Source: Candidatus Nomurabacteria bacterium (GTDB lineage Bacteria; Patescibacteriota; Minisyncoccia; Phycocordibacterales; UBA918). From it: 64,000 nt of DNA. The position numbers and the translations under genes are program-made. Below the pieces are notes generated by a model, which saw nothing but the letters and a program-made list of their open reading frames with translations, had not been told where the DNA came from and searched no databases. The stretch covers positions 462,763 through 526,762 of the forward strand of contig CP060229.1 in assembly GCA_023898585.1 (NCBI GenBank), read 5' to 3'. Below, one piece after another: positions 1 through 64,000 of the stretch; position 1 is the first letter of the stretch; every line of letters starts with the position of its first letter.

Positions 1-2
1 GT

Positions 3-500
3 ACGGTAAAAGCGGAGGCAAAGTATTCTTCAAACATAAGTGTCGGTAGTCAAGCGGGAAGAAATTCGGGAAGTTTTTCGGACAGTGGCCCAGTTCCGCC
101 CAAGGTGGGACAAACCACCACCTACACTCTCATTTTGGTGGCGGAAGCAGGGGCTAATGACATAACTGACGCTGTCGTTGAAACTTCACTCCCGCTACAC
201 GCTAATTGGAACGATGAATACGAGGCTGAAGGCGCTATTACCTACAACTCGGTTTCGAAAAAAATTAAATGGGAAGTTGGTGAAATCCCCACCGGTCAAA
301 GAAAAGAATTTTCCTTCCAAGTCAATATTTTACCCAGCACTTCTCAAGTCGGATCCTCACCGGTTTTGTTGAACACCCAACAAATGCGGGCAAAAGACCG
401 CTTTACAGGAGCACTCTTGCAAGAAAGCGCCTCAGCTGTTACAACTGAGCTCTCGACCGAGATGGGATTCTCAGAAGGTAACGGGGCTGTCGAACGATAA
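3..500 (+). CDS. 3' fragment of a large surface protein with a DUF11-like conserved repeat domain; the reading frame is open to the window start
   Basis: No stop codon in frame from nt 3. Contains a GxTTTYTLILV..AGANDITDAVVETSLP pattern typical of DUF11 repeat domains. Confidence 0.4.
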   Translation, partial: TVKAEAKYSSNISVGSQAGRNSGSFSDSGPVPPKVGQTTTYTLILVAEAGANDITDAVVETSLPLHANWNDEYEAEGAITYNSVSKKIKWEVGEIPTGQRKEFSFQVNILPSTSQVGSSPVLLNTQQMRAKDRFTGALLQESASAVTTELSTEMGFSEGNGAVER

Positions 501-509
501 AAAATAATT

Positions 510-1913
510 ATGGAAAAAATTTCAGACAAGATGGAAAAGGTGGTTTCGCTTTGTAAGCGAAGAGGATTTGTGTTTCAGGGGAGTGAAATATACGGTGGCC
601 TGGCGGGAGTCTTTGACTTCGGGCCGATGGGAGTTGAACTTTTAAATAATCTGAAGCGAGCGTGGTGGAAGGCTAATGTCTACGATAAAGAAAACTACTA
701 CGGTCTGGACTCCGGCATGTTTAAACACCCTAAAGTATGGGAAGCTAGTGGCCACACCTCTGGTTTTTCCGACCCGCTTGCGGAGTGTCGCGAGTGTAAT
801 ACACGGATTCGGGTCGATAAAGAGCTCGATGCGCTTGGAGTATCGGCTGATGAAAAAATGTCCGAAACCGAAATCAATCGACTTTTTGATGAGTATCGAG
901 AAAAAATCTCGTGCCCCAAGTGTGGTCAGAAAAATTTCACCTCAGCTCACGCGTTTAATTTGTTGGTGAAGTCAAACCTTGGTGATTTTACATCGGAAGG
1001 CAACGACCCTGTTTATTTGCCCGGCGAAGCCTGTCAGGGAATTTATCTTAATTACAAAAATATACTAAACTCAATGTCGCCGAAACTGCCGTTTGGTACG
1101 GCTCAAATTGGTAAGGCGTTTCGTAATGAAATTTCACCGCGCAATTTCCTCTTCCGGACCCGTGAAATAGAGCAGGCCGACACGCAGTATTTTGTAAAGC
1201 CTAATGAAAATAAAGAGGCTTACGAGAAGATCAAACAAGACCGCTTTAATTGGTATTTGTCGCTCGGTATAAAGGAAGAAAATTTGCGATTCAAACAACA
1301 CGAGAACTTGGTTTTCTATGCCTCAGATGCTTGGGACATTGAGTACAATTATCCTTGGGGTTTCGATGAACTTGAGGGTGTTCATGATCGTACCGATTAT
1401 GATTTGACGCAACACATGAAATTCTCCGGTACTGATCTTAGTTACACTGATGGAGAGACCGGAGAAAAATACATTCCGTGGATATTAGAAACGTCAGTTG
1501 GTCTCGGTCGGATGTTTCTCGCTGTTATGTGTGATGCTTATCACGAAGAAGAAATGGACGGAAGCAAACGCACCGTACTCAAGTTGCATCCAGACTTGGC
1601 GCCGTACCGCGTGGCGGTATCACCGCTTCTTAGAAACAAGCCACAATTGGTTGAAAAAGCAAGGGAAGTTTTTGTGTCCCTTAAAAAAGAATTTGGAAAC
1701 GTTGCATGGGACGACAATGGAAACGTCGGCAAGCGCTATCGCCGGCAGGATGAGATTGGCACGCCACATTGTGTGGTCATCGACTTCGACACCCTCGGCG
1801 AAGAAAAACCGGAACTGAAGGATACGGTAACGGTGCGTGATCGGGACACCGGAGAGCAGGAGCGGGTGCCAGTTGAGAAGTTGGTGGAGTTATTTGAGGT
1901 AAGGTGTAGATGA
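510..1913 (+). CDS. glyQS: glycyl-tRNA synthetase, class II, dimeric archaeal/eukaryotic-like type
   Basis: N-terminus GFVFQGSEIYGGLAGVFDFGPMGVELLNNLKRAWW and overall 467 aa architecture of alpha2 GlyRS. Confidence 0.9.
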   Translation: MEKISDKMEKVVSLCKRRGFVFQGSEIYGGLAGVFDFGPMGVELLNNLKRAWWKANVYDKENYYGLDSGMFKHPKVWEASGHTSGFSDPLAECRECNTRIRVDKELDALGVSADEKMSETEINRLFDEYREKISCPKCGQKNFTSAHAFNLLVKSNLGDFTSEGNDPVYLPGEACQGIYLNYKNILNSMSPKLPFGTAQIGKAFRNEISPRNFLFRTREIEQADTQYFVKPNENKEAYEKIKQDRFNWYLSLGIKEENLRFKQHENLVFYASDAWDIEYNYPWGFDELEGVHDRTDYDLTQHMKFSGTDLSYTDGETGEKYIPWILETSVGLGRMFLAVMCDAYHEEEMDGSKRTVLKLHPDLAPYRVAVSPLLRNKPQLVEKAREVFVSLKKEFGNVAWDDNGNVGKRYRRQDEIGTPHCVVIDFDTLGEEKPELKDTVTVRDRDTGEQERVPVEKLVELFEVRCR

Positions 1914-1987
1914 ATATTAAGAAAAGGCCGGCAAGCTTCGCTCATCGGCCTTTTCTTTAGGTCTATTCATGGTACTGTATTCTAACT

Positions 1988-3427
1988 ATGAACCAAAAGC
2001 GGTCTCAATACATCACAACTACGTTGCCCTACGTGAACGCGTCTCCTCACATGGGCCACGCACTTGAGTTTGTGCAAGCCGACACCTTGGCGCGTTATCG
2101 ACGTTTGTTGGGGGAAGAAGTTTTTTTGAATATGGGAGTTGATGAACATGGTCAAAAGGTGTCAAAAAAAGCGGATGAAGCTGGTGTTGATAGGCAAGAG
2201 TATGTCGACAAATACGCTACTGAATTTAACAAACTAAAAGAAGCTCTCGATCTTTCTTACGATAACTTTATCCGCACTTCGAGTGATCCTCATAAGGTGG
2301 CAGCGCAAGAGATGTGGCGTCGGTGCGAGGCGACCGGTGATATCTACAAAAAGAAATACAAAGGCCTTTACTGTGTTGGTTGCGAAGCCTTCAAGGTAGA
2401 CTCTGATCTCATTGATGGTAAGTGCCCCGACCATCAGGTAGAGCCGGAAGAAATTGAGGAGGAAAATTATTTTTTCAAACTTTCGAACTATCAGGATTAC
2501 TTAATTGAGTATCTATCTAAGGAAGAATCAGTTCTGCCGGACTGGCGTCGCGAAGAAGCGCTAAAATTTGTCCAAAGTGGCCTAGATGACCTTAGTATTT
2601 CCAGAGAAAAGTCACGCATGGACTGGGGAATTGACGTGCCGGGAGATGATGGCCATGTGATGTATGTGTGGTTTGATGCGCTCACGAACTACATTTCTAC
2701 GCTGGGTTGGCCGGAAGACAAGACCGGCCAGTTTGAACGGTTTTGGGTAAAAGGAAACACCCTGCAATTGGCCGGTAAAGATCAAGTAAGATTCCAGTCT
2801 ATTATCTGGCAGGCAATGCTCAAAAGTGCGGGAATAAAAGCGACCGACACGGTCTTTTATCATGGCTTTATAAATAGTGGTGGACATAAGATGAGTAAGT
2901 CGCTTGGAAATACAATTAACCCGTATGATCTCGTTGCACGCTATGGTACCGACGCGACACGCTATATCATGCTTCGACATGTGCATCCAACCGATGATTC
3001 TGATCTGACTTGGGAAAAAATGGATGAGTACTATACTGCCAATCTTGTGAACGGTCTTGGTAACTTGACTGCTAGAATTATGAAGATGGCGGAGACTCAT
3101 CTTGATGGTCCAATTGAACGGCCGGAGGTATCCGGTTTTGATTCCGTCTACACTGATGCTCTTGATCGTTATGATTTTCAGAGAGCTTGTGATTTTGTCT
3201 GGGAGAAGGTGGGGGAGATGGACGAAAAAATCACTGAGACCGAGCCATTTAAACTGGTCAAGACAGATAGAGAGAGTGCGATAAAAATAATCAAGGGGTT
3301 GGTCCATGATCTGTATATAGTCGGTCGAATGCTAAATCCGCTAATGCCGGAGACAAACAAGATCATCAAACAAGCAGTATTAGACAACAAAAAGCCGGAT
3401 AATTTGTTTAGTCGTCTAGAGTCATAA
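1988..3427 (+). CDS. metG: methionyl-tRNA synthetase
   Basis: HMGH (HIGH-type) motif in PYVNASPHMGHALE, KMSKS motif, zinc knuckle CVGCEAF..CPDH. Confidence 0.9.
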   Translation: MNQKRSQYITTTLPYVNASPHMGHALEFVQADTLARYRRLLGEEVFLNMGVDEHGQKVSKKADEAGVDRQEYVDKYATEFNKLKEALDLSYDNFIRTSSDPHKVAAQEMWRRCEATGDIYKKKYKGLYCVGCEAFKVDSDLIDGKCPDHQVEPEEIEEENYFFKLSNYQDYLIEYLSKEESVLPDWRREEALKFVQSGLDDLSISREKSRMDWGIDVPGDDGHVMYVWFDALTNYISTLGWPEDKTGQFERFWVKGNTLQLAGKDQVRFQSIIWQAMLKSAGIKATDTVFYHGFINSGGHKMSKSLGNTINPYDLVARYGTDATRYIMLRHVHPTDDSDLTWEKMDEYYTANLVNGLGNLTARIMKMAETHLDGPIERPEVSGFDSVYTDALDRYDFQRACDFVWEKVGEMDEKITETEPFKLVKTDRESAIKIIKGLVHDLYIVGRMLNPLMPETNKIIKQAVLDNKKPDNLFSRLES

Positions 3428-3437
3428 AATCTAATCT

Positions 3438-3971
3438 ATGAAAAAACTCCTCATCTTGCCGGGCAATAGTAAACTAAACGAGATCTGGGGTGAGGCGTGC
3501 GCGAGATTTTTTCATAAGGATTTTGCTTACATTTATCTGATGCGTTATGAGCACTGGATAACCGAGGGGCCGATCAATATTCCGCTGGAGATCGAGAAAA
3601 TCGCTAATACGGTAAAAGACGGTGAAGCAGATGATGAGTGGTACGTCTGTGCCAAGTCAATTGGCTCGATAGTCACACTCTTAGCGACAAAGGAAAAAGC
3701 GATTGAGCCTAAAAAATGCATATTCTTCGGCATGCCACTAGATATCGCGGATGAGGAAGCTTTTAATGATGACTGGTCTCCTTTGTCTGATTTTTCTGTA
3801 CCGATGTTGGTTTTTCATAATGACGAAGATCCGGTTGCTTCCAACGAGTTTACCAAAACCAAACTCGAAGAGATGGGTCAGAACGTGAAGTTTATACAAT
3901 TGTCTGGAACGGATCATACCTACCGAGATTTTTCTTCCTATCAAATGGAGATAGATAAATTCCTTAAGTGA
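3438..3971 (+). CDS. alpha/beta-fold serine hydrolase, RBBP9/YdeN-like
   Basis: AKSIG nucleophile elbow, later Asp and GTDHTY His; 177 aa. Confidence 0.4.
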   Translation: MKKLLILPGNSKLNEIWGEACARFFHKDFAYIYLMRYEHWITEGPINIPLEIEKIANTVKDGEADDEWYVCAKSIGSIVTLLATKEKAIEPKKCIFFGMPLDIADEEAFNDDWSPLSDFSVPMLVFHNDEDPVASNEFTKTKLEEMGQNVKFIQLSGTDHTYRDFSSYQMEIDKFLK

Positions 3972-3972
3972 T

Positions 3973-4263
3973 ATGGAGCAGTTAACAGAAATACAGGAAC
4001 GAAACAAACGAGTCGAGCTGGATAAAGCCTGGGAGACGAGTATAGCTAGGCGGGGTATTATCGCTAGTCTTACGTATTTAGTGGCAGTCATATTCATGTA
4101 TCGGATCGGTGTGTCAGATGCCTATCTCAATGCTCTAGTGCCAACCGGTGGCTATTTGCTCTCAACTCTCTCGCTCCGAGTGGTTAAAAGACGGTGGATC
4201 AAAAATCGGATTGTCAAGGACCCTGTCGACAGAGTAAAGCGCGACCAAAGACCTTTCGATTAA
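3973..4263 (+). CDS. small hypothetical membrane protein
   Basis: ORF with a central hydrophobic helix; its C-terminal residues are encoded by the palindrome. Confidence 0.3.
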   Translation: MEQLTEIQERNKRVELDKAWETSIARRGIIASLTYLVAVIFMYRIGVSDAYLNALVPTGGYLLSTLSLRVVKRRWIKNRIVKDPVDRVKRDQRPFD

Positions 4264-4287
4264 TCGAAAGGTCTTTGGTCGCGCTTG
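4236..4287. repeat. perfect 52-bp palindrome AAGCGCGACCAAAGACCTTTCGAT|TAATCGAAAGGTCTTTGGTCGCGCTT between convergent genes; acts as a bidirectional terminator or operator
   Basis: Read directly from the sequence; core CCTTTCGATTAATCGAAAGG recurs at 4707-4726. Confidence 0.8.
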
Positions 4288-4688
4288 AAAGCTTCAGACC
4301 GATGAGTTTGACCGTAGTGGGGCAAAACCCCTCCCAAGTGTAATATTGAATCAATGGTGTCAATTAGCTCAAGAAACTTATTTTTGTCTCTGGCTAGAAC
4401 TTTTAACAATCGATCATAAGCACTGCTATCAAGCCGTGATTTGAAACCCTTTGCGGTTGAAGTGCTGATTTTTAGCGTTCCTGATACTTTGTAAATTGAC
4501 TGACCTTGGTTAAGCATGATGATGGCGGCTAAACGTTTAGCTAGAAGGATCTTTTCTTCAGTGCCCAAAAAATCCTCCAAAAACAAAGAAGATTGTTTTG
4601 CGTTCAAACTACCTAGGGTGGAGTTGAGCTGGTTGAATAGTTCATTTAAAGTGGTCTTGCTTAGTTTGTGTCGCGATACATGAACCAT
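4260..4688 (-). CDS. TrpR-like YerC/YecD family helix-turn-helix protein
   Basis: LFLEDFLGTEEKILLAKRLAAIIMLNQGQSIYKVSGTLKISTSTAKGFKSRL matches the YerC pattern FFDDL..E...LAQRL.VA.ML..G.SY..I....G.STATISRV.RSL. Internal start MVHVSRHK chosen because the longer ORF starts inside the upstream palindrome. Confidence 0.65.
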   Translation of the reverse strand: MVHVSRHKLSKTTLNELFNQLNSTLGSLNAKQSSLFLEDFLGTEEKILLAKRLAAIIMLNQGQSIYKVSGTLKISTSTAKGFKSRLDSSAYDRLLKVLARDKNKFLELIDTIDSILHLGGVLPHYGQTHRSEAFKRDQRPFD

Positions 4689-4700
4689 ACAAACAATCGT

Positions 4701-4732
4701 ACCAAACCTTTCGATTAATCGAAAGGTTTTAT
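4701..4732. promoter_or_regulatory. second copy of palindrome core (AAACCTTTCGATTAATCGAAAGGTTT) immediately upstream of the YerC-like gene; candidate operator
   Basis: Sequence identity of the 20-bp core with the 4236-4287 palindrome. Confidence 0.5.
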
Positions 4733-4750
4733 TGTGGTAAGATAACGACA

Positions 4751-5602
4751 ATGGATTACAAATTTTTTGACACCCACGCGCATTTGAACTTATCGGCTTT
4801 CAAGGAGGATGTTGATGTGGCGGCGGAAAAATGTGCCAAGGAAGACGTGGCGGTAATCAATGTTGGAACGACAGAAAAATCTAGCAAGCGAGCGGTTGAA
4901 TTAGCGCAGAAACACGACAACCTATACGCCATCATTGGTTTACATCCCATTCATACCGTTCCTGGTAATCATGACGAGGATGAAATCGGTGAAGGTGGCA
5001 AACCGTTTGTAAGCAAAGGAGAGATTTTTGATAAGGAATACTACCGGGAGCTGGCGAAGGGTGAAAAGGTGGTGGGGGTTGGAGAGTGTGGTTTTGACTA
5101 TTGGCACTGTCCTTCAGAAAGCCACGAGACGCAGGAACAGGCCTTTGTTGCTCAGGTAGAATTGGCAAACGAGCTGAATCTGCCACTCATGATCCACACT
5201 CGTGGCCCCAAGCCGGGGGAGAAAAGTCCGACCGGGCGCAGTGTTTACACTGACGTTTATGAAGTGCTTAAGCAGTATGCTAAGGTGCCGTTCAATGTAC
5301 ATTTCTATGTCGGTACCTATGAAGAAGCGGTGCGCTTTTTCGAGCTCGGAGGCACCATTTCTTTCACCGGTGTCATCACTTTCGCCAAGGACTACGAAGA
5401 GGTTGTTAAAAACGCGCCACTTAACCGCATACATGCCGAGACGGATTGTCCGTTTGTTGCTCCCTTGCCTTATCGTGGAAAAAGATGTGAGCCGTGGATG
5501 GTGAAAGAGGTTTATAAAAAAATCTCCACGATAAAAAACGAAGATGAAGAAAGGGTGAGAATTCAGTTACTGGAAAATGCAAATAACTTCTATTCCGTAT
5601 AG
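4751..5602 (+). CDS. tatD: TatD-family metal-dependent hydrolase/DNase
   Basis: N-terminal FFDTHAHLN motif and TatD-length TIM-barrel (283 aa). Confidence 0.85.
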   Translation: MDYKFFDTHAHLNLSAFKEDVDVAAEKCAKEDVAVINVGTTEKSSKRAVELAQKHDNLYAIIGLHPIHTVPGNHDEDEIGEGGKPFVSKGEIFDKEYYRELAKGEKVVGVGECGFDYWHCPSESHETQEQAFVAQVELANELNLPLMIHTRGPKPGEKSPTGRSVYTDVYEVLKQYAKVPFNVHFYVGTYEEAVRFFELGGTISFTGVITFAKDYEEVVKNAPLNRIHAETDCPFVAPLPYRGKRCEPWMVKEVYKKISTIKNEDEERVRIQLLENANNFYSV

Positions 5603-5725
5603 CATGGTGACAGTTTCATGAAGGTTTTTCAGAATTTACGCTTTGTTTTTGGGTTTTTCGGGACTATAATTCATTGCAGACGAATCAAGTAATATTGAAT
5701 ATTAAATAATGTCTAAAGAAAAACT

Positions 5726-7735
5726 ATGTATAGAAAGATTTTAGTGTTGTCGTTTCTAGTGTTTGCGTTGTCCGGGGTTAACTCAGTGTACGCAGTCAGT
5801 AGTCAAGGCAATGATCTCGGAGAGCTCAAGGCCTGTTACTACAAAAGCGCTACTGACTTTTGTGCCAAAGCTGATTTTAATGGTGACGGTACCGTAAATG
5901 CCGGTGATCTCGGTTTGTTAAAATTAGCAACCGGCTATGACACTAACAGTGACGGCATTGTAGACCTGAATCCAAGTGGAGACGAAGTAGTATTCATTAA
6001 AAAAGAATGTGTCTTGGACGGAAAGACTTGTGATCTGAAGTGGGATTTAAATAGCGATGGTTCGGTTACAAACACTGATGCTGTGATGCTGTCTCGTATG
6101 ATACTAGGTCTTAGTCCTTATGAAGGGAAGAGTCTCACCCGGTTCGACCTCAATGGTGATGGCGTTATCGACGTTAATTCACCATATGTCAAAGTTAAAT
6201 CACCAAACGGTGGGGAAGAATTCAAATACGGTGAAGCCACCAAAATCACCTGGGATTCAGTAGGTGTTGACAAGGTGAGTATCGGTTGGTCGGTAGGCCA
6301 AGGATCACTCAATTGGATTGCTACAAATATTCCCAATTCTGGTTCATACGACTGGGAAGTCATTCCGGGCAATATGCTCGATGGACAGAGCAAGGAAGTC
6401 AAGATTCAAATTATTGGTTACATGACTGGTACTGGATCAAAGACCGATGATTCAGATGGTTACTTTACGGTCAAGAAGGCGAATGAATCTGTTGAATCGA
6501 CGACAAATCTTGAGTTACGTGTAGATCCCAATAAGGTTTTAAGTGGAGGGATGTTAAAAATACGTTGGAATAATACTAGCGCAGACTATTATATGCTAGG
6601 AGTAGGCAATTGTGATTCCGGAGAGTATACAGGCGGTAAGGCACGACCGAATTTGTGTACAGAATCAGAGAGAATACCTGGTGATGGTAAAGATGTAATG
6701 ATGATCGAAGACATTATTTTCTACAACACGTCAAATAAAACCGGTACAGTTCAACTCAAATTAGTATCTTACAAAGATGATCAAAAAGTACAAACAGACA
6801 GTGTCGATGTCACCATTGTTCCTGACAACGAGGATTCGACGGAACCAATAAAAGTGATTTTACCAAATGCGGGTGGAGTATATGAAATAGGAGATAAGGT
6901 AAAGATTAGATGGAAGGGAAAAATGCAAGCTATTCGCATTTTTGAAGTGGACTCAAGGGGCGAATTTATAGTTGATGGTTACAGTAAGAATATCGTTGAA
7001 CATTACAACATCGTTGATGATTCCGGTGTGTATTATTGGGTGATTGATGAAGATATTCCAGCCGGTTCGTATAAAATTCAAGTTGAGGGTTGTTGTGGCG
7101 AGATTGGAGGTTTTGATGACAGTGATCGTCCAATCAATATCGTCGAAAATGCTCACGAGGTTAATGACGGCTTACCAGCAGGAATAAAGGCAGATTCTGA
7201 CATTGTGAAATATTGTGATGTCAAAGATAGTATTTCAGACGCCTGTGCTGGTGTCGATTTTGACGGAGATGGTCAATTTTCAAACAAAGATTTACGGATG
7301 TTTAATGATGTTGCGAGATATGACACCAACGGCGACGGTGTGGTAGACCTTAATCCCAAAGGAGACGAAGTAACATTCATTAAAAAAGAATGTGTCTTAG
7401 GAGGAAAGACTTGTGATCTGAAATGGGATTTAAATGGCGACGGCAAAGTGACTAATTCTGACGCTGTCCTACTTTCTCGTATGATGATGGGTCTTAGTCC
7501 TTATGAAGGGAAAGGTCTGAAAAGATTTGACTTGAATGGAGACGGGGTGGTAGACCACTTTGGTAAAACCGAGGTCCAGGAAGAGAGAGGCAATCCCATT
7601 CCATCGAAGTATCAAGATTATGGTAAAACCACTGATCAAGCGGAATTGCAAAGGCAGATTCAAGAACTACTCCAACTGATTATTCAGTTGTTGAGCAAGA
7701 AGATTGTCATGATAACAAGCTCGCCCCAGGTGTAA
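5726..7735 (+). CDS. secreted protein with paired dockerin-like Ca-binding repeats at both N- and C-terminal ends and a beta-rich middle
   Basis: Signal peptide MYRKILVLSFLVFALSGVNSVYA; DxNxDGxVxxxD repeats (DFNGDGTVNAGDLGLL, DLNSDGSVTNTDAVMLSRMILG, DLNGDGVIDVN) duplicated near the C-terminus. Confidence 0.5.
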   Translation: MYRKILVLSFLVFALSGVNSVYAVSSQGNDLGELKACYYKSATDFCAKADFNGDGTVNAGDLGLLKLATGYDTNSDGIVDLNPSGDEVVFIKKECVLDGKTCDLKWDLNSDGSVTNTDAVMLSRMILGLSPYEGKSLTRFDLNGDGVIDVNSPYVKVKSPNGGEEFKYGEATKITWDSVGVDKVSIGWSVGQGSLNWIATNIPNSGSYDWEVIPGNMLDGQSKEVKIQIIGYMTGTGSKTDDSDGYFTVKKANESVESTTNLELRVDPNKVLSGGMLKIRWNNTSADYYMLGVGNCDSGEYTGGKARPNLCTESERIPGDGKDVMMIEDIIFYNTSNKTGTVQLKLVSYKDDQKVQTDSVDVTIVPDNEDSTEPIKVILPNAGGVYEIGDKVKIRWKGKMQAIRIFEVDSRGEFIVDGYSKNIVEHYNIVDDSGVYYWVIDEDIPAGSYKIQVEGCCGEIGGFDDSDRPINIVENAHEVNDGLPAGIKADSDIVKYCDVKDSISDACAGVDFDGDGQFSNKDLRMFNDVARYDTNGDGVVDLNPKGDEVTFIKKECVLGGKTCDLKWDLNGDGKVTNSDAVLLSRMMMGLSPYEGKGLKRFDLNGDGVVDHFGKTEVQEERGNPIPSKYQDYGKTTDQAELQRQIQELLQLIIQLLSKKIVMITSSPQV

Positions 7736-7788
7736 TAAAAATTAAGATAGTCAAAAAAGTCTCCCGTAAGGGAGACTTTTTACTTGCT

Positions 7789-8718
7789 CTAGTCAAACAG
7801 CTTTATGAGATATTCGTTTATTTCGCGTTGGTCCATGGTGTAGAAGGTCTCATCAGACCGGTTTAGATGGCGAGCCAATTCGACGCCGACGAAACGCCAG
7901 TGCCATGGTTCATAAACATAAAAACCATTATCTTTGGGGTAGGAAAGGATAAAACCGTATTTATAAGCGTTATCAAGTAGCCACTGGTATTCTTTAGTTT
8001 CGGCAAAACTAGTGTAAGCACCACCCACCCCAGGAGTGGTAAGATCAAGGGTGGTTCCAAGTTGGTGTTCCGAATAACCTTGATCGGCGGAAAAAGCGTT
8101 GGCGCCGGTGCCGTAGACTTGAGTAAACTGACCTTTCAGATCCACCTGCTCATCAAATGAACGATAGGCGGAAACGATCTTCAGATCTAAATCGTCTTTA
8201 GAAGAAGCTTTTAGCATATCTTCCAGATGATCGATGGCTTCTGCGTTAAAATATTGGTCTTTCTTTCCTTCGAGTATGTATTTGTCATCTATTTGTTTGA
8301 GTTTTTTCGGCACATAGTTTTCGTTGAGGAAATAAACCTTAGAATATTTTGCAAGCAACTCTTTGTCGATTTTGGCCAATTTATCAAGGTCATCGAGTGT
8401 GCCAGAAAGGTTGCGGATTTGGCTTTCAAAATCTTCGTTGCGATTTTTCTCATTACGGTAGTTGTCTGCCAAATCATCGAGATCGTCTTTGATTTTTTCC
8501 AAATCGACCTGCAGTTCTGCTATGGTGGTGCTGGCGATTATTAAATCAGCGTCTTTCTGGTTGTTCTTTTGCAGTAGGGTGTTGCGCTCTTGAAGAAGAT
8601 TCTCAATCTTGACGTCCTTGTCTTCTCCTTCTAGATAGAGGTAGCTGGCGGAAATAATACCTATGACAGCAATCAGTCCACATATGTAAACTACGACATC
8701 GTGAGAATTTTTCATCAA
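7789..8718 (-). CDS. VanY-type D-alanyl-D-alanine carboxypeptidase (peptidase M15B) with N-terminal TM anchor and coiled coil
   Basis: SEHQLGTTLD and EPWHWRFVG motifs; N-terminal hydrophobic helix. Confidence 0.65.
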   Translation of the reverse strand: MMKNSHDVVVYICGLIAVIGIISASYLYLEGEDKDVKIENLLQERNTLLQKNNQKDADLIIASTTIAELQVDLEKIKDDLDDLADNYRNEKNRNEDFESQIRNLSGTLDDLDKLAKIDKELLAKYSKVYFLNENYVPKKLKQIDDKYILEGKKDQYFNAEAIDHLEDMLKASSKDDLDLKIVSAYRSFDEQVDLKGQFTQVYGTGANAFSADQGYSEHQLGTTLDLTTPGVGGAYTSFAETKEYQWLLDNAYKYGFILSYPKDNGFYVYEPWHWRFVGVELARHLNRSDETFYTMDQREINEYLIKLFD

Positions 8719-8801
8719 ATTATTCTAGCATGCGTTATATATTGAAGCTAAACTTTATTTGTGGTACTGTTCTCCCGTTATTAGATTAAGACATTAATAT
8801 T

Positions 8802-9323
8802 GTGTCTGAACAAAAAATGCCAGTAGCCGAAGCGGGCTCATACGAACTTGCTTTCCACGTACTTCCAACGGTTGCTGAAGGGGAAGTGGCTAATGTTTTT
8901 CAGAGTTTGAAAGACATGATCACCAAAAAAGGTGGCGAAATTACAATTGAAGAGGCACCGTCTCGGTTTGATTTGGCTTATGAGATAATCAAATATCTCG
9001 AAGGTCGTAATCGAAAGTTCACCAGCTCATATTTTGGTTGGGTTCGATTCACAATCAGCCCCGATAAAATTGAGGAGATTGACGCCAAAGCGGAAGGAAT
9101 GAACGAGCTGTTGCGACACATTCTCATCAAATTAACCAAGATTGAAGAAGAAAATCCATTCATGTTCCATGAGTCACTGGATAAACATAAGACAGAGACT
9201 ATCAATCTAGACGAGGAAGATTCGGAAGAGGAGAGTAGTGAAAACGAAGATAGTGATGAAGAGGCTCCCGACCCGGAAGAAGATTCAGTTGAAGATGGAG
9301 AAGAATCAGAAGAAAAGGTATAA
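8802..9323 (+). CDS. rpsF: ribosomal protein S6 with long acidic C-terminal tail
   Basis: YELAFHVLP...RFDLAYEI pattern; sits directly upstream of ssb and rpsR (conserved rpsF-ssb-rpsR order). Confidence 0.65.
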   Translation: MSEQKMPVAEAGSYELAFHVLPTVAEGEVANVFQSLKDMITKKGGEITIEEAPSRFDLAYEIIKYLEGRNRKFTSSYFGWVRFTISPDKIEEIDAKAEGMNELLRHILIKLTKIEEENPFMFHESLDKHKTETINLDEEDSEEESSENEDSDEEAPDPEEDSVEDGEESEEKV

Positions 9324-9365
9324 TTCGTATATCTATTATTCGTAAGAAGATTCTAACTGAAAATT

Positions 9366-9818
9366 ATGTATCTTAACAAAGCAATGATTTACGGAAATCT
9401 GACCCGAGATCCGGAACTTAAAGTTCTACCAAGCGGAATCAACGTCTGCTCTATGGCGATTGCTACGAATCGTGTCTACAAGGACAGAGACGGCAACAGA
9501 CAAGAAAGTGTTGATTATCACAACGTGGTGGTATTTGGAAACCAAGCGGAGAATAGTGCCAAGTATCTGGCAAAAGGTAATGCCGTGTATGTTGAAGGAC
9601 GACTACAGACCCGTAGTTGGGACAAGGACGGACAAAAACAGTACCGGACAGAAATCATAGCAGAGCGCGTTCAATTTGGCCCCAAGAATAGCGGTGGAGG
9701 AGGGATTTCGTCCGGAGGCGATACTCCTTCCCAGACGAAAGGATCAATTGAAAACAAAGCTCCCGCGGTGCCGGATTATCCGGAGGAAGAAATCAATCCT
9801 GAAGATATTCCTTTTTAA
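9366..9818 (+). CDS. ssb: single-stranded DNA-binding protein
   Basis: OB-fold N-terminus MIYGNLTRDPEL..., Gly-rich linker, C-terminal acidic DIPF tail. Confidence 0.9.
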   Translation: MYLNKAMIYGNLTRDPELKVLPSGINVCSMAIATNRVYKDRDGNRQESVDYHNVVVFGNQAENSAKYLAKGNAVYVEGRLQTRSWDKDGQKQYRTEIIAERVQFGPKNSGGGGISSGGDTPSQTKGSIENKAPAVPDYPEEEINPEDIPF

Positions 9819-9987
9819 AAAAAACATGGCAACCTACTAGCTTCGTTGGTCTGCGATAATTTTTCTTTCATCGTACGTCCAGTACGGCTCAAGAAAAATT
9901 TCTTGACCGCCTCGCTATCAAGTCACCCTGTTTTTTAAAAAGACTTGGAATTCTTGAGATTTGCTTTGAAACTAAATTATTAAATTT

Positions 9988-10194
9988 ATGACTGAAAATA
10001 AAGAACAAACTATCAACCCACCAGCCCATCATATTGATTACAAAGACATCAATCGTCTCAGGAATCATATCAATCCTCACGCCAGGATGATGGGGCGACG
10101 CCGTACCGGCATGACGGCGAAGGGACAACGTAATTTCGCGCGTGCAATTAAACGGGCGAGGTTCATGGCCTTGTTGCCCTATATCCAGCACTAG
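9988..10194 (+). CDS. rpsR: ribosomal protein S18
   Basis: IDYKDINRLRNHINPHARMMGRRRTGMTAKGQRNFARAIKRARFMALLPY. Confidence 0.85.
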   Translation: MTENKEQTINPPAHHIDYKDINRLRNHINPHARMMGRRRTGMTAKGQRNFARAIKRARFMALLPYIQH

Positions 10195-10200
10195 AAGTAA

Positions 10201-10233
10201 AAGAGCCGGGCACCGAAGGTGCCCGGCTCTTTA
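10201..10233. terminator. bidirectional hairpin AAAGAGCCGGGCACC-GAAG-GTGCCCGGCTCTTT between rpsR and efp
   Basis: Perfect inverted repeat flanked by A/T runs. Confidence 0.7.
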
Positions 10234-10312
10234 ACTTTACCTCTCCCCAAGCCTTAGACTCAATCAATAAAACCTTGCGTATCACGCTCGGACACATTTA
10301 GGTAATCACTTG

Positions 10313-10888
10313 CTAAGCCTTATCCACTCGCGCGGAATATTCACCCGTGTCAGTATTAACGGCTATTACATCACCCTTATTGATAAACTGGGGTACTTGG
10401 AGGACAAATCCGGTACTGAGGGTGACTTCCTTAGTTGCGCCACTTGAAGTATTGCCCTTAACCGCATCCGGAGACTCCACCACCTTGAGTTCCACCTTGA
10501 TCGGAGTGGTTATGCTCATGATTTTATCGTTAAATACTACAGCTTCAACCAGGCTGTTTTCCGGCACAAAGTTATTCAAGTGACCAACCACTTCGCTACT
10601 GAGATGAAATCTCGCGCTTGGGTTGTTTGGTTCACAAAACCAATATTCACCCCTGTTTTCATAGAGGTATTTAACTTCCTTTTTGGAAATGTCAGCCTCT
10701 TCCAAAACATCAGACTGGTGCAGAGTCTTCTCTATTACTTGGCCGGTGCGTAGGTTCTTCATCCGCACGTTGTTACTGGCCTTTTGACGGTCTTTTTTAG
10801 CTATGTTTGAGGAAAGGACAAGATAGGGGTCACCGTTCATAGTGACTGTTTTTTTGGGAGTGACGTTGCTGTATTCGATCTTGGCCAT
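10313..10888 (-). CDS. efp: elongation factor P
   Basis: 191 aa from MAKIEYSNVTPKK...; three-domain EF-P architecture, KNLRTGQVIEKT loop region. Confidence 0.85.
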   Translation of the reverse strand: MAKIEYSNVTPKKTVTMNGDPYLVLSSNIAKKDRQKASNNVRMKNLRTGQVIEKTLHQSDVLEEADISKKEVKYLYENRGEYWFCEPNNPSARFHLSSEVVGHLNNFVPENSLVEAVVFNDKIMSITTPIKVELKVVESPDAVKGNTSSGATKEVTLSTGFVLQVPQFINKGDVIAVNTDTGEYSARVDKA

Positions 10889-10998
10889 GGGAATTGAATA
10901 AAATATTATTTGTAATTGTGGCATATCCTAGCAAATTCACCCTAAAAAGAAAATTGCGCAACTACTGGTTATTATGGATAGTGATAATATAGGAGAAT

Positions 10999-11592
10999 AT
11001 GCTCGGAATAACTACGACAGACGATGCTTCAGAATGGGAAGACGAGGAAATTCTGATCAAATCACAATCTTCACCTTGGTTGTATACAATCCTGGTTAAA
11101 CGCTACCAAGACCCGTTTATGCGTAAGACCCGCTCAATTATCCATAATCCGCTCGACGCGGAAGAAGTGGTGCAGGACGCTTTTACTAAAATCTACATTA
11201 ATGCCGACAAGTTTGAACCGCAGGCCGGAGCCAAATTCTCTTCCTGGGCTTACCGTATTCTCCTTAATACCGCGTTTACCAGGTATCAGAAAGTCGTTAA
11301 GGAAGGACAAAGGTTCACTAATATTGACCCCGAATACGAACACCTTTTCGGAGAAGAAAGTGAACACAGGGGTTTTGAGGAAAAACGCGACGGCATAGAA
11401 AGAATTTTGGAAAGAATGCCGGGACATTTTGCTTTGGTACTACGATTGCATTACTTGGAAAGGTGGTCACATCAAGATATTGCCGACAAAACCGGGGAGA
11501 ATGTCGGTACCATAAAAGCTCGTATTCATAGAGCGAAAGTAGCCTTCAGAAAAGAGGGAAAAGATGGAGAGGTGGAGGTTTTGATTGACTGA
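10999..11592 (+). CDS. RNA polymerase sigma factor, sigma-70/ECF-like
   Basis: Region 2 QDAFTKIYINADKFEP..FSSWAYRILLNTAF and region 4 HTH IADKTGENVGTIKARIHRAKVAFRKE. Confidence 0.75.
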   Translation: MLGITTTDDASEWEDEEILIKSQSSPWLYTILVKRYQDPFMRKTRSIIHNPLDAEEVVQDAFTKIYINADKFEPQAGAKFSSWAYRILLNTAFTRYQKVVKEGQRFTNIDPEYEHLFGEESEHRGFEEKRDGIERILERMPGHFALVLRLHYLERWSHQDIADKTGENVGTIKARIHRAKVAFRKEGKDGEVEVLID

Positions 11593-11636
11593 TGTTGGAT
11601 AAGGTGTTTTATTTATATGAGATTGAGTAAAATCAT

Positions 11637-12392
11637 GTGTTCTGTCAACAATGGAGAGCGGTCAAGATGAGAACTAGCACGTACGGTGATAGCGGATTCT
11701 TCAGCAGAGATATAACTTGGATTGAAACATTGCCATCTATTAAGAAATTGATGGCTATAAGATACAGTTCTGAAAAATGCTTAAACGCGGCCGGAAGAGC
11801 ATTGGTGCGAAGATGCTTTAGTAGCAAGGACGGTTTACAGACTTTTCGTGACGAAGGTTGTATGGAGCCTTTGCTCGAAGGCTTCACCCATCAGACCTGG
11901 AAAGATTTGGAAAAAGTGCAAATGTATTTACAACCAGATGAACTGGTCGTCATGTTGATCAAAGCTTTAAGAGCCCGGAAGTCGGGACTTGCGAGTATTT
12001 GTGCCGAAATTGAAGAGGTTTTTCAAAACCATCGTGATGTCGAGGTCAAACATATCTTTCAAGTGATGGAAGCTGTTCCTTCCGTCCGCAAAAGCTATTT
12101 TTGGTGGCTTCGAGGTAAGGGGCATGATATTGGTTTCCTGATATCGTGTCTTAGATTCGGTGAAGTAGCTTCAGTCACAGTTGGGGAATTGATCAAACAA
12201 AATGTTCCTCATTACCGAAAAGAATCGGTCAAAACCGAAGTGCTGGATGTTTTTAGGAATATTCCTAGGCTATCCCAAAGTACGGTTTTGATGTGGCTAC
12301 ACAATGAGAAAGTGGTTAGTCATGCGGATGTCGTAGCTTTGAAAAAGAGGTTTCATCTTACCCCACAGACCACTCGGTCGGCCGTCGCTTGA
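11637..12392 (+). CDS. hypothetical Cys-rich cytoplasmic protein immediately downstream of the sigma factor; candidate cognate regulator
   Basis: ORF only; position after an ECF-like sigma gene. Confidence 0.3.
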   Translation: MFCQQWRAVKMRTSTYGDSGFFSRDITWIETLPSIKKLMAIRYSSEKCLNAAGRALVRRCFSSKDGLQTFRDEGCMEPLLEGFTHQTWKDLEKVQMYLQPDELVVMLIKALRARKSGLASICAEIEEVFQNHRDVEVKHIFQVMEAVPSVRKSYFWWLRGKGHDIGFLISCLRFGEVASVTVGELIKQNVPHYRKESVKTEVLDVFRNIPRLSQSTVLMWLHNEKVVSHADVVALKKRFHLTPQTTRSAVA

Positions 12393-12462
12393 TAATTAAG
12401 CAAATAACCCTAAATTTTATTCCAAACTGCCCTGGCGCGTATGCTAGGGCTCTTTTTTAATC

Positions 12463-12843
12463 ATGCAACTTTTTTTACAATCGAAAAGTAATAGTAGGAG
12501 TATGGATACAAAAATAATGCAAAAGCAAATCATGCGTCGCGTGTATTATAGTTACCTGATCAGTATCGGTACACACTCGATGTTGTGGAGAGGTGTCTTT
12601 TTAGGAGCAACGGCCGTGCTCTTGGCTAAATGGTTGCACGTCGCCAGTATTTTCAATAATTTTCTTTCCGTACCGGTCGGAGCGGTGCCAAAGTATGTCG
12701 CGAATTCTTTTGTCAACGCCGCCACCCACGGGGAGATAATGACGGTTGTGACAATAGTTGCTTCGGGAATAATCGCTCTCTCGTCCGGTTTTCAGATTGT
12801 GAGGAGTCTGAATTGGCGGGGTGCGTCCATACAAGTCGCGTAA
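12463..12843 (+). CDS. hypothetical membrane protein
   Basis: Two to three hydrophobic helices; ORF ends at a strong terminator. Confidence 0.3.
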   Translation: MQLFLQSKSNSRSMDTKIMQKQIMRRVYYSYLISIGTHSMLWRGVFLGATAVLLAKWLHVASIFNNFLSVPVGAVPKYVANSFVNAATHGEIMTVVTIVASGIIALSSGFQIVRSLNWRGASIQVA

Positions 12844-12863
12844 TTCGTGGTACTTTGCGGTTT

Positions 12864-12895
12864 AAAAGAAGCCGGCCTTTAGGCCGGCTTCTTTT
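12864..12895. terminator. bidirectional hairpin AAAAGAAGCCGGCC-TTTA-GGCCGGCTTCTTTT
   Basis: Perfect inverted repeat between convergent genes. Confidence 0.75.
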
Positions 12896-12912
12896 AAACT
12901 TTTTCCCGCACT

Positions 12913-14130
12913 TTACTTCAAAGCCTCTTCCCGCATTCCTTTTCTGATGTTTTTCAACAGCTCATTTTTTAGCTTCTTGTCAGCCTGTAGTGTTTTACGC
13001 GCCGCGTCGTAACCTCGACCCAGTTTTACCATGGCTGATTCGTCCCCTCCCGGCGGAGTGTATGAGTAGGAAGAACCCGCCTTGGTGACCATCTTATACT
13101 TCTCACCAAGAGCTAACAATTCACCTTCGCCACTGATTCCTTCTCCGTAAATCAAGTCGAATTCAGTGGTGCGGAATGGGGAAGCGACTTTGTTCTTAAC
13201 CACTTTGACTCTATGTCGGCCACCTACCACCTCATCACCCTTTTTGATCTGGGCGATACGGCGAATGTCCAGTCGAACGGAAGTGTAGAATTTAAGGGCT
13301 TTTCCACCCGGAGTGGTTTCCGGATTACCGAACATAACACCGATTTGCATACGAATTTGGTTGATAAATATCACCACGGTTTTGCTTTTTGACACGATAC
13401 CAGTCAGTTTACGTAACGCCTGGCTCATTAGGCGCGCTTGCTTTCCGACGTGATGTGCTCCCATTTCGCCCTCGATTTCATCTCGTGGGGTGAGGGCAGC
13501 GACTGAATCAATTACCACCACATCAAGTTTTCCCGAGCGCACCAAGGATTCAACGATCTCCAAGGCCTGTTCCCCGTTGTCCGGCTGGGAAATCAGTAGC
13601 TCATCCAGCTTCACGCCCAAATTGCCGGCATAAACCGGGTCCATTGCGTGTTCAGCGTCAATAAAGGCACAGATACCGCCTCCTTTTTGCGCTTCAGCGA
13701 TGGCATGGAGGGCCAATGTTGTCTTACCGGAAGATTCTGGTCCGTAAATCTCTATAATCCTCCCCCTTGGGTAACCGCCGATACCGAGAGCGTCGTCCAG
13801 TCCGATAGAACCGGTTGATATTGCTTCCACGTCGACTTTTCTACTTTCGTCCAGAGTCATAATGGCGTCGTCGCCAAACTTAGTTTTTATACTGCGTAAG
13901 GTCTCTATTATTTCTTTGGAAGATTCTTTGGTGCCTTTTTTCTCGGACGGGGAAGAGGCTACCTCCTTGGTGCTTTTTCGGTCATCTTTTTCAACCTCCT
14001 TGGTGCTTTTTCGGTCATCTTTTTCAACCTCAGCTTCTTTATCTTCCTTGGTGGTTTTTTTAGGTTTTGCTGGCATATTTTTTGTTTGTGAGTGCTTATT
14101 TGGTCGGAATATATTATTCCCAATATTCAA
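12913..14130 (-). CDS. recA: RecA recombinase with a Lys/Glu-rich N-terminal extension
   Basis: [24 protein letters not shown] Walker A, full RecA core; the N-terminal extension contains a tandem repeat [11 protein letters not shown] x2. Confidence 0.9.
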
Positions 14131-14311
14131 TACTTAAAATACTTAATTTTGAAGCATATCTTATATCTATTGTGGGTATAAGTCGTCCGACCTCCAACAC
14201 TGACTGGCTAACTGATAATATTTCATTGATTATACAGGCTTTACTCGTCCCTCGCTATATGAGATATGAATGTTCTGTAATGTCACCTGATTTTCTCATG
14301 TTGACTTAATC

Positions 14312-14692
14312 TCATTTTATTTCACCGGCAAAACTGACTGGGGCGTAGACGAAACCTCTTGTCACTTTGGTTTCTCGTCCGTACCTGTCCTTGGCTCGCA
14401 AAGTGGCTACAGTGTATCCGTTTTCCAGCACCAATGCTTCATTGAATTTACCTTGAGCGTCGGTATATATCGGTCGATCATTCAGCCACAGGTGAGAAAT
14501 ATTATGAGTCCTGCCACTTAAAAAGATTTGTCGTTCATTATGCAGTAGACCGGCCTCATCGGTTAGATTGATTTGTGGCCCGATGATGATAAATCTGGCC
14601 TGGAAGGTTATGTACGTCAAGATACACAGAAAACCGATTGTTAACAAAATGAATCTGATAAAAGATTTAAAGTGGATGTTTTCTTCTATCAT
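14312..14692 (-). CDS. hypothetical membrane-anchored protein downstream of ftsK
   Basis: N-terminal TM helix followed by a beta-rich domain. Confidence 0.3.
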   Translation of the reverse strand: MIEENIHFKSFIRFILLTIGFLCILTYITFQARFIIIGPQINLTDEAGLLHNERQIFLSGRTHNISHLWLNDRPIYTDAQGKFNEALVLENGYTVATLRAKDRYGRETKVTRGFVYAPVSFAGEIK

Positions 14693-14710
14693 GCTGATCT
14701 GGTGTTTGGC

Positions 14711-16933
14711 TTAAAATCTCCGCTCAGAGGCATTTTCTTCAAAGTCGTCTTCGTCATCACCGTCTGAGTCGTGACCTCCTGCTTGTCCGCCTGTGAGAAT
14801 TTCACGAGCTTTCGAACCATCCGCTGGTCCGATCACGCCATTTTCTTCCAACAGATCCATGAGACGAGCAGCTCTTGAATACCCAACTCTCAGTTTTCGC
14901 TGTATGTATGAGGTCGAGGCCTTACCAGCTTCTATAACAGCCATTTTTGCGTCGTCATACAATTCGTCATCGCTATCGTCGTTGCCACCGATCATGGCGT
15001 TGAAGACGGAATCATTGCTGCTACCAGATTGTTCATCGAAGTTGATAGTGTCGAGCTCTTGGGCGTCTTGGTTTTTGAGGTACTCAACCACTTTCTTGAT
15101 TTCTTCTTCCGTTACATAAGCCGATTGCAGGCGAACTGGCTTGGGGCTGTCAGAAGAAAGATAGAGCATGTCACCCGCTCCAAGAAGTTTTTCGGCCCCT
15201 ACTGTATCAATGATCGTTCTGGAATCTATTTGGGAAGCAACCGCCATCGCGATACGAGTCGGCACGTTGGCTTTAATTGTACCGGTGATGACGTTAACTG
15301 ACGGTCGTTGGGTTGCCAGAACAAGGTGAATACCGACGGCTCTACTCATTTGCGCTAGTCGCACAATACAAGCCTCCAGCTCGCGGGGGTAGGCTTGCAT
15401 CAGGTCATTGAGCTCGTCAAGAATAATTACTATATATGGTAAAGCCTCAGGTAAGTTGACTCGCTCTTCCTCGCTCGACCCAGCCTCCTCCCAAGCTTTT
15501 TTAGCCGGCTGATAGGTGTTTTTGTGGTAGGAAGTGATGTTTTGCACTTGTTCAGCTTCCAGTATATCGTAACGCCTCTCCATTTCTTTTACCGCCCACG
15601 AAAGAGCCTGGATGGCTTTTTTAGCTTGAGTGATAACCGGAGTCAACAGATGGGGAATGTTGTTGTAGAGGGTGAGTTCAACTCTTTTGGGGTCAACCAA
15701 AATGAATCTGAGTTGGTCCGGGGAATTACGATAGAGGAGTGAGATGATTATGTTTTGAATAGCAACCGATTTTCCGGAACCGGTGGTACCGGCAATCAGT
15801 CCGTGAGGCATGCGAGCGATATTGGCGAAATGAACATGACCGGTCACATCTTTACCAAGAGCAACGATCAATGGGTGTGGCGAGTCAGTATACTCCGGGG
15901 TAGACAGCATAGAGGCCAGCCCGACGGTGGCGCGAGTTTGATTCGGCACCTCGATACCGACCAGTGATTTGCCGGGGATCGGAGCCTCGATTCGAATCGA
16001 GCTGGCTTTCAGTGCGAGTTGGAGCTCTTGTTGTAGTCCGGCGATTTTGGCAATTCTGACTCCTTGCGCGGGTTTTAGGGCGTAGCGGGTTATAGTTGGA
16101 CCGCTCTCGACCGCATCCATCTCCACGCTGATTCCGAATTCCCGCAAAGTTCGTTTAATGGTGTTGGCGTTAGCCTTGACATCACCAATTTGGGCCTTGC
16201 CTTTTTCCTTGTTCAGGAGATTGAGGGAAGGAGCGACGTAAGTGCCACTGAAGTTTTTAATGAAAATTTCCCCCGTTTTTGATTTGCCGAAATTGGATAT
16301 TTTTTGTGTCACGGAAGCTAGTCCGGAAGTTTCTTCATCGCTCTCTTCGTTTTCGGTATTGTCAGTGATGTCGACTGCCTTAACACCATCGCTCAGTATG
16401 TCAATAGATTCTATATCGGCGTCAACCTGCACCTCTTTCTTTTTACCAAGGAAGGGCACTTTTAAGCCGGTGTTGAAAAGGAGAAAGAGTGATATGAGAA
16501 ATAGTCCGAATATCAAAGTTCCGGTAACAGGACCACCGAGCATGGTTGAGAGTGGGGTGGAGATTATCCAGCCGACGTAACCCCCAAGATCGGGACCCTT
16601 GAGTTCGAGTGCTCCGAGCAGGGAAACGAAAAGCAGTACAGTACCGGTCACCTTTGCTCCACTTACCTCCTGGTCTTCCTCTCTCGGGTTTAATAATACA
16701 TATATGTAGAGTGCACAGATGACGGGAGCCAGCCAAGCTCCAAATCCAAAAAGTGCCACCAAGACTTTACCCATCAAGACACCGGCCGGACCAGCATAAT
16801 CGAGCAGTGAAAAAATAAAAAAAATCGCAATCACCCCCATTACCACGGCCCAAATCGCTTGTTTGGCATGAGGAGACAAATCCGCAAAGATCGGTCTTTT
16901 TTCAGTTTTGTTGTTTTGTTTCTTTCGAGCCAT
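14711..16933 (-). CDS. ftsK: DNA translocase FtsK
   Basis: N-terminal TM helices, motor domain GLIAGTTGSGKSVAIQNII, C-terminal winged-helix gamma domain; start taken at MARKKQ. Confidence 0.9.
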   Translation of the reverse strand: MARKKQNNKTEKRPIFADLSPHAKQAIWAVVMGVIAIFFIFSLLDYAGPAGVLMGKVLVALFGFGAWLAPVICALYIYVLLNPREEDQEVSGAKVTGTVLLFVSLLGALELKGPDLGGYVGWIISTPLSTMLGGPVTGTLIFGLFLISLFLLFNTGLKVPFLGKKKEVQVDADIESIDILSDGVKAVDITDNTENEESDEETSGLASVTQKISNFGKSKTGEIFIKNFSGTYVAPSLNLLNKEKGKAQIGDVKANANTIKRTLREFGISVEMDAVESGPTITRYALKPAQGVRIAKIAGLQQELQLALKASSIRIEAPIPGKSLVGIEVPNQTRATVGLASMLSTPEYTDSPHPLIVALGKDVTGHVHFANIARMPHGLIAGTTGSGKSVAIQNIIISLLYRNSPDQLRFILVDPKRVELTLYNNIPHLLTPVITQAKKAIQALSWAVKEMERRYDILEAEQVQNITSYHKNTYQPAKKAWEEAGSSEEERVNLPEALPYIVIILDELNDLMQAYPRELEACIVRLAQMSRAVGIHLVLATQRPSVNVITGTIKANVPTRIAMAVASQIDSRTIIDTVGAEKLLGAGDMLYLSSDSPKPVRLQSAYVTEEEIKKVVEYLKNQDAQELDTINFDEQSGSSNDSVFNAMIGGNDDSDDELYDDAKMAVIEAGKASTSYIQRKLRVGYSRAARLMDLLEENGVIGPADGSKAREILTGGQAGGHDSDGDDEDDFEENASERRF

Positions 16934-17125
16934 AAAATGAATTAATACCAAGGTAAAAACATACCAATAATAGCACGTGAATCGGCGCATTTCCTCTCTA
17001 CTGGAACATCAAATCGCAAAGGACAGTATTTCGGACAATACTTGCAAAGTTCAAAAATGTCTCTATAGTTATATTTACGGGACAAAGACAAAGTCTTTGA
17101 ATTTCTGTAAAGAACAAAATACAGT

Positions 17126-17866
17126 ATGCAAACAGAAAAAGACAAAGTAATACAGCTTAAAAGACTATCAGGCAATACAGACTACTATAATAATGTCTTT
17201 AAAAAGACTGAGAAAATAGTGTCCGTTATTTTTTATATTCTGTCCGAAATAAAAACAGTACCGGCAACAGAGACACACACGCAAATAATAAGAGACAGAG
17301 CATTAAAGACACACGAGCTGTCCCTTGAGACACTGACCTTTCAACCACACGAACAACATGAAGGACTGCTCCGTTTTCAATATGGTCTTGTTGGCCTTGA
17401 GAGTACGCTTCGGGTCGCTAAGACGGCCGGGGTCATACCGGAAGATATATTCATGTTGCTGGCTGATCAGACGGACTCAGTACTGCGATACATCAATAAT
17501 CATTTTTTGCAAAACGAAGGGATACCAACCGAAGAACTAACTGGCAATTTGGTAGTCGGGAGTGTCTCCAAGTCAACTCCAAAATCATCTACAGTGGCTA
17601 CTGCCAACAGACAAAGAAGGGTAAATATTCCAGCTGGGGACATAAGTACAGATGCTTACTTGGTCTATAGCCAACTGACGGACAGGGCAGAGAGAATAAA
17701 GACAGTCCTTGAAGCCAAACCTGAAGCTTCCATTAAAGACATCGCGGAGGTGATAACAGACGTGAGTGAAAAGACAATCCAGAGGGAACTAAATAGTCTT
17801 ATAGAAAAAGGACAAGTTTTGCGTGAGGGGGAGAGACGCTGGTCAAAGTATTCAGTTGTTAAGTAA
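17126..17866 (+). CDS. hypothetical protein with C-terminal winged-helix DNA-binding-like segment
   Basis: C-terminus IKDIAEVITDVSEKTIQRELNSLIEKGQVLREGERRWSKY resembles a wHTH. Confidence 0.3.
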   Translation: MQTEKDKVIQLKRLSGNTDYYNNVFKKTEKIVSVIFYILSEIKTVPATETHTQIIRDRALKTHELSLETLTFQPHEQHEGLLRFQYGLVGLESTLRVAKTAGVIPEDIFMLLADQTDSVLRYINNHFLQNEGIPTEELTGNLVVGSVSKSTPKSSTVATANRQRRVNIPAGDISTDAYLVYSQLTDRAERIKTVLEAKPEASIKDIAEVITDVSEKTIQRELNSLIEKGQVLREGERRWSKYSVVK

Positions 17867-17873
17867 TCTTACT

Positions 17874-18203
17874 TTAAGAGTCGTATGTCTCATAGATAGT
17901 GACTCTGAGAATTCTTTTTACAGACAGAAAAGTTTTGCTGAGATTTTTATAGTACAGTGTTGTCTCAAGAAAAAATGGTGCCTTGAGCCTGTCTAATCCA
18001 TCTGGCTGAAGGACGTTCCTATAAACTTGGTCATCGTTCAAGTTTTTTGCTGATTCCTCCGTTTGCAAAATTGTTTTTTTTGTTACATAGTTTGCAGTGG
18101 CTCGTAAGAAGAGGCAGGGCTTATCGTCATCAATGAGAGACAGGAGATAGTGTATTTTTTGGCCTATAATTCTCACGGAAATTTTGGATAGTTGCGTGTT
18201 CAT
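17874..18203 (-). CDS. hypothetical protein
   Basis: ORF only. Confidence 0.25.
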   Translation of the reverse strand: MNTQLSKISVRIIGQKIHYLLSLIDDDKPCLFLRATANYVTKKTILQTEESAKNLNDDQVYRNVLQPDGLDRLKAPFFLETTLYYKNLSKTFLSVKRILRVTIYETYDS

Positions 18204-18650
18204 AACACCACGTATCCACAACCTGTGAACTCCACGAATTACCAAAAGATGTTATTATCTTCATGTGCGCTGGTGCGCTTTTTTTCTAAGTCTTTTCCAT
18301 GCTTTGTGCGGAACACAAGTGCGCGTGAGGACAGCAGAAATGCACCGGAGTTATGAATGTTCTTTGACAACCTTACGAATGTAAGAATCACATGGCAGAG
18401 TGACTATGTGATCATATTTGAAAAATTACCGCCTGACCTTATCCTTTTTATTTTTCTGATAATTCAAGATACTCGGATGGAATTCGCAGCTAACCTCCAC
18501 ATCTTCGGATGTGAAGTTAGTGATATTCGGTAAGTGACTTGATAACTCACTTACTAAATATGAATTAATTCATATTATTAGATATATCAAGTAACGCCTC
18601 TCAAAAGAGGCACGCGTAGTAATTACGCACAATTACAGTTAATTTTAGTT

Positions 18651-20693
18651 ATGACTCAAACAAACAGTATTGTCTCAAAGCTCGTTGTAGCTTTTGTGGC
18701 AGTTGCTATGGTCTTCTCGTCTTTCGCTGCATCAGCAAGCGCACAGACCACAGAAGAATTGCAACAAATGATCAATGACTTGCTGGCACAAGTTGCAGCC
18801 CTCCAAACACAAGCTGGACAGGGTTCAATGTCTTCAGCCAGCGTATGTCCTTACACTTGGACACGTGACCTTACACAAGGTGCAAGTGGAGCAGATGTAA
18901 AGATGCTTCAACAGTTCCTAAACGCTGACGCTGATACACGAGTAGCAGCCGAAGGTGCAGGTTCAGTTGGAATGGAAACAGAATTTTACGGTCCTGCAAC
19001 AGCAGCCGCTGTTTCTAAACTACAAGTAAAGTATCGTTCAGATATTCTTTCACCAGCTAACTTGGTTAATCCAACCGGTTACTTCGGTCCTTCATCACGA
19101 GCTAAGGCAAACATGCTTTGCGCAAGCGCTCCTTCAGTTGATGACGAAGAAGAAATGACTGACGATGAGGAAGAAGAACAGGATGACTCATCAGTGACTC
19201 TCGGTGGCGAAGCTTCACTCAACAAGTTTGAAGTGGCTGACGCTGACGATGACACCGTTCAGGAAGGCGACGAGGACGTTGCTATCGGTATCTTCACCGT
19301 AGAATTCAAAGATGGAGATGCTGAGATTTCACGTATTGACATCGCTCTTGAATCAGCTGGAGGTGGAACTGACGATGAGCAAGATCCGTGGGACACTTTT
19401 GACACCGTTTCACTTTGGGTAGATGGTGACAAAGTTGCTGAAGAAGATGCTAATAGCCGTCGTAGTGACTACCTAGATGACGCTGATGGTTCAATCCGTT
19501 TCTCCGGTCTTGACATCGTAGCAATGGAAGACGAAGAAGTAGAAATCACCGTAGCTGCTTCATTGCAGACCGGTATGGATGACGGATCTGACGGTGAGGA
19601 TTGGAAGCTTCGCGCTGGTGCTCTTCGTTACTTCGACGCCGATGGTGTAGCTACTACCGAAGGTTCACAAGGTGATCTAGAAGATGATTACTCAGGTCCT
19701 TCAGCAGACTTCACTATCAACGAAGCTGGTTCTGATGATGAGCTTATTGCTAAGACTTCATCAAACGACCCAGATTCAGATACCTTCAAAACTGAAACTG
19801 ACAAGAAGTCAGACTGGTACACAGTATTCGTGTTTGACCTTGATACCGACGATTCAGCTAACGACATCACTATTAACGAGATCGTGCTTAACGTAGCTAC
19901 CACCGGTACTACTTATTCAAATCTTGTTGATGATGCTGAACTCGTGATTGATGGTACTACCATTGACGACGTAGACGTTGTTGCAACCGGCAATGAAGCA
20001 GTGCTCACCTTCAATGTTGATGGTGATGTAACTATCGACGCTGGTGACCGTGTTGAAGCAGAACTTATGCTTCGATTCAAGTCAATGTCAAACTCAGCTT
20101 ACGAAGGTTCAACTGTTCAAGGTTCTATCGACTCTCTAACTACATCAATTGTAGACGCTGAGGGTGCTGATGACCTTGGAAATGGTCAACTTTCAGGTGC
20201 TGCTACTGGTGAAGTACACACTCTCCGAACCTCTGGTATCGAAGTGTCTGTTGACTCAACCAGCGCAGAAGTTACTGTAGTAACCGATCCTGACAACGAC
20301 TATGGTACATTCGAGATCAGTCTTGATGTAACAGCGTTTGAACAGGATGTCTTCATTCCAATCAGCTCAGCTTCAACTTCATGGAAGTTGGTTGACGCTA
20401 ATGGAGCAACCATCTTGTCTACCGATACTGCATCTACTACTGTAGTTATCTCTTCATCAGCTGAAGAAGGTGGCGCAGGTGATGCTTTCTACCAAATCAA
20501 TGATGGTGAGACTGAAACAGTCACAATTACTGTTACCTACACACCAGGAAATGTGACTCCAAAGTCAGCTCGCTTGCAACTCGTATCACTCGTATTTGAC
20601 GAGACCGGTACAGCTGTGAAGACTGATGACAGTACTTGGAACGCACTTCCAGCTAACACCTTCCGTACTGACGTTAAGACCATCCAAGACTAA
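18651..20693 (+). CDS. abundant-looking secreted cell-surface protein with a PG_binding_1-like peptidoglycan-binding domain, acidic linker and Thr/Ser/Asp-rich beta region; S-layer-like candidate
   Basis: Signal peptide; CPYTWTRDLTQGASGADVKMLQQFLNADADTR...YGPATAAAVSKLQ (PG-binding fold); DDEEEMTDDEEEEQDD; codon usage biased to GCT/GGT/GAC/TTC; 400-bp hairpin-rich leader; strong terminator. Confidence 0.55.
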   Translation: MTQTNSIVSKLVVAFVAVAMVFSSFAASASAQTTEELQQMINDLLAQVAALQTQAGQGSMSSASVCPYTWTRDLTQGASGADVKMLQQFLNADADTRVAAEGAGSVGMETEFYGPATAAAVSKLQVKYRSDILSPANLVNPTGYFGPSSRAKANMLCASAPSVDDEEEMTDDEEEEQDDSSVTLGGEASLNKFEVADADDDTVQEGDEDVAIGIFTVEFKDGDAEISRIDIALESAGGGTDDEQDPWDTFDTVSLWVDGDKVAEEDANSRRSDYLDDADGSIRFSGLDIVAMEDEEVEITVAASLQTGMDDGSDGEDWKLRAGALRYFDADGVATTEGSQGDLEDDYSGPSADFTINEAGSDDELIAKTSSNDPDSDTFKTETDKKSDWYTVFVFDLDTDDSANDITINEIVLNVATTGTTYSNLVDDAELVIDGTTIDDVDVVATGNEAVLTFNVDGDVTIDAGDRVEAELMLRFKSMSNSAYEGSTVQGSIDSLTTSIVDAEGADDLGNGQLSGAATGEVHTLRTSGIEVSVDSTSAEVTVVTDPDNDYGTFEISLDVTAFEQDVFIPISSASTSWKLVDANGATILSTDTASTTVVISSSAEEGGAGDAFYQINDGETETVTITVTYTPGNVTPKSARLQLVSLVFDETGTAVKTDDSTWNALPANTFRTDVKTIQD

Positions 20694-20742
20694 TCTCTTG
20701 GTAGGTAAGAGACCAGAACGGCTAGCTTAGCTATAAGACAGA

Positions 20743-20768
20743 CAAAACCCCGCTTCGGCGGGGTTTTG
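20743..20768. terminator. hairpin AAAACCCCGC-TTCG-GCGGGGTTTT after the surface protein gene
   Basis: Perfect inverted repeat with U-tract. Confidence 0.75.
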
Positions 20769-20793
20769 TCGTCTCTGAAAAAAGAAAACACCT

Positions 20794-20871
20794 CCAGCCC
20801 TAGGTCTTGCCTAGGGCTGGTAGCGGTTAATCATGAAAATACCAACAAGACTCCCTAGGCAAGACCTGGGG
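20794..20871. repeat. pair of REP-like hairpins in inverted orientation (CCAGCCCTAGG-TCTTG-CCTAGGGCTGG and CCCTAGG-CAAGA-CCTGGGG) directly upstream of the RAYT-like gene
   Basis: Both hairpins read from the sequence; loop TCTTG in one and its complement CAAGA in the other. Confidence 0.5.
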
Positions 20872-20876
20872 TTTTT

Positions 20877-21617
20877 GTGTTAATACGAATTCAGTGTCAC
20901 AAAGAAGTTACAATTTTGTACCCGGTGAATTCTACCACTTGTATAATCAGTGGTACTGATAAAAGAACCATCTTTCAGAGTTCTGATGATTATAAAAGAT
21001 TTCAGGACTCGCTTTATTTATCGAACACGCGTGAGAATATTAACGTTAGAGACAGGTTAAAGGGAGTTTGTAATCCTTACAGCATAGAGCGTAACAATCC
21101 GCTTGTTGCGATCGGTACGTATTGTTTAATGCCTAATCATTTTCATTTACTAGCAACACCACTTTATGAAAATGGGGTAAGTTTGTTTTTACAAAAGCTA
21201 TTAACGAGCTACTCAATGTATTTCAATCAAAAGTACGAAAGAACCGGAGGATTGTTTGAGGGAAAATTCAAATCACAATTAGCTGATGATGGGTACTTAA
21301 AATATTTATTTTCATATATCCATCTTAATCCCGTGAAACTGATCCAGTCCGATTGGAAAGAACGAGGTGTCGAATATGTTGATGTTTCTTATGATTTTGT
21401 TTCTGACTACCAACATTCAAGCTTGCCAGCTTATTTGGGGGTGGACAGACCCGAAAATAAAATTTTGGACAAGCAAGCTTTTCCAAATTATTCCAATGAT
21501 TACGAAGACATAAAAACCGAACTATTTGAGTGGTTGAAGTATAAAAACAATGAAAATGACTTGTTGGGGGCAAATGTTCCAAGGGTTGCTATTGGAGCAT
21601 ACTACTCGGTAGCTTGA
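20877..21617 (+). mobile_element. REP-associated tyrosine transposase (RAYT) / IS200-like Y1 transposase homologue
   Basis: HxH motif in CLMPNHFHLLATP; catalytic Tyr context YIHLNPVKL; N-terminal IFQSSDDYKRFQDSL resembles the IFxDDEDRxRFLELL region of Y1 transposases. Confidence 0.6.
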
Positions 21618-21672
21618 GAGAGCATATCATTTTGATTTTGTCTGGTATAATATTCATATAAGCATTCACGAC

Positions 21673-21828
21673 ATGAATCAAAAGGAGCATTATTCACAAC
21701 CGAAAATACCGGTACCGATTTCGCAAAAAATTCTCAACAAGACTTTTTACCGTTTTTTCTTTAGTTTCATTGCAGTTATTGCCGGAGTGCTCTTGCTTAT
21801 TCTGGTCGTCGGGGTAGGAGGTGGGTTA
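21673..21828 (+). CDS. possible 51-aa small membrane protein (not in the supplied ORF track)
   Basis: ATG preceded by AAGGAG-like purine tract is part of the ORF itself; translates to MNQKEHYSQPKIPVPISQKILNKTFYRFFFSFIAVIAGVLLLILVVGVGGGL; TTGATT-17-TATAAT promoter-like at 21632-21660. Confidence 0.25.
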
Positions 21829-22327
21829 TAATTGGTTTGTTATGTTGCGTATCACGGATCAGTATTTTTGGAATTTATTTTTCCTGATCTTTTTCTTAGT
21901 CCTTGTAGTGATGGGTTCTATTATACTAGAGACAGAAGCCAGGATTCCTCTCGCCGATTTGGGTTTGACCGATTATGTCCTCATAACTCTCGCTTCTTGG
22001 CGACTTACACGACTTTTTGTCTATGATGTCGTCACAAGATGGTTCCGGGAGCAATTTTGGGACGTGAAGAAGATAGGTAAGGGTCACCGTCTTGAAAAAC
22101 CAAAAACTGGACCGCGTCGCACCTTGGCGGACTTGCTCGATTGTCCTTGGTGCTTTGGTGTTTGGGCAACAGCAACGGTTGTCTTTTTCTATCTTATAAC
22201 TCCCTATGCGGTATTCCCGGTAATCGTTTTAGCGTTGTCTAGTGTGGCAACTTTCCTACAGCTTGTAGCCAATATGGTTGGACATAAAGCAGAACAACTG
22301 AAAAATCAAAATGAATCAATAACATAA
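21821..22327 (+). CDS. integral membrane protein, DUF1360-like (CPWC motif)
   Basis: Four predicted TM helices; DLLDCPWCFGVWATA motif. Confidence 0.4.
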   Translation: MGYNWFVMLRITDQYFWNLFFLIFFLVLVVMGSIILETEARIPLADLGLTDYVLITLASWRLTRLFVYDVVTRWFREQFWDVKKIGKGHRLEKPKTGPRRTLADLLDCPWCFGVWATATVVFFYLITPYAVFPVIVLALSSVATFLQLVANMVGHKAEQLKNQNESIT

Positions 22328-22711
22328 GAGATCTGGCTACTTGTGCACACAGTAAGTGTGGTTTTGCCGGGAAATATATTTTGTCGGGATGCAGAGTGAG
22401 AAAATGCGGGGCATTTTCGCAAGACTCATTGAGAATTTTTGCAAAGATATGAGCAAAAATCCAATGAGTGGACAGCCTCTGTAAGAGGGCGAACTCGGGC
22501 CACACCCCTTAGGGTCTCGAATGTCTCCAAGACATCCGGTAAAAAACAGAGTCGGGCTAGGTAGTTGTAACTGTCTGGGAGACAGTTACAAAACTGCCAG
22601 CACATTCTTTCAGGTCGACAGTCTCCCAGACTTCAAGGAAATTCTGGTAGTGGTAACCGGAATTGAAAAATCATTTATAAAAAGTCTCCCAGAAGTTCGA
22701 AAAATCCAAAG

Positions 22712-22782
22712 TCGGGCCGCCGAGAATCGAACTCGGACCACACCCACCCCATGGGCGCACACTACCACTATGCTACGGCCCG
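22712..22782 (-). tRNA. tRNA-Pro (anticodon GGG)
   Basis: Folds as acceptor CGGGCCG/CGGCCCG (C1-G72, as in bacterial tRNA-Pro), D-arm GCAT..GTGT, anticodon stem CGCCC/GGGTG, loop AUGGGGU (U33, anticodon GGG, G37), T-arm CCGAG-TTCGATT-CTCGG, discriminator A. Confidence 0.7.
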
Positions 22783-22899
22783 ACTTTGTATTTTTCCCAA
22801 CAGGGCAAATACTACCACTACACCCCGAATAATCACAGTATAAACAATCTAAATCAGCTTGAAAAGGTTGTATGCTGAGATCACAAACAGCCTTTACTT

Positions 22900-23105
22900 T
22901 TCCCGACCATCTGTTAAATTATTCTCCAACAGGCTCATGACAGCTGGTTTCTGAACGTAAAGGTTCAGAAGTAATGAATCGTTTGATTCGCCCGCCGAGG
23001 TCCACTATCTATTTTTGATACTGGAGGTCGAAGCCTAGGGTGGGAAAAACACTTCGTGTTTTTCCCACCGTGGGCCTGTAAATTTAATCACGTAAACAAA
23101 TAACA
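22900..23105 (+). promoter_or_regulatory. probable L10 (rplJ) leader / autoregulatory 5' UTR
   Basis: Structured region with hairpin GGGAAAAACAC-TTCG-GTGTTTTTCCC directly upstream of rplJ. Confidence 0.35.
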
Positions 23106-23107
23106 AC

Positions 23108-23596
23108 GTGGCAATTACAAAAACAAAAAAGGAGTCAATTCTCACTAAACTAGATGGCGTAAAAAACGACTCGGAGTCAATCGTGTTTGTTAAATTCAAC
23201 GGCATGACTGTTGATAACACGACAGCTATGCGGTCGGAGTTGAGAAGCAATGGTGTAGGTTTTTATGTCGCCAAGAAAACCCTCATGAAGCGCACCTTCG
23301 GAGGAGTGTTTGAAGGGAAAATGCCAGAGCTTGAAGGTGAGATTGCGTTAGCGTACAGTAAAGACGCAATTGCTCCTGCGCAGAAGATAAAAGAATTCGC
23401 AGGCAAATACAAAGATAATTTGGAGATTGTCGGTGGCGTATTCCAAGGTGTCTTTAAAAATGCCGGGGAAATGACCGAAATCGCTTTGATTCCACCATTG
23501 CCGGTACTAAGAGGTATGTTTGTAAACGTTATCAATTCACCAATCCAAGGTTTGGTATTGGGGCTAAATGCTATCGCCGACAAGAAGTCTGCATAG
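23108..23596 (+). CDS. rplJ: ribosomal protein L10
   Basis: N-terminus AITKTKKESILTKLDGV..., L10 length, followed by rplL. Confidence 0.9.
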   Translation: MAITKTKKESILTKLDGVKNDSESIVFVKFNGMTVDNTTAMRSELRSNGVGFYVAKKTLMKRTFGGVFEGKMPELEGEIALAYSKDAIAPAQKIKEFAGKYKDNLEIVGGVFQGVFKNAGEMTEIALIPPLPVLRGMFVNVINSPIQGLVLGLNAIADKKSA

Positions 23597-23612
23597 TTAA
23601 TTAAAAAATATC

Positions 23613-24137
23613 ATGAGTGATGAAAAAGAAACAAAGGTAGCGGATACTACCGAAGAAACTGCAGCTCAAGAAGTGGCAGAAGAAACCAAAGAAGAGAAGA
23701 AAGAAGAAGCGAAAATAGAAGAGAAGGCAGAGGAGAAAGCTTCTGACGTTGACGAATCAATTGAGGTGCCGGAACAATTTAAGGCGCTCATTGATCAAGT
23801 AGAGAAAATGTCAGTACTTGAACTACATGAACTCGTCAAGGTTTTGGAAAAAAGATTCGGAGTATCAGCTTCAGCTGTGGCTGTCGCTGCTCCGGCCGGT
23901 GGAGCTGATGCTTCCGCCGAAGAACAATCAGAGTTTACCGTTGAGCTGACTGAAGCCGGAGGACAGAAAATCGCCGTCATTAAGGCTGTGAAAGAAATTC
24001 TCGGACTGGGTCTTAAAGAAGCAAAAGACATGGTAGACGGAGCTCCTGCTATCTTGAAGGAGAATGTGAAGAAAGAAGACGCGGAGGCCATGAAGGCAAA
24101 GTTTGAAGAGGCTGGCGCTACCGTAACTTTGAAATAA
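23613..24137 (+). CDS. rplL: ribosomal protein L7/L12 with a roughly 50-aa acidic/Lys-rich N-terminal extension (alternative start at 23809)
   Basis: [32 protein letters not shown] hinge and C-terminal domain [32 protein letters not shown]. Confidence 0.9.
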
Positions 24138-24149
24138 GTTTTGTAGACC

Positions 24150-24190
24150 ATAAACAAAAAGCGCAGGCTTGTCCTGGCGCTTTTTGTTTT
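24150..24190 (+). terminator. rho-independent terminator after rplL
   Basis: AAAAAGCGCAGG..CCTGGCGCTTTTTGTTTT. Confidence 0.6.
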
Positions 24191-24577
24191 GGCAAAAAAC
24201 TTTCAAAGTTACGGTAGAGGCGCAGCGATGTGAGGAGTGGCTTTAGCCCGCCACGACGAACCAGTGGTAAAACAGTCTGGGAGACTGCTTTACGGCCCGC
24301 GAGCACTTAGTAGAATTGGAGCGAAGCGAACGATTATACTTAGTGACTTGTGGGACTGTTACGATCTCTGATATGAACTCGATGTCCATAATCAGAGGTA
24401 TTAAAAAGGAGGACTTGTGACGGAGCGAAAGTGCTTTCAAATTATTTATTCACACACTTTTTTCGATGTCTGCTTTGCGCCCCGTGTCAATCTTAAAACA
24501 TTTGCAGTTAAGTTGATTATGCTTTATAAATGAGCGGGCGAGTTTTTTTGTGTAAGTCAATCTGGAGCTGATTATTA

Positions 24578-24985
24578 ATGATAATTCGGGCAACAAATCA
24601 TTTTCAGGAAAAAGTGAAAATAGCGGTCAATGAATCTTTGGGGTGCTACGGGTACGTTTCTATAGATTGTGGAGATAATATTAGATGGAGTCTAGTGGGA
24701 GTAGGACTCGGAACCAATCCCAGGCTGGCGACACTTTACTACCAACCATCTTCAGACGAAGATTGTGTCAATCTTACCTTCAGTATCGGGTTGGACGGAA
24801 AAACTTACAGCGTCTTTTTACAAGGTCAGGAGAAGATGCCGAAGTTACTCAATTTGTTTAAGGAACTGGGCGCTGAAGAGACTGAAACGGAGTTACACAC
24901 CAACATTTTTAACTGGAAGATACACATGCCTTTCGGAAGTATAAGTGAGGTCTTCGACAAAATTTGCCTAGTGTTGTCAGGGTAA
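24578..24985 (+). CDS. hypothetical protein
   Basis: ORF followed by terminator hairpin CCCGCCA..TGGCGGG + T-run. Confidence 0.3.
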   Translation: MIIRATNHFQEKVKIAVNESLGCYGYVSIDCGDNIRWSLVGVGLGTNPRLATLYYQPSSDEDCVNLTFSIGLDGKTYSVFLQGQEKMPKLLNLFKELGAEETETELHTNIFNWKIHMPFGSISEVFDKICLVLSG

Positions 24986-25010
24986 ACTTCATTACCGACA
25001 ATCGGCAATC

Positions 25011-25230
25011 ATCTTTAATCACCCGCCACTTCGAACATGGCGGGCTTTTCTTTACTAGTTTGTCGCAGAACGCCCCGAGCTCTTAGCTCGGGGATGAATG
25101 CGACGTTAAACTAGTGCCGGCGGAGCCGGCTCCATAGCTAGCAAAAATCCCCGTGAAAAGTAACCCCGTTACTTTTCACCTATGCCGAAGGCACAGTGGC
25201 AAACGCCCTGTGCTCTTGGCACAGGGATTT
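25011..25230. repeat. cluster of five distinct perfect hairpins in one intergenic region (stems 6-12 bp)
   Basis: CCCGCCA/TGGCGGG; CCCCGAGC-TCTTA-GCTCGGGG; GCCGGC-GGA-GCCGGC; GTGAAAAGTAAC-CCC-GTTACTTTTCAC; CCCTGTGC-TCTTG-GCACAGGG. Confidence 0.6.
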
Positions 25231-25304
25231 TTACCTCAATCACGACATTTGGCGCTCACACTGTCTACTGAAATCTCATGCTATAATCTCGACACATTTT
25301 CAGT

Positions 25305-25940
25305 ATGTCAGATCCACTTTCTATTCTGTTTGGGAGCGCTTCCAGAGTTAAATTACTTCGCTTTTTCTTGTTTAATCCGTCCAAGGAATTTCTGTTTGAT
25401 GATATTAGTCGGCGCGCTAAATTGGTTCGCAGAACAGCTCGCACGGAAATGTCGGCTTTAGAAAAGGCTGGAGTGATCAAGCAAAAAAGCATGTATATGG
25501 AGGTGGAAGGAAAATCTAAAAAGCTGAAAGCCGTTGGGTATATCCTCAACAAGGACTTTCCAGAACTACAGGCACTGCAGACTTTTTTGTTCGAAACGGC
25601 GCCGATAGACGGCAAAAATCTGCTCAAACATTTGCGTCAGGCCGGAGTTTTGGATTTTGTCGGAGTGGCGGGAGTGTTTGTGCGGGATTTTGAACAACAA
25701 CTCGATGTGCTTTTGGCGATGAAGAAATTTTCCCAAAATAAAGTCGAAAAGGCCATTCGTTCGCTCGAAGCGGAAATTGGTGTGGAAATTCGTTTTGCCG
25801 CTATGTCTTCGGAGGATCTTATGTATCGAGTGGGGATGTATGACAAATTAACGCGTGATTTCTTTGATTACCCACATCAAGTATTGGTCGACCGGATTGG
25901 AGTGAAAGATGAGGTGACTTCGGGGTCGTATAGGATGTAG
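25305..25940 (+). CDS. hypothetical protein with N-terminal winged-helix (MarR/ArsR-like) segment
   Basis: SASRVKLLRFFLFNPSKEFLFDDISRRAKLVRRTARTEMSALEKAGVI. Confidence 0.35.
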   Translation: MSDPLSILFGSASRVKLLRFFLFNPSKEFLFDDISRRAKLVRRTARTEMSALEKAGVIKQKSMYMEVEGKSKKLKAVGYILNKDFPELQALQTFLFETAPIDGKNLLKHLRQAGVLDFVGVAGVFVRDFEQQLDVLLAMKKFSQNKVEKAIRSLEAEIGVEIRFAAMSSEDLMYRVGMYDKLTRDFFDYPHQVLVDRIGVKDEVTSGSYRM

Positions 25941-26133
25941 GGTCATGGGATGAATGATAATCATAAATATTTTTGCTTGCATTCCAAAACTTTCCCCGAC
26001 CAGTTTCTAAGGCATAAGAACGTCTTTAAGTGATTAAGTACATAATTTTCTACCCAAGATGAATCAAACATTGTGAAAATATGGTATAATATCGGGGTAA
26101 GAGGTTTTACAAACCTAATAATTTAATTAACCT

Positions 26134-26805
26134 ATGGACTACAATTTGTATGGTTCTATTGAACATTCAGTAACATCTTTGTGGGTTGATATGGTGCAGT
26201 TTGCCCCACAATTGGTCGTCGCTATTCTCGTTCTTATTGTTGGTTGGATAATCGGCGGTGTCTTTTCCGGTATTATCCGAAGAGGATTCAAGACTTTACA
26301 TATTGACGACGCTCTTGATAAAGCCGGTGTGGACAATCTCTCAAAGAAAGCCGGCTATGACTTTAAGCCGGGATATTTCGCCGGAAGTCTTGTTAAGTGG
26401 TTCGTTTTCCTCGCCTTCGCCGTGGTGGCTTTTGACATTCTTGGTTTGGGAGAAGTGAATATCTTCATGAGGGAAGTGGTGCTCGGATATTTGCCACAAG
26501 TATTTGTCGCAGTATTGATTCTGTTCGCCGCGATGTTGATTGCAGATGTTGCCAGTAAAGCGCTAGTCGCAGCTTTGCGCACCAGCGGAGCTGGTAACCC
26601 GGAATTTTTCGGCAAAGTAGCCTACTATCTGGTCATTGTGTTTGCCGTTTTGGCGGTATTGAATCAGTTGCAAATCGCTGACGAACTCGTTCAGACTCTG
26701 TTTACTGGTGTTGTCTTCGCACTTTCTTTGGCCGGCGGTCTAGCCTTTGGTCTCGGAGGTAAAGAAGCAGCTGGTAGATATATTGACCGAATGACACGTC
26801 AGTAA
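26134..26805 (+). CDS. membrane protein with repeated conserved TM-helix units (MscS-N-terminal-like TM_helix repeats)
   Basis: Four similar hydrophobic helix units each followed by a short polar segment. Confidence 0.45.
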   Translation: MDYNLYGSIEHSVTSLWVDMVQFAPQLVVAILVLIVGWIIGGVFSGIIRRGFKTLHIDDALDKAGVDNLSKKAGYDFKPGYFAGSLVKWFVFLAFAVVAFDILGLGEVNIFMREVVLGYLPQVFVAVLILFAAMLIADVASKALVAALRTSGAGNPEFFGKVAYYLVIVFAVLAVLNQLQIADELVQTLFTGVVFALSLAGGLAFGLGGKEAAGRYIDRMTRQ

Positions 26806-26825
26806 ACATCAATAACGGTGACCCT

Positions 26826-26862
26826 AAAAATCCACTCGTTTCACGCAAAGAGTGGATTTTTA
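26826..26862. terminator. bidirectional hairpin AAAAATCCACTC...GAGTGGATTTTT
   Basis: Perfect 12-bp inverted repeat with flanking T-run. Confidence 0.7.
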
Positions 26863-26869
26863 CTTTTTT

Positions 26870-27445
26870 TCAAGGATTTGAAAAACAATCTCCGTGGTTG
26901 AAAGTAGTGTTGGCAAGTTGACCAAGTGTTCCAGCATGGACACCCCTGTCGACTCCCACGCAGTACCATTGGCCGGAATTTAACATGACCATGATAGCGT
27001 AGTATCGAGCCGGGTCAGGACGGGGCGTAGGTCCATTCTGGTGTATCCCCCAAATCATATATAGTCCACTCCCAAACAAACCATCGTGGTTTATGTTCTC
27101 CTCTATGCTGTAGCACAATTTTCTAAGTTCTGTTGCTTGAGGGCCGGTGAAACTCTTATCGGCACAACTCTCGCCTGGGGAGGTTGTGGGCGGTAAACGG
27201 AACCATTGTAAATCATTGTGAGCATAAGTGCCGGTCATGCCATAATCGAGCTCTATCGCGGTTACTATTGATCTTATTTGTTGTTTAATCAAAGTGTCCT
27301 TAGCTGTCATTCGCATATCTTTTAATGAAGACAAGACCACCGCAGATAAGATGCCAACAATAGTTATGACCACTAACAGTTCAATCAACGTAAAACCATC
27401 TTGTCTCAAGTGTTCATAAATGCTCTTGTCTCTGTCTATAGGCAT
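26870..27445 (-). CDS. type IV pilin / pseudopilin with prepilin N-terminal cleavage-methylation motif
   Basis: Leader MPIDRDKSIYEHLRQDG|FTLIELLVVITIVGILSAVV (G-F cleavage site, E+5), Cys pair in the C-terminal domain. Confidence 0.7.
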   Translation of the reverse strand: MPIDRDKSIYEHLRQDGFTLIELLVVITIVGILSAVVLSSLKDMRMTAKDTLIKQQIRSIVTAIELDYGMTGTYAHNDLQWFRLPPTTSPGESCADKSFTGPQATELRKLCYSIEENINHDGLFGSGLYMIWGIHQNGPTPRPDPARYYAIMVMLNSGQWYCVGVDRGVHAGTLGQLANTTFNHGDCFSNP

Positions 27446-27453
27446 GGTTGTGT

Positions 27454-27723
27454 TTACGAATCTAGGCCAGATACATCTATGCCCATAGACTCCAGATCGC
27501 GTAGCATTGATGGAGTCAGTTCATGGTTGTTGTTATTTTCAAAAAATAGCTCCTTATAAATAAAAATAGTAATAATTATTAATACTATCGATATGGAAAG
27601 CACGACGACAGTTGCTTGACCTTCTGTTTTAGCTCCACATTTCAAAGCGAGCTTAATCGGCCATGATTTATATCTCGTTTTATCTGTGTTGGGGTGCAGT
27701 TCTGCGTACATAGTACATACCAT
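27454..27723 (-). CDS. hypothetical small membrane protein
   Basis: Single TM helix; immediately upstream of the pilin gene on the same strand. Confidence 0.3.
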   Translation of the reverse strand: MVCTMYAELHPNTDKTRYKSWPIKLALKCGAKTEGQATVVVLSISIVLIIITIFIYKELFFENNNNHELTPSMLRDLESMGIDVSGLDS

Positions 27724-29138
27724 ATTACCATCTTTACCCGAGGTAATAGTGATAATTTAATCTAAATCTGTTAGTCTCCAATGACCAACTTACTTATCCG
27801 GAACTGGTGCTTGACTTTAATTTCTTTTTCTATAGAATAGCCATCACGTATTTATGAGTTTTGAGAAAAGAACACTTTCGTAGCAAGAAATTTCGCAGAT
27901 TGCGATTTAACTTGCCGCGAGATTGCGGTTTTTTCTTTCAAAATTCAAAGGGATGCGGGTTGTTTGACAATTCCCATGACCGAGCGTCACGCGACCAAAT
28001 GTGCGAACACTTTGTGTTCATTATTTGGTTGCATGACCGAGCGAATGGGGATTGTATGGCTTGACCATACAATCGCATATTCATTAAGGACAGGTTGATA
28101 AGACCTGTCCCAAAAAGTCCTACGGCGACATTGTTTTCTTGTGAGCGAATGCGAACTAGAAAACGAGAAGTGCCTTGTGGTAAATCGACGTCGTCGTAGG
28201 CAACCCCCGCATAAAGCTAGAATCGACGCTAGCGCGGGGGAGTAGGTAAAAAAGTGTGTCGGGTTAAGAGTTTGTCCAATCGGACAGGTCTTTTCGTCCT
28301 CGACACGCTAAACACAAAGATCGTAGATTTTCCTAAGGAAAAATCTACGATCAGTCCGGAGTATGTATCTCCGGACAACACTCAAAAAATTGTGCAGCGG
28401 TGCACAGCGTTTTTGTGAGGAGCATGTCATCAGCGAAATCTGGCGACGGACCTTACTTTCGAGCGAGCGAGTGAAATGGAAGTAGCCATCAGGCCATTTA
28501 CATTTCCGAGCGAGCGAAGAAAGCAAGGAACGTTATACAGAAACGCAGTTGATGTATAACGTTCCTTACAGGAACAAAGGGTGTATGGTGGATGCCTTGG
28601 CTTCAAGAAGCGATGAAGGACGTGATATGGCTGCGATAAGTTTCGGGGAGGTGCCAAATAACCTTTGATCCGGAAATGTCCCAATGGGGAAACCCTACTA
28701 CTTTCAGTAGTAACCCTTGTATGAGGGGGCGTACCTAGGGAAGTGAAACATCTCAGTACCTAGAGGAATAGAAAGCAATAGACGGAAATTTCTTTTTGAG
28801 CGGATGCTTTGCATCAGCTCATTGAGCATGGTGCTTTGCGCCATTACGCTCAAGAAGAAGGTTCTTGCGATTCCCGGAGTAGCGGCGAGCGAAAGGGGAA
28901 TAGCCCAAATCCTGCACCTTTTAAGGTGCAGGAGGTTGTAGGGCGGAATCTGCATTTAGTTGCAGAGAGTTACAAAACAGATATATAGGAAAACACGTTG
29001 GGAAGCGTGACCCCAGTAGGTAATAGTCCTGTATTCGAAATGTATCTGACTCTCTTGGTTCCGTTCCTGAGTAGCGCGGGACATGAATAGCCCGTGTGAA
29101 TCCACCAGTACTAACTGGTAAGGCTAAATATTCTTGAA

Positions 29139-29184
<46 letters not shown>

Positions 29185-29949
29185 GGAGAGGGGAGTGAAA
29201 TAGATCTGAAACCATACATCTACAAGGAGTCGGACCCAGCTCCAGATTCGTAATCTGAATCAACGGGCTTTATAAGATCAACCGCAGTTGTTTTATAGAG
29301 CAAAGTTGTGAAAATCGTGAATCTGGAGCTGGGGACGGCGTGCCTATTGAAGAATGAGCCGGCGAGTGTATATCTATGCTTTGTCTAAGTGGCAATCCCA
29401 CGGAGGCACAGTGAAAGCGAGCGTGAATAGCGCGAATATAGCGTAGGTATACGACCCGAAGCGGGAAGAGCTTGCCATGAGCAGGGTGAAGCGACTGTAA
29501 TAGGTCGTGGAGGCCCGAACCGGTTGGCCGTACAAAACCATCGGATGACTTGTGGTAAGGAGTGAAAAGCTAATCGATTTCCGTAATAGCTGGTTCTCTC
29601 CGAAACAGCTTTAGGGTTGGCGTCGTGTGTTTCCTACGGGGGTAGAGCACTGGAAGGTCAAAATAGGGGGAAACTTCGTTTGACCTATCAAACTCCGAAT
29701 ACCGTTAGGCCACAGCACGGCAGTTAGACTACGGGGGAGAAGCTCCGTTGGTCAAAAGGGAAACAGCCCAGATCGCCAGTTAAGGTCCCAAAATATATGC
29801 TCAGTGCAAAATGAGGAGGTGAGGATTCACAAACAGTGAGGAGGTTGGCTTAGAAGCAGCCATCCTTTAAAGATAGCGTAATAGCTCACTCATCGAGAGT
29901 CCTTGCGCCGAAAATGATCGGGGCTCAAGCATATTACCGAAACTGCGGA

Positions 29950-30332
29950 TTCGTAGGCTTCATTTAGGAAAAGTTTATGTCCAAGGGGACAGTTTGATGG
30001 TCGTCAGAGTCCGCTCGCGCAGCGGAACAGCGTACGACCACAGCTGCCCACCAAGCATGCAAAAACAGTAAAGATGTCTCCTGAGGCGAGCGCCACCTGG
30101 CGCGTTAGTGACGGGCACTGCGCAGACTGTTAACATTGCATACTTTTCGTCGGGAGTGTTCGAAAGAACCCCCTTGGACTCCCGTTCTTTTACGTCGAGA
30201 CAATTTTGGTCCCCGGTAGCTTAGTTGGCAGAGTAGCTGAATGCAAATCAGTGAACACTGGTTCGACTACAGTCCGGGGAACCAAAATTGTCTCACGTAC
30301 CATTTCAAACAAGCGTTTGAATCCTAAATGAA
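29950..30332 (+). other. intervening sequence (about 345 nt) inserted in the apical loop of 23S helix 45, closed by a 20-bp stem (UUCGUAGGCUUCAUUUAGGA / UCCUAAAUGAAGCCUACGAG)
   Basis: Flanks align to E. coli H45 (GCGGCAGCGACGC..GCGUUGUUGGGUAGGGGAGCGU); the interior has no 23S homology. Confidence 0.7.
30210..30284 (+). ncRNA. tRNA-like cloverleaf (anticodon-loop GCA, encoded ACCA 3' end) embedded inside the helix-45 insertion, carried on a 21-bp extended stem
   Basis: UCCCCGG acceptor/CCGGGGA, D-arm GCUU..AGUUGGCAGAGU, anticodon stem GCUGA/UCAGU with loop AUGCAAA, T-loop UUCGACU but G53-A61 mismatch; flanked by GAGACAAUUUUGG / CCAAAAUUGUCUC. Confidence 0.45.
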
Positions 30333-30865
30333 GCCTACGAGTGGTAGGAGAGCGTCCATCTCTGCGATGAATCCAAGGCGGGAGCCGCGGTGGAGCGAGG
30401 TGGAGTGAGAATGCCGGCACAAGTAACCGCAAGGCAGGTGAGAACCCTGCCCGCCGAAATACCAAGGTTTCCTTTGCGATGGTGATCATCGAAGGGTTAG
30501 TCGGTCCTAAGGGAATCCCGAATGGGGGACCCGATGGAGAGCAGGTTAATATTCCTGCACACTGTTATGTTCCTATGGAGGGACGGAGCGTTGTACCCAA
30601 AGCTTCTTATTGGATTGGAGCTGGAGCTATGAGCGTGTTACTTAGGTAAATCCGGGTAGCAATAGCGCGAGTAGGGTCTGAATGTGAGCCTTCGGGTGAG
30701 CAAATAAGGGGAGCACGCTTCCGAGAAAAACTTCGTTTGGGTTAAGCATAATGGTTCCGTACCGCAAACCGACACAGGTGGTAGAGTCGAGAAGACTAAG
30801 GCGAACGAGTGAGAGGTCCTCAAGGAACTCGGCAAAATAGCGGCCGTAACTTCGGGATAAGGCCC

Positions 30866-31174
30866 GCCAGCCCTAGATTTGGGGTATGATAGTTGAATGC
30901 ACGCTGTGTACGTGATTCAAAACAATGAGACTAAAGAAGTCTATATTGGTCGTACTGCCAATCTCAAAACAAGACTGGTTGAACACAATTCGCGCGGTAA
31001 GAAAAGCACCACGCGCAATAGTGGCAGCTGGAAGTATATTTATGTTGAACTTTTTCGAAGTACTGATGATGCTATTGAGCGCGAAAAGAAGCTCAAAGCG
31101 CACGGTAGTGGTAAACAAAAGTTGATGTCACGACTTCGAAAAAGCTTGTTTTGAGCCCCAAATCTAGGGCTGGC
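30866..31174 (+). other. 23S helix (E. coli about 1710-1750 region) expanded by a 271-nt loop that consists almost exactly of a GIY-YIG ORF
   Basis: Stem GCCAGCCCUAGAUUUGGGG / CCCCAAAUCUAGGGCUGGC; the ORF starts 12 nt after the stem and stops 1 nt before it. Confidence 0.65.
30897..31154 (+). CDS. small GIY-YIG nuclease-domain protein encoded inside 23S rRNA
   Basis: VYVIQNNETKEVYIGRTANLKTRLVEHN (GIY..YIG, Arg, Glu); 85 aa; paralogue at 54231-54500. Confidence 0.6.
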   Translation: MHAVYVIQNNETKEVYIGRTANLKTRLVEHNSRGKKSTTRNSGSWKYIYVELFRSTDDAIEREKKLKAHGSGKQKLMSRLRKSLF

Positions 31175-31366
31175 CGCAGCGAAAGATTTCCTGCCGACTG
31201 TTTAACAAAAACACAGCTCTCTGCTAACACGAAAGTGGATGTATAGAGGGTGACGCCTGACCTATGCCGGAAGGTTAAGTACGGATGGTGATATGAGATT
31301 CGTCTTGTATTGCTGGGCTGTATAAGCCCCGGTAAATGTCAGCGATAACTATAATCGTTCTAAGGT

Positions 31367-31599
31367 CGAGTGCGTGATTTATTCGTGCATTCGACGGATT
31401 GGGACGATTGTAGAGTTAAATAGCCTAGCCATAGTTACCTTGCGACACAGAAATGTGGCGCATAATCCAAACCAAGCCGTCAAGAGACCAGATGCTTGGC
31501 ACCGCAGCACACGGATCATTGATCTGGGGTGGTGGTGAAGATAGAGTCCAATTGTGAAATGTCCCCGCTACGTTTGTGGTGGAGGAGAAGGAAAAATTG
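31367..31599 (+). other. 233-nt ORF-less intervening sequence at the conserved CUAAGGU|AGCGAAAUUCC site (E. coli about 1917); probable minimal group I intron
   Basis: Exons rejoin to CUAAGGU+AGCGUAUUUCCUUGUCGGGUAAGUUCCGAC; the insert follows a U and ends in G. Confidence 0.55.
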
Positions 31600-32202
31600 A
31601 GCGTATTTCCTTGTCGGGTAAGTTCCGACGTGCACGAATGGCGTAACGAGTGGGAAACTGTCTCGAGGACCTGCTCGGTGAAAATACAATCCCGGTAAAG
31701 ATGCCGGGTACCTGCAGTTAGACGAAAAGACCCCAGGAGCTTTACTGTAATTTCGTATTGGGGCTGTTGAGTTAATGCGTAGCATAGGAAGGAGACTTTG
31801 AAGCGAGCTTTCGGGTATCGTGGAGTCACCAGTGAAATACTTCCCTTTATTTTGGCAGTCTCTAACCGGTGTGGCAAAACCACATCGAGACAGTGCGTGA
31901 TAGGCAGTTTTAGTGGGGCGCTACCCTCCCAAATCGTAACGGAGGGGTCTCAAGGTTGGTTAGGCGCGAATGGAAACCGTGCCGATAGTGTAATGGCATA
32001 AACCAGCTTGACTGTGAGGAGTAGATTCCGAACAGATACGAAAGTAGAGCATAGTGAACCGATGGTTGGCTTTAGACGCCGCCGGAGATTACCCGATAAA
32101 AGTTACCCTGGGGATAACAGGCTAGTTGTGCCCAAGCGTCCATAGCGACGGCACAGTTCGGCACCTCGATGTCGGCTCATCTTATCCTGGGGCTGGAGCA
32201 AA

Positions 32203-33024
32203 CCATATCTGCTCTCCTTGCTGGAAACAGCAAGGTAATCGGTTGGTGGATTTTGTCTTTGGCATAATCCACCAACCGGACTGTAACAATGCGGTACCCT
32301 CCGCGGTACAGGAAACAAGCTCAAAACGGAGAAGGCTGACTCATGCGGTCTAGGGAAGACAAATGACCTGCAGTTTCGCAGGTCCCAGGTGTGCTACACT
32401 TGGAGTATGAGAGCTAATTCCGTAGGAAAGATGTGTTCTGAAGTCGATCTGGCATATGTTGCTGGTTTGGTTGATGGAGATGGCGCTATCATGGCGTGTA
32501 TCGAACCACACCAAGAAAAGAAGTTTCGGTTCAGAGTAAGGGTTGTTTTCAAAGTCACTCAAAAACACAAGGAAGACTTAATATTTCTTGAAAAATTGTT
32601 TGAGTGTGGCTTAATAAGACAAAACGGATCAACATACGATTGGATAGTGCGCGATCAACAATCGCTCGCTACCATACTTGGTATGTTACTCCCTTACTCC
32701 CGCTCGAAACAGCAGCAAATTAAGCTTGCGTTAGATATTCTTCATACTGAAATAGTAACCAAAGAAGACCTACTGCGAGTTGCCACATTGGCGGATGCAT
32801 TGTCACGGTTTAACGTTCGGTCCAACAACCGACGAAAAAACCATGTGACAATGATCCAAGAACACATTTCCTCTAACGACTGATCGCTACTGGTTGGCAG
32901 TAGCGTGAGATATACCCGCTTTGTGGGGTATCACACGGCTTGCACCTACGGTGCGTGTGGTGACACGCGTACTACGGTGATGGAATAGTCTGATCTATGC
33001 GGGAACGCATAGTTAACAGCAAAA
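32203..33024 (+). other. about 820-nt group I-type intron in the peptidyl-transferase region (GGGGCUG.AG | .AGGUCCCAAGGG), carrying a LAGLIDADG ORF
   Basis: Exons align to E. coli GGGGCUGAAGUAGGUCCCAAGGGUAUGGCUGUUCGCC; exact boundaries are ambiguous by ±3 nt (AGCAAA repeated at both junctions). Confidence 0.65.
32389..32883 (+). CDS. LAGLIDADG homing endonuclease (single-motif), intron-encoded
   Basis: DLAYVAGLVDGDGAIMA motif; 164 aa. Confidence 0.75.
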   Translation: MCYTWSMRANSVGKMCSEVDLAYVAGLVDGDGAIMACIEPHQEKKFRFRVRVVFKVTQKHKEDLIFLEKLFECGLIRQNGSTYDWIVRDQQSLATILGMLLPYSRSKQQQIKLALDILHTEIVTKEDLLRVATLADALSRFNVRSNNRRKNHVTMIQEHISSND

Positions 33025-33068
33025 TGAGGTCCCAAGGGTTTGGCTGTTCGCCAATTAAAAAGATACGC

Positions 33069-33102
<34 letters not shown>

Positions 33103-33150
33103 CTCCTATCTACTGCAGGCGTCGATTCTTGAGGAGAGTTGTCCGTAGTA

Positions 33151-33938
33151 AGTAATTGCTACTTCAAGGAGAGATCCTTGATGACAATACGGCTTATAAC
33201 GGTGAAGTCTAAGTCAAATCTGGTTTTAGAGAATGATTGACCAAGGTCCAGTGTCAATCAAACTCGCTTGAGGACCGGAATCTTGATATGATAATACCGT
33301 GGGAAGTCGATCCGACACAGATTTAGCATACATTGCGGGTTTCCTTGATGGAGACGGAAGCATTATGTTGCAGGTAAAGTCGCGTAGCGATACAAATCGC
33401 GGAGTGCGCTTTATGGCAACTATCTGCCTCTATCAAGATACTCGTCACGAGAGTCCACTGTTGTGGATGCGTGAAATCTTTGGTATCGGGTACATATCAC
33501 ACCGTAAGGATAGTATTACCGAACTGAGAGTTAATGGTTTTGCTTCGGTAAGAAGAATACTCATTTTGCTCCAGCCTTACATTAGGTTCAAACAAGTACA
33601 AGTAACAGCATTGTTGAATGCTTGCGAAATACTTGGTGGCCGCAGGGTTGGTGATCTGAATGAAGTCCAGCTGAAAGAGTTGGTTGATCTGGTTTTTTTG
33701 ATCAGGGAAAACAACTATAAAAGCAGGCAGACGCTTACCAAAGAAACATTGCTACTGCGTTTGGGTTTGACCCCGTAACGACTTGCACTGAAATATGTGC
33801 AGACCGCATGTTGATGAATCATTTCTTTGAAAATGACTGACCATGCAGGTAACATGCCGTCGCCCTCGCCCTTTGCCTTTCAAGGTGCAGGGACGGGTGA
33901 AGATATAGTCTGTGCTCCTAGAAATAGGGGAATCCACG
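33151..33938 (+). other. about 788-nt group I-type intron inserted within the sarcin-ricin loop (…UCCGUAGUA | CGAGAGGACC…), carrying a LAGLIDADG ORF
   Basis: Joined exons give UUGAGGAGAGUUGUCCGUAGUACGAGAGGACCCGG, which aligns to E. coli CUGAGGGGGGCUGCUCCUAGUACGAGAGGACCGG; the intron ends in G. Confidence 0.6.
33299..33778 (+). CDS. LAGLIDADG homing endonuclease (single-motif), intron-encoded
   Basis: DLAYIAGFLDGDGSIML motif; 159 aa. Confidence 0.75.
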   Translation: MGSRSDTDLAYIAGFLDGDGSIMLQVKSRSDTNRGVRFMATICLYQDTRHESPLLWMREIFGIGYISHRKDSITELRVNGFASVRRILILLQPYIRFKQVQVTALLNACEILGGRRVGDLNEVQLKELVDLVFLIRENNYKSRQTLTKETLLLRLGLTP

Positions 33939-34017
33939 ACGAGAGGACCCGGATGAACGAACCTCTGGTCTATCGGCTGTCACGCCAGTGGCATTGCCGA
34001 GTAGCTATGTTCGGAAC

Positions 34018-34050
<33 letters not shown>

Positions 34051-34430
34051 GCCTCCAAGATAAGGAATCATTAAGTCCCCAGAGAGATGATCTGGTTGAT
34101 AGGCACTAGGTAGAAGTACAGCAATGTATGGAGCCGAGGTGTACTAATAGGACGTAGTTTCCTGTAAGGAACGTTGTACATCAACTGAAACTTACATAAT
34201 TGTCGTACTGCCGCGTTGTGCATCGGTAAAATAATTCTCTCTGGACGTCTAGTCCCGTTCGAATTATTTTCCTCGCACGCCTTGCATTACAAACAATTTT
34301 GAGAATTTTCAGCCGGTTGTATAACTTTTTACAAACGTTGACACCGTTGCACAATTTTTTGAGAAGAGGTGTTTTACCTACAAAAACAAACCAACTTACC
34401 ACTTTGTCTTCAACATAAGGGAGACAAGTA

Positions 34431-34715
34431 ATGGAAAATAGAAATCCGAACGTATACGAAGGTGTTTTTTCTAAAGTTACATTTCGTAGGGTGTCTGGAA
34501 TGTCAAAAGATGATTCTCGGCGGGTTGAATCATTCATTGTTACTATTTTCGATAGTAACGGTAATGAATTTGATGTTGTAACAATCACACCTGAAGAATT
34601 ACGTCAATGGACGGGTTTTGTTATGACTCCGGGCAGTGACAGTTTAAAAAGTGTCAACAAAAAAGAACCTTTGATCTTGAGAGTTAAAAACTCCAGTGAG
34701 GAGTATTTATATTGA
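34431..34715 (+). CDS. possible 94-aa protein gene inside the 23S-5S spacer
   Basis: AAGGGAGA purine tract 7 nt before the ATG; ORF MENRNPNVYEGVFSKVTFRR...; no recognisable family. Confidence 0.25.
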   Translation: MENRNPNVYEGVFSKVTFRRVSGMSKDDSRRVESFIVTIFDSNGNEFDVVTITPEELRQWTGFVMTPGSDSLKSVNKKEPLILRVKNSSEEYLY

Positions 34716-35005
34716 TTGTTCTTTAGCCCACATGGACGTTGAGGCTAAAGTGGTGTGTTGGTTAAATAAAACATGAATATGCGAATTCAATCGCGTGAAA
34801 TGGTTCACGGATTGTGAAACTGTAGCCATTTGACCACCGATCTCTTGGTGTTTCGTAACTCTGTACCATTACGGGGGTGGTCTAGTCTCAGACTAGACCA
34901 TCCCTACCATTTTACGAGGTGTTCTGGCATTACAAAGCCAATGGGTCCGACTCCCAACACCCCACCATTTCACGCGATTGAAGAAAAGTTAAATTTGAAA
35001 GTTTT

Positions 35006-35230
35006 AAGTTGGTGTTTTGGGATTGAAATTGTCTGGGTGAGAAAGCGTGGGACGCTTTCGCAAGACCTTTTGAGAAAATTTATTTTCCAAAAGGTATACA
35101 GCTTCTGTAAGAAGACAATTTCAAGGGTACACAACTTAAAAAATAAAAAATCAAATCGAGCCTTTCAAGTTGGTGCTTTGGGGGAAGGGGTGAGATAGCG
35201 TGGGGCGCTTTCACCACAAGGGTACTTCTT
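35006..35230 (+). repeat. two tandem degenerate copies of the 5S rRNA 5' end (AAGUUGGUG[U/C]UUUGGG…GUGAGA[A/U]AGCGUGGG[A/G]CGCUUUC), each preceded by an A-rich AAAUUGAAAGUU motif that also precedes the real 5S gene
   Basis: Direct comparison with the 5S 5' end CAAGUUGGUGAUUUGGGGAGAGGGG at 35372. Confidence 0.6.
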
Positions 35231-35371
35231 GTTTGATAAATCAAACAATGTCGCGCAGACCTTGCCAGATATTTCTGGAGTTTACGAACAGAAATATCGA
35301 CAAGGTGTACAGCATCTGTTAAGATGCACCCGTTCTCAAGAAGAAAATTGAAAATGAAATAAATTGAAAGT

Positions 35372-35484
35372 TGCAAGTTGGTGATTTGGGGAGAGGGGTA
35401 CACCCGTTCTCATTCCGAACACGGAAGTAAAGTCTCTTACCACCGATGGTACTGCGCAAGCGGAAGAGTAGGTAGTCGCCAACT
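35372..35484 (+). rRNA. rrf: 5S rRNA
   Basis: Helix I CAAGUUGGUG / CGCCAACUUG; CCGAACACGGAAGUAAAG; GAGUAGGUAGUCGCC. Confidence 0.85.
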
Positions 35485-35573
35485 TGGAGCTTTCAATTTT
35501 CTTTTTAAAAATAAGCCGTCTAGGCTTGTTTTTGTATTCCGAGCCCTAAAGGACTAGGAAAATATGTTCCTTC

Positions 35574-35754
35574 CAGTCACTATTTTCCTGAGCACGAAGT
35601 AAAGTCTCTTACCACCGACAAAATCATCTCCCAGATAATTTTGTCCCATTAATTTGGGAAGAGTAAGCAGAGCTTTCTAACTCGTCGCTCGCATCATGGA
35701 TGTAAGTAGACTTCCATCAGGATACCCGCTAGAGTTAGTAGGTAGGCGCCAACT
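35574..35754 (+). pseudogene. fragmented second 5S copy: internal 5S segment (CACGAAGUAAAGUCUCUUACCACCGA) and 3' end (GAGUUAGUAGGUAGGCGCCAACUU) separated by about 130 nt of unrelated sequence, with no 5S 5' part
   Basis: Sequence identity to 35417-35444 and 35464-35485. Confidence 0.5.
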
Positions 35755-35919
35755 TTAAGTGCTCGATTTTTTTTGTGAAAACTTACCTAGAACTTTATTT
35801 TCACCATATCTGTCAACCTCCACACTCTCTGTCTTATCCCCACCAACCACTCCACTCGTTTTTTTTTACACCCGCCGGTTGATACAATGACGTCAAGTAT
35901 TAAAAATTAATCTTTTTGT

Positions 35920-38900
35920 ATGTTACGTATCAAACAGTTTATTGGCTTATTCATAGTGACGTTATTTGTGGTTCCGGTTATCTCCTTGGCTCAGAGCGAA
36001 ACTGGCGCGTCCCCGGAGCAAGGATTAGAGGAAATGCCACCAGCTCCTGAGCTATACGAAGGACCAACAGCCAGACCGGCTTTTCTCGATGATTTAGAGA
36101 CTCCGGAAGACTACGACGCTCTCACTCCGGAACAAAAAGCCGAAGCCGAAGCCTACTTCATGTCTGTTTCTGATGTGATCATCATCGCTACCACTGAACT
36201 ATATAACGCAAAGATCAATAGTCAGAACAACAACCAAGTCGAGATCATATTCGATATAGCGAATGGGAAAGGCGCACAGCCCGGAGTTAAGTATCGAGTT
36301 GACTTGATGAAAGAAACAGCAGATGGTCAAGAGATAGTTGATACTAAGGTCTTCGACGAAGTATTGAGTATTCGTGAAAATGAAACCATCAACAAAAGTA
36401 TTACCTATTCGGCTCCCAAATATCTCTCAGGCGAATACACCATCTTCATGACCTTAGAAAATAACAGTGGCTTAACCTTGGCTCTTGGTCCGGTTGAAGG
36501 CACGGTTACTCTAACCGGCGATGGATCCGGCTACGTGGAGCTGAAAGAAAGTAGCTGTCACCTAACCATACCGGGAGATACGACCGAATACCTACCGGCC
36601 CAAGGAGTTGATATTACCTCGGAAGAATCGCTGAACGTAACCTGCGAGATCACCCACACTTTCACTGAAGCAACCACTGTATTTCCCGTCATGGCTATCT
36701 TTGAGCGAAGTCTAACCGGAAAGCTGATACGTGGAGCAGAAACTCTAACCGAAAACGAAGTCACACTAAAGCCAAACACACCAGCTACCATCACTCTACC
36801 TCTCTCTCTAGCTACCGCTCCACAATCCTACGACACCACTCTGTCCTTTGTGATTTCCGGTGGACAAAGTGTTTCTCAAACCATCCCTCTGCACTACGTG
36901 ATACGCGGTCTTAGCGGTACCATTCAGAATGTCCTGCTCGATAAAGACTTTTATAAAAAGGGAGAAAACGCGGAAATATCTTTCACCTGGACGGGAAGCG
37001 CTGATGGTTTTCCTGACTCACGTTATGGTGAAGAAAGCGAAGTGGAAGAACCCATGGCGGTAGTATCAGTGGTTGATGGCAAAGGGGTAGCTTGTTCCGA
37101 TGAAAAGAGGGTTCCTTTGGAAGACATACAGACGAGCATTTCTCTACCTATTACGTCCGATTGTTTAAATCCGGTAGTTTCCGCTTTTCTCTACGACGGA
37201 CAGACTATGCTTGATGAAAAGACATACGACATCAACTCTAAAGAAGGAGCTGTCACTGTCGAACCACCAGTAACAGAAGAACCTAAAAGCCAACCATCGC
37301 CTTTGATTATCGTCACCATAATCATCTTAATCCTGATTATCGCTACCGTCCTTTATATTATAAAGAAAAAACAAAACGGTGATGATAGTAATGATTCGGT
37401 CAATGATGACTTGGGTGGCACCGGCAAAGGTGTACCAACCGCCATGTTGTTCTTCATTGCCACTGCTATAGTCGGAGCTGGGTTGTTTGTACCGAATGAT
37501 AGGGAGGTGGAGGCGATGACGTATACACTTAAGTGTGCGACTGCTAAAGATCATAAATGTGCCAAAATAAGGAGAAGTTCCGCGACCACCATCAGTCTTA
37601 ATAAGGGTGGTAATTCTCCCAAATACAATCAGGGTGACACAATAACAGCTAGTGCTTCGGTTAATATGTGGCAGTGTGCCAATGGTGGTTATTATCTAGC
37701 TGTTTACGCCAGAACAGCTGGATCATCATTTAAAAAACTAGCCTCTTCGTATTATGGTAGCGATGCCGGTTCCGCGAATTTCAAAGCTCCGAATGTATCA
37801 GGTTCCAACCACGTTACTTTCTGGTTCCATACAGCCCATGAAAATGGAAGTGAGAATGAATACTACAACTATCCCTACACCGTCCTTCCTCCACCAAATA
37901 CCGATCCAACCTTCAGCTTCACTCCGAAATCAGGAAACTCACACTTGGCCGGTGAATCGCAGAAATTTACCGCCAAAGGTAATGATGGTGACGGAGATGA
38001 TTTAAAATACAAAGTCGAATGGAACGATGGCGATCAATGGTTGCCTGCTTCTGGTCGTGTCGCTCAAGGTACTTCACTGGAAGCTTCTAAAATATGGAAT
38101 TCTGGAGGTAACTATTCCTACCGAGCCCGTGCAGTAGATACCAGTAACGCTGTTTCCGGTTGGGTAAACGGGAGTATTGAAATCTGCTCACAATACCAAT
38201 TCTGGAACAGCACTAACTGTGAGAATTATGTCTGTCAGGGCACACTCCCTACTCTTACCGCCTTCCACGGGAGTGCTGGTACAAACCTAACAAACGGTAC
38301 AACTCCAATTTCATACACCTCCACCCCAACCGGAGCCAAATGTGAATACGGCTGTACTACTGGCTCTAATCGAGATCTTGTTAACAATAAATGTATAGGA
38401 GTCACTCTCAATCCTTCAGATTGTCAGATTCCTATTGGTGATAGTGTTTGCAAAGCTAATGTCTCTTGGGCAACATCTAACATTATCAGTCCACAAATTC
38501 TCCTTGACGGTGGATCATTTTCTTCCTCTCCAAATGGAACGAATGTTCAAACTCCGGACTTAGATTTTGGTAATCATAAAGTAGAAATTGAGGATGATGG
38601 GGGAATGGTGCAGATAGTCAAAGAATTCGAAGCTAGGTGTGTTGGAGGCGCAGCTTGGAATATCTTGACAACTCCACCGCAATGCACCGTAGCTCTCCAA
38701 CCTCTGGAACCGGGTGTTAAGATTGAAGCGAACCCTAGTATTGTTCGTAAAGGAGACACAGCGGTAATAATAGTTGATGTTACCTCAGACGCTGACGTAA
38801 CTTGTGAGTTGATCAATGCTCAAAACAATGCGGTTCCAATTAAACACATCGCCAATACACCTACTCACAAAGAAATAACTACCAAAAACCTTACCTCAGC

Positions 38901-39003
38901 TCAGATAGTACAATTAACTTGTTCCTTTGACGCCTTTCCAAGTTTGGGAGAAGTTGTTAAACAAACTAGAATAGAAATTATCCCGGTTCCGGAAGAGATA
39001 TAG
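35920..39003 (+). CDS. large (1027 aa) cell-surface protein: signal peptide, extracellular domain, central TM segment, Cys-rich C-terminal beta region
   Basis: MLRIKQFIGLFIVTLFVVPVISLAQS signal; PLIIVTIIILILIIATVLYIIKKKQ TM; many Cys pairs later. Confidence 0.55.
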   Translation: MLRIKQFIGLFIVTLFVVPVISLAQSETGASPEQGLEEMPPAPELYEGPTARPAFLDDLETPEDYDALTPEQKAEAEAYFMSVSDVIIIATTELYNAKINSQNNNQVEIIFDIANGKGAQPGVKYRVDLMKETADGQEIVDTKVFDEVLSIRENETINKSITYSAPKYLSGEYTIFMTLENNSGLTLALGPVEGTVTLTGDGSGYVELKESSCHLTIPGDTTEYLPAQGVDITSEESLNVTCEITHTFTEATTVFPVMAIFERSLTGKLIRGAETLTENEVTLKPNTPATITLPLSLATAPQSYDTTLSFVISGGQSVSQTIPLHYVIRGLSGTIQNVLLDKDFYKKGENAEISFTWTGSADGFPDSRYGEESEVEEPMAVVSVVDGKGVACSDEKRVPLEDIQTSISLPITSDCLNPVVSAFLYDGQTMLDEKTYDINSKEGAVTVEPPVTEEPKSQPSPLIIVTIIILILIIATVLYIIKKKQNGDDSNDSVNDDLGGTGKGVPTAMLFFIATAIVGAGLFVPNDREVEAMTYTLKCATAKDHKCAKIRRSSATTISLNKGGNSPKYNQGDTITASASVNMWQCANGGYYLAVYARTAGSSFKKLASSYYGSDAGSANFKAPNVSGSNHVTFWFHTAHENGSENEYYNYPYTVLPPPNTDPTFSFTPKSGNSHLAGESQKFTAKGNDGDGDDLKYKVEWNDGDQWLPASGRVAQGTSLEASKIWNSGGNYSYRARAVDTSNAVSGWVNGSIEICSQYQFWNSTNCENYVCQGTLPTLTAFHGSAGTNLTNGTTPISYTSTPTGAKCEYGCTTGSNRDLVNNKCIGVTLNPSDCQIPIGDSVCKANVSWATSNIISPQILLDGGSFSSSPNGTNVQTPDLDFGNHKVEIEDDGGMVQIVKEFEARCVGGAAWNILTTPPQCTVALQPLEPGVKIEANPSIVRKGDTAVIIVDVTSDADVTCELINAQNNAVPIKHIANTPTHKEITTKNLTSAQIVQLTCSFDAFPSLGEVVKQTRIEIIPVPEEI

Positions 39004-39135
39004 TAACGACTCTTTCTGTTTGATCTCTCTTAAGACAAGCAGGCCAAACAAAACACCACGCTCATGATCTGCGTGGTGTTTTGTTGGATATGTAACCGCC
39101 AAAATTTTCAATGACCTGATACAATAAGAAGCATC

Positions 39136-40524
39136 ATGAGCAACAAATCATTCCGCCCTTGGGCCATGTGGCGACGTATTCAGTATGGAACCGGGTTTTT
39201 CTCCGTCTGCGGAATGATCGGTGTTTTGATCTATTTTGTGAATTTTTATGAGCCGGCTAACTGTTTTGATGAATTGCTTAATGGTGACGAAACGGGGATT
39301 GATTGCGGGGGGAGTTGCGTGCGAATTTGCTCGGCCGACGTGTTGCCACCGCGGGTGATGTGGGCGAAGAGTTTTGAAATAACTGAAGGTCAATACAATG
39401 CAGTCGCCTATGTCGAGAATCCGAACCAAACTGCAGGTGCTCCGGTCTTAAAATTCACTTTTGAGTTGTTAAACGAGGGGGTGGTGGTTGTAGAGCACTC
39501 CGGCACCACTGTTCTACCGCCGAACAGCGCTTATCCGGTTTTTGAGGGTAAGATTGCGGTTGATAAAAATATCAAAATAACCGAGACGCGATTGGTTTTG
39601 GAACCGGTTGATCTATGGCTACCGGCTTCAGTCGGGCGCGATCAGTTTCGTTCGACTGATATAAATCTAACCGGAGTGGACGCGCGCCCTCGACTTGACG
39701 TGAAAATAGAAAATACGGAATTGAGAGATGCGGAAGATGTGGAAGTGGTGGCTACTGTCTACAATGAAGATGGTGCTCCGGCTACCGCTTCCCAGACTTT
39801 CATCGAGAGAATAGAAGCTCGTTCCACAAAAGATATTGTTTTCACCTGGCCGAATTCAATTGCCAAAACGGTGAAGAGTTGCGAAGTGCCGACCGATGTG
39901 GCGGTAGCTATTGACCTCTCCGGCAGTATGAATAACGACGGTGGAAACCCTCCGCAACCGATAACCGACGCGCTTGAAGCGGCCGGACAATTTGTCGGTT
40001 CACTTCAAGATAAAGATCAAGTGGCGGTTGTTACTTTTGCGACCAAGGCGTCGGTTGTAAATGAGCTAACTACTGGTCACAGGGCGGTTGCCGGCTCCAT
40101 CTCAAGTTTAACTATTGATCCGAGAGAAGAGTCTGGTTATACCAACACCGTGGAAGCATTATTAACTGCCAAGTCGGAACTCAATTCCGAGCGTCACAAC
40201 CCCAATGCCAGGCGAGTACTGGTGCTTCTCACTGACGGTCTCCCTACTGTAGCCGGGAAAGAAGATATCGTTTCTGTTGCCGAAGCTACGGCGCTCGAAA
40301 TGAGTAAAGGTAGTATTGAAATTTACGCCATTGGTCTCGGTCATAATGTAGATCAGGAATTCATCCAAAAAATTGCTTCAGATGCAGGAAATGCCTATTT
40401 CGCTCCCAGTGTCGCTGATTTGGAGAAAATCTACGCGGAAATAACCTCGTCTCTCTGTGAGGTAGGTCCGACAAAAATCGAAGTTTTTGCCAAAACCAAA
40501 ACCAATTTTGAGCCACTTCGCTGA
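39136..40524 (+). CDS. membrane-anchored von Willebrand factor A (vWA) domain protein
   Basis: N-terminal TM helix; MIDAS motif AVAIDLSGSMNNDGG; vWA-length C-terminal domain. Confidence 0.7.
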   Translation: MSNKSFRPWAMWRRIQYGTGFFSVCGMIGVLIYFVNFYEPANCFDELLNGDETGIDCGGSCVRICSADVLPPRVMWAKSFEITEGQYNAVAYVENPNQTAGAPVLKFTFELLNEGVVVVEHSGTTVLPPNSAYPVFEGKIAVDKNIKITETRLVLEPVDLWLPASVGRDQFRSTDINLTGVDARPRLDVKIENTELRDAEDVEVVATVYNEDGAPATASQTFIERIEARSTKDIVFTWPNSIAKTVKSCEVPTDVAVAIDLSGSMNNDGGNPPQPITDALEAAGQFVGSLQDKDQVAVVTFATKASVVNELTTGHRAVAGSISSLTIDPREESGYTNTVEALLTAKSELNSERHNPNARRVLVLLTDGLPTVAGKEDIVSVAEATALEMSKGSIEIYAIGLGHNVDQEFIQKIASDAGNAYFAPSVADLEKIYAEITSSLCEVGPTKIEVFAKTKTNFEPLR

Positions 40525-40570
40525 GTCTTTCACAAGTCGACTGGTGGTTTAAGTAGAGTACAATACAAGA

Positions 40571-41689
40571 ATGAGTCAGCTTAGAACATTATTCGGCGGT
40601 TTTGACGTGGTGTTGTTTTCCTGCGTTTTCGGTCTTTCCTTGATGGGGTTGGTCACTATGTATTCTCACGTGGGCGATAACGTTTTTTTTAACCGTCAGA
40701 TTATCTGGATAGCGATAGCTTCATTGGCCTTATTTTTAGCCATAATTCCCGACTATCGGTTTTTGAGAACGGGGAACGTGGCCTTCTTCTCTTTTCTTTT
40801 CATTGTTTTTTTTCTGGTCTTAGTTTTGATTATTGGTGAGGTTACGCTGGGCGCGCAAAGTCGTTTTGACTTCGGTTTTTTCTCTTTACAACCTTCCGAC
40901 CCGGCCAAGCTTGTTTTGATCATAGTGTTGTCGAAATATTTTGCCAAACGTCATGAGATGATTGGTGATTTTTCGCATATATTCATTTCGGGAATATACG
41001 CCATTACTATTTTCGGGCTGGTCTTTATTCAACCGGATTTTGGGTCCGCCATAATTTTGTTTTTTGTCTGGCTCGGAATGATTCTTGTCTCGGGAATCAA
41101 ATTTCGTCATCTTTTGACTGTGTTTCTATTGGGAGCGGTGGCACTCGGCTTGATGTGGCAGTTTGTTTTCTTTGATTACCAGAAAGAAAGAATAATGACT
41201 TTTATCGATCCTTTGTCCGATATTCAAGGGGCCGGTTACAATGCTTACCAGTCGACGGTGGCAATTGGTTCAGGTGAATTGTTCGGAAAGGGGATCGGTT
41301 ATGGGACACAGTCAAAATTGTTATTTCTGCCGGAGTACGAAACAGATTTTATCTTTGCCGCCTTTGCCGAAGAGTGGGGTGTGGTCGGGGTCGTGCTTTT
41401 GTTTGTCTTGTTTGCTGTGGTTGTGTGGCGTTTGCTTCATCATGCTGTTGGTGGTGCGACAAATTTTGAGAGATTGTTTGCTTCCGGTGTGTGTATTTTG
41501 TTCATAGCGCACTTCTTTGTACACATTGGCATGAACATCGGTTTGTTGCCGGTTACCGGGACCACCATTCCTTTTCTCAGTTACGGCGGTTCACATCTGG
41601 TAACCGAGTTTTTGGCGGTCGGTATGGTAATGGGGATGTGTCGCTACACTAAGACGAAGTATCAGGCTAGGGAAATTTTAGAAGCGTAG
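40571..41689 (+). CDS. SEDS-family peptidoglycan glycosyltransferase (FtsW/RodA)
   Basis: 10 TM helices; GSGELFGKGIGYGTQSKLLFLPEYETDFIFAAFAEEWGVVG. Confidence 0.85.
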   Translation: MSQLRTLFGGFDVVLFSCVFGLSLMGLVTMYSHVGDNVFFNRQIIWIAIASLALFLAIIPDYRFLRTGNVAFFSFLFIVFFLVLVLIIGEVTLGAQSRFDFGFFSLQPSDPAKLVLIIVLSKYFAKRHEMIGDFSHIFISGIYAITIFGLVFIQPDFGSAIILFFVWLGMILVSGIKFRHLLTVFLLGAVALGLMWQFVFFDYQKERIMTFIDPLSDIQGAGYNAYQSTVAIGSGELFGKGIGYGTQSKLLFLPEYETDFIFAAFAEEWGVVGVVLLFVLFAVVVWRLLHHAVGGATNFERLFASGVCILFIAHFFVHIGMNIGLLPVTGTTIPFLSYGGSHLVTEFLAVGMVMGMCRYTKTKYQAREILEA

Positions 41690-42822
41690 ACGGATAGCGT
41701 TTCCGAAAACATCTTTTCCAGGGAAAAATTATTTTGTATCGATGCTTGCAGATTGCATCCGAGTCGTTTACGCATGCTTTCGTCACGAATTAGCATCTCT
41801 AATGAAGTGGCGATGAGTCTCGCTGTCGGTTCCACCAAAAGGCCAGTTTCGCCGGTTTCAATTATGTCTTTATTGCCGGGTAGTTGGCCGGCGACCGTTG
41901 GTAGTGTTGCGAGACCGGCTTCAAGTAACACATAAGGAAGACCCTCCTTTTTTGAAGGTAAGATAAAAATATCAAAGGCTTTTAAGTAGACTGAAGCGTT
42001 GTCAATGAAGCCGAGCAGGTGAACACGGTCTTGCAATTTTTGCATAGTTATAAGATTTTGTAGTTTAGTTCTTTCTTCACCTTCTCCGATAATAAGCAAA
42101 TGTACGTGGTCGGGAAGCGCCTTTACAGCATCAATGGCGACTGACCAATTCTTGTTCGGATGAAGCTCGCCGATACCGCCAATCCAGAGTGATTTCTGGG
42201 GGGTGTGTGGCGCGAGCTTCGCTCGCGCCACCTTTTTTTCAAGGAAAGCAATCGGCGCAATACCGTTTTTTATCAATGAAACGCGATTTTTAAGGCCGGG
42301 CATTTTTCTCGCTCGGTCAAAGGTCTCGGTCGAAATCATTATGTTGTGGTGAGACAAGAGCATTGTTAACCAGGTACTGATGTAGATAAGAAATCTCTGC
42401 CACTTCGGTCGCCACACTTCGTCTACAGTGAGACCATGTGAGGTAAAAATTATTCCAGGCACAAAAGCCAGCCGGCCAGCCAACGCTCCGATTCCTCCGG
42501 CTTTTGAGCTGGTGACGTGAAGGATATTAGGTTTTTCTTGACGGATGACTCTCCAGATCTCAAAAAACGACTTAATATCGTTTAACAGCGACACATTTCT
42601 CATGAAGTTTTTAATCGGATGGACGGTGATTTCAGCTTCTGACAATTTTTCTCCCAAGAGGCCTGTGGGGGCACCAGGCTTGCCCGTGCCCCCACAAGCA
42701 ACCGACACAACATAACCCCTTTCTTTCGCCATCTTTGCCAGCTCCAAGACGTACTTTTGCGCTCCGCCGTAGTTGCTTTTAGTGACAATGTACAGGATTC
42801 TGAGGGGAATTTTTTCGGACAT
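41662..42822 (-). CDS. glycosyltransferase family 4 (GT-B)
   Basis: C-terminal EGLPYVLLEAGLATLPTVAGQLPGNKDII...GLLVEP motif; start at MSEKIPLRILYIV. Confidence 0.8.
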   Translation of the reverse strand: MSEKIPLRILYIVTKSNYGGAQKYVLELAKMAKERGYVVSVACGGTGKPGAPTGLLGEKLSEAEITVHPIKNFMRNVSLLNDIKSFFEIWRVIRQEKPNILHVTSSKAGGIGALAGRLAFVPGIIFTSHGLTVDEVWRPKWQRFLIYISTWLTMLLSHHNIMISTETFDRARKMPGLKNRVSLIKNGIAPIAFLEKKVARAKLAPHTPQKSLWIGGIGELHPNKNWSVAIDAVKALPDHVHLLIIGEGEERTKLQNLITMQKLQDRVHLLGFIDNASVYLKAFDIFILPSKKEGLPYVLLEAGLATLPTVAGQLPGNKDIIETGETGLLVEPTARLIATSLEMLIRDESMRKRLGCNLQASIQNNFSLEKMFSETLSVYASKISLA

Positions 42823-42880
42823 AACTCTATTTTGTAGTCTAAGCATACTTCTCAGGCATTAATTCGTCCAGTTTATAAAT

Positions 42881-43077
42881 CTAGAGCATGTCCAAAAACC
42901 CTCCGAGCTCCAAAGGTTTGCAAAATTTGAGACAAAAAATTGATAGAATTTCGAGCCATACTGATGTACGGTAAGAAATTATAGCGGTTTTTTGACCAAA
43001 TTTTGCAAACCGACGAGCCGGAACAAAATATTAGAGAAGAATTTACTCTTTTGTGTAGGGTTTTGGACATGCTCTAG
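42881..43077 (-). mobile_element. MITE-like element, long form (197 bp) with about 22-bp terminal inverted repeats CTAGAGCATGTCCAAAAACCCT … AGGGTTTTGGACATGCTCTAG
   Basis: Its reverse complement aligns end-to-end with the short copies at 45527 and 63075 and has about 105 extra internal bp. Confidence 0.7.
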
Positions 43078-43201
43078 CCTCAAAGCACAAAACGACCTTC
43101 TTTACCTGCATTCGTACATAATCATCAAAAACAAAATAACAACCTTTTTAAATCCATTTACTCAATTGCAGATATTAGGTAGGATAGGGGATTGTAAGAT
43201 T

Positions 43202-44554
43202 ATGGGTGAAAGAACTAGAGAACTATTTGTCCTGATAGCGGGTGATATTTTGGTGTTTAATATAGCTTTATGGGTCACTCTTTTCGTGCGTTATCTTGAA
43301 GTGCCAAGTTTTCAACTACTGGCGTCGCATTTTCCACCGTTTCTCACTTTTTCGGGAGTTTGGCTGGTAGTTTTCTTTATCCTTGGTTTGTACGATAAAC
43401 ATACAAATCTACTGAAGAAACTGTTAGTAAACAGAATTATCTACGCCCAAGCTATCAACGTGGTGGTGGCTGGAATTTTGTTTTTTGTTGTTCCGTTTGG
43501 TATTACCCCGAAAACAAATTTGGTTTTATACTTAATTATCTCCACCATCCTGCTCAGTTTGTGGCGAATTAAAATAATACCCAGTCTGTCTCCCAAACAA
43601 AGGCACAAAGCAGTTTTAATTGCCGACGGTCATAACGCCGTCGAGCTGGCTGACGAAATCAACAACAACGATCGGTATAACTACTATTTCATCAGAATTA
43701 TCGATGAGGAAACTCTATCTAACACCAAAGATTTTGAATCTAAAATTCTTTCACTGATGGAAAAAGAAAAAATTGAATTGATTGTGGCTGATTCACAAGG
43801 AGACTCGATCAAGGCGTTTCTGCCAGTCTTGTTTGATCTTTCTTTCTTAAAGTTTGAATTCACTTTCCTCGATTTTAATCGTCTTTACGAAGACACCTTC
43901 GATCGAGTGCCTATCAGTATGTTGGAGTACGATTGGTTTATTAATAACATCTCACAATCAAAAAGCGCCATTTATGACGCTATCAAGAGATTGATAGACA
44001 TCGTGGGCTCTTTGGCTTTACTATTGCCTGCGGTTGCCATTTTTCCTTTGGTCGCGATTGCGATAAAGTTGGAAGATAAAGGTGGGATTTTCTACACCAC
44101 CACTCGAGTAGGACAGTTTAACAAACCGATCACGATTTATAAATTACGGACTAAAAACGGTGTGGACTCAGGATCCTCGGCGTTGAACAGTACTCTCGTC
44201 GATACCAAGGTCGGTACTTTTTTGCGTAAAACCAGGATTGATGAGTTGCCCCAGTTAATAAACGTCTTGAGAGGAGACCTTTCTTTTATCGGACCGAGAC
44301 CGGAGATGCCGGCCCTCGCTTCCGTCTACGCGGAAAAAATTCCGTACTACAACACGAGGCATTTCATAAAACCGGGTCTATCTGGTTGGGCACAGATAAA
44401 TAATTTTGACGTCCCTCGGGGAGGAGTTGATGTCGAACGAACAATCACCAAATTGTCTTACGATCTGTTCTATTTAGAAAGAAGATCACTTCTCCTTGAT
44501 GTGCAGATTACATTTAAGACCTTAGCGACAATCATAATGAGAACCGGAACTTAA
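43202..44554 (+). CDS. polyprenyl-phosphate glycosyl-1-phosphate transferase (bacterial sugar transferase, WbaP/CpsE-like)
   Basis: Four to five N-terminal TM helices; C-terminal DELPQLINVLRGDLSFIGPRPEMP motif. Start moved to MGERTRELF because the longer ORF starts inside the MITE. Confidence 0.8.
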   Translation: MGERTRELFVLIAGDILVFNIALWVTLFVRYLEVPSFQLLASHFPPFLTFSGVWLVVFFILGLYDKHTNLLKKLLVNRIIYAQAINVVVAGILFFVVPFGITPKTNLVLYLIISTILLSLWRIKIIPSLSPKQRHKAVLIADGHNAVELADEINNNDRYNYYFIRIIDEETLSNTKDFESKILSLMEKEKIELIVADSQGDSIKAFLPVLFDLSFLKFEFTFLDFNRLYEDTFDRVPISMLEYDWFINNISQSKSAIYDAIKRLIDIVGSLALLLPAVAIFPLVAIAIKLEDKGGIFYTTTRVGQFNKPITIYKLRTKNGVDSGSSALNSTLVDTKVGTFLRKTRIDELPQLINVLRGDLSFIGPRPEMPALASVYAEKIPYYNTRHFIKPGLSGWAQINNFDVPRGGVDVERTITKLSYDLFYLERRSLLLDVQITFKTLATIIMRTGT

Positions 44555-44583
44555 TCGTGTTTGGATTGGTTTAGTATAGATGT

Positions 44584-45525
44584 ATGGATACTAAAAAATC
44601 TTTCTTGGTTACCGGAGGAGCTGGTTTTATCGGTTCTCACGTGGTCGATGCTCTAATTGCTTCCGGAGCCAAAGTCACTGTTGTCGATGTAAAAGCTGAA
44701 GCGGAAGCGAAAAATATCGCCCACCAAACAGGGAAAATTATCTATGTGCAAGGCAATATCTGCAATGAGAGTTTAGTGGATGATTTGTGTCAAGGTAAAG
44801 ATTACATAATTCACTTAGCAGCCGTGGTTTCTGTCCCACTTTCGATTGAGAAGCCGGTATTTTCTCATAATACAAATGTAAACGGCACATTAAACGTGTT
44901 TAATTCGGCGGAGAAGAATGGGGTTAAGAAGGTGGTTTACGCTTCATCGGCTGCTGTTTATGGCAATTCCGATAAACTGCCGGTCGCGGAAGATTTTCCT
45001 CTAAGTCCTCTTTCTCCCTACGCCATTCATAAAGTAAACAATGAAATGTACGGCAAGTACTACAGCGAGCGAGGGCGATTGGAAACAGTCGGACTGCGTT
45101 ACTTCAATGTTTTTGGTTTACGTCAAGACCCGGGCTCACCATATTCGGGCGTGGTCTCTTTATTGCTAGATCATTACATTAAAGGCAGTAAACCGACTAT
45201 TTTTGGTACCGGTGAGCAGACAAGAGATTTTGTTTCGGTAAAAGACGTGGCGTTAGCCAACTTGCTTGCGGTTGAAAATGGTAAATCTGGCTCGGTTTAT
45301 AATATTGCTTCAGGGAAGGAGACTTCCATCAATGACCTCGTTGGTGTCATAGAAAAGATTTCAAACTCACCGTTTTTGACACTGAAAGCTCCCGCTCGAG
45401 ACGGAGACATAAAAAGGAGTTGCGCGACAATAGATAGGGCGAAAAGGGAACTCAATTTCGAACCCCTATTTTCACTAGCAACGGAACTGGAGAATTTGTT
45501 GGTAGGCAATAAGCCAGTAGCGTAA
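44584..45525 (+). CDS. NAD-dependent sugar epimerase/dehydratase (SDR, GalE/WbpP-like)
   Basis: VTGGAGFIGSHVVD Rossmann motif, YASSAAVYG, catalytic Y..K in SPYAIHK. Confidence 0.85.
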   Translation: MDTKKSFLVTGGAGFIGSHVVDALIASGAKVTVVDVKAEAEAKNIAHQTGKIIYVQGNICNESLVDDLCQGKDYIIHLAAVVSVPLSIEKPVFSHNTNVNGTLNVFNSAEKNGVKKVVYASSAAVYGNSDKLPVAEDFPLSPLSPYAIHKVNNEMYGKYYSERGRLETVGLRYFNVFGLRQDPGSPYSGVVSLLLDHYIKGSKPTIFGTGEQTRDFVSVKDVALANLLAVENGKSGSVYNIASGKETSINDLVGVIEKISNSPFLTLKAPARDGDIKRSCATIDRAKRELNFEPLFSLATELENLLVGNKPVA

Positions 45526-45526
45526 C

Positions 45527-45620
45527 TCTAGAGCATGTTTCCAAACCCTACACAAAAGAATAAATAGTTGTCTCAAATTCTGCAAACCTTTGGAGCTCGG
45601 AAGGTTTTCGGACATGCTTT
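45527..45620 (+). mobile_element. MITE-like element, short form (about 94 bp)
   Basis: CTAGAGCATGTTTCCAAACCCTACACAAAAGA…TTGCAAACCTTTGGAGCTCGGAAGGTTTTCGGACATGCT. Confidence 0.65.
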
Positions 45621-45665
45621 AATTCCGATTCGACAAAGCAGATTATTTGTTATACTGTCGTCACT

Positions 45666-46457
45666 ATGATAGTAGAAGGAAGCGTAATCGCCGAAGACAT
45701 TTTAAAGTCGGTTGCGAAGGTTGTGGCCGAACGGTCATCGGTAATTCGTCTGTCTGCTATTACTTGTGCGCCCAATTTTGAGACTAGGAAATATCTTGAG
45801 AGGAAGAAGAAAAAAGCAATCTCGGTCGGCATTGCACTGAATGTGGTGGAGTTACCGGTTGATGCGACGACAGACGATGTGGTGTCAAGTGTCTTAGAAG
45901 TGGCGAAGACGGTTGATGGGATAGTGGTACAGTTGCCATTACCGACGCAGATTGATCGTGAAGCGGTGTTGACGGCAGTGCCGGTTGGAAAGGATCCCGA
46001 TGGTTTTAAGTACGGCAAAGACAATTCTGCCTGTCTACCACCGGTCGTCGGAGCTATAGACGAAATCAGCCACAGGCATAATGTTTCTTGGCAGGGGAAA
46101 CGGGTGGTTGTTCTTGGGCAAGGGAGATTGGTCGGAGCTCCGGTTGCCGAATATGCTCGTCGCCTTGGTGTGCTTGTCACTATTCTGAACAGAGATAGTT
46201 TTGATGAGAATGTCTTACAATCGGCAGATATTATTGTGAGTGGGGTGGGTCAACCTCATTTTATTAAGCCGGCCATGGTAAAAGAAGGGGTGGTAATTTT
46301 TGACGCTGGCACGTCTGAGGAAAAGGGGCTGTTGGCCGGTGATGCGGATCCGGGACTGGGGTCAAAAGCGAAGCTTTTGACCCCAGTCCCCGGAGGCATC
46401 GGACCTATCACCATCGCTTATTTATTGAAGAACCTGGTACGGTTGGCTAGTCAATAG
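45666..46457 (+). CDS. folD: bifunctional methylenetetrahydrofolate dehydrogenase/cyclohydrolase
   Basis: VVLGQGRLVGAPV, DIIVSGVGQPHFIKP, PVPGGIGPITIAYLLKN. Confidence 0.85.
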   Translation: MIVEGSVIAEDILKSVAKVVAERSSVIRLSAITCAPNFETRKYLERKKKKAISVGIALNVVELPVDATTDDVVSSVLEVAKTVDGIVVQLPLPTQIDREAVLTAVPVGKDPDGFKYGKDNSACLPPVVGAIDEISHRHNVSWQGKRVVVLGQGRLVGAPVAEYARRLGVLVTILNRDSFDENVLQSADIIVSGVGQPHFIKPAMVKEGVVIFDAGTSEEKGLLAGDADPGLGSKAKLLTPVPGGIGPITIAYLLKNLVRLASQ

Positions 46458-46486
46458 TGCAAAGACCCATGTTTATGGTATAAAAA

Positions 46487-47956
46487 ATGCCTAGTTTAAA
46501 CATCATGTCCGAATCAGAAAAACAATCAGAACAGTCAATGGCGTTTCTTCGTTGGTTCAGAGTCGTTGTCGTCCTTTGTATTATTGGTTGGTTAGCGTTT
46601 TCGGTTTATCAGAATGTAGTAAATAAAGAAGCTGAACATCCTTTCAAGCTCGGTCTCGATTTGGCCGGGGGTTCACACTTGGTCTATGAAGCGGACGTCT
46701 CGGGAATTGACCCGTTAGAGGTTCCTGAACTCATGAACGTACTACGCGATGTTATAGAAAGACGGGTGAATATTTTTGGTGTTTCGGAACCGATAGTCCA
46801 AGTCGAAAGTAGTAGCTTTGTGACGGAAGAACAAATTGAGCGATTGGTCGTCGAGTTGCCGGGAGTGACCGATGTTAGCGAAGCGGTGGCGGAAATTGGT
46901 CGTACCCCTCTGCTTGAATTTAAATTATATGACGAGGAATTGGCAGTCAAACAAGAGACTCTGCAAAATCTCAGTTCCTTAACCGAGTCTTCTAGTAGCT
47001 CGGGTGCGATAATCGGAAATGTCAAAATAGACGGAGAAGAGATCAAAGAAGAAATTTTACCGTTTTCCGACACCGGTCTTACCGGCCGTTACCTTGAGAC
47101 CGCCAAACTCGAATTTGCCGGTTCCCAGTCTGGTCAATTATCTAACGAACCACTGGTGTCGGTTCGTTTCACTGAAGAAGGGGGAGACTTGTTTGCGGAG
47201 ATAACCAGAGAACACGTTGGAGAACAACTGGGTATCTTCTTGGACGGAGAGCTACTTTCAGCACCGGTTATCAATGAAGCTATTACCGGTGGCACGGCTA
47301 TTATTTCAGGTAGTTTCACTCCCGATGAAGCTCGCGATTTGGCGCAAAATCTGAGCTTCGGTGCACTTCCAGTACCGATTGAATTGCAGAGTACCCAGAC
47401 GGTGGGTGCTTCCTTGGGATCTGAAGTGTTGGAAAAAGGCATTGAAGCCGGATTGTTCGGATTTGGACTGGTCCTTCTATTTATGGTTGTTTGGTATCGA
47501 CTGCCCGGTTTGGTGGCTGGTTTGGCTTTGTTCTCTTACCTTGTAATAATGCTAACTCTCTTTCAATTGGTACCTGTCACTCTAACCGCTGCCGGTTTGG
47601 CTGGATTTGTTCTCTCACTCGGAATGGCAGTTGATGCCAACGTCTTAGTTTTCGAACGTATGAAAGAGGAATATAAGTCAGGAATCGGAAGTCGTGAGTC
47701 GGCACGAGCTGGTTTTTCGAGAGCTTGGAGCGCCATTCGTGACGGCAATATAACCAGCTTGCTGTCAGCTATTATTCTCTTCTGGTTTGGGACTTCGATG
47801 GTGAAGGGTTTTGCTTTGGTGTTTGGGATGGGGATAGTGGTTTCTATGCTTTCCGCTCTAGTCATAACTCGCACTTTCCTCATCGCTCTGCCGGATGTAA
47901 AAAAGACTAATGAAAGTGTAATGTCGTTTTTGCTTGGTAACGGTCTAAACAAATAG
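46487..47956 (+). CDS. secD: protein-export membrane protein SecD
   Basis: LGLDLAGGSHLVYEA motif, periplasmic domain, six C-terminal TM helices. Confidence 0.85.
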   Translation: MPSLNIMSESEKQSEQSMAFLRWFRVVVVLCIIGWLAFSVYQNVVNKEAEHPFKLGLDLAGGSHLVYEADVSGIDPLEVPELMNVLRDVIERRVNIFGVSEPIVQVESSSFVTEEQIERLVVELPGVTDVSEAVAEIGRTPLLEFKLYDEELAVKQETLQNLSSLTESSSSSGAIIGNVKIDGEEIKEEILPFSDTGLTGRYLETAKLEFAGSQSGQLSNEPLVSVRFTEEGGDLFAEITREHVGEQLGIFLDGELLSAPVINEAITGGTAIISGSFTPDEARDLAQNLSFGALPVPIELQSTQTVGASLGSEVLEKGIEAGLFGFGLVLLFMVVWYRLPGLVAGLALFSYLVIMLTLFQLVPVTLTAAGLAGFVLSLGMAVDANVLVFERMKEEYKSGIGSRESARAGFSRAWSAIRDGNITSLLSAIILFWFGTSMVKGFALVFGMGIVVSMLSALVITRTFLIALPDVKKTNESVMSFLLGNGLNK

Positions 47957-47957
47957 T

Positions 47958-48941
47958 ATGTTTGCAATTATCAATAGAAAAATACTGTTAGCCATCGCTG
48001 GAGTAATAATGATCGGTAGTTCTTTGCTGATTGGCTTCTTGGGACTGAATCTGGGTATTGATTTTACCGGCGGTTCACTGACCGAGGTATCGTATAAAGA
48101 AGCGCCAACAAAAGAGAGATTGGAAAAGGTGGTGGCCGAGGCAGTGTCTGATTTGGGAGGTTTTTCAGTGCGAGCATCGGAAGTTGATTCCGGTGACACC
48201 ACCTATCTCATTCGCACTCGTGACCTTTCCGAAGAGGAGCGTCATCTGTTGCACGAGGCGGTTATTGCGGAAGGTTTTGGTACTATCGAACGCTTTACTT
48301 CGATCGGTCCGGTGATTGGGGAAGAACTGAAAGACAAGGCCGGTTGGGCAATATTCGGGGTAGTGATGATTATTGTTTTTTATGTAGCTTTTGCCTTTTC
48401 CGGAATTGGAGTGCCTGTCAGTTCTTGGGTTTACGGTGGGATTACAATTTTCGTGCTTGTGCATGATGTGTTGGTGCCTACTGCCTTGATGAGCCTACTT
48501 GGACATTTTGCTGGTATGGAAGTGGATGTGCTTTTTGTCACGGCTTTACTTGCCGTACTTGGATATTCTGTCAATGACACAATTGTCGTCTTTGACCGAG
48601 TCCGTGAAAACTTAGTAAAGAACCGTACCGAGCACCGTAAAAAACACAAAGAACCAGGTGGCGTAGAGCATGAAATCGTGACTTACAAACTAACGGCTCC
48701 TTACGATGAAATCGTGGGTTCCGCCGTTTCCGAAACTCTTTCACGATCTATCAATACTTCTTTCACAACACTGATCGCTTTGACCGCACTTTATTTTTTC
48801 GGTGGAGCCGTGACTCAAACTTTCGCCCTGGTACTTATCGCCGGAGTTTTGGCAGGTACTTATTCCTCAATTTGTATCGCGAGTCCGCTGGTCGTAGCTT
48901 ACTCAAAGTACAAAGAATCTAAGAAAAAAGAGATAAATTAA
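47958..48941 (+). CDS. secF: protein-export membrane protein SecF
   Basis: GIDFTGGSLTEV motif, follows secD with 1-nt spacing. Confidence 0.85.
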   Translation: MFAIINRKILLAIAGVIMIGSSLLIGFLGLNLGIDFTGGSLTEVSYKEAPTKERLEKVVAEAVSDLGGFSVRASEVDSGDTTYLIRTRDLSEEERHLLHEAVIAEGFGTIERFTSIGPVIGEELKDKAGWAIFGVVMIIVFYVAFAFSGIGVPVSSWVYGGITIFVLVHDVLVPTALMSLLGHFAGMEVDVLFVTALLAVLGYSVNDTIVVFDRVRENLVKNRTEHRKKHKEPGGVEHEIVTYKLTAPYDEIVGSAVSETLSRSINTSFTTLIALTALYFFGGAVTQTFALVLIAGVLAGTYSSICIASPLVVAYSKYKESKKKEIN

Positions 48942-48943
48942 TT

Positions 48944-49501
48944 ATGATAATCGGTATTGCAGGGACAATCGGAGCAGGTAAGGGGACAGTGGTTGATTTT
49001 CTAGTTAAAGAGAAAGGCTTTACGCATGTTTCCGCGAGAATGATATGGACACGTGAACTTGAAGCAAGAGGACTGCCTGTCAACAGAGACAGTATGACAA
49101 AATTAGCTAATGAATTACGGGCCGAACACGGACCAGCCTATTTTATGGAGCAGGCTTTGTCTGTAAAAAGTGATAACTCCTCAGTGGTTATAGAATCAGT
49201 CAGAACTGTTGGTGAAGTTGAGTTACTTAGAAGAAATGGCGGTGTCCTTTTGGCTGTAGATGCAGATCAAAAAGTCAGATTTGAAAGAATAACCAAAAGG
49301 GGTAGTTCTTTAGACGACGTAACCTTTGAAGATTTTATACGTCAAGAAGAAACTGAGATGAAAAATGATGACCCGGCAAAACAAAACATTTCAAAAGTAA
49401 TGCAGATGGCTGATTTCGTTATAGACAATGTGGGTTCTGTTAGTGAACTTGAAGAGAGGGTCGAAGCTTTTTTAGACCGGTACAAAGACAAAAGCCAGTA
49501 G
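48944..49501 (+). CDS. P-loop nucleotide kinase-like protein (AAA_17/dephospho-CoA-kinase-like); exact substrate unclear
   Basis: Walker A IGIAGTIGAGKGTV; lid-like RFERITKRG. Confidence 0.4.
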   Translation: MIIGIAGTIGAGKGTVVDFLVKEKGFTHVSARMIWTRELEARGLPVNRDSMTKLANELRAEHGPAYFMEQALSVKSDNSSVVIESVRTVGEVELLRRNGGVLLAVDADQKVRFERITKRGSSLDDVTFEDFIRQEETEMKNDDPAKQNISKVMQMADFVIDNVGSVSELEERVEAFLDRYKDKSQ

Positions 49502-49561
49502 ACATCAACATCTGTTTGGTAAGTGGGTAAATATCAGTTGGCGATCTGATATACTTTTGTT

Positions 49562-49936
49562 ATGAGAAATTCAATCAGGAGAATAGCTTCTTTGCTGGGA
49601 ATCATTGGTTTATTGGCCTTTAGCGTGGTTACACTTCAACAAATATCACAATATTGTTCAAGCGGGCAGGTCTCGTGTTTAACAGCGGCGGTTACTTTCG
49701 GTGTCCCTAACACTCAATTGCTAGGGGTAGATGCTCCCACCTACCATGCTTTGCCGACTTCAACCTACGCGGAAGATGTCCCTTCTATCAGTGAATTCAT
49801 ATATTCCATCATCCATGCCACCAGCGTCTATTTGATCCTAGTAAGTGTTATGGTTTTGGTCGTTTTGGAATTGTTTGAACTGCGTTACCTACGCCGGCTA
49901 CTGAATAGTAGAAAATCATTCAGAACTGCGTCTTGA
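49562..49936 (+). CDS. hypothetical membrane protein
   Basis: Two hydrophobic helices. Confidence 0.3.
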   Translation: MRNSIRRIASLLGIIGLLAFSVVTLQQISQYCSSGQVSCLTAAVTFGVPNTQLLGVDAPTYHALPTSTYAEDVPSISEFIYSIIHATSVYLILVSVMVLVVLELFELRYLRRLLNSRKSFRTAS

Positions 49937-49988
49937 TCGATGTTTAGAGAGCAAAAACGCTAAAATTTACAATGAATACATTAATAAT

Positions 49989-51848
49989 ATGCAACCCGAA
50001 TTAGTAAACGCCATCAAAGAACGAGTGAAGCTTGGCTATAGCGAAGAACTGATAATCAGAGAATTAGTTTCCGCCGGTTACGAAAAGGCAGACGCTGAGT
50101 CTATCTATGATGAAGTGACGGGTGTAAAAAAAGTGGCTCCCATACCTCAATCACCCACAAACCCGCCCGAAAAAAGTGTGTCGACGGGAAGTAGTCAAGT
50201 AATTAACGTGACTGATGACTCCGAATTAAGCAGGCCTCACAAAAGCCACGTACCCTTGATTGTCGGTATCATACTGCTCTTGTTAATAGCCGGTGCAGTT
50301 GCTGGAGCTTTCTACTTTAAGCCGTTTGATTTTAATTTTGGAACATCAGCGCCGTACATGACGGAGAGGGAGATGATGGAAGGAATGATTACCAACAACC
50401 AGACTTTGACTGCACATGGTTTCAATCTAGGTCTACTTTTTGCTGTAGAAAAACGTGAGGAAAATGTTCGTTTACTTGATAAAAACGCTTTACCAGAGGA
50501 GGTTAGAGGTGATTTTGACCAAAACCTTTCAGAAATCATAAAATTTGGTGGAATGCCGGCGGAAGCGGAGATGAAAATTGACGCTTCAGGATTGGTGGAC
50601 GGTAGAAATACCGGACAGCCTGAGCTTGATATTTCGGTGAACGTAAGCGCTAAAGCCGAGCCGTTTTTCATCAATACTTCCGGTAGCTTGCGACTGGCTG
50701 ATGGTAAGTTGTATGGAAAAATCGATCGTATACCGGCTAATTTCGAAATGTATATGGGAGGAATTCCGACCGAGACATGGATCATACTGGAAGACGGAGC
50801 GGGTTTTGATTTACCGATTAAACCAACTGTGCCAATTAAAGCTAAACAGGTTCTCAATGTACTGCCACCCGAGGTATTGAATTTACTAACCAATGAAATT
50901 GGACGTCTGGTAACGAGTCCGGTCAAGTTAGCAACGCGTTCCAAAAATTTTCTCTCGGGACAAGTTGCTCAGCTTAGCGCGGTTCCTCTACTAGACACCA
51001 ATATGAGCGAGGAAGAGGTGTTGCTCTTGGAGCGTTCGCTTGAATTGTTGAAAGAATATCCGGTGATAAAAATAGTTGGCGAGCCGGAGCGAATAAAGAA
51101 TGAAGATGGGGTTGTATACAAATACGAATTAGATATAGATTTTGATAATTTGCAAACATATCTACTTAAGCTGATAAGTGAAGGGGAAGCGATAACGGGT
51201 GAAACCATACCGGTGACTGAAACTGAAATAAGAGCTTCGATTGGTGCTATTCGACCAATGTTGGATGAAGTCAATCGGTTGACGGATATCATCTATACCT
51301 TCCGGCAGGACGGGACTCTTGCCGGAGCAACTGTTAAAAGTGTATTTTCCTTTGACCATCCGGATATGAAACAACAGTTTCGCTTTGAGTTTGACATGAC
51401 CACTACCAGACAAAATGATGCTCTTGATATAACCGCGCCGGAAGATGTACATCCGGAGACACTTGAGGAAATAATCATGGGTCATGTTGAAGAGGCGAGG
51501 CAAAAAGGTTCGGAAGCATCTATTAAACAAAGTATGCACAATATTCGAGCTCAGGCAGAACTAGTTTATAATCAGGATAGTTTTAGTTACAGTGAAGTGT
51601 GTGCTAATGAAACAGTACAAGCGCTCCTTTTCGCAATAGTTGATAATTACCCTTACTCCCCTGATACAGAGAGGGATGGGGTCTCTGCTCCAGGAAAGAT
51701 CGTGTGTAATGACACGGACAATGCTTATGCGATCATTACTCCTTTGGCCTCGGATCAGTCTATCTCCTACTGTATAGATAGCACAGGGTTCGCTGATGAA
51801 GTGTCACCTGTTGTGCTTAGTTCTGGGACTGACTACGAATGTAGGTAG
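49989..51848 (+). CDS. large membrane protein: conserved 45-aa N-terminal cytoplasmic module, TM helix, extracellular region ending in a pilin-like Cys-containing domain
   Basis: N-terminus PELVNAIKERVKLGYSEELIIRELVSAGYEKADAESIYDEV (paralogue in 52691 gene); C-terminus NIRAQAELVYNQDSFSYSEVC. Confidence 0.45.
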   Translation: MQPELVNAIKERVKLGYSEELIIRELVSAGYEKADAESIYDEVTGVKKVAPIPQSPTNPPEKSVSTGSSQVINVTDDSELSRPHKSHVPLIVGIILLLLIAGAVAGAFYFKPFDFNFGTSAPYMTEREMMEGMITNNQTLTAHGFNLGLLFAVEKREENVRLLDKNALPEEVRGDFDQNLSEIIKFGGMPAEAEMKIDASGLVDGRNTGQPELDISVNVSAKAEPFFINTSGSLRLADGKLYGKIDRIPANFEMYMGGIPTETWIILEDGAGFDLPIKPTVPIKAKQVLNVLPPEVLNLLTNEIGRLVTSPVKLATRSKNFLSGQVAQLSAVPLLDTNMSEEEVLLLERSLELLKEYPVIKIVGEPERIKNEDGVVYKYELDIDFDNLQTYLLKLISEGEAITGETIPVTETEIRASIGAIRPMLDEVNRLTDIIYTFRQDGTLAGATVKSVFSFDHPDMKQQFRFEFDMTTTRQNDALDITAPEDVHPETLEEIIMGHVEEARQKGSEASIKQSMHNIRAQAELVYNQDSFSYSEVCANETVQALLFAIVDNYPYSPDTERDGVSAPGKIVCNDTDNAYAIITPLASDQSISYCIDSTGFADEVSPVVLSSGTDYECR

Positions 51849-51867
51849 AACGTGCGTGTGTGGTGGA

Positions 51868-51897
51868 AAGTGGCGAGCCCTTCGGGCTCGCCACTTT
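51868..51897. terminator. bidirectional hairpin GUGGCGAGCCC-UUCG-GGCUCGCCAC
   Basis: Perfect 11-bp stem with UUCG loop, between convergent genes. Confidence 0.8.
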
Positions 51898-51914
51898 CAT
51901 GAAATGTTAAAAAG

Positions 51915-52619
51915 TTAAGAAATCTTCGTCCCGATAAATTCTTCATTATGAAGATAATTTTTCAGAGCATCCGGTCTTGCACCGTTGATGATAGCCACTT
52001 CGATACCTTTTTCATCAGCCACTTTGGCCGCTATCGGATCAAATGGGGTGGACAGACCGGGGTCCCATTCAGTCGGTATAAGGGCTCTAAAATCAGTCCA
52101 TGTGATATTTTCTATTTTTTTTGCGTCAGGATTGGTGCGTGGGTCGTCAGTGTAGACAAAGTCTATGTTGGACAAGTTGATCACTTTCTTAGCGCCGACG
52201 TGTTCGGCAATTTGAATCGCTCTTAGGTCGGTTGAACAACCCGGCCGGTAGCCGGAGGCGATAATAACCTTTTCTCCGCTCGGAACATCGAGAATATCAT
52301 CGGGATTGGTGATCATTTCTCGGTGCGCGATATCTCGGAAAATGGTTCGAAGCAGGTGTCCATTGAGTCTCGTTGCGTGAATACCCATCCAATCGAGATC
52401 ATCTCTTGTTAGGTCTGTAACTTCGCCCGCCGCGTCCTGATACCTTCTTGCTGTCCGGCCCCCGCCGGCAATAATAATAAAACGACGGTCATCAGCCGTT
52501 TCTTCATCAACAAATTTTTTTAGGGTTATTAAAAAACCGGTGTCTATCTGGTCCGGCACAATCAAAGAGCCACCGACCGACATCACTATTGTTTCGTGTG
52601 TATCCATATCGTTGTGCAT
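51915..52619 (-). CDS. pyrH: UMP kinase, archaeal-type amino-acid-kinase fold
   Basis: IVMSVGGSLIV and IIIAGGGRTARRY motifs; 234 aa. Confidence 0.6.
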   Translation of the reverse strand: MHNDMDTHETIVMSVGGSLIVPDQIDTGFLITLKKFVDEETADDRRFIIIAGGGRTARRYQDAAGEVTDLTRDDLDWMGIHATRLNGHLLRTIFRDIAHREMITNPDDILDVPSGEKVIIASGYRPGCSTDLRAIQIAEHVGAKKVINLSNIDFVYTDDPRTNPDAKKIENITWTDFRALIPTEWDPGLSTPFDPIAAKVADEKGIEVAIINGARPDALKNYLHNEEFIGTKIS

Positions 52620-52690
52620 TGTACGCTAAACGAACGTACCTGCAAATGATATGCTACGTATAACTTAATTGTAATTAAATTGCCAATTTT

Positions 52691-54196
52691 ATGTCACCAG
52701 AATTAATAGCTTCCGTTAAAGAACGTCTCGGACTGAAGTACCAAGAAGATGCTATCAAGGAAGAGCTGAGAGAGGCTGGTTATGATGAGTCGATCATAGA
52801 GCAAGTCTTGATTGAGGCGCGGTCCGAATTGGGTTTGATTGCAAGGCCGGTACCGGTTCCTTCGCCAGAAAACAGATCGTCGTATAGAGGGTTGGGTGAG
52901 ACGTTTGTCTCAGGAGTTGTTCTCCCTCCGGTTTGGGATTTTGTCAACGATTCATACCAGAAGGCCTTTAGTAACTGGAATCTAATCCTTTTGCTTTTAT
53001 TGATGCAGATATTGAATATATTGGCCATCGGTTATTTTGTTTTTCAGTTTTTTGCCGAAATGCTTGGTGGAGGTGGCGCCGGTGTCTTGCTATTCTTTCC
53101 GGTTTTTATATTTCTGGGGTTGTTGTCAATGGTGGTAACGCTTACCGTACTTAGGTTTATCGCCAAGGAAAGAGAATTAGAGAGTATCGGGGGAGCATTC
53201 AAGTGGTCTTTGAGAAACTTCCTTCCTTTTCTCTGGGTGATGATACTAATGGCTTGTGTTGTTTACGGTGGCACAATACTGCTGGTCATACCGGGGATAA
53301 TAGTCATGGTTCTGCTTATTCCGGCCGTTTATGTTTTTGTTTGTGAGGGTATTAGGGGTCTTGATGTGTTGATGCGTAGCAGACAACTGGTGCTTGGCTA
53401 CTGGTGGCCGGTCGCTGGTCGGCTATTCGCATTGTTGATAAGTGTGTATGTAATACTTTTCGCCTTGATGTTCATGATTGAGTTATCTATTGATCCTCTA
53501 ACTACTTCTACTTCACCGACGTTATCTCTTATTCTACCCATGGTACTGCCTCAGCTCATAATGACCGCAGTCTTTTTGGTGTTTTACTTCGGTATACATC
53601 AGATATATGTTGCTTTGGCCAAGGCTCGACCTCTTTCCACATTTGATCCAAAAGAATCCCGCGGTAGATACAAAGTGTTGGCAGGTTTAGGATTATTTTT
53701 CCCGGTTATAGCTATACTCAGTTCCGTGGTGTTGGCTTCTTTAAATTCCGCCAGAAACGAGGCTAAAGAAGCTTCTTTTCTACATAATTTGAATTCAGTC
53801 CGGCCGGTAGCCGAGATTTACTACAATAATAATGGTTTTTCTTATGACGGTGTGTGTGGGGAGATAAAACCTTTGGTTCAGAGCAGGAACTCCGAGTGTA
53901 TTGATGCTGATGACTCTTGGGCTATGACGGCGACTCCTAACGATAGACCAATGGCTGAGAGATACTGCGTCGATGATCTTTCCAGTCCCCAAAAAGGATA
54001 TTTAGATTACGATCGAGCAAAGTGTTCAGCCGGGAGCAGGCCTGTAAATTACGAAAATGATTACGATGATAATGAAGGACTTATGGACGCGAAAAGTCGA
54101 GCCACAGATTTGCGTTCTAATCAGAAAGAAAACGACGCAAATGAGCGCGTACCGAAACAAGACCTCATCGACAGTGAGTCGTTTTTTGATAACTAA
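52691..54196 (+). CDS. membrane protein paralogous in its N-terminal module to the 49989 gene; six to seven TM helices; C-terminal pilin-like segment
   Basis: N-terminus PELIASVKERLGLKYQEDAIKEELREAGYDESIIEQVLIEA; C-terminus LNSARNEAKEASFLHNLNSVRPVAEIYYNNNGFSYDGVC. Confidence 0.45.
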   Translation: MSPELIASVKERLGLKYQEDAIKEELREAGYDESIIEQVLIEARSELGLIARPVPVPSPENRSSYRGLGETFVSGVVLPPVWDFVNDSYQKAFSNWNLILLLLLMQILNILAIGYFVFQFFAEMLGGGGAGVLLFFPVFIFLGLLSMVVTLTVLRFIAKERELESIGGAFKWSLRNFLPFLWVMILMACVVYGGTILLVIPGIIVMVLLIPAVYVFVCEGIRGLDVLMRSRQLVLGYWWPVAGRLFALLISVYVILFALMFMIELSIDPLTTSTSPTLSLILPMVLPQLIMTAVFLVFYFGIHQIYVALAKARPLSTFDPKESRGRYKVLAGLGLFFPVIAILSSVVLASLNSARNEAKEASFLHNLNSVRPVAEIYYNNNGFSYDGVCGEIKPLVQSRNSECIDADDSWAMTATPNDRPMAERYCVDDLSSPQKGYLDYDRAKCSAGSRPVNYENDYDDNEGLMDAKSRATDLRSNQKENDANERVPKQDLIDSESFFDN

Positions 54197-54230
54197 AAAG
54201 TATAAGTGAAGAAGTACATTCTCTGTCAAT

Positions 54231-54500
54231 GTGGTAATTTCAATGTTCTACTTCTATGTAATAGAAAATTATTTAGGTGAGCTGTATTTTGGGAGCACCA
54301 ATGATTTGAAACGTCGTTTTATAGAGCATAAAACTGGCAAATGCTTTTCTACTAAGGGCAGTGATTGGAAATTGATTTATTACGAGGCGTACAGGGACGA
54401 ATCTGATGCAAGTCGGAGGGAACAGAGAATAAAAGATCATGGTCAAGCGGTAAGACACTTAAAGGAGAGATTGAAAAATTGCAGAAGGAGTAAAGATTGA
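54231..54500 (+). CDS. standalone small GIY-YIG nuclease-domain protein (paralogue of the 23S-embedded one)
   Basis: FYVIEN..GELYFGSTNDLKRRFIEHKTG. Confidence 0.6.
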   Translation: MVISMFYFYVIENYLGELYFGSTNDLKRRFIEHKTGKCFSTKGSDWKLIYYEAYRDESDASRREQRIKDHGQAVRHLKERLKNCRRSKD

Positions 54501-54511
54501 ATGGGGGTTTA

Positions 54512-54569
54512 CCCCGCACTCAGTTTTTCCTATGGAGTATCAACTCCATAGGAAAAACTGAGTGCGGGG
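54512..54569. terminator. exceptionally long perfect hairpin (27-bp stem: CCCCGCACUCAGUUUUUCCUAUGGAGU-AUCA-ACUCCAUAGGAAAAACUGAGUGCGGGG)
   Basis: Read directly from the sequence; lies between the GIY-YIG gene and the SD-bearing island. Confidence 0.7.
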
Positions 54570-54752
54570 TTGACAATTCTCCAAAGTATGCTAGCTTATC
54601 AGTGTCTTCACGACGCGCGACAGATGTGGTGTAATCTTTTTTAAAGAAATTGCCACTTCTGCCTCGCGTACGCGAGGCAGAACCTGCTGACACAGCGTCA
54701 GCAGAACCTGTCGGCGTCGCCGACTTACGCTTTATCCTAGGAGGGATAAGTG

Positions 54753-55169
54753 ATGAAAAAGATCTTCAAAACAATGACCGCCGTCGCTCTGACCACTATC
54801 GCCTTGAGCTTTCCCGTCGGTGGGGTCGCAGGTGAAGTTTGTATCACCTGCGACAATCCGACCACTCTGGTCGACCGTGTTTCCTTTGGCGGGAAGACTT
54901 CGGCCAAAGGTCGTTCGACCTTCACCGCCGACGGAAACCACTCGGAATTCGAGACTGTCGGTCTCACCGACGGGTATGGAATGATCGAGGGTAAGATCGG
55001 ATTGGCTGGGGGCTGTGATACCCCCGAGTGTGCCCGGCGCACATGGGAGGGTGTTGCTAAAGCTGGTCAAATCCAGAGTTCGACGACAACCGTTAAGTTT
55101 AACGGTCACGGCTCGTTTGGGTCTACCAATCGTGCCAGTGCGAGAGCTTTACTCGAGGTCCGAAAGTGA
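54753..55169 (+). CDS. small secreted Cys-containing protein
   Basis: SD AGGAGGG 6 nt upstream; signal peptide MKKIFKTMTAVALTTIALSFPVGGVAG. Confidence 0.45.
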   Translation: MKKIFKTMTAVALTTIALSFPVGGVAGEVCITCDNPTTLVDRVSFGGKTSAKGRSTFTADGNHSEFETVGLTDGYGMIEGKIGLAGGCDTPECARRTWEGVAKAGQIQSSTTTVKFNGHGSFGSTNRASARALLEVRK

Positions 55170-55191
55170 CCTGACGTCCGGTGCATTATCG

Positions 55192-55228
55192 CCGAGCATC
55201 CTTTTTCCTCCGGAAAAAGGATGCTCGG
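55192..55228 (+). terminator. hairpin CCGAGCAUCCUUUUUCC-UCC-GGAAAAAGGAUGCUCGG
   Basis: Perfect 17-bp stem. Confidence 0.7.
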
Positions 55229-55462
55229 CACCCACCACCAATCTATATTTGTAATTGTAAAATTTTACACCACAGATACTAGAGAGGTGGTTTTTTAATA
55301 TTAAAAAATCCCACAAATTAAGACTTTTTCACATAAAACACTTGCTTTTTTGTCAAAAGTATGATATACATTGCTCCAAATATAAGGACTTGACATACAT
55401 TGAGGTACGTTGTGTCCAAGTTATTTGACAACAGAATATAAATTGAAAAGGAGAAACAAAGA

Positions 55463-56104
55463 ATGAAAATTTCAGTCCAGTGGCTTATCGTAGTGCTCGT
55501 GTACTGTGGTACCAGCGTTGCTGGTGCCAATGAAGAACCATTTTTTTGGAAAAAGATGGTAAGCAGATTTGCTACAGACTTTTCGGAGTCTGAAGTGTCC
55601 TGCCGGGTGTTGGCTAAAGGAAACAGCCTTGACAAGTTCACAGAAGAACTTGCCAACACTATATGCCCGGAGTTGCAACGACAGTTGCAGGCCGGGGAAT
55701 GTAAAAAAGTCACTATTGACATGCGTGGTATACAACACGCACTCATGGCAGAACGAACAGGAAAGAAGGGAAATGAAATTACGGCACGTCAAAATGCCGT
55801 GGTGAACTTACCTTTCCGACCGGAGGCACTGGAGTGTCACATTGGCGAAACGAAAGAGTTTCGATTTGTGTCTACAGTGTATGTGGGCAAACAACCTAAC
55901 GGTGAGCAGGCCTGCTACAACGTAACCATTGATATGTTACCGGTTGTTCCGGTGCTACCTGAAGTCTCAACAGTGAGAGCGATTCCTTACGAATTCAGTA
56001 CCCAAGGGACATCATCAAGCAATTGGTGGACACCGAGATCTGAATTGCCTCTCGACTATTGCGTGCCCGATGTGGTGCGTGACATGGTGAATCGCAGACG
56101 TTAA
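55463..56104 (+). CDS. secreted hypothetical protein
   Basis: SD AAGGAG; signal peptide MKISVQWLIVVLVYCGTSVAGA. Confidence 0.45.
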   Translation: MKISVQWLIVVLVYCGTSVAGANEEPFFWKKMVSRFATDFSESEVSCRVLAKGNSLDKFTEELANTICPELQRQLQAGECKKVTIDMRGIQHALMAERTGKKGNEITARQNAVVNLPFRPEALECHIGETKEFRFVSTVYVGKQPNGEQACYNVTIDMLPVVPVLPEVSTVRAIPYEFSTQGTSSSNWWTPRSELPLDYCVPDVVRDMVNRRR

Positions 56105-56149
56105 ACAATTTCAAATTTCAACTTTCAACTTCTTAAAGAGGAATTGTAG

Positions 56150-56662
56150 ATGAACACTAAAACGATATCAACATTGCTTCTTGTTGTCGTCTTCTTGATT
56201 TCCGGGTGTTCCAGCTCGAGATCAATGACGCTACCGGATGGAGCTCAATTTTCCAACAATTTTATTTCGTCACCAGGTCTGGTCGACGGATTAAACGGCA
56301 CGCTATTTCGTGTAGCAATACCACAACTCGACGAGTTTGGTAGACCGATCATGAAGAAAGATAGCGAGACCGGCGAAATGTTACCAACCTACGCAGATGT
56401 TAAATACCACCTTGTGCCAGATGAGCCAATTGCTGGAGAGGCGACTAAAATCATCTTGCAGGGTGTTATCGACATTGGAGTCGGCGCAGCTCTGACTAAA
56501 ATCGCTGATAACATCAGCGGTGGAGGCTGTAAAGGTCCTAGCTGTCCTTCATCAGGGGTGCAGGTGCTTAACGTCAACGAGAATTTCGTTCACGGCGAAG
56601 CCTCTGTCAAATCTGTTTGCGGTACCGCCGGATGTGGGGGGGCGTTTAGTCCCGCTCCATAG
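56150..56662 (+). CDS. lipoprotein (lipobox LISGC)
   Basis: SD AGAGGA; MNTKTISTLLLVVVFLISGCSSS. Confidence 0.5.
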   Translation: MNTKTISTLLLVVVFLISGCSSSRSMTLPDGAQFSNNFISSPGLVDGLNGTLFRVAIPQLDEFGRPIMKKDSETGEMLPTYADVKYHLVPDEPIAGEATKIILQGVIDIGVGAALTKIADNISGGGCKGPSCPSSGVQVLNVNENFVHGEASVKSVCGTAGCGGAFSPAP

Positions 56663-56734
56663 AAGGCTTTCTCAAACATGGAGAGGGTGTAAAAACCCTC
56701 TCCTTCTTCAACAAAATTGTAAAAGGAGGTCGTC

Positions 56735-58006
56735 ATGACCACAAAAATCAAGTTTTACTTTTTGGCGGTTGTCGTCGGCCTCATAGTGTCGACCGCTGTC
56801 AATGCCGATGCTAATACCGGAAAATATTCCTGCACGAAAGTGTGGGGTAATCCGGTAACTCTGGAAAGTGATGAGAAAGGGGTGGTAGCCGGGACAACAA
56901 CCGGTGTTACCGCAGAGGGAAAAATCTCCATGAACCAATTGAACAGTCTATTGGTTCACGGATATGTTCAGAGCTACTGTTCAACTGAGTACGGCTTTAT
57001 GACGGAAGAGCAGAAAAACAACTTCCTCAATGAACGTCTCGCCAAGTTGGGATACAAGGTCGAAGGCGACCTGGTCGGTATAGGATGGGTGAGAAATCAT
57101 CTCATGATTCCCGGCTTTCAGCTGAATCTTCCAACAAAAAAGGTGGAGGAGGTTGTAACGCCGGCCGAGGTTGATGTTAAGAAAAACGTGACAGAGCTGA
57201 AACAACTTCAGCGACAGGTGGTGGCGGGTGAAGTGCCAGCTGATCTAAAGGATCAGCTGAAAAAGCTTCGCTCGGAAAACGCCAGGCTCGCTAAAGTGGC
57301 AAAAAACACGAAAGGCGATCTCGCCGAGCATGTCACCAAAACGAACGACGCTCTGAACAAGCTTGAAATTCTGGCTAAGGGAAACCTGACGCCGGAACTG
57401 AAAGCCGTGTTCGAAAGGATGGTCGAGGATCAGGTAGCCGGTATTGAATCCGGTTTAACTGATCTCCGATCAGAAGTGGCGGACGGCTTCACCTCCCTCA
57501 AGAGTGTTCAGGAAGAACAGGGGGGAAGGATCGAAGGAGTGCAGACGAGTCTCGAAATACTCCAGCAACACGCAAGCGTTGCTTCGGAAGAACGTGAGGA
57601 GTTGAGGGGCTTCGATCAGGCTTTCCTTAAGAGGCTCGATAAGCTCGGTCTGAAGGTGGGAGATCTGGAGGAGAAAGTCGATGAGAAAGTGCAAAAAGTT
57701 GAGAAAAGAGTCGACGAACTGGAGCGTGCGAAAAACGTCACCAACAGCCGGTTGGCTGAGAATGAAAGTCAGACCTCATACCTACAAATAAGCATTGGAT
57801 TCTTGGGTTTGGGTGTCTTGTCCTTCATAGCCTACTTTTTTGTTAAGTTAAGAAGGCAGGACAAACGGATGGTGGGGTTGGTTGGAAAAAAGAATACAAC
57901 ACCCGACATCAGGATCATCGCCCCTTCCAATAACCCCACAAGAATCAGGGAGGAAGAGATTGTTGAAGGGGAGATTGTTTCGGAAAGGAAACTCCGAATT
58001 GTGTGA
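56735..58006 (+). CDS. secreted coiled-coil protein with C-terminal TM anchor
   Basis: SD AAGGAGG; signal peptide; long heptad-like region (LKQLQRQVVAGEVPADLKDQLKKLRSENARLAKVAK…); C-terminal LQISIGFLGLGVLSFIAYFFVKLRRQ. Confidence 0.5.
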   Translation: MTTKIKFYFLAVVVGLIVSTAVNADANTGKYSCTKVWGNPVTLESDEKGVVAGTTTGVTAEGKISMNQLNSLLVHGYVQSYCSTEYGFMTEEQKNNFLNERLAKLGYKVEGDLVGIGWVRNHLMIPGFQLNLPTKKVEEVVTPAEVDVKKNVTELKQLQRQVVAGEVPADLKDQLKKLRSENARLAKVAKNTKGDLAEHVTKTNDALNKLEILAKGNLTPELKAVFERMVEDQVAGIESGLTDLRSEVADGFTSLKSVQEEQGGRIEGVQTSLEILQQHASVASEEREELRGFDQAFLKRLDKLGLKVGDLEEKVDEKVQKVEKRVDELERAKNVTNSRLAENESQTSYLQISIGFLGLGVLSFIAYFFVKLRRQDKRMVGLVGKKNTTPDIRIIAPSNNPTRIREEEIVEGEIVSERKLRIV

Positions 58007-58014
58007 CAGGAGAC

Positions 58015-58043
58015 GGAAGGTCGGCGCTCTGCGCCGACCTTCC
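58015..58043 (+). terminator. hairpin GGAAGGUCGGCGC-UCU-GCGCCGACCUUCC
   Basis: Perfect stem; the same stem sequence recurs at 59670. Confidence 0.7.
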
Positions 58044-58160
58044 AAGGAGTAAGTCTTGATTTATTCAAGATTTGTAGTATTATGTTCTTAGAAGATGATA
58101 GGCCAAGGGTACGTTACCTTTGGCTTTTTGTATATTTTGACAACAAAAGGAGATTTCCTA

Positions 58161-59663
58161 ATGAACAAAATTTTCACCAAACTTTTCCTCATGATTATTG
58201 GTGCTGTGTTGATGGTTGCGAACGCAAACGCCATCGCTCCGTCGAACAGTTGCGACATCTGGGACGATCCGGATTTGAGAAAATCCAATCACCCCAACTC
58301 GTACTTGAAAACAGCCGAGAAAGAGCTTCAGGAAAACAAGGCCGGACTTTTTCCGGTTTCCGCCCTTGGTGCCTACTGGAAGAAGGAGGTGTTGGGTCGA
58401 CCGAAGTGTAAAGAGCGCTTCTCACTTCTTACTCTGGAGAAACAGACCGACGACGGCTTCTTCAAGCATATACTTGAGGTGAATGGTAAACAGTACCCTA
58501 GCAAAGTGATGCGTTTTGTTTACCTGGAGCGCAACTTTCTCAACGGTCCGGCTCTCGAAACGCATTTGCCGATGAAGTTTTCGGTAATAGCGTCTAGGAA
58601 AGATAAGCCGAGTTCAGGCGCGGCGCAGAAAGCAAAATCAGGGAAAGTGGTAGTCTCGAAATCTTCAGAACCAACGGCCGATTCCAGAGTATGGAAGGAG
58701 TTGGAAGGTGTGAAGAAAGACATCGCCGACATAAACCATATGGTTGGCGGTGACGCGAGATTGCTTCCGCTTCTCAAGGAAGATATGAAGAGAGTGCAGA
58801 CCAAGTTGGCCGAGATTAGTGGCCTTACTGAAGGTTTTGCGAATCTCAAAGATGTGGTTCTCTTACAACAGAAGCAACTGGATTTGCTTAAGATCGGTGG
58901 CCCGGACATTGAGGCGAAGATCGATAAGATAAACCAGTCGATAGATGTTTTGTTCGGGAAGCATACCGAACAAATAAGTGCCTTACAATCAGAAACTCGT
59001 GCTCTGAGAGGGATATCGGAAAAGCATCAAGACGAAATACAAACTCTCAGGGAGGACTTTAACAGGCTAGGAACAAGCAGTAACGAACTAAGTGTGGTCA
59101 ATTCGATTGTTGGCAAGCTCGACAGAACCACTATTAGCTACATCTTTATTGGAGCTGTGGTCGTCTTGGTTTGGTTCCTTGCTTACGGGTCAAAGAGAAA
59201 TGATTTACTTGCCCGTTTGACAAGAGTGGAAATAGATCTTAATGGAGGCCGTAACCAGGAGAAGGGATATGGTCTGATGAAAAAAGTTTCACATCTCATG
59301 GAAGATTGCAAAATCCATTTTGGCTTGACGTCGAGCATGAGAACCATTCTCGAAAGTCAGATTGCCTGGGAGCACTCTGTATCAATCAACAGTCTGTATA
59401 AGTTGCCTGTTGGCATGAATCACATGGTGATGTGGGGTTTTGTCTACAACGGTAATTTTTACCTTGTTAAATTCTGGAGAAAGGCAGATACACCATTCGG
59501 GTATATCTGTACCAGTATCCTGCGTAATCCGAGGCAAGCCCATCCTAATCCGGCTGACCCGGTGCCGATCAAAGATCTACTTATGGTGTTATTGGAGGCG
59601 GTAGCTAAAGGTACGCTTCCGCCGTCACAGAGAAGTCAGAGAAGACAGTCGAACGGAGGGTGA
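58161..59663 (+). CDS. secreted coiled-coil protein with internal TM segment
   Basis: SD AAGGAG 8 nt upstream; signal peptide MNKIFTKLFLMIIGAVLMVANANA; coiled-coil centre; TM ISYIFIGAVVVLVWFLAYGS. Confidence 0.5.
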   Translation: MNKIFTKLFLMIIGAVLMVANANAIAPSNSCDIWDDPDLRKSNHPNSYLKTAEKELQENKAGLFPVSALGAYWKKEVLGRPKCKERFSLLTLEKQTDDGFFKHILEVNGKQYPSKVMRFVYLERNFLNGPALETHLPMKFSVIASRKDKPSSGAAQKAKSGKVVVSKSSEPTADSRVWKELEGVKKDIADINHMVGGDARLLPLLKEDMKRVQTKLAEISGLTEGFANLKDVVLLQQKQLDLLKIGGPDIEAKIDKINQSIDVLFGKHTEQISALQSETRALRGISEKHQDEIQTLREDFNRLGTSSNELSVVNSIVGKLDRTTISYIFIGAVVVLVWFLAYGSKRNDLLARLTRVEIDLNGGRNQEKGYGLMKKVSHLMEDCKIHFGLTSSMRTILESQIAWEHSVSINSLYKLPVGMNHMVMWGFVYNGNFYLVKFWRKADTPFGYICTSILRNPRQAHPNPADPVPIKDLLMVLLEAVAKGTLPPSQRSQRRQSNGG

Positions 59664-59669
59664 GGTGAA

Positions 59670-59694
59670 GGGGTCGGCGCAGAGCGCCGACCCC
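59670..59694 (+). terminator. hairpin GGGGUCGGCGC-AGA-GCGCCGACCCC (reverse-complement copy of the 58015 hairpin)
   Basis: Identical stem, complementary loop. Confidence 0.7.
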
Positions 59695-59837
59695 AGGAAG
59701 TTTTTCTCAATCAGGAGAAAAGGAAGTCAATTTTTGTTGTTGTTGCTTTGCAAATTCAATTTTACAAAGCTTTTCACCCCTCAGGCCATAGTGCACTGAG
59801 GGTTTTGCTATTTCAATAAAAATACTCACACAAAACG

Positions 59838-59870
59838 CTTGCACTTTCTTTATGTATCTGTATAATAGCG
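59838..59870 (+). promoter_or_regulatory. sigma-70-like promoter candidate for the 16S gene (TTGCAC-N18-TATAAT)
   Basis: CTTGCACTTTCTTTATGTATCTGTATAATAGCG, about 550 nt upstream of the 16S 5' end. Confidence 0.45.
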
Positions 59871-60415
59871 CCACTGTTCATCGGGGGTAATAAGGGTGCG
59901 TTGGTGTGACTCGGAATTTAGGCAGATTAAACTCTATCTAATAAAATCAAAAGCGCGCCTCGTACCGTTTTCTACAAAACATTTTTGTAGAATAGCTTTC
60001 GAAGCGGAACAGCGTAAATTGACAGTTCTTGCTAACAAATTTCTCAACACGCATTTCTTGGTGTTAAGAAATTTGTTGGCAAGGGTTGAGTGAATTTTCA
60101 CTCAATTTCATAACTCTCATTCGCATTCCCAAAATGCGGATGAGCGAAGTATACAATTTTGATTGTTTCTATTTAATTTTAATTAATGACAATCAAGATG
60201 GTATGCATCACAGCAATACATAATATTTTTTACAAAAATATTATGTATACAAAAAGACAAAAGAGCGTTCACTTAATTGAGTCGCATATTCTTTTGTCTT
60301 ATCCTTTAGGTAAAATTGTTAGTTGAACGCGTGCGTATGTAGTACAGGCACGCCACATAATTTATTATGTAGTTCACTAACGCAGAAGTACGAAGATTTA
60401 TCATCGTACCCTGTC

Positions 60416-62009
<1,594 letters not shown>

Positions 62010-62224
62010 TGGACACGTTGTCGGTGTTTGGTAACAAATGCCATATGACGACTAATTGGTCGATGTTATATGCCTCAATTGAGCATATAACGAGAGATAA
62101 TACTCATTCTCTGAAATGGTATTGGACTCCAGGGAAAGACCGGACCAAAGGATAAGGCAAAAGAGCTTGTGAACTCAATTTCTCGCTATTTTGTTGAGCT
62201 GAAGTGTGAGAGGTTTTATGTAAA

Positions 62225-62270
62225 AACAAACAAAGAAAACCATCGGCATGCCGATGGTTTTCTTTGTTTG
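62225..62270. terminator. bidirectional hairpin AAACAAAGAAAACCAUCGGCAUGCCGAUGGUUUUCUUUGUUU
   Basis: Perfect 19-bp stem between the 16S 3' flank and the reverse-strand gene. Confidence 0.75.
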
Positions 62271-62292
62271 TACGCTCGACTGAATCACTTTT

Positions 62293-62721
62293 TTACTTAC
62301 ACTTACAAATAGTAACTCCCATAACATCTTCACATACAGAAGTTTGGCCGGGGCACGTAGGATTGTTGAATGCCCTTTCTTCTATATAGTCTGGAGTCGG
62401 AGAGTTTTTTCCGCCCAACCCGAAACTGCTACTTAATAAATTAATTATTCCCCAAAATATGACCATCATAACAAAGGCAAATACTCCATAAACCGCCAAA
62501 GCTTTCGCCTTGTCCCGGCCTTCCTCATTGGTACTGCCAAAAACAAAAAAACGAATAACGTTAATGATAAAGAAGAGAAAGGCGACCGCCATTAAAAACG
62601 GTATCACAACATCGCTAAGGAATTTCACGAAACTGACTAAAAAAGTCTGTAGACTATCAGTTGCCCCCAAGGCGGGAAGAGGAGCTAATATTAAAAGCAA
62701 AACGAGATAGTTTATTTTCAT
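62293..62721 (-). CDS. small secreted two-TM protein, VirB2/TrbC-pilin-like or competence-pilin-like (tentative)
   Basis: Signal peptide MKINYLVLLLILAPLPALGA, two hydrophobic helices, Cys-rich C-terminal tail. Confidence 0.35.
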   Translation of the reverse strand: MKINYLVLLLILAPLPALGATDSLQTFLVSFVKFLSDVVIPFLMAVAFLFFIINVIRFFVFGSTNEEGRDKAKALAVYGVFAFVMMVIFWGIINLLSSSFGLGGKNSPTPDYIEERAFNNPTCPGQTSVCEDVMGVTICKCK

Positions 62722-62966
62722 ATTTTTTATTATACCGTATATAATGTTGTGAAAAGAAGTTTATAAGTGTAATTTCGCTTCCATATATTTAAAAAATTTG
62801 TTATAGTTTTGGCCACTGTTAGAGTCCGTTCGGGCTGAAAAACTTAAACTTCTTTAAGTTTTTCCCGGTCGCGTAGCGGATCACCGATGTTTACGAGGTG
62901 ATAGGGTCGGCTAGAGCTTATCCTAACTTCTTACAGAAGCTGTAAATTTTTCCGATATTTTGTTTG

Positions 62967-63040
62967 TTTGATTTGTCCGTGCTTAGCTCAGTTGGCTAGA
63001 GCATTCGACTGATACTCGAAAGGCCCTAGGTTCGAATCCT
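62967..63040 (+). tRNA. tRNA-Ile (anticodon GAU), flanked by an about 30-bp extended processing stem
   Basis: Acceptor CCGUGCU/AGCACGG, U8, D-arm GCUC-AGUUGGCUA-GAGC, anticodon loop CUGAUAC, T-arm CUAGG-UUCGAAU-CCUAG; flanks GAUAUUUUGUUUGUUUGAUUUGUCCGUGC / GCACGGACAAAUCACGCAAACAGCAAAAUAUC. Confidence 0.85.
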
Positions 63041-63074
63041 AGAGCACGGACAAATCACGCAAACAGCAAAATAT

Positions 63075-63167
63075 CTAGAGCATGTCCGAAAACCCTACAC
63101 AAAAGAATAAAAGTTGTCTGATATTTTGCAAACCTTTGGAACTCGGAGGGTTTTTGGACATGCTCCA
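63075..63167 (+). mobile_element. MITE-like element, short form (about 93 bp), immediately after tRNA-Ile
   Basis: CTAGAGCATGTCCGAAAACCCTACACAAAAGA…TTGCAAACCTTTGGAACTCGGAGGGTTTTTGGACATGCTCCAG. Confidence 0.65.
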
Positions 63168-63214
63168 GATAAGTCTTGCAAGGAGACGATAACCTACGCT
63201 AAGACCAACAATCT

Positions 63215-63236
63215 TAAAAACCGCCATAGGCGGTTT
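63215..63236. terminator. hairpin AAAACCGCC-AUAG-GCGGUUUU
   Basis: Perfect stem. Confidence 0.6.
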
Positions 63237-63597
63237 TCTCTCCACAAATTAAACCTCAAAATCAGTGATTTCACCGACGGGAGTATTCACTTTTTCTTGT
63301 AACCACTGGGTTTGGGTTTGTAAGTCGCGTGTTACAGCTTGTAGTTCAAGTGTTATGTTGTATACAAAGGCTGCAAAAGAGAGAGTGAGAATCCAAGCAA
63401 CATAAGGGAATATCTTGTATGATTCCAGAGCCTTATCGTTTCCGTTTGTTTTCATATCATAAATGATACCACCTCGTCATCAAATTTTTTATCAGACAAG
63501 TGCATATTTGGTGAAAAGCTATGATGTTGAGGCTGGCTTTTTGCAGGAATTACACTATTATTCATTTATGTTAATTCTTCATATCTGAATTAGAAAA

Positions 63598-64000
63598 TGA
63601 TAGATTTCAAAAATAAAAAAGTTGTCGTCGTCCGTATCGGTCTTTTGGGTAGAGGAGTGGGGGATGCTAAATGGCTGGCTAAAAACGGGGCGGAAGTGCT
63701 GGTTGTCGACGATGCGCCAAAGGAAGTCATGCAACCATCGGTGGATGCTTTGAAAGATTATTCTAATGTTAAATTCAAGTTTGGCCAATATGATTTTGCT
63801 GATTTCAAGAATGCGGATTTTGTTTTAGTGGGGGCGGGAGCCCCGCTTGATTTACCAGTGTTGAAAGCCTGTAGAGAGGCGAAAATGGTTCTGAAACAGT
63901 CTGCTGTGTGGTTTGCCGAGTTGTCCAGTATTCCTATCATCGGAGTGACCGGGACAAGAGGTAAGTCCACTGTAACGCACATGATACATCATGTGATTTC
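63598..64000 (+). CDS. murD: UDP-N-acetylmuramoylalanine--D-glutamate ligase, N-terminal part (runs off the window end)
   Basis: KKVVVVRIGLLGRGVGDAKWLAKNGAEVLVVDD Rossmann-like start and GVTGTRGKST P-loop. Confidence 0.75.

Follow-up and report, generated by a model that had tools for sequence, protein, structure and literature searches.

A group I intron with a LAGLIDADG reading frame in the sarcin-ricin loop of a Patescibacteria 23S rRNA gene

The closest described elements come from a survey of 348 CPR 23S genes by Tsurumaki, Sato, Saito and Kanai (2024, J Bacteriol; PMC11270868), cited here from its accessible part: LAGLIDADG_1 ORFs are concentrated at positions 1917, 1931, 1952, 2593, 2604 and 2657 (sites 23IS6-8 and 23IS12-14), and such ORFs together with group I matches are frequent in CPR at 23S position 2657 (23IS14), a site at which group I introns were previously unreported in other bacteria. 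According to the same part of that paper, I-ShaI, a CPR LAGLIDADG enzyme from 23IS7, cuts its own insertion site and forms dimers; Brown et al., as cited there, found CPR rRNA insertions to be absent from transcripts. Within these accessible sections 23IS14 is treated as part of the survey, with no mention of the sarcin-ricin loop (SRL) and no structure or endonuclease test for the 23IS14 intron. We searched the literature for an L2656/L2657 intron and for group I introns located in the SRL, and no paper discussing an SRL intron came up. A second related group are the L2593 introns of chloroplast and cyanobacterial LSU rDNA, which have a short P2, a short P5 and a P7.1/P7.2 extension of ~65 nt (PMC1995217). 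Here we describe an insertion in the SRL of the 23S rRNA gene found in the window, the whole stretch of 64,000 nt that was analysed. With high confidence we regard it as a self-splicing, homing group I intron.

The 23S rRNA gene is of the bacterial type and runs from 28565 to ~34150 on the + strand, which is also the strand of all parts of the intron described below. A 5S gene lies at 35377-35484, and the 16S gene is found ~25 kb beyond, at 60416-62009, unlinked from the 23S-5S pair. The match to the Rfam LSU model stops at 32289, because large insertions break up the 23S gene. Its pieces were mapped by BLASTN against E. coli rrlH (locus L001): Ec 10-1163 corresponds to 28574-29948, Ec 1234-1708 to 30391-30867, Ec 1773-1931 to 31197-31366, Ec 1932-2532 to 31600-32198, Ec 2534-2657 to 33027-33150 and Ec 2657-2782 to 33939-34064. 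The gene carries five insertions, of which the SRL intron is the last. Two of the others are each bounded by a long stem, one formed by 29951-69/30322-40 and one being a helix-63 stem around a GIY-YIG ORF. The tRNA within the 23S gene is absent from the closest intron-less relative, locus L086. The unlinked rRNA genes and the numerous 23S insertions, together with the titles of the most closely related loci (Kaiserbacteria, Paceibacterota and further Patescibacteria MAGs), suggest a CPR host.

The SRL insertion comprises 789 nt and lies between U2656 and A2657 (E. coli numbering); in the BLASTN alignment with rrlH, the SRL of E. coli, AGUACGAGAGGACC, begins at Ec 2654. A LAGLIDADG-encoding intron inside the SRL had been proposed in an initial annotation of this DNA, and the exon mapping by BLASTN, the Pfam match of the ORF and the insertion between U2656 and A2657 bear this out. 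The exon sequence written there also agrees with the letters of the window and with BLASTN: the exons around the insert read ...UUGUCCGUAGU(A) / (A)CGAGAGGACC, in letters ...GAGUUGUCCGUAGU-A at 33136-33150 and A-CGAGAGGACCCGGAUG from 33939 on. One A at the junction can be assigned to either side, and an insert at 33150-33938 or at 33151-33939 gives the right exon in both cases. We place the boundaries at 33150-33938, because only this option fits the group I rules, with a U at position -1 and a G at the intron end. The coordinates 33151-33938 proposed initially are off by one: they count one A twice and would give UAGUAACGAG.

With these boundaries the 5′ exon ends in the 5′ strand of helix 95 and A2654-U2656 of the SRL (UGUCCGUAGU, 33140-33149), its last base U33149 being U2656, and the 3′ exon starts with ACGAGAGGACC (A2657-C2667 of the SRL) and the 3′ strand of helix 95 (33939-33955); both assignments were made by BLASTN together with the sequence itself. 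In helix 95, a C-G pair of E. coli is replaced in a compensatory manner by G-C, formed by G33145 (Ec 2652) and C33950 (Ec 2668), which speaks for this assignment of the exons. When ligated as predicted (33027-33149 joined to 33939-34150), the exons align with the intron-less metagenomic 23S gene of L086 over 333 nt, with 92.5% identity and no gaps, and the uninterrupted 25-mer GTCCGTAGTACGAGAGGACCCGGAT occurs on 36 metagenome contigs. The intron-less SRL target sequence is TTGTCCGTAGTACGAGAGGACCCGG. Splicing had been called obligatory for ribosome function, and we agree: excision with exon ligation is the sole route to an intact SRL, and the ligated exons align gap-free to intron-less 23S genes. 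A better alignment that would move the junction out of the SRL had been considered beforehand; BLASTN against E. coli rrlH keeps the junction within the loop. A comparison with catalogued LSU intron sites, likewise suggested at the outset, identifies the position, L2656 in our numbering, as 23IS14 or CPR 23S position 2657 in the accessible part of PMC11270868.

The same arrangement is found in many genomes. Relatives of the ORF are encoded in at least 542 genomes in a scan of one genome per species. We fetched 80 related loci, nearly all of them titled as Patescibacteria/CPR MAGs (e.g. Kaiserbacteria, Paceibacterota), and located in each the ORF, the end of the exon upstream of it and the nearest ACGAGAGGACC downstream. 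Both junctions were resolved in 77 loci, and in every one of these an insertion that contains the ORF separates ...YUAGU from ACGAGAGGACC; the insertions have a median length of 795 nt and U/A...G/A boundaries identical to those of the window intron. The exon-terminal U in all 77 loci was imposed by the search pattern; the last inserted base was left free by the search and is a G in 77/77, corresponding to the terminal guanosine (omega-G) G33938 in the window. When profiles of both intron halves were run with nhmmer, other introns in the fetched loci were matched only weakly and the other insertions of the window not at all.

The insert is a genuine and well-formed group I ribozyme with an IA-like layout, as judged by its P7.1/P7.2 extension; this subgroup placement is made by resemblance alone and is not narrowed to IA1, IA2 or IA3. 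P1 (33145-33162) is formed by the exon sequence GUAGU (33145-33149) and the internal guide GCUAC (33158-33162), with the wobble pair U33149·G33158 at the 5′ splice site, which is UG in 24/24 aligned sequences. Four P1 pairs (33146-33149 with 33158-33161) were tested; they are formed in 24/24 sequences but are invariant, with no covariation, and the fifth pair, G33145-C33162, was found in the window only. P2 (33164-33181) is a hairpin of 7 bp with a GAGA tetraloop and double compensatory changes at 7/7 pairs. The 5′ strand of P3, ACGGC (33189-33193), pairs with GCCGU at 33856-33860; all cells are paired (100%), three of the five pairs covary and RNAalifold recovers the helix. P4 joins ACGGUG (33199-33204) to UACCGU (33295-33300), the latter including the G and U of the GUG start codon of the ORF. 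J4/5 and J5/4 are both AA (33205-33206 and 33293-33294) and lead into an extended P5 arm (33207-33292), composed of P5 (33207-09/33290-92), P5a (33213-16/33284-87), P5b (33219-24/33274-79), P5c (33229-31/33263-65) and a P5d hairpin (33234-41/33253-60) with a conserved GGUCC loop; covariation is seen in all five helices. P6 pairs GGG (33301-03) with CCC (33772-74), the entire ORF being the P6 loop.

The 5′ strand of P7 lies in an R-like element, UAACGACU (33779-33783), and forms a pseudoknot with P3: G33780-U33783 pair with A33907-C33910 in 24/24 sequences, without variation. Between P7 and P3′ a peripheral extension of ~66 nt (33784-33850) contains P7.1 (33784-88/33797-801) and P7.2 (33803-10/33842-50), the latter enclosing P7.2a (33819-24/33831-36), and all three helices covary. 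P8 (33861-33899) has an outer stem of 5 bp (33861-65/33895-99) with 100% of cells paired and covariation at 4/5 pairs, and a variable interior. J8/7 (AAGAUAU) and the 3′ strand of P7 together form an S-like element, AAGAUAUAGUCUG (33900-33912), that aligns to the Rfam Intron_gpI consensus ‘AAGAUAUAGUCu’ and is near-invariant in the relatives. P9.0 consists of G33912-U33913 with A33936-C33937 (33912-33937) and encloses the P9 hairpin (33915-33930; CUCCUA GAAA UAGGGG), in which 3/6 pairs covary and the GAAA hairpin matches the Rfam consensus. Both pairs of P9.0 covary, with GC, AU and GU at the first and UA, CG and UG at the second. This covariation is telling, since it links the two bases that directly precede the terminal G to the two that directly follow P7, a link that is sensible only if the P7 pocket receives G33938.

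We tested the fold on a MAFFT alignment (A2) of 24 intron cores from which the ORF interior had been removed and which was not fitted to any structure. The P1-P9 model including the P3/P7 pseudoknot has 95.5% of cells paired, compared to 80.4 ± 0.5% in shuffles, the 95.5% being inflated by the fact that the fold was drawn partly from the same relatives; the counts of compensatory changes are not affected by this. Changes on both sides were found at 48/76 pairs, and cells with double-sided changes number 293, compared to 83.5 ± 8.1 in shuffles, with 0/500 shuffles reaching the observed value. When the 3′ partners were slid by 1-3 columns as a control, only 32-46% of cells were paired and the covariation score fell from 0.46 to 0.04-0.11. 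Covariation was found in P2, P3, P5a, P5b, P5d, P7.1, P7.2, P7.2a, P8, P9.0 and P9; P1, P6 and P7 are invariant, which is consistent with the fold but is no proof of it by covariation. A brute-force search for covarying columns was too noisy and was replaced by the hand model and RNAalifold. Without the hand model, RNAalifold recovers P1, P2, P3, P4, P5-P5d, P6, P7.1, P7.2, P7.2a, P8, P9.0 and P9; P5 and P5c (33207-09/33290-92 and 33229-31/33263-65) were its additions, both with compensatory changes. The Rfam model Intron_gpI (RF00028) gives 20.9 bits, below its gathering score of 50, and aligns only J8/7, P7′ and P9; the same intron in relatives (12 related loci) scores 27-31 bits. We attribute the low score to the 480-nt ORF that separates the two ribozyme halves: it is a detection limit and not a defining biological feature.

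An insert in a 23S gene could also be an intervening sequence that is excised by RNase III or a similar enzyme with no ligation, so that the 23S rRNA would be split inside the SRL. Fragmented bacterial 23S rRNAs are known (introduction of PMC11270868, accessible part), and the gene studied here has two insertions of that kind, each with a long flanking stem. However, no inverted repeat joins 33150 and 33938, the longest inverted repeats being internal to the insert, and the insert has a full covarying group I core, a terminal G in 77/77 loci and a covarying P9.0, its group I features being under selection. Cleavage of the SRL by alpha-sarcin inactivates ribosomes, and by analogy a nick at this position should be lethal. 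We consider excision without ligation very improbable.

For the self-splicing intron that we favor instead, the following course can be proposed. After transcription the intron would fold into a two-domain core, with P4-P6 carrying the long P5 arm and P3-P9 carrying the P7.1/P7.2 extension. The guide GCUAC would pair with the exon sequence GUAGU to form P1, and a free guanosine bound in P7 would attack after U33149. P9.0 would then carry the terminal G33938 into the same P7 pocket, and exon ligation would restore AGUACGAGAGGACC.

A P10 between the guide region and the 3′ exon was not found by eye. One idea, to which we give little credence, is that the split of the SRL goes beyond neutral parasitism, that guanosine-dependent SRL splicing serves as a licensing step for new ribosomes in small-genome bacteria, and that the GGUCC loop of P5d (33245-33249) would hold the invariant 3′ exon sequence GGACC (33945-33949), replacing the absent P10. 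Splicing of the SRL could license ribosomes because activation of EF-Tu and EF-G needs U2656 joined to A2657. An early pairing scheme for P4 and P5, which joined CGGU to ACCG and the GGUCC loop to the intron's own GGACC, was dropped: covariation favors P4 at 33199-204/33295-300 and P5b at 33219-24/33274-79. GGUCC replaces the intron GGACC in 4/77 loci without a compensating change in the loop. The intron sequence GAGGACC (33270-76) is identical to the 3′ half of the SRL; since a 7-mer in common with the exon junction turns up in 29% of shuffles, this identity is compatible with chance.

The initial annotation had also described a degenerate copy of the 5′ exon end, 20 nt before the 3′ end of the intron, as a homing scar or a guide-pairing element. 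The segment CUGUGCUCCUAG is indeed present at 33910-33921 on the + strand; it ends 17 nt before the intron end, and it resembles the exon no more closely than expected by chance. In an ungapped comparison with the exon 12-mer of the window it agrees at 7/12 positions, and four intron 12-mers match that well where ~11 are expected by chance. The 9-mer UGCUCCUAG inside it is presumably identical to the 5′ strand of E. coli helix 95, and GCUCC occurs in both exon and intron in 7/77 related loci, as might be expected of a relic left by homing. However, the segment consists of the end of P7′, P9.0 and the 5′ strand of P9, and the pairs of the hairpin covary: its UAG part changes together with the hairpin partner among relatives (UA/UA, UU/AG, UG/CA, GA/UC and others). 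Its 5′ strand reads GYGCUCC in all relatives, whereas at least 40 different 7-mers are found in the 5′ exon, the intron CUCC being fixed where the exon varies (GUCCC, GUUUC, GACCC, GCCCC etc.). A guiding role fails in addition because the copy has the same sequence as the exon and not its complement; the true guide is GCUAC at 33158-33162. The segment is an ordinary part of a P9 hairpin with a GNRA loop that matches the end of the Rfam consensus, and it is almost certainly neither an exon relic nor an element that pairs with the exon.

The P6 loop contains an ORF (33299-33778) with a GUG start and a UAA stop that encodes a LAGLIDADG protein of 159 aa. It matches Pfam LAGLIDADG_1 (PF00961) with an E-value of 6.4e-10 and 40.3 bits (cut-off 23.1), and a profile built from the ORF and 25 homologs matches I-CreI, I-MsoI and I-CvuI, homodimeric enzymes with a single motif, in the PDB with E-values of 1e-13 to 5e-32 (I-CreI ~1e-14). 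The motif IAGFLDGDGS aligns to LAGFVDGDGS. D19, Q46 and K98 are invariant in the ORF family, and Q46 and K98 align with Q47 and K98 of I-CreI. Judged from its sequence, the ORF encodes a single-motif LAGLIDADG endonuclease of the I-CreI type with its catalytic residues intact. At E ≤ 1e-5, 2201 relatives were found in the protein database; among the best 120 of these, identity is 60-78%, save for two gene calls that are truncated and 100% identical, and a length of exactly 159 aa is shared by nearly all. The palindrome in the SRL target is weak, with GTCC/GGAC accounting for 4 of 10-11 symmetric positions (partly counted by hand).

The ends of the ORF are at the same time parts of the ribozyme. 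Two bases of the GUG start codon, G and U, are paired in P4; P6 is made up of codons 2 and 158-159, and P7 follows directly on the stop codon. The P4 pair C33200-G33299 is changed to U-A in L052, the sole aligned relative with an AUG start. Among 52 ORFs of equal length, conservation at third positions reaches 98-100% in codons 1-3 and 157-160, compared to a mean third-position conservation of 0.60 in interior codons with a conserved amino acid. These frozen third positions fit a role of the ORF ends in P4′, P6 and J6/7, and the protein ends MGS... and ...LGLTP are invariant because the ORF ends double as ribozyme sequence. No obvious ribosome-binding site was found for the ORF, and its GUG start is buried in P4. 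By implication, the ribozyme would not be able to fold while the ORF is translated, nor the ORF be translated while the ribozyme is folded.

Such tight coupling of protein and RNA, with the ORF ends built into P4 and P6, might also mean that the intron does not splice autonomously and depends on a host factor or on its LAGLIDADG protein acting as a maturase. Some LAGLIDADG proteins are maturases, as noted in the accessible part of PMC11270868. P1 is short (4-5 bp), and the missing P10 would fit a need for help as well; against this, the core is complete and has extra stabilizers in the GAGA loop of P2, the GAAA loop of P9, P7.1/P7.2 and the long P5 arm. Moreover, enzymes of the I-CreI type are not known to act as maturases. 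Dependence on a helper is unlikely in our view, and we infer that the intron splices by itself.

In a homing cycle the 159-aa enzyme would act as a homodimer and cut intron-less 23S rDNA at the SRL-coding sequence, and repair of the cut 23S rDNA would copy the intron in. The intron could instead be fixed and no longer mobile, with a ribozyme that splices and an endonuclease that is inactive or has no targets left. The homing-cycle model outlined in the accessible part of PMC11270868 predicts decay of the endonuclease after fixation. Across 75 loci the identity of the endonuclease tracks that of the host exons weakly (Spearman rho 0.29, p 0.011), which can be read either way: it fits a mixture of vertical descent and transfer and proves neither. 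However, the ORF has kept its full length and its invariant catalytic residues, relatives have the same length across many lineages, and metagenomes contain 23S genes that lack the intron and share the SRL stem variant, which means that targets are available. With this conservation and these empty sites the endonuclease may still be active; loss of mobility is a minor possibility, and we prefer the mobile intron.

A mobile intron can evidently persist in the SRL, a highly conserved rRNA segment to which elongation factors bind, and it can do so only because the loop is restored exactly by splicing. More than 2200 proteins belong to the endonuclease family, and their presumed target occurs in the large-subunit rDNA of nearly every organism, which could make them of possible interest for meganuclease engineering. 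Standard rRNA and group I models mis-handle the locus; the structure, P9.0 and the overlap at the ORF ends could be used for a dedicated model.

Among described introns, the core strings UAACGACU ... GAUAUAGUCUG resemble, as we take it, those of the phage T4 td intron (IA2), which presumably also shares with the window intron the placement of P7.1/P7.2 between P7 and P3′ and of the ORF in the P6 loop. The T4 td intron differs in its protein-coding host gene, in its endonuclease, which is of the GIY-YIG family (I-TevI) and not LAGLIDADG, and in other peripheral elements. In L2593 introns, too, the ORF presumably sits in the P6 loop. The L2593 introns (Chlamydomonas Cr.LSU with I-CreI; Synechococcus L2593, PMC1995217) are similar to the window intron in their short P2 and their P7.1/P7.2 block (~66 nt in the window), and their endonucleases, of the I-CreI type, have a similar size and a single motif as does the window ORF. 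In contrast, the window intron lies 63 nt downstream of the L2593 site, in helix 95 and not in the peptidyl-transferase region, its target sequence is different, and it has a long P5 arm where a short P5 is described for L2593 (PMC1995217). No close nucleotide homology of the window intron to other introns in the fetched loci was found. The 23IS14 class, as far as it is described in the accessible part of PMC11270868, is the same as the window intron in gene, in position (with the one-base ambiguity U2656/A2657), in its single-domain LAGLIDADG_1 protein and in its Patescibacteria hosts, and we see no essential difference between the two. The element class is already published as 23IS14 (Tsurumaki et al. 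2024), the window intron is a further copy of it, and current understanding is unchanged, since the site was catalogued in 2024. To this description the present analysis adds the exact boundaries, a tested secondary structure, the covariation of P9.0 and the overlap of coding sequence and ribozyme.

The 23S rRNA gene carries an insertion at helix 45 (29951-30340), the ends of which pair in a perfect 19-bp stem (29951-69/30322-40) and which contains a tRNA-Cys(GCA)-like gene (30210-30284) on the same strand as the 23S gene. This gene was called by ARAGORN and matched the Rfam tRNA model with 50.5 bits (E = 7e-8); it is carried by a further 13-bp stem, and reading the sequence by eye we found an encoded CCA end and a discriminator A. 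If a tRNA lies inside an intervening sequence of the 23S rRNA, tRNA processing would free it and would break the rRNA at this point. We checked the closest intron-less relative, the metagenomic locus L086, and found no tRNA in its 23S gene.

In the helix-63 region (30868-31196) an 18-bp stem, CCAGCCCUAGAUUUGGGG / CCCCAAAUCUAGGGCUGG, takes the place of the usual sequence, and its loop contains a GIY-YIG ORF of 85 aa (30897-31154, Pfam E = 6e-17). By its appearance this insertion looks like an intervening sequence and not like a group I intron.

We compared the P5 arm of the group I intron in the sarcin-ricin loop (SRL) with its downstream exon. The heptamer GAGGACC in the P5 arm (33270-33276) has the same sequence as the 3′ half of the SRL, which lies in the exon downstream (33943-33949), and was found in the P5 arm of 66 of the 72 relatives with a readable segment; in the window, such sharing is compatible with chance (29% of shuffles also gave a shared 7-mer). 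The conserved loop GGUCC (33245-33249) of P5d, a hairpin in the same arm, is complementary to GGACC. Covariation provides no test of pairing between the P5d loop and the exon because the exon is invariant.

The same SRL intron with its endonuclease is present in three contigs titled Elusimicrobiota, Nanoarchaeota and Mycoplasmatales (L009, L030 and L052). Their 23S exons are of the bacterial type and 73-88% identical to the window; these are probably mis-binned contigs of Patescibacteria, and transfer is a less probable alternative.

The rRNA genes of the window are unlinked, with 23S and 5S side by side at 28565-35484 and the 16S gene, followed by tRNA-Ile(GAU) (together 60416-63051), about 25 kb downstream. 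In several relatives a tRNA-like gene (Rfam tRNA, 46-56 bits) is found between 23S and 5S, namely at 3488-3566 in L002, 3482-3558 in L059 and 3597-3765 in L003. ARAGORN reported odd anticodon loops for the first two (‘gtta’ and ‘ac’) and called no tRNA in L003. Directly downstream of the 5S gene of the window lies an ORF of 1027 aa (35920-39003), the translation of which, read by eye, shows a signal-like N-terminal segment and a hydrophobic stretch in mid-protein; its sole domain hint is a weak PKD match below Pfam's cut-off (E = 0.006).

An insertion of 828 nt near E. coli position 2533 (32199-33026; junctions GCUGGAG(C)/...AAAAUG/AGGUCCC) bears the second LAGLIDADG_1 ORF of the 23S gene (164 aa, 32389-32883, Pfam E = 5e-8), and the base preceding the insertion may be C instead of U. 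This position is absent from the LAGLIDADG_1 sites named in the survey by Tsurumaki et al. 2024 (PMC11270868). A further, ORF-less insertion of 233 nt (31367-31599) gave no match to Rfam group I at E ≤ 0.1; its junctions read AAGGU/...UUG/AGCG, with U as the preceding and G as the last base, and its position coincides exactly with that of classical L1931 introns.

Follow-up and report, generated by a model that had tools for sequence, protein, structure and literature searches.

Our analysis revealed that the three related repeats in the window (the whole 64-kb stretch of DNA that was analysed) are very probably MITEs derived from insertion sequences (ISs) of the IS5 family, which sit in intergenic DNA as ordinary insertions. 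We hold with the same high confidence that the parent IS is about 0.9 kb long, with GAG... termini and a single DDE transposase of ~270 aa that has a DUF4096 N-terminal domain. The two sugar genes lying between two of the copies are not made a mobile or invertible cassette by these elements.

The three copies in the window

The original prediction described a family of three MITE copies, and it stands: a copy is found at each of the places where one was reported, every copy carries terminal inverted repeats (TIRs) at both ends, and autonomous IS5-family elements share the TIR. Copy A, the long form, lies on the reverse strand with a 191-bp core at 42884..43074 (element extent 42881-43077, that is, 197 bp including the flanking C-TA and TA-G), TIRs at 42884-42901 and 43058-43074, and TA flanks at 42882-42883 and 43075-43076. 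The other two are short forms on the forward strand. Copy B has an 89-bp core at 45531..45619 (extent 45527-45621), with TIRs at 45531-45548 (3 mismatches) and 45602-45619 (2 mismatches) between TA flanks at 45529-45530 and 45620-45621; copy C has an 88-bp core at 63078..63165 (extent 63075-63168), with TIRs at 63078-63095 and 63148-63165, a TA on its left (63076-63077) and a CA on its right (63166-63167). In an alignment of the three copies, B and C run collinearly with about 88-89% identity, and reverse-complemented A matches them at both ends, over about 54-57 nt at 93% and 40 nt at 83%. The alignment also confirms that the long copy amounts to a short one with about 105 further internal bp (about 104 extra alignment columns); these internal bases have no second copy in the sequences compared, except for a 15-nt inverted copy of the subterminal GGTTTGCAAAATTTG.

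The repeats form a genuine family, well beyond what chance would give, and an internal 22-mer occurs 3 times in the window where 0.01 occurrences are expected. Divergence between the copies amounts to 7-12%, B being the most decayed of the three. The copy number was counted within the 64-kb window, where a search by nhmmer with a profile of the three copies returned no fourth copy. As had been proposed, the elements have no transposase of their own: the ORFs overlapping them give no significant Pfam match, and tblastn with the cognate transposase gives no match within the window. Moreover, contigs of other assemblies end inside A and B, as is expected of repeats.

The terminal inverted repeat and its TA flanks

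All three copies begin and end with an 18-nt TIR, GAGCATGTCC(N)AAAACCC, each end having 0-3 mismatches. Its core GGTTTTNGGACATGCT has exactly 4 exact occurrences in the window, and 9 when up to 3 mismatches are allowed, against 2.2 expected. The TIR had been put at 22 bp; the inverted repeat itself is real, but its outer CTA is probably flanking target (C plus TA), which leaves a conserved core of 18 nt. In a consensus over 58 ends, conservation drops sharply beyond position 18.

One TIR of each retrieved locus is identical by design of the search pattern, and the TA count uses the other 38 ends, which that pattern left free; TA is present at 29 of these 38, the background TA frequency being 0.049 (P ~1e-30). 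The flank has a pyrimidine (C or T) at position -3 and a purine (G or A) at position +3, giving a YTAR context that is seen on both small elements and full ISs. Direct repeats longer than TA were not found at the element flanks, and other models of the target-site duplication (a 3-bp TNA, a 4-bp CTAG, or direct repeats outside the TA) were rejected, each of them fitting 0-1 of 29 elements. The flank statistics, which answer the earlier call for a search for target-site duplications, are consistent with a 2-bp TA duplication and point to transposition with duplication, though formally the TA could instead be the outermost bases of the element.

Small elements with the same TIR in other genomes

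The doubt raised with the original prediction, namely that the TIR might lack conservation outside this locus, is answered by scans in which the TIR is widespread in other genomes. Public genomes and metagenomes yielded about 25 further small elements that end in this TIR, 72-495 bp in length, whose interiors are unrelated and several of which lie in MAGs named as CPR lineages. For example, the genome scan found small elements in MAGs of Ca. Sungbacteria (L014) and Ca. Paceibacteria (L020) and further ones in a bacterial MAG (L013, L018, L022), in all of which both TIRs are present and the interiors unrelated; the metagenome scan added ~20 more of 72-207 bp, together with one 906-bp element (L030, 122-1027). 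The internal element sequence of the window has no copy in the public genome or metagenome collections scanned, and the internal 22-mer is absent from the viral contigs scanned. About 8 metagenome matches with a single TIR and most of the single genome matches were discarded as chance or coding matches, such as those to a methyltransferase motif LEHVQNP encoded by CTAGAGCATGTCCAAAACCC.

Autonomous relatives of the IS5 family

Four full insertion sequences of 906-918 bp (L030, L072, L078 and L081) end in the same TIR, each of them with one DDE transposase of ~270 aa, GAG termini and TA flanks. The ORF of L030 (267 aa) scores 226.9 bits on the NCBIfam model NF033580 'IS5 family transposase' (transpos_IS5_3, cutoff 110), and against Pfam it scores 82.3 bits for DDE_Tnp_1 (PF01609, cutoff 23) and 106.9 bits for DUF4096 (PF13340). 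Transposase homologues with 65-80% identity are numerous and lie mostly on contigs of ~1 kb, and the three that were looked up (P0183, P0180 and P0197) are ISs of 913-918 bp with the same TIR and TA flanks. P0183 is annotated as 'IS5 family transposase [Candidatus Kaiserbacteria bacterium]', and the IS so annotated, one of the four, was recovered in the metagenome series that also gave the window strain. More distant plasmid-borne relatives (~50% aa identity) have similar ends, GAGCGTGTTTGAAAAGT in Synechocystis and TTA-GAGCCCGCCCCGAAA in Paracoccus.

The elements of the window are tied to these NF033580-type ISs (DUF4096 plus DDE_Tnp_1) by the TIR that also ends the four full ISs, whereas they differ in being 88-191 bp long and having no transposase gene, the common part being the TIR and a few subterminal bases. 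For instance, the left 27 nt of copy C are 92.6% identical to the left end of the L081 IS and its right 22 nt are 95% identical to the right end of the L072 IS, and the similarity between MITE and IS past the TIR is short (4-9 nt). In ISfinder terms the NF033580-type elements would presumably be the IS427 and IS1031 groups. These groups are about 0.8-1 kb long, with GAG or GA/G termini and target duplications of 2-4 bp; the ISs found here would fit them in length, in their one ORF and GAG termini, and in their short TA flank. Literature mentioning IS427 or IS1031 gave no usable statement of target duplication.

Members of the IS630/Tc1-mariner superfamily duplicate TA and can target CTAG, and the TA flanks with their C-TA-G context would fit a MITE of that superfamily; a REPIN mobilised by a RAYT (Y1) transposase would likewise resemble the elements in size and hairpin shape. 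However, all the autonomous elements found with this TIR encode an IS5-family DDE_Tnp_1 transposase, and none of them an IS630 or RAYT protein, the ground on which the IS630/Tc1-mariner candidate, suggested by the C-TA-G flanks, was dropped. Moreover the IS5 ends match the MITE ends past the TIR, and we judge an origin from IS630/Tc1-mariner or RAYT to be extremely improbable.

Comparable elements are the bacterial MITEs known as Correia elements in Neisseria, and the Tourist MITEs, which belong to PIF/Harbinger, a eukaryotic superfamily related to IS5. The elements of the window, of which the 64 kb hold three copies, are like these in being small, non-coding, intergenic and hairpin-forming, in having TIRs and short TA-containing target flanks, and in occurring as length variants that arise by internal insertion or deletion; they differ in their TIR sequence and in their host lineage.

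The gene pair between copies A and B

As originally described, A and B point in opposite directions on either side of the segment 43202..45525, which holds a gene for a Bac_transf sugar transferase (43202-44554) followed by one for an NAD-dependent epimerase (44584-45525, stop codon 45523-45525), both on the forward strand. Copy A occupies the divergent intergenic region between Bac_transf and a glycosyltransferase family 4 (GT4) gene on the reverse strand (41662..42846; Pfam Glycos_transf_1 / Glyco_transf_4), which lies outside the element. The TA flank of copy B is 3 nt past the epimerase stop, and the copy lies upstream of a conserved folD promoter-like motif, tgttatactg.

This arrangement could be read as a composite-transposon-like or invertible cassette that moves, excises or inverts the two genes, given the inverted repeats that A and B form on either side of them (the stretches at 93% and 83% identity described above) and the two outer TIRs, which in principle are usable by a transposase. 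Comparison with relatives and with other assemblies makes such a cassette highly improbable. In relatives whose FolD is 67-68% identical, too distant for an alignment of junctions and compared by gene order and gap length, the order VWA-FtsW-GT4-BacTransf-epimerase-FolD-SecD-SecF is kept with no TIR. L069 and L071, both of which are free of the elements, have Bac_transf and the epimerase gene placed and ordered as in the window, and in L068 the epimerase gene is all that is missing from the locus; GT4 is in the same place in L068 and L071. The intergenic gaps are 91-137 bp in relatives versus 355 bp in the window, and 25-41 bp versus 140 bp, and the extra length at each site is about the length of the element, which suggests two independent insertions into an ancestral operon. 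By gene order and gap length, the two-gene segment is ancestral at this locus and not transposon cargo, and the notion of a composite-transposon-like unit gives way to an order of GT4 / Bac_transf / epimerase / folD / secD that is already ancestral in element-free relatives.

The suggested inversion or excision of the segment fares no better, since six independent assemblies, which come from several samples, match the window collinearly over this region (99.99-100% identical) and show the reference orientation only, with no inverted junction; all same-strain assemblies carry the elements. Moreover, the GC content of the segment (0.417) is unremarkable against 0.44 for the window, and no transposase lies nearby within the 64 kb. 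Recombination between the ~55-nt inverted segments of 93% identity is possible in principle, but no observation points to it. With composite transposons of the Tn10 / Tn5 type the locus has in common two related TIR-bearing elements that flank a gene pair in inverted orientation; it differs in that the genes flanked are ancestral in element-free relatives, that no mobility of the unit is seen, and that the flanking elements are non-autonomous and 83-93% identical, one of them with decayed TIRs.

As a separate observation on the assemblies, the tail of one contig (L002), which leaves the window sequence at 48088, looks like an assembly chimera unrelated to the elements.

Hairpins at transcript ends

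Copy A folds into a near-perfect long hairpin (-84.8 kcal/mol, z = -10.9) and copy C into a hairpin of -34.9 kcal/mol (z = -5.8), while the fold of copy B has z = -2.2; A and C both contain, within their right ends, a stem followed by a T-run, like that of a terminator. Copy C was correctly placed right after tRNA-Ile in the original prediction: it starts 24 nt past the end, at 63051, of the tRNA-Ile(GAT) gene (62977..63051, forward strand), which is downstream of the 16S rRNA gene. The strong hairpins of A and C, their terminator-like right ends, and the location of B directly 3' of a gene and of C directly 3' of a tRNA, both on the transcribed strand, would suit a family of structured non-coding RNAs or regulatory hairpins (terminators, RNase III sites or sRNAs) that is not mobile DNA. 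We consider this account very unlikely, because the elements have no match in Rfam, transposase genes are bounded by the same termini, and copy A, oppositely oriented, is placed between divergent promoters. Moreover, conservation among the ~25 related elements is confined to the 18-nt termini, their interiors being unrelated, which on sequence grounds looks like the pattern of a transposase binding site rather than of an RNA fold. For MITEs of IS5 origin, a secondary, exapted role of the hairpin is possible. At present they most likely do no more than give the epimerase and tRNA-Ile transcripts a strong hairpin at their 3' ends and lengthen the promoter region between GT4 and Bac_transf.

Movement, age and meaning

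We suggest that the elements would have moved by cut-and-paste, with a transposase supplied in trans binding the TIRs, and that insertion at YTAR would have duplicated the TA. Copy A may have arisen from the short form as a foldback variant, or the short form may be a deletion derivative of A. The copies in the window are probably old and now immobile, as suggested by their 7-12% divergence, the decay of some TIRs, the lack of a transposase in the 64 kb and the identity of the loci in six assemblies.

Descriptions of the very small genomes of CPR/Patescibacteria usually present them as poor in mobile DNA, and a full-text literature search returned no paper on MITEs in these bacteria. The TIR common to the MITEs and to active-looking IS5 elements indicates that cut-and-paste elements and their non-autonomous derivatives persist in CPR lineages, where they also cause breaks in metagenome assemblies. 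At the locus itself the practical point is a negative one, namely that no mobile or switchable cassette carries the polysaccharide genes, and the conserved 18-nt TIR offers a simple probe for cataloguing such elements. From a broader point of view, it is conceivable, although we think it rather unlikely, that one IS5 lineage with a nearly invariant 18-nt TIR has spread over many Parcubacteria-type CPR lineages and has repeatedly spawned unrelated foldback MITEs, some of which, such as those directly 3' of genes and tRNAs, were kept as hairpins at the ends of transcripts (terminators or processing sites). If this were true, it would amount to a previously undescribed mobile-element system shaping minimal genomes of ~1 Mb.

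Structure of the repeat family

The window-wide repeat scan and the alignment of the three sites revealed that copy A (42881-43077, the long form, in reverse orientation), copy B (45527-45621, short form) and copy C (63075-63168, short form, located just after tRNA-Ile as predicted) constitute a real repeat family, far above chance level. B and C are collinear with an identity of about 88-89%, and the reverse complement of A aligns with their two ends, over 57 nt at 93% and over 40 nt at 83%; about 104 additional alignment columns lie in the middle of A, in agreement with the original prediction of a long copy made of a short copy plus about 105 internal bp. In the window, the exact core of the terminal inverted repeat (TIR) occurs 4 times, the core with up to 3 mismatches 9 times (2.2 expected), and a 22-mer internal to the elements 3 times (0.01 expected), while a profile search of the 64 kb found no copy beyond A, B and C.

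The proposed TIR of about 22 bp holds as an inverted repeat but not in its length, as the conserved core amounts to 18 nt, GAGCATGTCC(N)AAAACCC, and to 17 nt in one of the two ends of A. A and B each have TA directly outside either TIR, the flanks of C are TA and CA, and the flank context is often C-TA...TA-G. Moreover, the subterminal GGTTTGCAAAATTTG recurs once in A in inverted form, and A folds into a nearly perfect hairpin of 200 nt (-84.8 kcal/mol, z = -10.9); the z-score is -5.8 for C and only -2.2 for B, whose TIRs are the most decayed of the three. The elements are slightly AT-richer than the window (GC 0.38-0.41 versus 0.44), and they carry no transposase of their own, as had been supposed: the ORFs overlapping A, B and C gave no significant family match.

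Relatives of the TIR and the target site

The original prediction hinged on whether the family is unique to this locus, and the TIR is in fact present on elements in other MAGs and metagenomes. By scanning one genome per species with the exact TIR pattern, we retrieved a 163-bp element in a Ca. Sungbacteria MAG (L014), a 162-bp element in a Ca. Paceibacteria MAG (L020), and three elements of a single MAG, PMV_2_maxbin.003, namely L013 (91 bp), L018 (with a degenerate second TIR) and L022 (834-1328, 495 bp, with internal tandem repeats). All five have a second, inverted TIR and interiors unrelated to those of the window elements. The interior of L022 comprises about three tandem copies of a ~117-bp unit, and its subterminal sequence is common to L013 and L018; this indicates that length variants by internal expansion or deletion recur in the TIR superfamily. 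In metagenomes, the scan yielded about 20 further elements of 72-207 bp, which form several subfamilies, some at several different sites; about 8 other matches, inside methyltransferase genes, were rejected as chance. Across 58 ends, where the search pattern fixes one end per retrieved locus and leaves the other free, positions 1-18 are nearly invariant and conservation drops abruptly at position 19.

For the target site, only those ends were counted at which the search pattern leaves the flank free. TA was found at 29 of 38 such ends (background TA frequency 0.049; P ~1e-30); of 29 elements, 26 have C or T at position -3 and 26 have G or A at position +3. Direct repeats of more than 2 bp do not fit the element flanks. 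The search for target-site duplications gave TA flanks in a YTAR context, and the simplest reading would be insertion at YTAR with duplication of the TA. This agrees with the short target duplications of the IS427 and IS1031 groups.

An autonomous IS5-family partner

A homology search found no transposase homologue in the 64-kb window. In L030, a locus retrieved from outside it, a 906-bp element (122-1027) has the TIR of the window family and a 267-aa ORF, which matches NCBIfam NF033580 'IS5 family transposase' (226.9 bits, cutoff 110), Pfam PF13340 (DUF4096, 106.9 bits) and Pfam PF01609 (DDE_Tnp_1, 82.3 bits). Homologues with 65-80% identity are very numerous, mostly on contigs ~1 kb long, as is typical of multi-copy ISs. 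The three homologue loci looked up (for P0183, P0180 and P0197) are all ISs of 913-918 bp bounded by the window-family TIR and TA; P0183 bears the record name 'IS5 family transposase [Candidatus Kaiserbacteria bacterium]', and its source, WANG18-1 and the ERZ273093xx metagenome series, is shared with the window strain. Plasmid-borne, more distant relatives (~50% amino acid identity) have recognisably similar termini, for example GAGCGTGTTTGAAAAGT in Synechocystis and TTA-GAGCCCG... in Paracoccus.

The left end of the window MITE matches, over 27 nt (92.6%), the end of the L081 IS that lies upstream of the transposase, and the MITE's right end matches the right ends of the L072 and L078 ISs (21-22 nt, 95%). 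A left and a right IS end can therefore be told apart in the MITE, as would be the case if it had arisen by internal deletion or had been built on those ends. Altogether, the window elements show the standard relationship between a MITE and its parent IS.

Besides, the four full ISs (L072 3909-4821, L078 3924-4836, L081 3355-4272 and L030) have in common a subterminal motif, TATCATA(A/C)GG(A/G)TATACCAG, which lies between the left end and the transposase start, 40-60 nt from the former, and is absent from the MITEs; this motif possibly serves as a promoter or as an additional binding site.

The segment between copies A and B

A and B indeed lie in inverted orientation around 43202-45525, which holds the genes of a Bac_transf sugar transferase and an NAD-dependent epimerase, and the original prediction regarded the whole as a composite-transposon-like unit able to invert or excise these genes. 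In principle, mobilisation as a composite, or recombination between the inverted segments of ~55 nt, could do so; however, nothing supports either. The closest non-identical relatives of the window FolD are 67-68% identical, and three of them keep the order VWA-FtsW-GT4(-)-Bac_transf-(epimerase)-FolD-SecD-SecF, with the TIR absent anywhere in their 9-13 kb. The GT4/Bac_transf gap is 91-137 bp in the relatives and 355 bp in the window, where it holds A (197 bp); the epimerase/folD gap is 25-41 bp versus 140 bp, where it holds B (94 bp). From this gene order and the shorter gaps, it follows that the two sugar genes are ancestral residents and that A and B are separate intergenic insertions. Moreover, in other metagenome assemblies, six contigs that cover A and B share 99.99-100% identity with the window, and the segment is inverted in none of them; several begin or end inside an element, because repeats make assemblers start or stop. 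The idea of a composite unit is thus not sustained.

A promoter-like motif, tgttatactgYcgWcact, is kept immediately in front of folD, just downstream of B (45640-45665) and likewise in the three relatives (L071 5976-6000; L069 2540-2563; L068 5975-6000), although FolD is otherwise only 67-68% identical; the motif resembles an extended -10 promoter (TGnTATACT).

Genomic setting

The 16S and 23S rRNA genes are unlinked in the window, and the 23S gene has insertions and LAGLIDADG ORFs; with the GC content of 0.44, these features are consistent with a CPR/Patescibacteria-type genome. The whole 2925-nt Rfam model of 23S spans 28565-32289 (3725 nt, about 800 nt inserted). Two LAGLIDADG-type ORFs (32389-32883 and 33299-33778) lie between the arms of a 29-nt inverted repeat (97%; 28546-28574 and 34159-34187), and hence one or more introns bearing homing endonucleases probably interrupt the actual 3' portion of the gene. 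Within the 23S gene, a tRNA-Cys(GCA) is called at 30210-30284 by ARAGORN and Rfam (50.5 bits), its acceptor stem prolonged by another 29-nt inverted repeat (30197-30225 and 30266-30294); the region may be a genuine tRNA gene embedded in the 23S gene, an insertion resembling a tRNA, or a tRNA-mimicking expansion segment.

In tRNA-Ile, the D-arm GCTAGAGCAT (62997-63005) and the 3' part CTAGAGCA (63040-63047) are similar to the outermost 8-9 nt of the element end with its flank, CTAGAGCAT, probably by coincidence since a 9-mer match is near chance in 64 kb (~0.5 expected). The repeat scan also gave a perfect 33-bp tandem duplication (13961-14026), and there are three perfect palindromes with arms of 25-28 nt (4237-4286, 54511-54570 and 62226-62271), the last of which, just past the 16S gene, is bidirectional-terminator-like.

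Mechanism and significance

Most likely, an IS5-family DDE transposase would bind the 18-nt TIRs, excise the element and integrate it at YTAR with duplication of the TA, the MITEs relying on transposase supplied in trans. The window copies are probably old and inactive, since they diverge by 7-12%, the TIRs of B have 2-3 mismatches each, one of the TA flanks of C is gone, the vicinity holds no transposase, and the loci do not vary among the assemblies seen. Side effects on transcripts are possible: the epimerase mRNA may carry a stable hairpin at its 3' terminus, another may follow tRNA-Ile, and the right ends of A and C contain a putative weak terminator-like stem with a T-run. The promoter region of the GT4 gene may also have been displaced.

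A full-text literature search found no published description of MITEs in CPR/Patescibacteria. The family is notable for its breadth: a single near-invariant TIR bounds many foldback interiors that are unrelated to one another, and it spans several lineages, among them those of the MAGs named Sungbacteria and Paceibacteria and of the IS named Kaiserbacteria.

Follow-up and report, generated by a model that had tools for sequence, protein, structure and literature searches.

A clade-specific surface-protein cassette with Shine-Dalgarno-like motifs beside a 16S rRNA gene without the canonical anti-SD

Gene content and signals of the locus

Analysis of a 64,000-nt stretch of the Candidatus Nomurabacteria contig CP060229.1 (positions 462,763 to 526,762; hereafter the window) uncovered an island of five genes for secreted and membrane proteins, each preceded by a Shine-Dalgarno (SD)-like motif, to the left of the 16S rRNA gene. 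The features are given below in window coordinates; the ΔG values of the motifs are duplex energies against the canonical anti-SD and not against the resident 16S tail.

51915-52619, minus: amino-acid-kinase (pyrH-like) gene (Pfam PF00696), conserved left anchor of the variable region
52691-54196, plus: p501 membrane protein gene, paralogue of the gene at 49989-51848, without SD
54231-54500, plus: standalone GIY-YIG gene (Pfam PF01541, E=8.8e-14), without SD, GC3 0.38
54511-54570, no strand assigned: 28-bp perfect hairpin after the GIY-YIG gene, -56.9 kcal/mol, z=-16.6
54657-54724, plus: three consecutive GC-rich hairpins in the gene 1 leader, -43.8 kcal/mol, z=-7.1
54739-54745, plus: SD-like AGGAGGG of gene 1, 7 nt before ATG 54753, ΔG -10.7 kcal/mol
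54753-55169, plus: gene 1 (g1), secreted Gly/Thr-rich protein of 138 aa that contains the Cys pairs CITC and CDTPEC
55191-55229, plus: 18-bp hairpin terminator after gene 1, -33.4 kcal/mol
55448-55453, plus: SD-like AAGGAG of gene 2, 9 nt before ATG 55463, ΔG -8.7 kcal/mol
55463-56104, plus: gene 2 (g2), 213-aa secreted protein
56137-56142, plus: SD-like AGAGGA of gene 3, 7 nt before ATG 56150, ΔG -6.0 kcal/mol
56150-56662, plus: gene 3, 170-aa lipoprotein with lipobox LISGC and a Cys-rich C-terminus
56680-56703, plus: 9-bp hairpin GGAGAGGGU/ACCCUCUCC after gene 3
56723-56729, plus: SD-like AAGGAGG of gene 4, 5 nt before ATG 56735, ΔG -12.3 kcal/mol
56735-58006, plus: gene 4 (cc423), signal peptide, ectodomain, long coiled coil and C-terminal TM anchor
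58015-58043, plus: 13-bp hairpin GGAAGGUCGGCGC-UCU-GCGCCGACCUUCC, -27.6 kcal/mol
58147-58152, plus: SD-like AAGGAG of gene 5, 8 nt before ATG 58161, ΔG -8.7 kcal/mol
58161-59663, plus: gene 5 (cc500), a second coiled-coil protein, paralogue-like, that has a signal peptide and a TM segment
59670-59694, plus: 11-bp hairpin, reverse complement of the 58015-58043 hairpin core, -25.5 kcal/mol
60416-62009, plus: 16S rRNA gene, right of the island
61996-62009, plus: 16S 3' tail GGAUUAAUUCCAAU (DNA GGATTAATTCCAAT), with AUUCC at 62002-62006 in place of CCUCC

The signal peptides, the lipoprotein and the two TM-anchored coiled-coil proteins described in an earlier sequence-only reading of this DNA are evident in the translations, which show a LISGC lipobox and place the TM segments of both coiled-coil proteins at the C-terminus. 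Gene 5 starts at 58161 rather than at the ORF start 58095, and its C-terminal domain of ~130 aa beyond the TM segment is presumably cytoplasmic. Gene 2 has one invariant residue, N153, and three nearly invariant cysteines, C80, C125, and C151. The cassette products have no significant match to Pfam, which returned only coiled-coil noise, or to solved structures, and a search of 5.8 billion proteins with gene 4 matched only gene 4 itself.

All five island genes carry an AGGAG-type motif 5-9 nt upstream (ΔG -6 to -12.3 kcal/mol), in agreement with the sequence-only reading. That reading had also described the housekeeping genes in the window as lacking SD motifs, which mostly holds for the other genes: 4 of 44 reach -6, at least one of them with a doubtful start (Fisher p=6.6e-5 against 5/5). 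Its suspicion of a degenerate anti-SD is borne out by the change from CCUCC to AUUCC, which leaves only UCC and one U able to wobble with G. The tail is identical in 13 related genomes and is therefore not a read error, and a search of the window found no ACCTCCTT downstream of the 16S gene. Since the tail is equally conserved in the cassette-free relatives L008, L011, L015, L064, and L084, its conservation is not attributable to the cassette.

The perfect hairpin reported at the left border is present with a stem of 28 rather than 27 bp, and the two hairpins reported to share a stem in opposite orientations (58015-58043 and 59670-59694) do share GGTCGGCGC/GCGCCGACC, with loops TCT and AGA. 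Long perfect hairpins are only ~3-fold denser in the island and not peculiar to it: the window holds 27 whose stem measures at least 10 bp, and most of the ones checked follow closely on a gene.

A syntenic cassette in related genomes

With the kinase gene as synteny anchor for locus comparison, dozens of related contigs were found to carry a collinear cassette between this gene (p501 present or absent) and the 16S gene, and the same kinase-to-16S arrangement occurs in >40 related contigs; p501 adjoins the kinase gene in most relatives. The cassette order is a small Cys-rich secreted protein, a second secreted protein of disulfide type, a lipoprotein, and a coiled-coil membrane protein, the last of which is duplicated in the window genome. 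Cassettes of 3-5 genes with SD-like motif and signal peptide were found at L006, L007, L009, L012, L019, L021-24, L026, and L031, as well as at L033, L038, L046, L052/53, L056, L063, L070, L075, L080, L096, and others. A minority of relatives have no cassette at this site.

Clustering with phmmer recovered four positional families. HMMs built from the relatives, with window proteins and signal peptides left out of training, retrieve window gene 1 (E=1.4e-3), gene 2, and both coiled-coil proteins (E=2e-8 for gene 4 and 5e-3 for gene 5, which also has a tblastn match to L024 at 1e-7). The window copy of gene 3 was not detected by its family HMM; lipobox-bearing positional equivalents are present in relatives. 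Protein identity to L018, a closer relative, is 43-57% (43% for gene 1), and at the gene 2 SD site L018 keeps the SD while the sequence has changed to AGAGAGGT. These comparisons establish the island as the local copy of a clade-specific, syntenic, and very fast-evolving envelope cassette, carried by many Kaiserbacteria-like Parcubacteria with the AUUCC tail. This rapidly diversifying surface-protein cassette beside the 16S gene is previously undescribed.

The GIY-YIG domain at the left border is confirmed by Pfam (E=9e-14), but the gene cannot be said to introduce the cassette, as had been suggested: tblastn found no homologue in any of ~90 related loci, and judging by these loci it is strain-specific and outside the conserved cassette. 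The suspected compositional offset is seen in the window, with island GC3 of 0.47-0.60 compared with 0.44±0.045 (maximum 0.50) in 34 other genes and codons shifted toward C/G-ending. At L006 the cassette has GC3 of 0.49-0.58 against 0.36 for the host, whereas at L009 and L012 cassette and host are equal. Expression level is another possible cause of the preference for C-ending codons.

Motif conservation against a leaderless background

Clade-wide statistics were computed on unbiased first-ATG starts. Cassette genes (n=113) have a median ΔG of -6.4, with 80% at or below -5.4, a value reached by 3-9% of 440 outside genes (Mann-Whitney p=4e-43). GGA occurs at -17 to -8 in 86 of 113 cassette genes and in 28 of 440 outside genes (p=2e-51); its first G lies mostly at -10/-11, a modal spacing that matches canonical SD geometry. 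Across 41 orthologous pairs, upstream identity is mostly ~0.25-0.45 but rises to mostly 0.5-0.78 at -15 to -7, with peaks at -11 and -10. Coding dN/dS is 0.14-0.34, and dS is near or above 1 in most pairs. The confinement of the footprint to -15 to -7, together with these dN/dS values, indicates that motif and proteins are both under selection; with the motif as the sole conserved upstream element and the proteins under purifying selection, the motif probably works in cells that lack the anti-SD. The sequence-only reading saw the translation signals of the island as seemingly at odds with the resident ribosome; this conflict with the 16S tail is real, and stronger than supposed there, since it extends across the clade and involves a motif under purifying selection.

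Ordinary genes differ in their upstream regions. TATAAT-like -10 hexamers starting at -17 to -12 form a sharp peak in outside genes (107 of 392) and occur in 1 of 90 cassette genes; within the window, boxes with at least 5/6 matches precede 9 of 36 genes and those with at least 4/6 precede 18 of 36, compared with none of the five island genes. In addition, 56-66% of outside genes have T at -1, compared with 12% of cassette genes. This arrangement implies, as far as sequence can indicate it, that ordinary genes are transcribed as leaderless or near-leaderless mRNAs, which would need no SD. What had been described as A/T-rich leaders of housekeeping genes are for the most part -10 promoter boxes of predicted leaderless transcripts. 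Cassette genes, by contrast, are leadered units with an A-rich leader, an (A)AGGA(G) motif, and usually a hairpin terminator of their own.

The most frequent motif core is AGGA (81 of 109). GGAGG is found in 17 of 109: a G at its fifth position, left without a partner C, is not favoured, and GGAG is mostly followed by A. An A at motif position -1 (69 of 86 motifs) would face A in the resident tail and U in a canonical one, and GGA is followed by G in 46 cases and by A in 26, though A pairs better with the resident U. By its shape the motif suits a canonical reader (CUCCU) better than it suits the resident tail (UUCCA), and the full complement GGAAUUA is not enriched. Predicted motif pairing with the resident tail is weak, at ~-2 to -4 kcal/mol; it is stronger for cassette leaders (median -3.8) than for other leaders (~-1.1 kcal/mol). 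Motifs complementary to the tail were also looked for upstream of ordinary genes, with a negative result (z=1.2). Whether coding regions avoid internal SD-like words was examined as well, with values of 0.64 for GGAGG and 0.66 for CCTCC. At gene 3, AGAGGA is followed by AUUG, and the resulting GGAAUU is fully complementary to AAUUCC of the resident tail (ΔG -7.1 kcal/mol, compared with -6.0 for the canonical anti-SD).

Possible readers of the motif and relation to known systems

A syntenic envelope cassette whose SD-like motif is functional in an anti-SD-less, largely leaderless clade would account for these observations, and we give this whole explanation a nearly even chance of being right. 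The motif would act as a short SD element that positions the 30S subunit, with GGA(G/A) pairing over 3-4 nt, at the homologous position, with the surviving tail 3'-CCUU-5' (5'-UUCC-3') through three Watson-Crick pairs plus a G·U or A-U pair. Leadered, non-coupled envelope genes would thereby have a means of initiation that is dispensable for leaderless genes. Such residual pairing with the mutated tail is the most likely single reading of the motif, though somewhat less likely than not. The better binding of cassette leaders to the tail, the unfavoured fifth G, the spacing and the invariance of the tail in 13 genomes speak for it; the shape of the motif and the weak predicted pairing speak against it. 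The cassette itself may encode surface or host-contact proteins under diversifying pressure, and occasional replacement between relatives would explain the GC3 offsets.

The sequence-only reading had instead proposed a horizontally acquired module, possibly phage- or host-derived; the motifs would then be un-ameliorated relics of an SD-using donor (phage, host, or other bacterium). Several features are of the expected kind, namely a GC3 that exceeds that of host genes, moderately in the window and by a wide margin in L006, absence of the cassette in L011, L014, L015, and L084, near-identical flanks around unrelated cassettes at some loci, a different placement of the L012 cassette relative to p501, and the GIY-YIG gene at the border. 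Synteny in dozens of relatives, every one of which has this tail without an anti-SD, nevertheless largely refutes recent acquisition, and the reading had itself named such synteny as a refutation. The more alike two cassettes are, the more alike their flanks tend to be (Spearman 0.29, p=1e-6), GC3 does not differ from the host in L009 and L012, no other cassette has a GIY-YIG gene, and the gene 2 family numbers only 37 cluster representatives worldwide. The motif persists although the leader around it and the synonymous sites have reached saturation, so it is no relic. Searches of the island for phage, plasmid, or viral homologues found no similarity to such contigs; no direct repeats flank it, and no mobility machinery or integration scars were seen at it beyond the strain-specific GIY-YIG gene. 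A donor relic is therefore very improbable, while the elevated GC3 and some discordant cassette and flank similarities allow occasional exchange between relatives within the clade. The further idea that a chimeric assembly, mis-called starts, or chance motifs created the pattern draws on only the general risk of metagenome assemblies; it is refuted, its likelihood negligible, by the recurrence of the island in its context in five independent assemblies, the >40 related contigs with the same arrangement, and the use of first-ATG starts, and signal peptides begin at the SD-defined starts.

Two other readers of AGGAG compete with the tail. A non-tail reader, such as a CsrA-like regulator of A(N)GGA, a small RNA, or another ribosomal site, would explain the AGGA core with A at -1, which the resident tail does not, and the restriction of the motif to this operon; the gene 1 motif can also occupy the loop of a small stem (UAUCC-UAGGAG-GGAUA), and TTTGACAACA[GA]AA recurs upstream of two cassette genes. 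Against it stand the tight start-codon distance typical of ribosome positioning, the lack of a candidate regulator gene within the 64-kb window, the lack of conserved flanking structure in the orthologous-pair comparison, and a search that found no Rfam element, so that we consider it unlikely but credible. With such a reader the cassette would be co-regulated as a regulon and its SD likeness would be historical or coincidental. Heterogeneous ribosomes, in which a second 16S gene or an alternative 3' end with CCUCC translates the cassette, would best suit the A-GGAG shape with its preferred fourth-position G. The window, however, has no CCUCC-type sequence 3' of the 16S gene or in a plausible context, and CPR genomes of ~1 Mb normally have a single rRNA set. 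Multi-copy organisms moreover keep the same anti-SD variant across copies, as one survey reports (PMC10783764), and this alternative is hardly to be expected. It is conceivable, if improbable, that after loss of the anti-SD an AGGAG code was retained for one envelope regulon and is read by a dedicated protein or RNA or by specialised ribosomes; if true, this would be a second, operon-private initiation code beside genome-wide leaderless translation.

Short SD pairing with the residual tail can be set beside several known systems. As in systems with a modified 16S tail, the tail may still pair with upstream mRNA, but here the motif is not re-tuned to the altered tail, has no GGAAUUA consensus, and is confined to one operon. 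Genomes dominated by leaderless genes, for example those of Deinococcus and of many Actinobacteria (GeneMarkS-2 'group C'), likewise have a -10 box at a fixed short distance before ATG, a pyrimidine at -1, and no SD. These bacteria keep the canonical anti-SD, and their leadered genes generally use SD, whereas the clade described here has a mutated anti-SD and an SD-like motif restricted to a single cassette. Hypervariable surface-antigen loci (capsule, O-antigen) are flanked by conserved genes, and by analogy the cassette may occupy a similar conserved slot between housekeeping anchors, with collinear yet extremely divergent gene sets and apparently occasional replacement and compositional offsets. 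Unlike those loci it lacks genes for biosynthetic enzymes and encodes only secreted or anchored proteins, none with a recognised fold.

Anti-SD-less Parcubacteria/CPR lineages have been described (Tsurumaki et al. 2022, PMC9297842), and 'SD-scarce organisms lacking CCUCC' form category iv of a PLoS One 2024 survey (PMC10783764). The clade resembles them in its tail without CCUCC, near absence of SD, and variant tail common to relatives. In their available text both accounts give genome-wide percentages only (2-7% of mRNAs), unlike the single conserved operon with selected SD-like motifs and the leaderless-type promoter arrangement of remaining genes noted here. Studies on Flavobacteriia describe a strong SD at rpsU (bS21) in an SD-poor lineage (McNutt et al. 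2023, PMC9976891; PMC13000453), likewise one exceptional transcription unit that implies specialised SD recognition. There, by those accounts, the canonical anti-SD is intact but sequestered and the gene encodes the sequestering ribosomal protein, giving autoregulation; in the present clade it is the anti-SD core itself that has mutated, and the products of the unit are four or five secreted or membrane proteins.

Anti-SD loss in some CPR bacteria was thus known and is commonly interpreted as the last stage in giving up SD-dependent initiation. A conserved operon with selected SD-like motifs in such a lineage, among genes that are apparently leaderless, offers a natural test of whether a 3-4-nt anti-SD remnant is still functional or SD-like elements are read by another mechanism. 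The cassette is also a candidate host-interaction locus in not-yet-culturable organisms, and gene finders should allow for two start-signal types within one genome.

Shine-Dalgarno-like motifs of the island and the 16S rRNA tail

Each of the five island genes at 54753-59663 (gene 1, gene 2, a lipoprotein gene, and genes 4 and 5, cc423 and cc500, encoding coiled-coil proteins with a signal peptide and a TM anchor) carries a Shine-Dalgarno (SD)-like motif 5–9 nt before its start. In gene order these read AGGAGGG, AAGGAG, AGAGGA, AAGGAGG, and AAGGAG, with the fifth start placed at 58161, the onset of the signal peptide, rather than at the ORF start at 58095. Duplex energies with the canonical anti-SD range from −6.0 to −12.3 kcal/mol, and a ΔG of −6 is reached by all five genes vs. 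4 of the 44 other window genes (Fisher p = 6.6e-5). The window 16S terminus reads ...GGAUUAAUUCCAAU, its E. coli counterpart GGAUCACCUCCUUA, such that AUUCC replaces CCUCC. No hidden CCUCC was found in the window sequence downstream of the gene, and the 13 relatives with a complete 16S have exactly the same tail, indicating a genuine loss of the anti-SD core that dates back to the ancestor of the clade. The canonical motif on each island gene and the degenerate anti-SD, both proposed in the sequence-only reading, are thus borne out. The island and its surroundings recur in five independent assemblies, including GCA_020428745.1, which excludes mis-assembly. The source of the window is a bacterium of the Candidate Phyla Radiation (CPR), and the NCBI label on the 423-aa island protein is ‘Candidatus Kaiserbacteria bacterium’.

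Outside the island, AGGAG near an ATG is rare. One such gene encodes an ECF-type sigma factor (Sigma70_r2/r4_2; 10999-11592, + strand), but a GATAAT box at −16 means that its AGGAG may not even be transcribed. A repeat, TTTGACAACA[GA]AA, lies just 5′ of the SD-like motifs of genes 2 and 5 (55424-55436 and 58136-58148, + strand) and could be a shared operator or a product of chance.

A cassette between the kinase and 16S rRNA genes

Related loci were gathered using the pyrH-like amino-acid-kinase gene as an anchor, 12 from species-representative genomes and 80 from metagenomes. Among them the order SecD-SecF-kinase on one side and 16S on the other is conserved, while the kinase-to-16S interval ranges from ~0.5 kb (L011, L014, L015, L084) to >9 kb. 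Dozens of loci hold a collinear gene set in this interval, on the 16S strand.

Cassette members in the collected loci
Member 1: small secreted protein with two Cys pairs
Member 2: secreted protein of 200-275 aa
Member 3: lipoprotein
Member 4: protein of 400-520 aa with a signal peptide, a coiled coil and a C-terminal TM anchor

BLAST similarity between the window proteins and the cassette proteins of relatives is almost nil, although weak reciprocal matches agree with gene position and phmmer clustering recovered four positional families. HMMs built from relatives, leaving out the window proteins and signal peptides, retrieve gene 1 (1.4e-3), gene 2 (1e-3), cc423 (2e-8), and cc500 (5e-3); the window lipoprotein gave no match to its family HMM. 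In a closer relative (L018) the proteins are 43–57% identical and gene order is the same. N153 never varies within the gene-2 family, and C80, C125, and C151 hardly do. Homology of the window and relatives' genes is supported by these sequence comparisons. The families are narrow: a cc423 homologue search matched only cc423 itself, gene 2 profile searches returned five proteins and 37 cluster representatives among 1.84 billion proteins, none of the ten representatives looked up had a functional name, and the cassette families have no Pfam match or recognisable fold.

Kinase identity correlates with cassette similarity (Spearman 0.29, p = 1e-6), yet at 92% kinase identity the cassette bit-score ratio is only 0.4-0.47, and a few locus pairs are discordant. 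We read this pattern as mostly vertical descent combined with very rapid divergence and, probably, occasional replacement within the clade. Cassette dN/dS values of 0.14-0.34 indicate that the proteins are functional. Viral contigs scanned with cc500 and gene 2 gave no matches, nor did a blastn comparison of the island with phage and plasmid sequences, and no convincing direct repeats flank it. The proposal of a horizontally acquired, possibly phage- or host-derived module is therefore unsupported, the cassette being conserved between kinase and 16S in dozens of loci. Suggested to introduce the module, the GIY-YIG gene and the 28-bp hairpin that follows it are unique to the window species among the relatives compared and do not belong to the cassette. 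An IS200-like Y1 transposase ORF occurs elsewhere in the window (20877-21617, + strand).

The suggested difference in codon usage and GC holds: island GC3 is 0.47-0.60 vs. 0.44 ± 0.045 elsewhere in the window, with codons shifted to C/G-ending ones. In L006, too, the cassette has a GC3 well above that of the host, but in L009 and L012 the two are equal. The island hairpins exist and are very stable, but they are not peculiar to it: 27 long perfect hairpins occur in the 64 kb, 3′ of many genes, and they are only ~3-fold denser in the island. Such hairpins are what this organism normally has between its genes. An Rfam search of the island with a permissive E-value found only sub-threshold hairpin look-alikes, and a promoter/terminator consensus scan stayed at chance level.

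Paralogous membrane proteins encoded at 49989-51848 and 52691-54196 (+ strand) share an N-terminus, MxPELxxxxKERxxLG, and similar C-terminal parts. In most relatives a homologue of the latter adjoins the kinase gene; that of L012 lies beyond the cassette, towards 16S.

Initiation signals across the clade

With starts assigned blindly as the first ATG, ΔG ≤ −5.4 against the canonical anti-SD is reached by 80% of the cassette genes that have a signal-peptide-like N-terminus (n = 113; median −6.4), vs. 7% of other genes in the gap and 3–9% of outside genes (n = 440; Mann-Whitney p = 4e-43). A GGA whose first G falls between −17 and −8 precedes 86/113 genes of the cassette and 28/440 outside it (p = 2e-51). 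The motif has the consensus AAAGGAGA, in which the first G is at −10/−11. Across 41 orthologous cassette gene pairs (protein identity 35-85%), upstream identity is mostly ~0.25-0.45, near chance, but at positions −15 to −7 it is mostly 0.5-0.78, with peaks at −11 and −10. This footprint indicates that selection maintains the motif in hosts with the AUUCC tail, and an un-ameliorated SD relic is ruled out, all of these hosts carrying that tail. The SD-motif/anti-SD observation is thus confirmed and extended to the clade, and the description of an SD-like code that is confined to one operon and kept by selection, in a clade whose anti-SD is mutated, is well supported. Anti-SD loss in CPR bacteria is already known, as are exceptional SD-led genes in SD-poor lineages: about half of Parcubacteria are reported to be without the motif (PMC9297842), and CPR members are listed among ‘SD-scarce organisms lacking CCUCC’ (PMC10783764). 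What is new is an SD-like code private to one operon, on a novel, fast-evolving envelope cassette adjoining 16S.

Ordinary genes carry different signals. TATAAT-like hexamers starting at −17 to −12 precede 107/392 of them vs. 1/90 cassette genes (background ~1% per position elsewhere), and T precedes the ATG in 56–66% vs. 12%. In the window, 9 of 36 genes have a −10 box with at least 5/6 matches and 18 of 36 with at least 4/6, compared with 0/5 in the island. This is the arrangement expected of leaderless or near-leaderless transcripts, and ordinary genes are probably mostly leaderless; no description of widespread leaderless transcription in these Parcubacteria was found in the literature searched. 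The housekeeping leaders noted earlier as A/T-rich are thus largely promoters. Within apparent operons other than the cassette, several neighbouring genes (SecD/SecF/AAA_17) lie 1-3 nt apart, allowing translational coupling. Spacers of 45-290 nt, most with a hairpin, separate the cassette genes, which therefore require a signal for internal initiation. A conserved promoter-like element lies ~100 nt upstream of gene 2.

An altered SD, with housekeeping AAUUAAU pairing to the resident tail, was rejected. TTAAT and ATTAA are enriched in housekeeping leaders relative to the whole-window background, but dinucleotide-preserving shuffles of the window and nine relatives gave z = 1.18, and tail-sharing relatives show no enrichment, attributing the excess to AT-richness.

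How AGGAG might be read is a separate matter. The tail keeps the core U-C-C of E. coli with the neighbouring C changed to U, so that GGAG would form three Watson-Crick pairs and one G·U, and GGAA four Watson-Crick pairs, with the surviving nucleotides at the canonical position. Such residual pairing is the likeliest reading of the motif, though at less than even odds. Consistent with it are the tight, canonical spacing, the lack of preference for G at the fifth position of GGAGG (where the partner base is gone), a leader-tail binding of −3.8 kcal/mol for the cassette vs. about −1.1 for other leaders, and one window gene with GGAAUU, a perfect 6-nt tail complement. Against it, the predicted pairing is weak, the motif A at −1 (69/86 motifs) would oppose a resident tail A, G outnumbers A after GGA (46 vs. 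26), and the tail is equally conserved in relatives without the cassette. In shape, then, the motif looks made for a CUCCU reader, which keeps in play a reader other than 16S: perhaps a small RNA, a protein resembling CsrA, or a different site on the ribosome. The same shape would suit a second 16S allele, but this is less likely, given the absence of CCUCC 3′ of the window 16S.

As a gauge of whether coding regions avoid SD-like words, internal GGAGG was compared with its reverse complement CCTCC, and the two score alike against synonymous-codon shuffles (0.64 and 0.66). GGAAT, the exact complement of the resident AUUCC, scores 0.63 in coding regions of L006-L098 (rank 13/1024 among most depleted 5-mers) vs. 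1.11 for ATTCC, but many GGA-containing words are depleted too.

rRNA genes of the window

The rRNA genes are not linked: 23S comes first, then 5S, with 16S ~25 kb further on.

rRNA genes
28565-32289: 23S, contains insertions
35377-35484: 5S
60416-62009: 16S, 1594 nt, carrying two insertions (34 and 81 nt) when compared with the bacterial model

A tRNA-Cys(GCA) gene (30210-30284, + strand; ARAGORN; Rfam 50.5 bits), flanked by the inverted repeat GAGACAAUUUUGG/CCAAAAUUGUCUC, lies inside the 23S gene. The insertion that holds it spans ~373 nt (about 29962-30334) and interrupts a hairpin loop of the 23S rRNA (LSU model position 1218). This placement suggests that tRNA processing fragments the 23S. 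Two LAGLIDADG endonuclease ORFs, at 32389-32883 and 33299-33778 (+ strand), fall between the annotated 23S 3′ end (32289) and 5S (35377); they could be what is left of introns, or the Rfam match may understate the complexity of the 23S 3′ region. On the 3′ side of 16S, a T4SS-pilin-like gene (62293-62721, − strand; PF18895, E = 7.8e-06, 26.3 bits vs. a cut-off of 26.6) is kept in relatives, and a 21-bp perfect hairpin (62226-62271) lies between the two.
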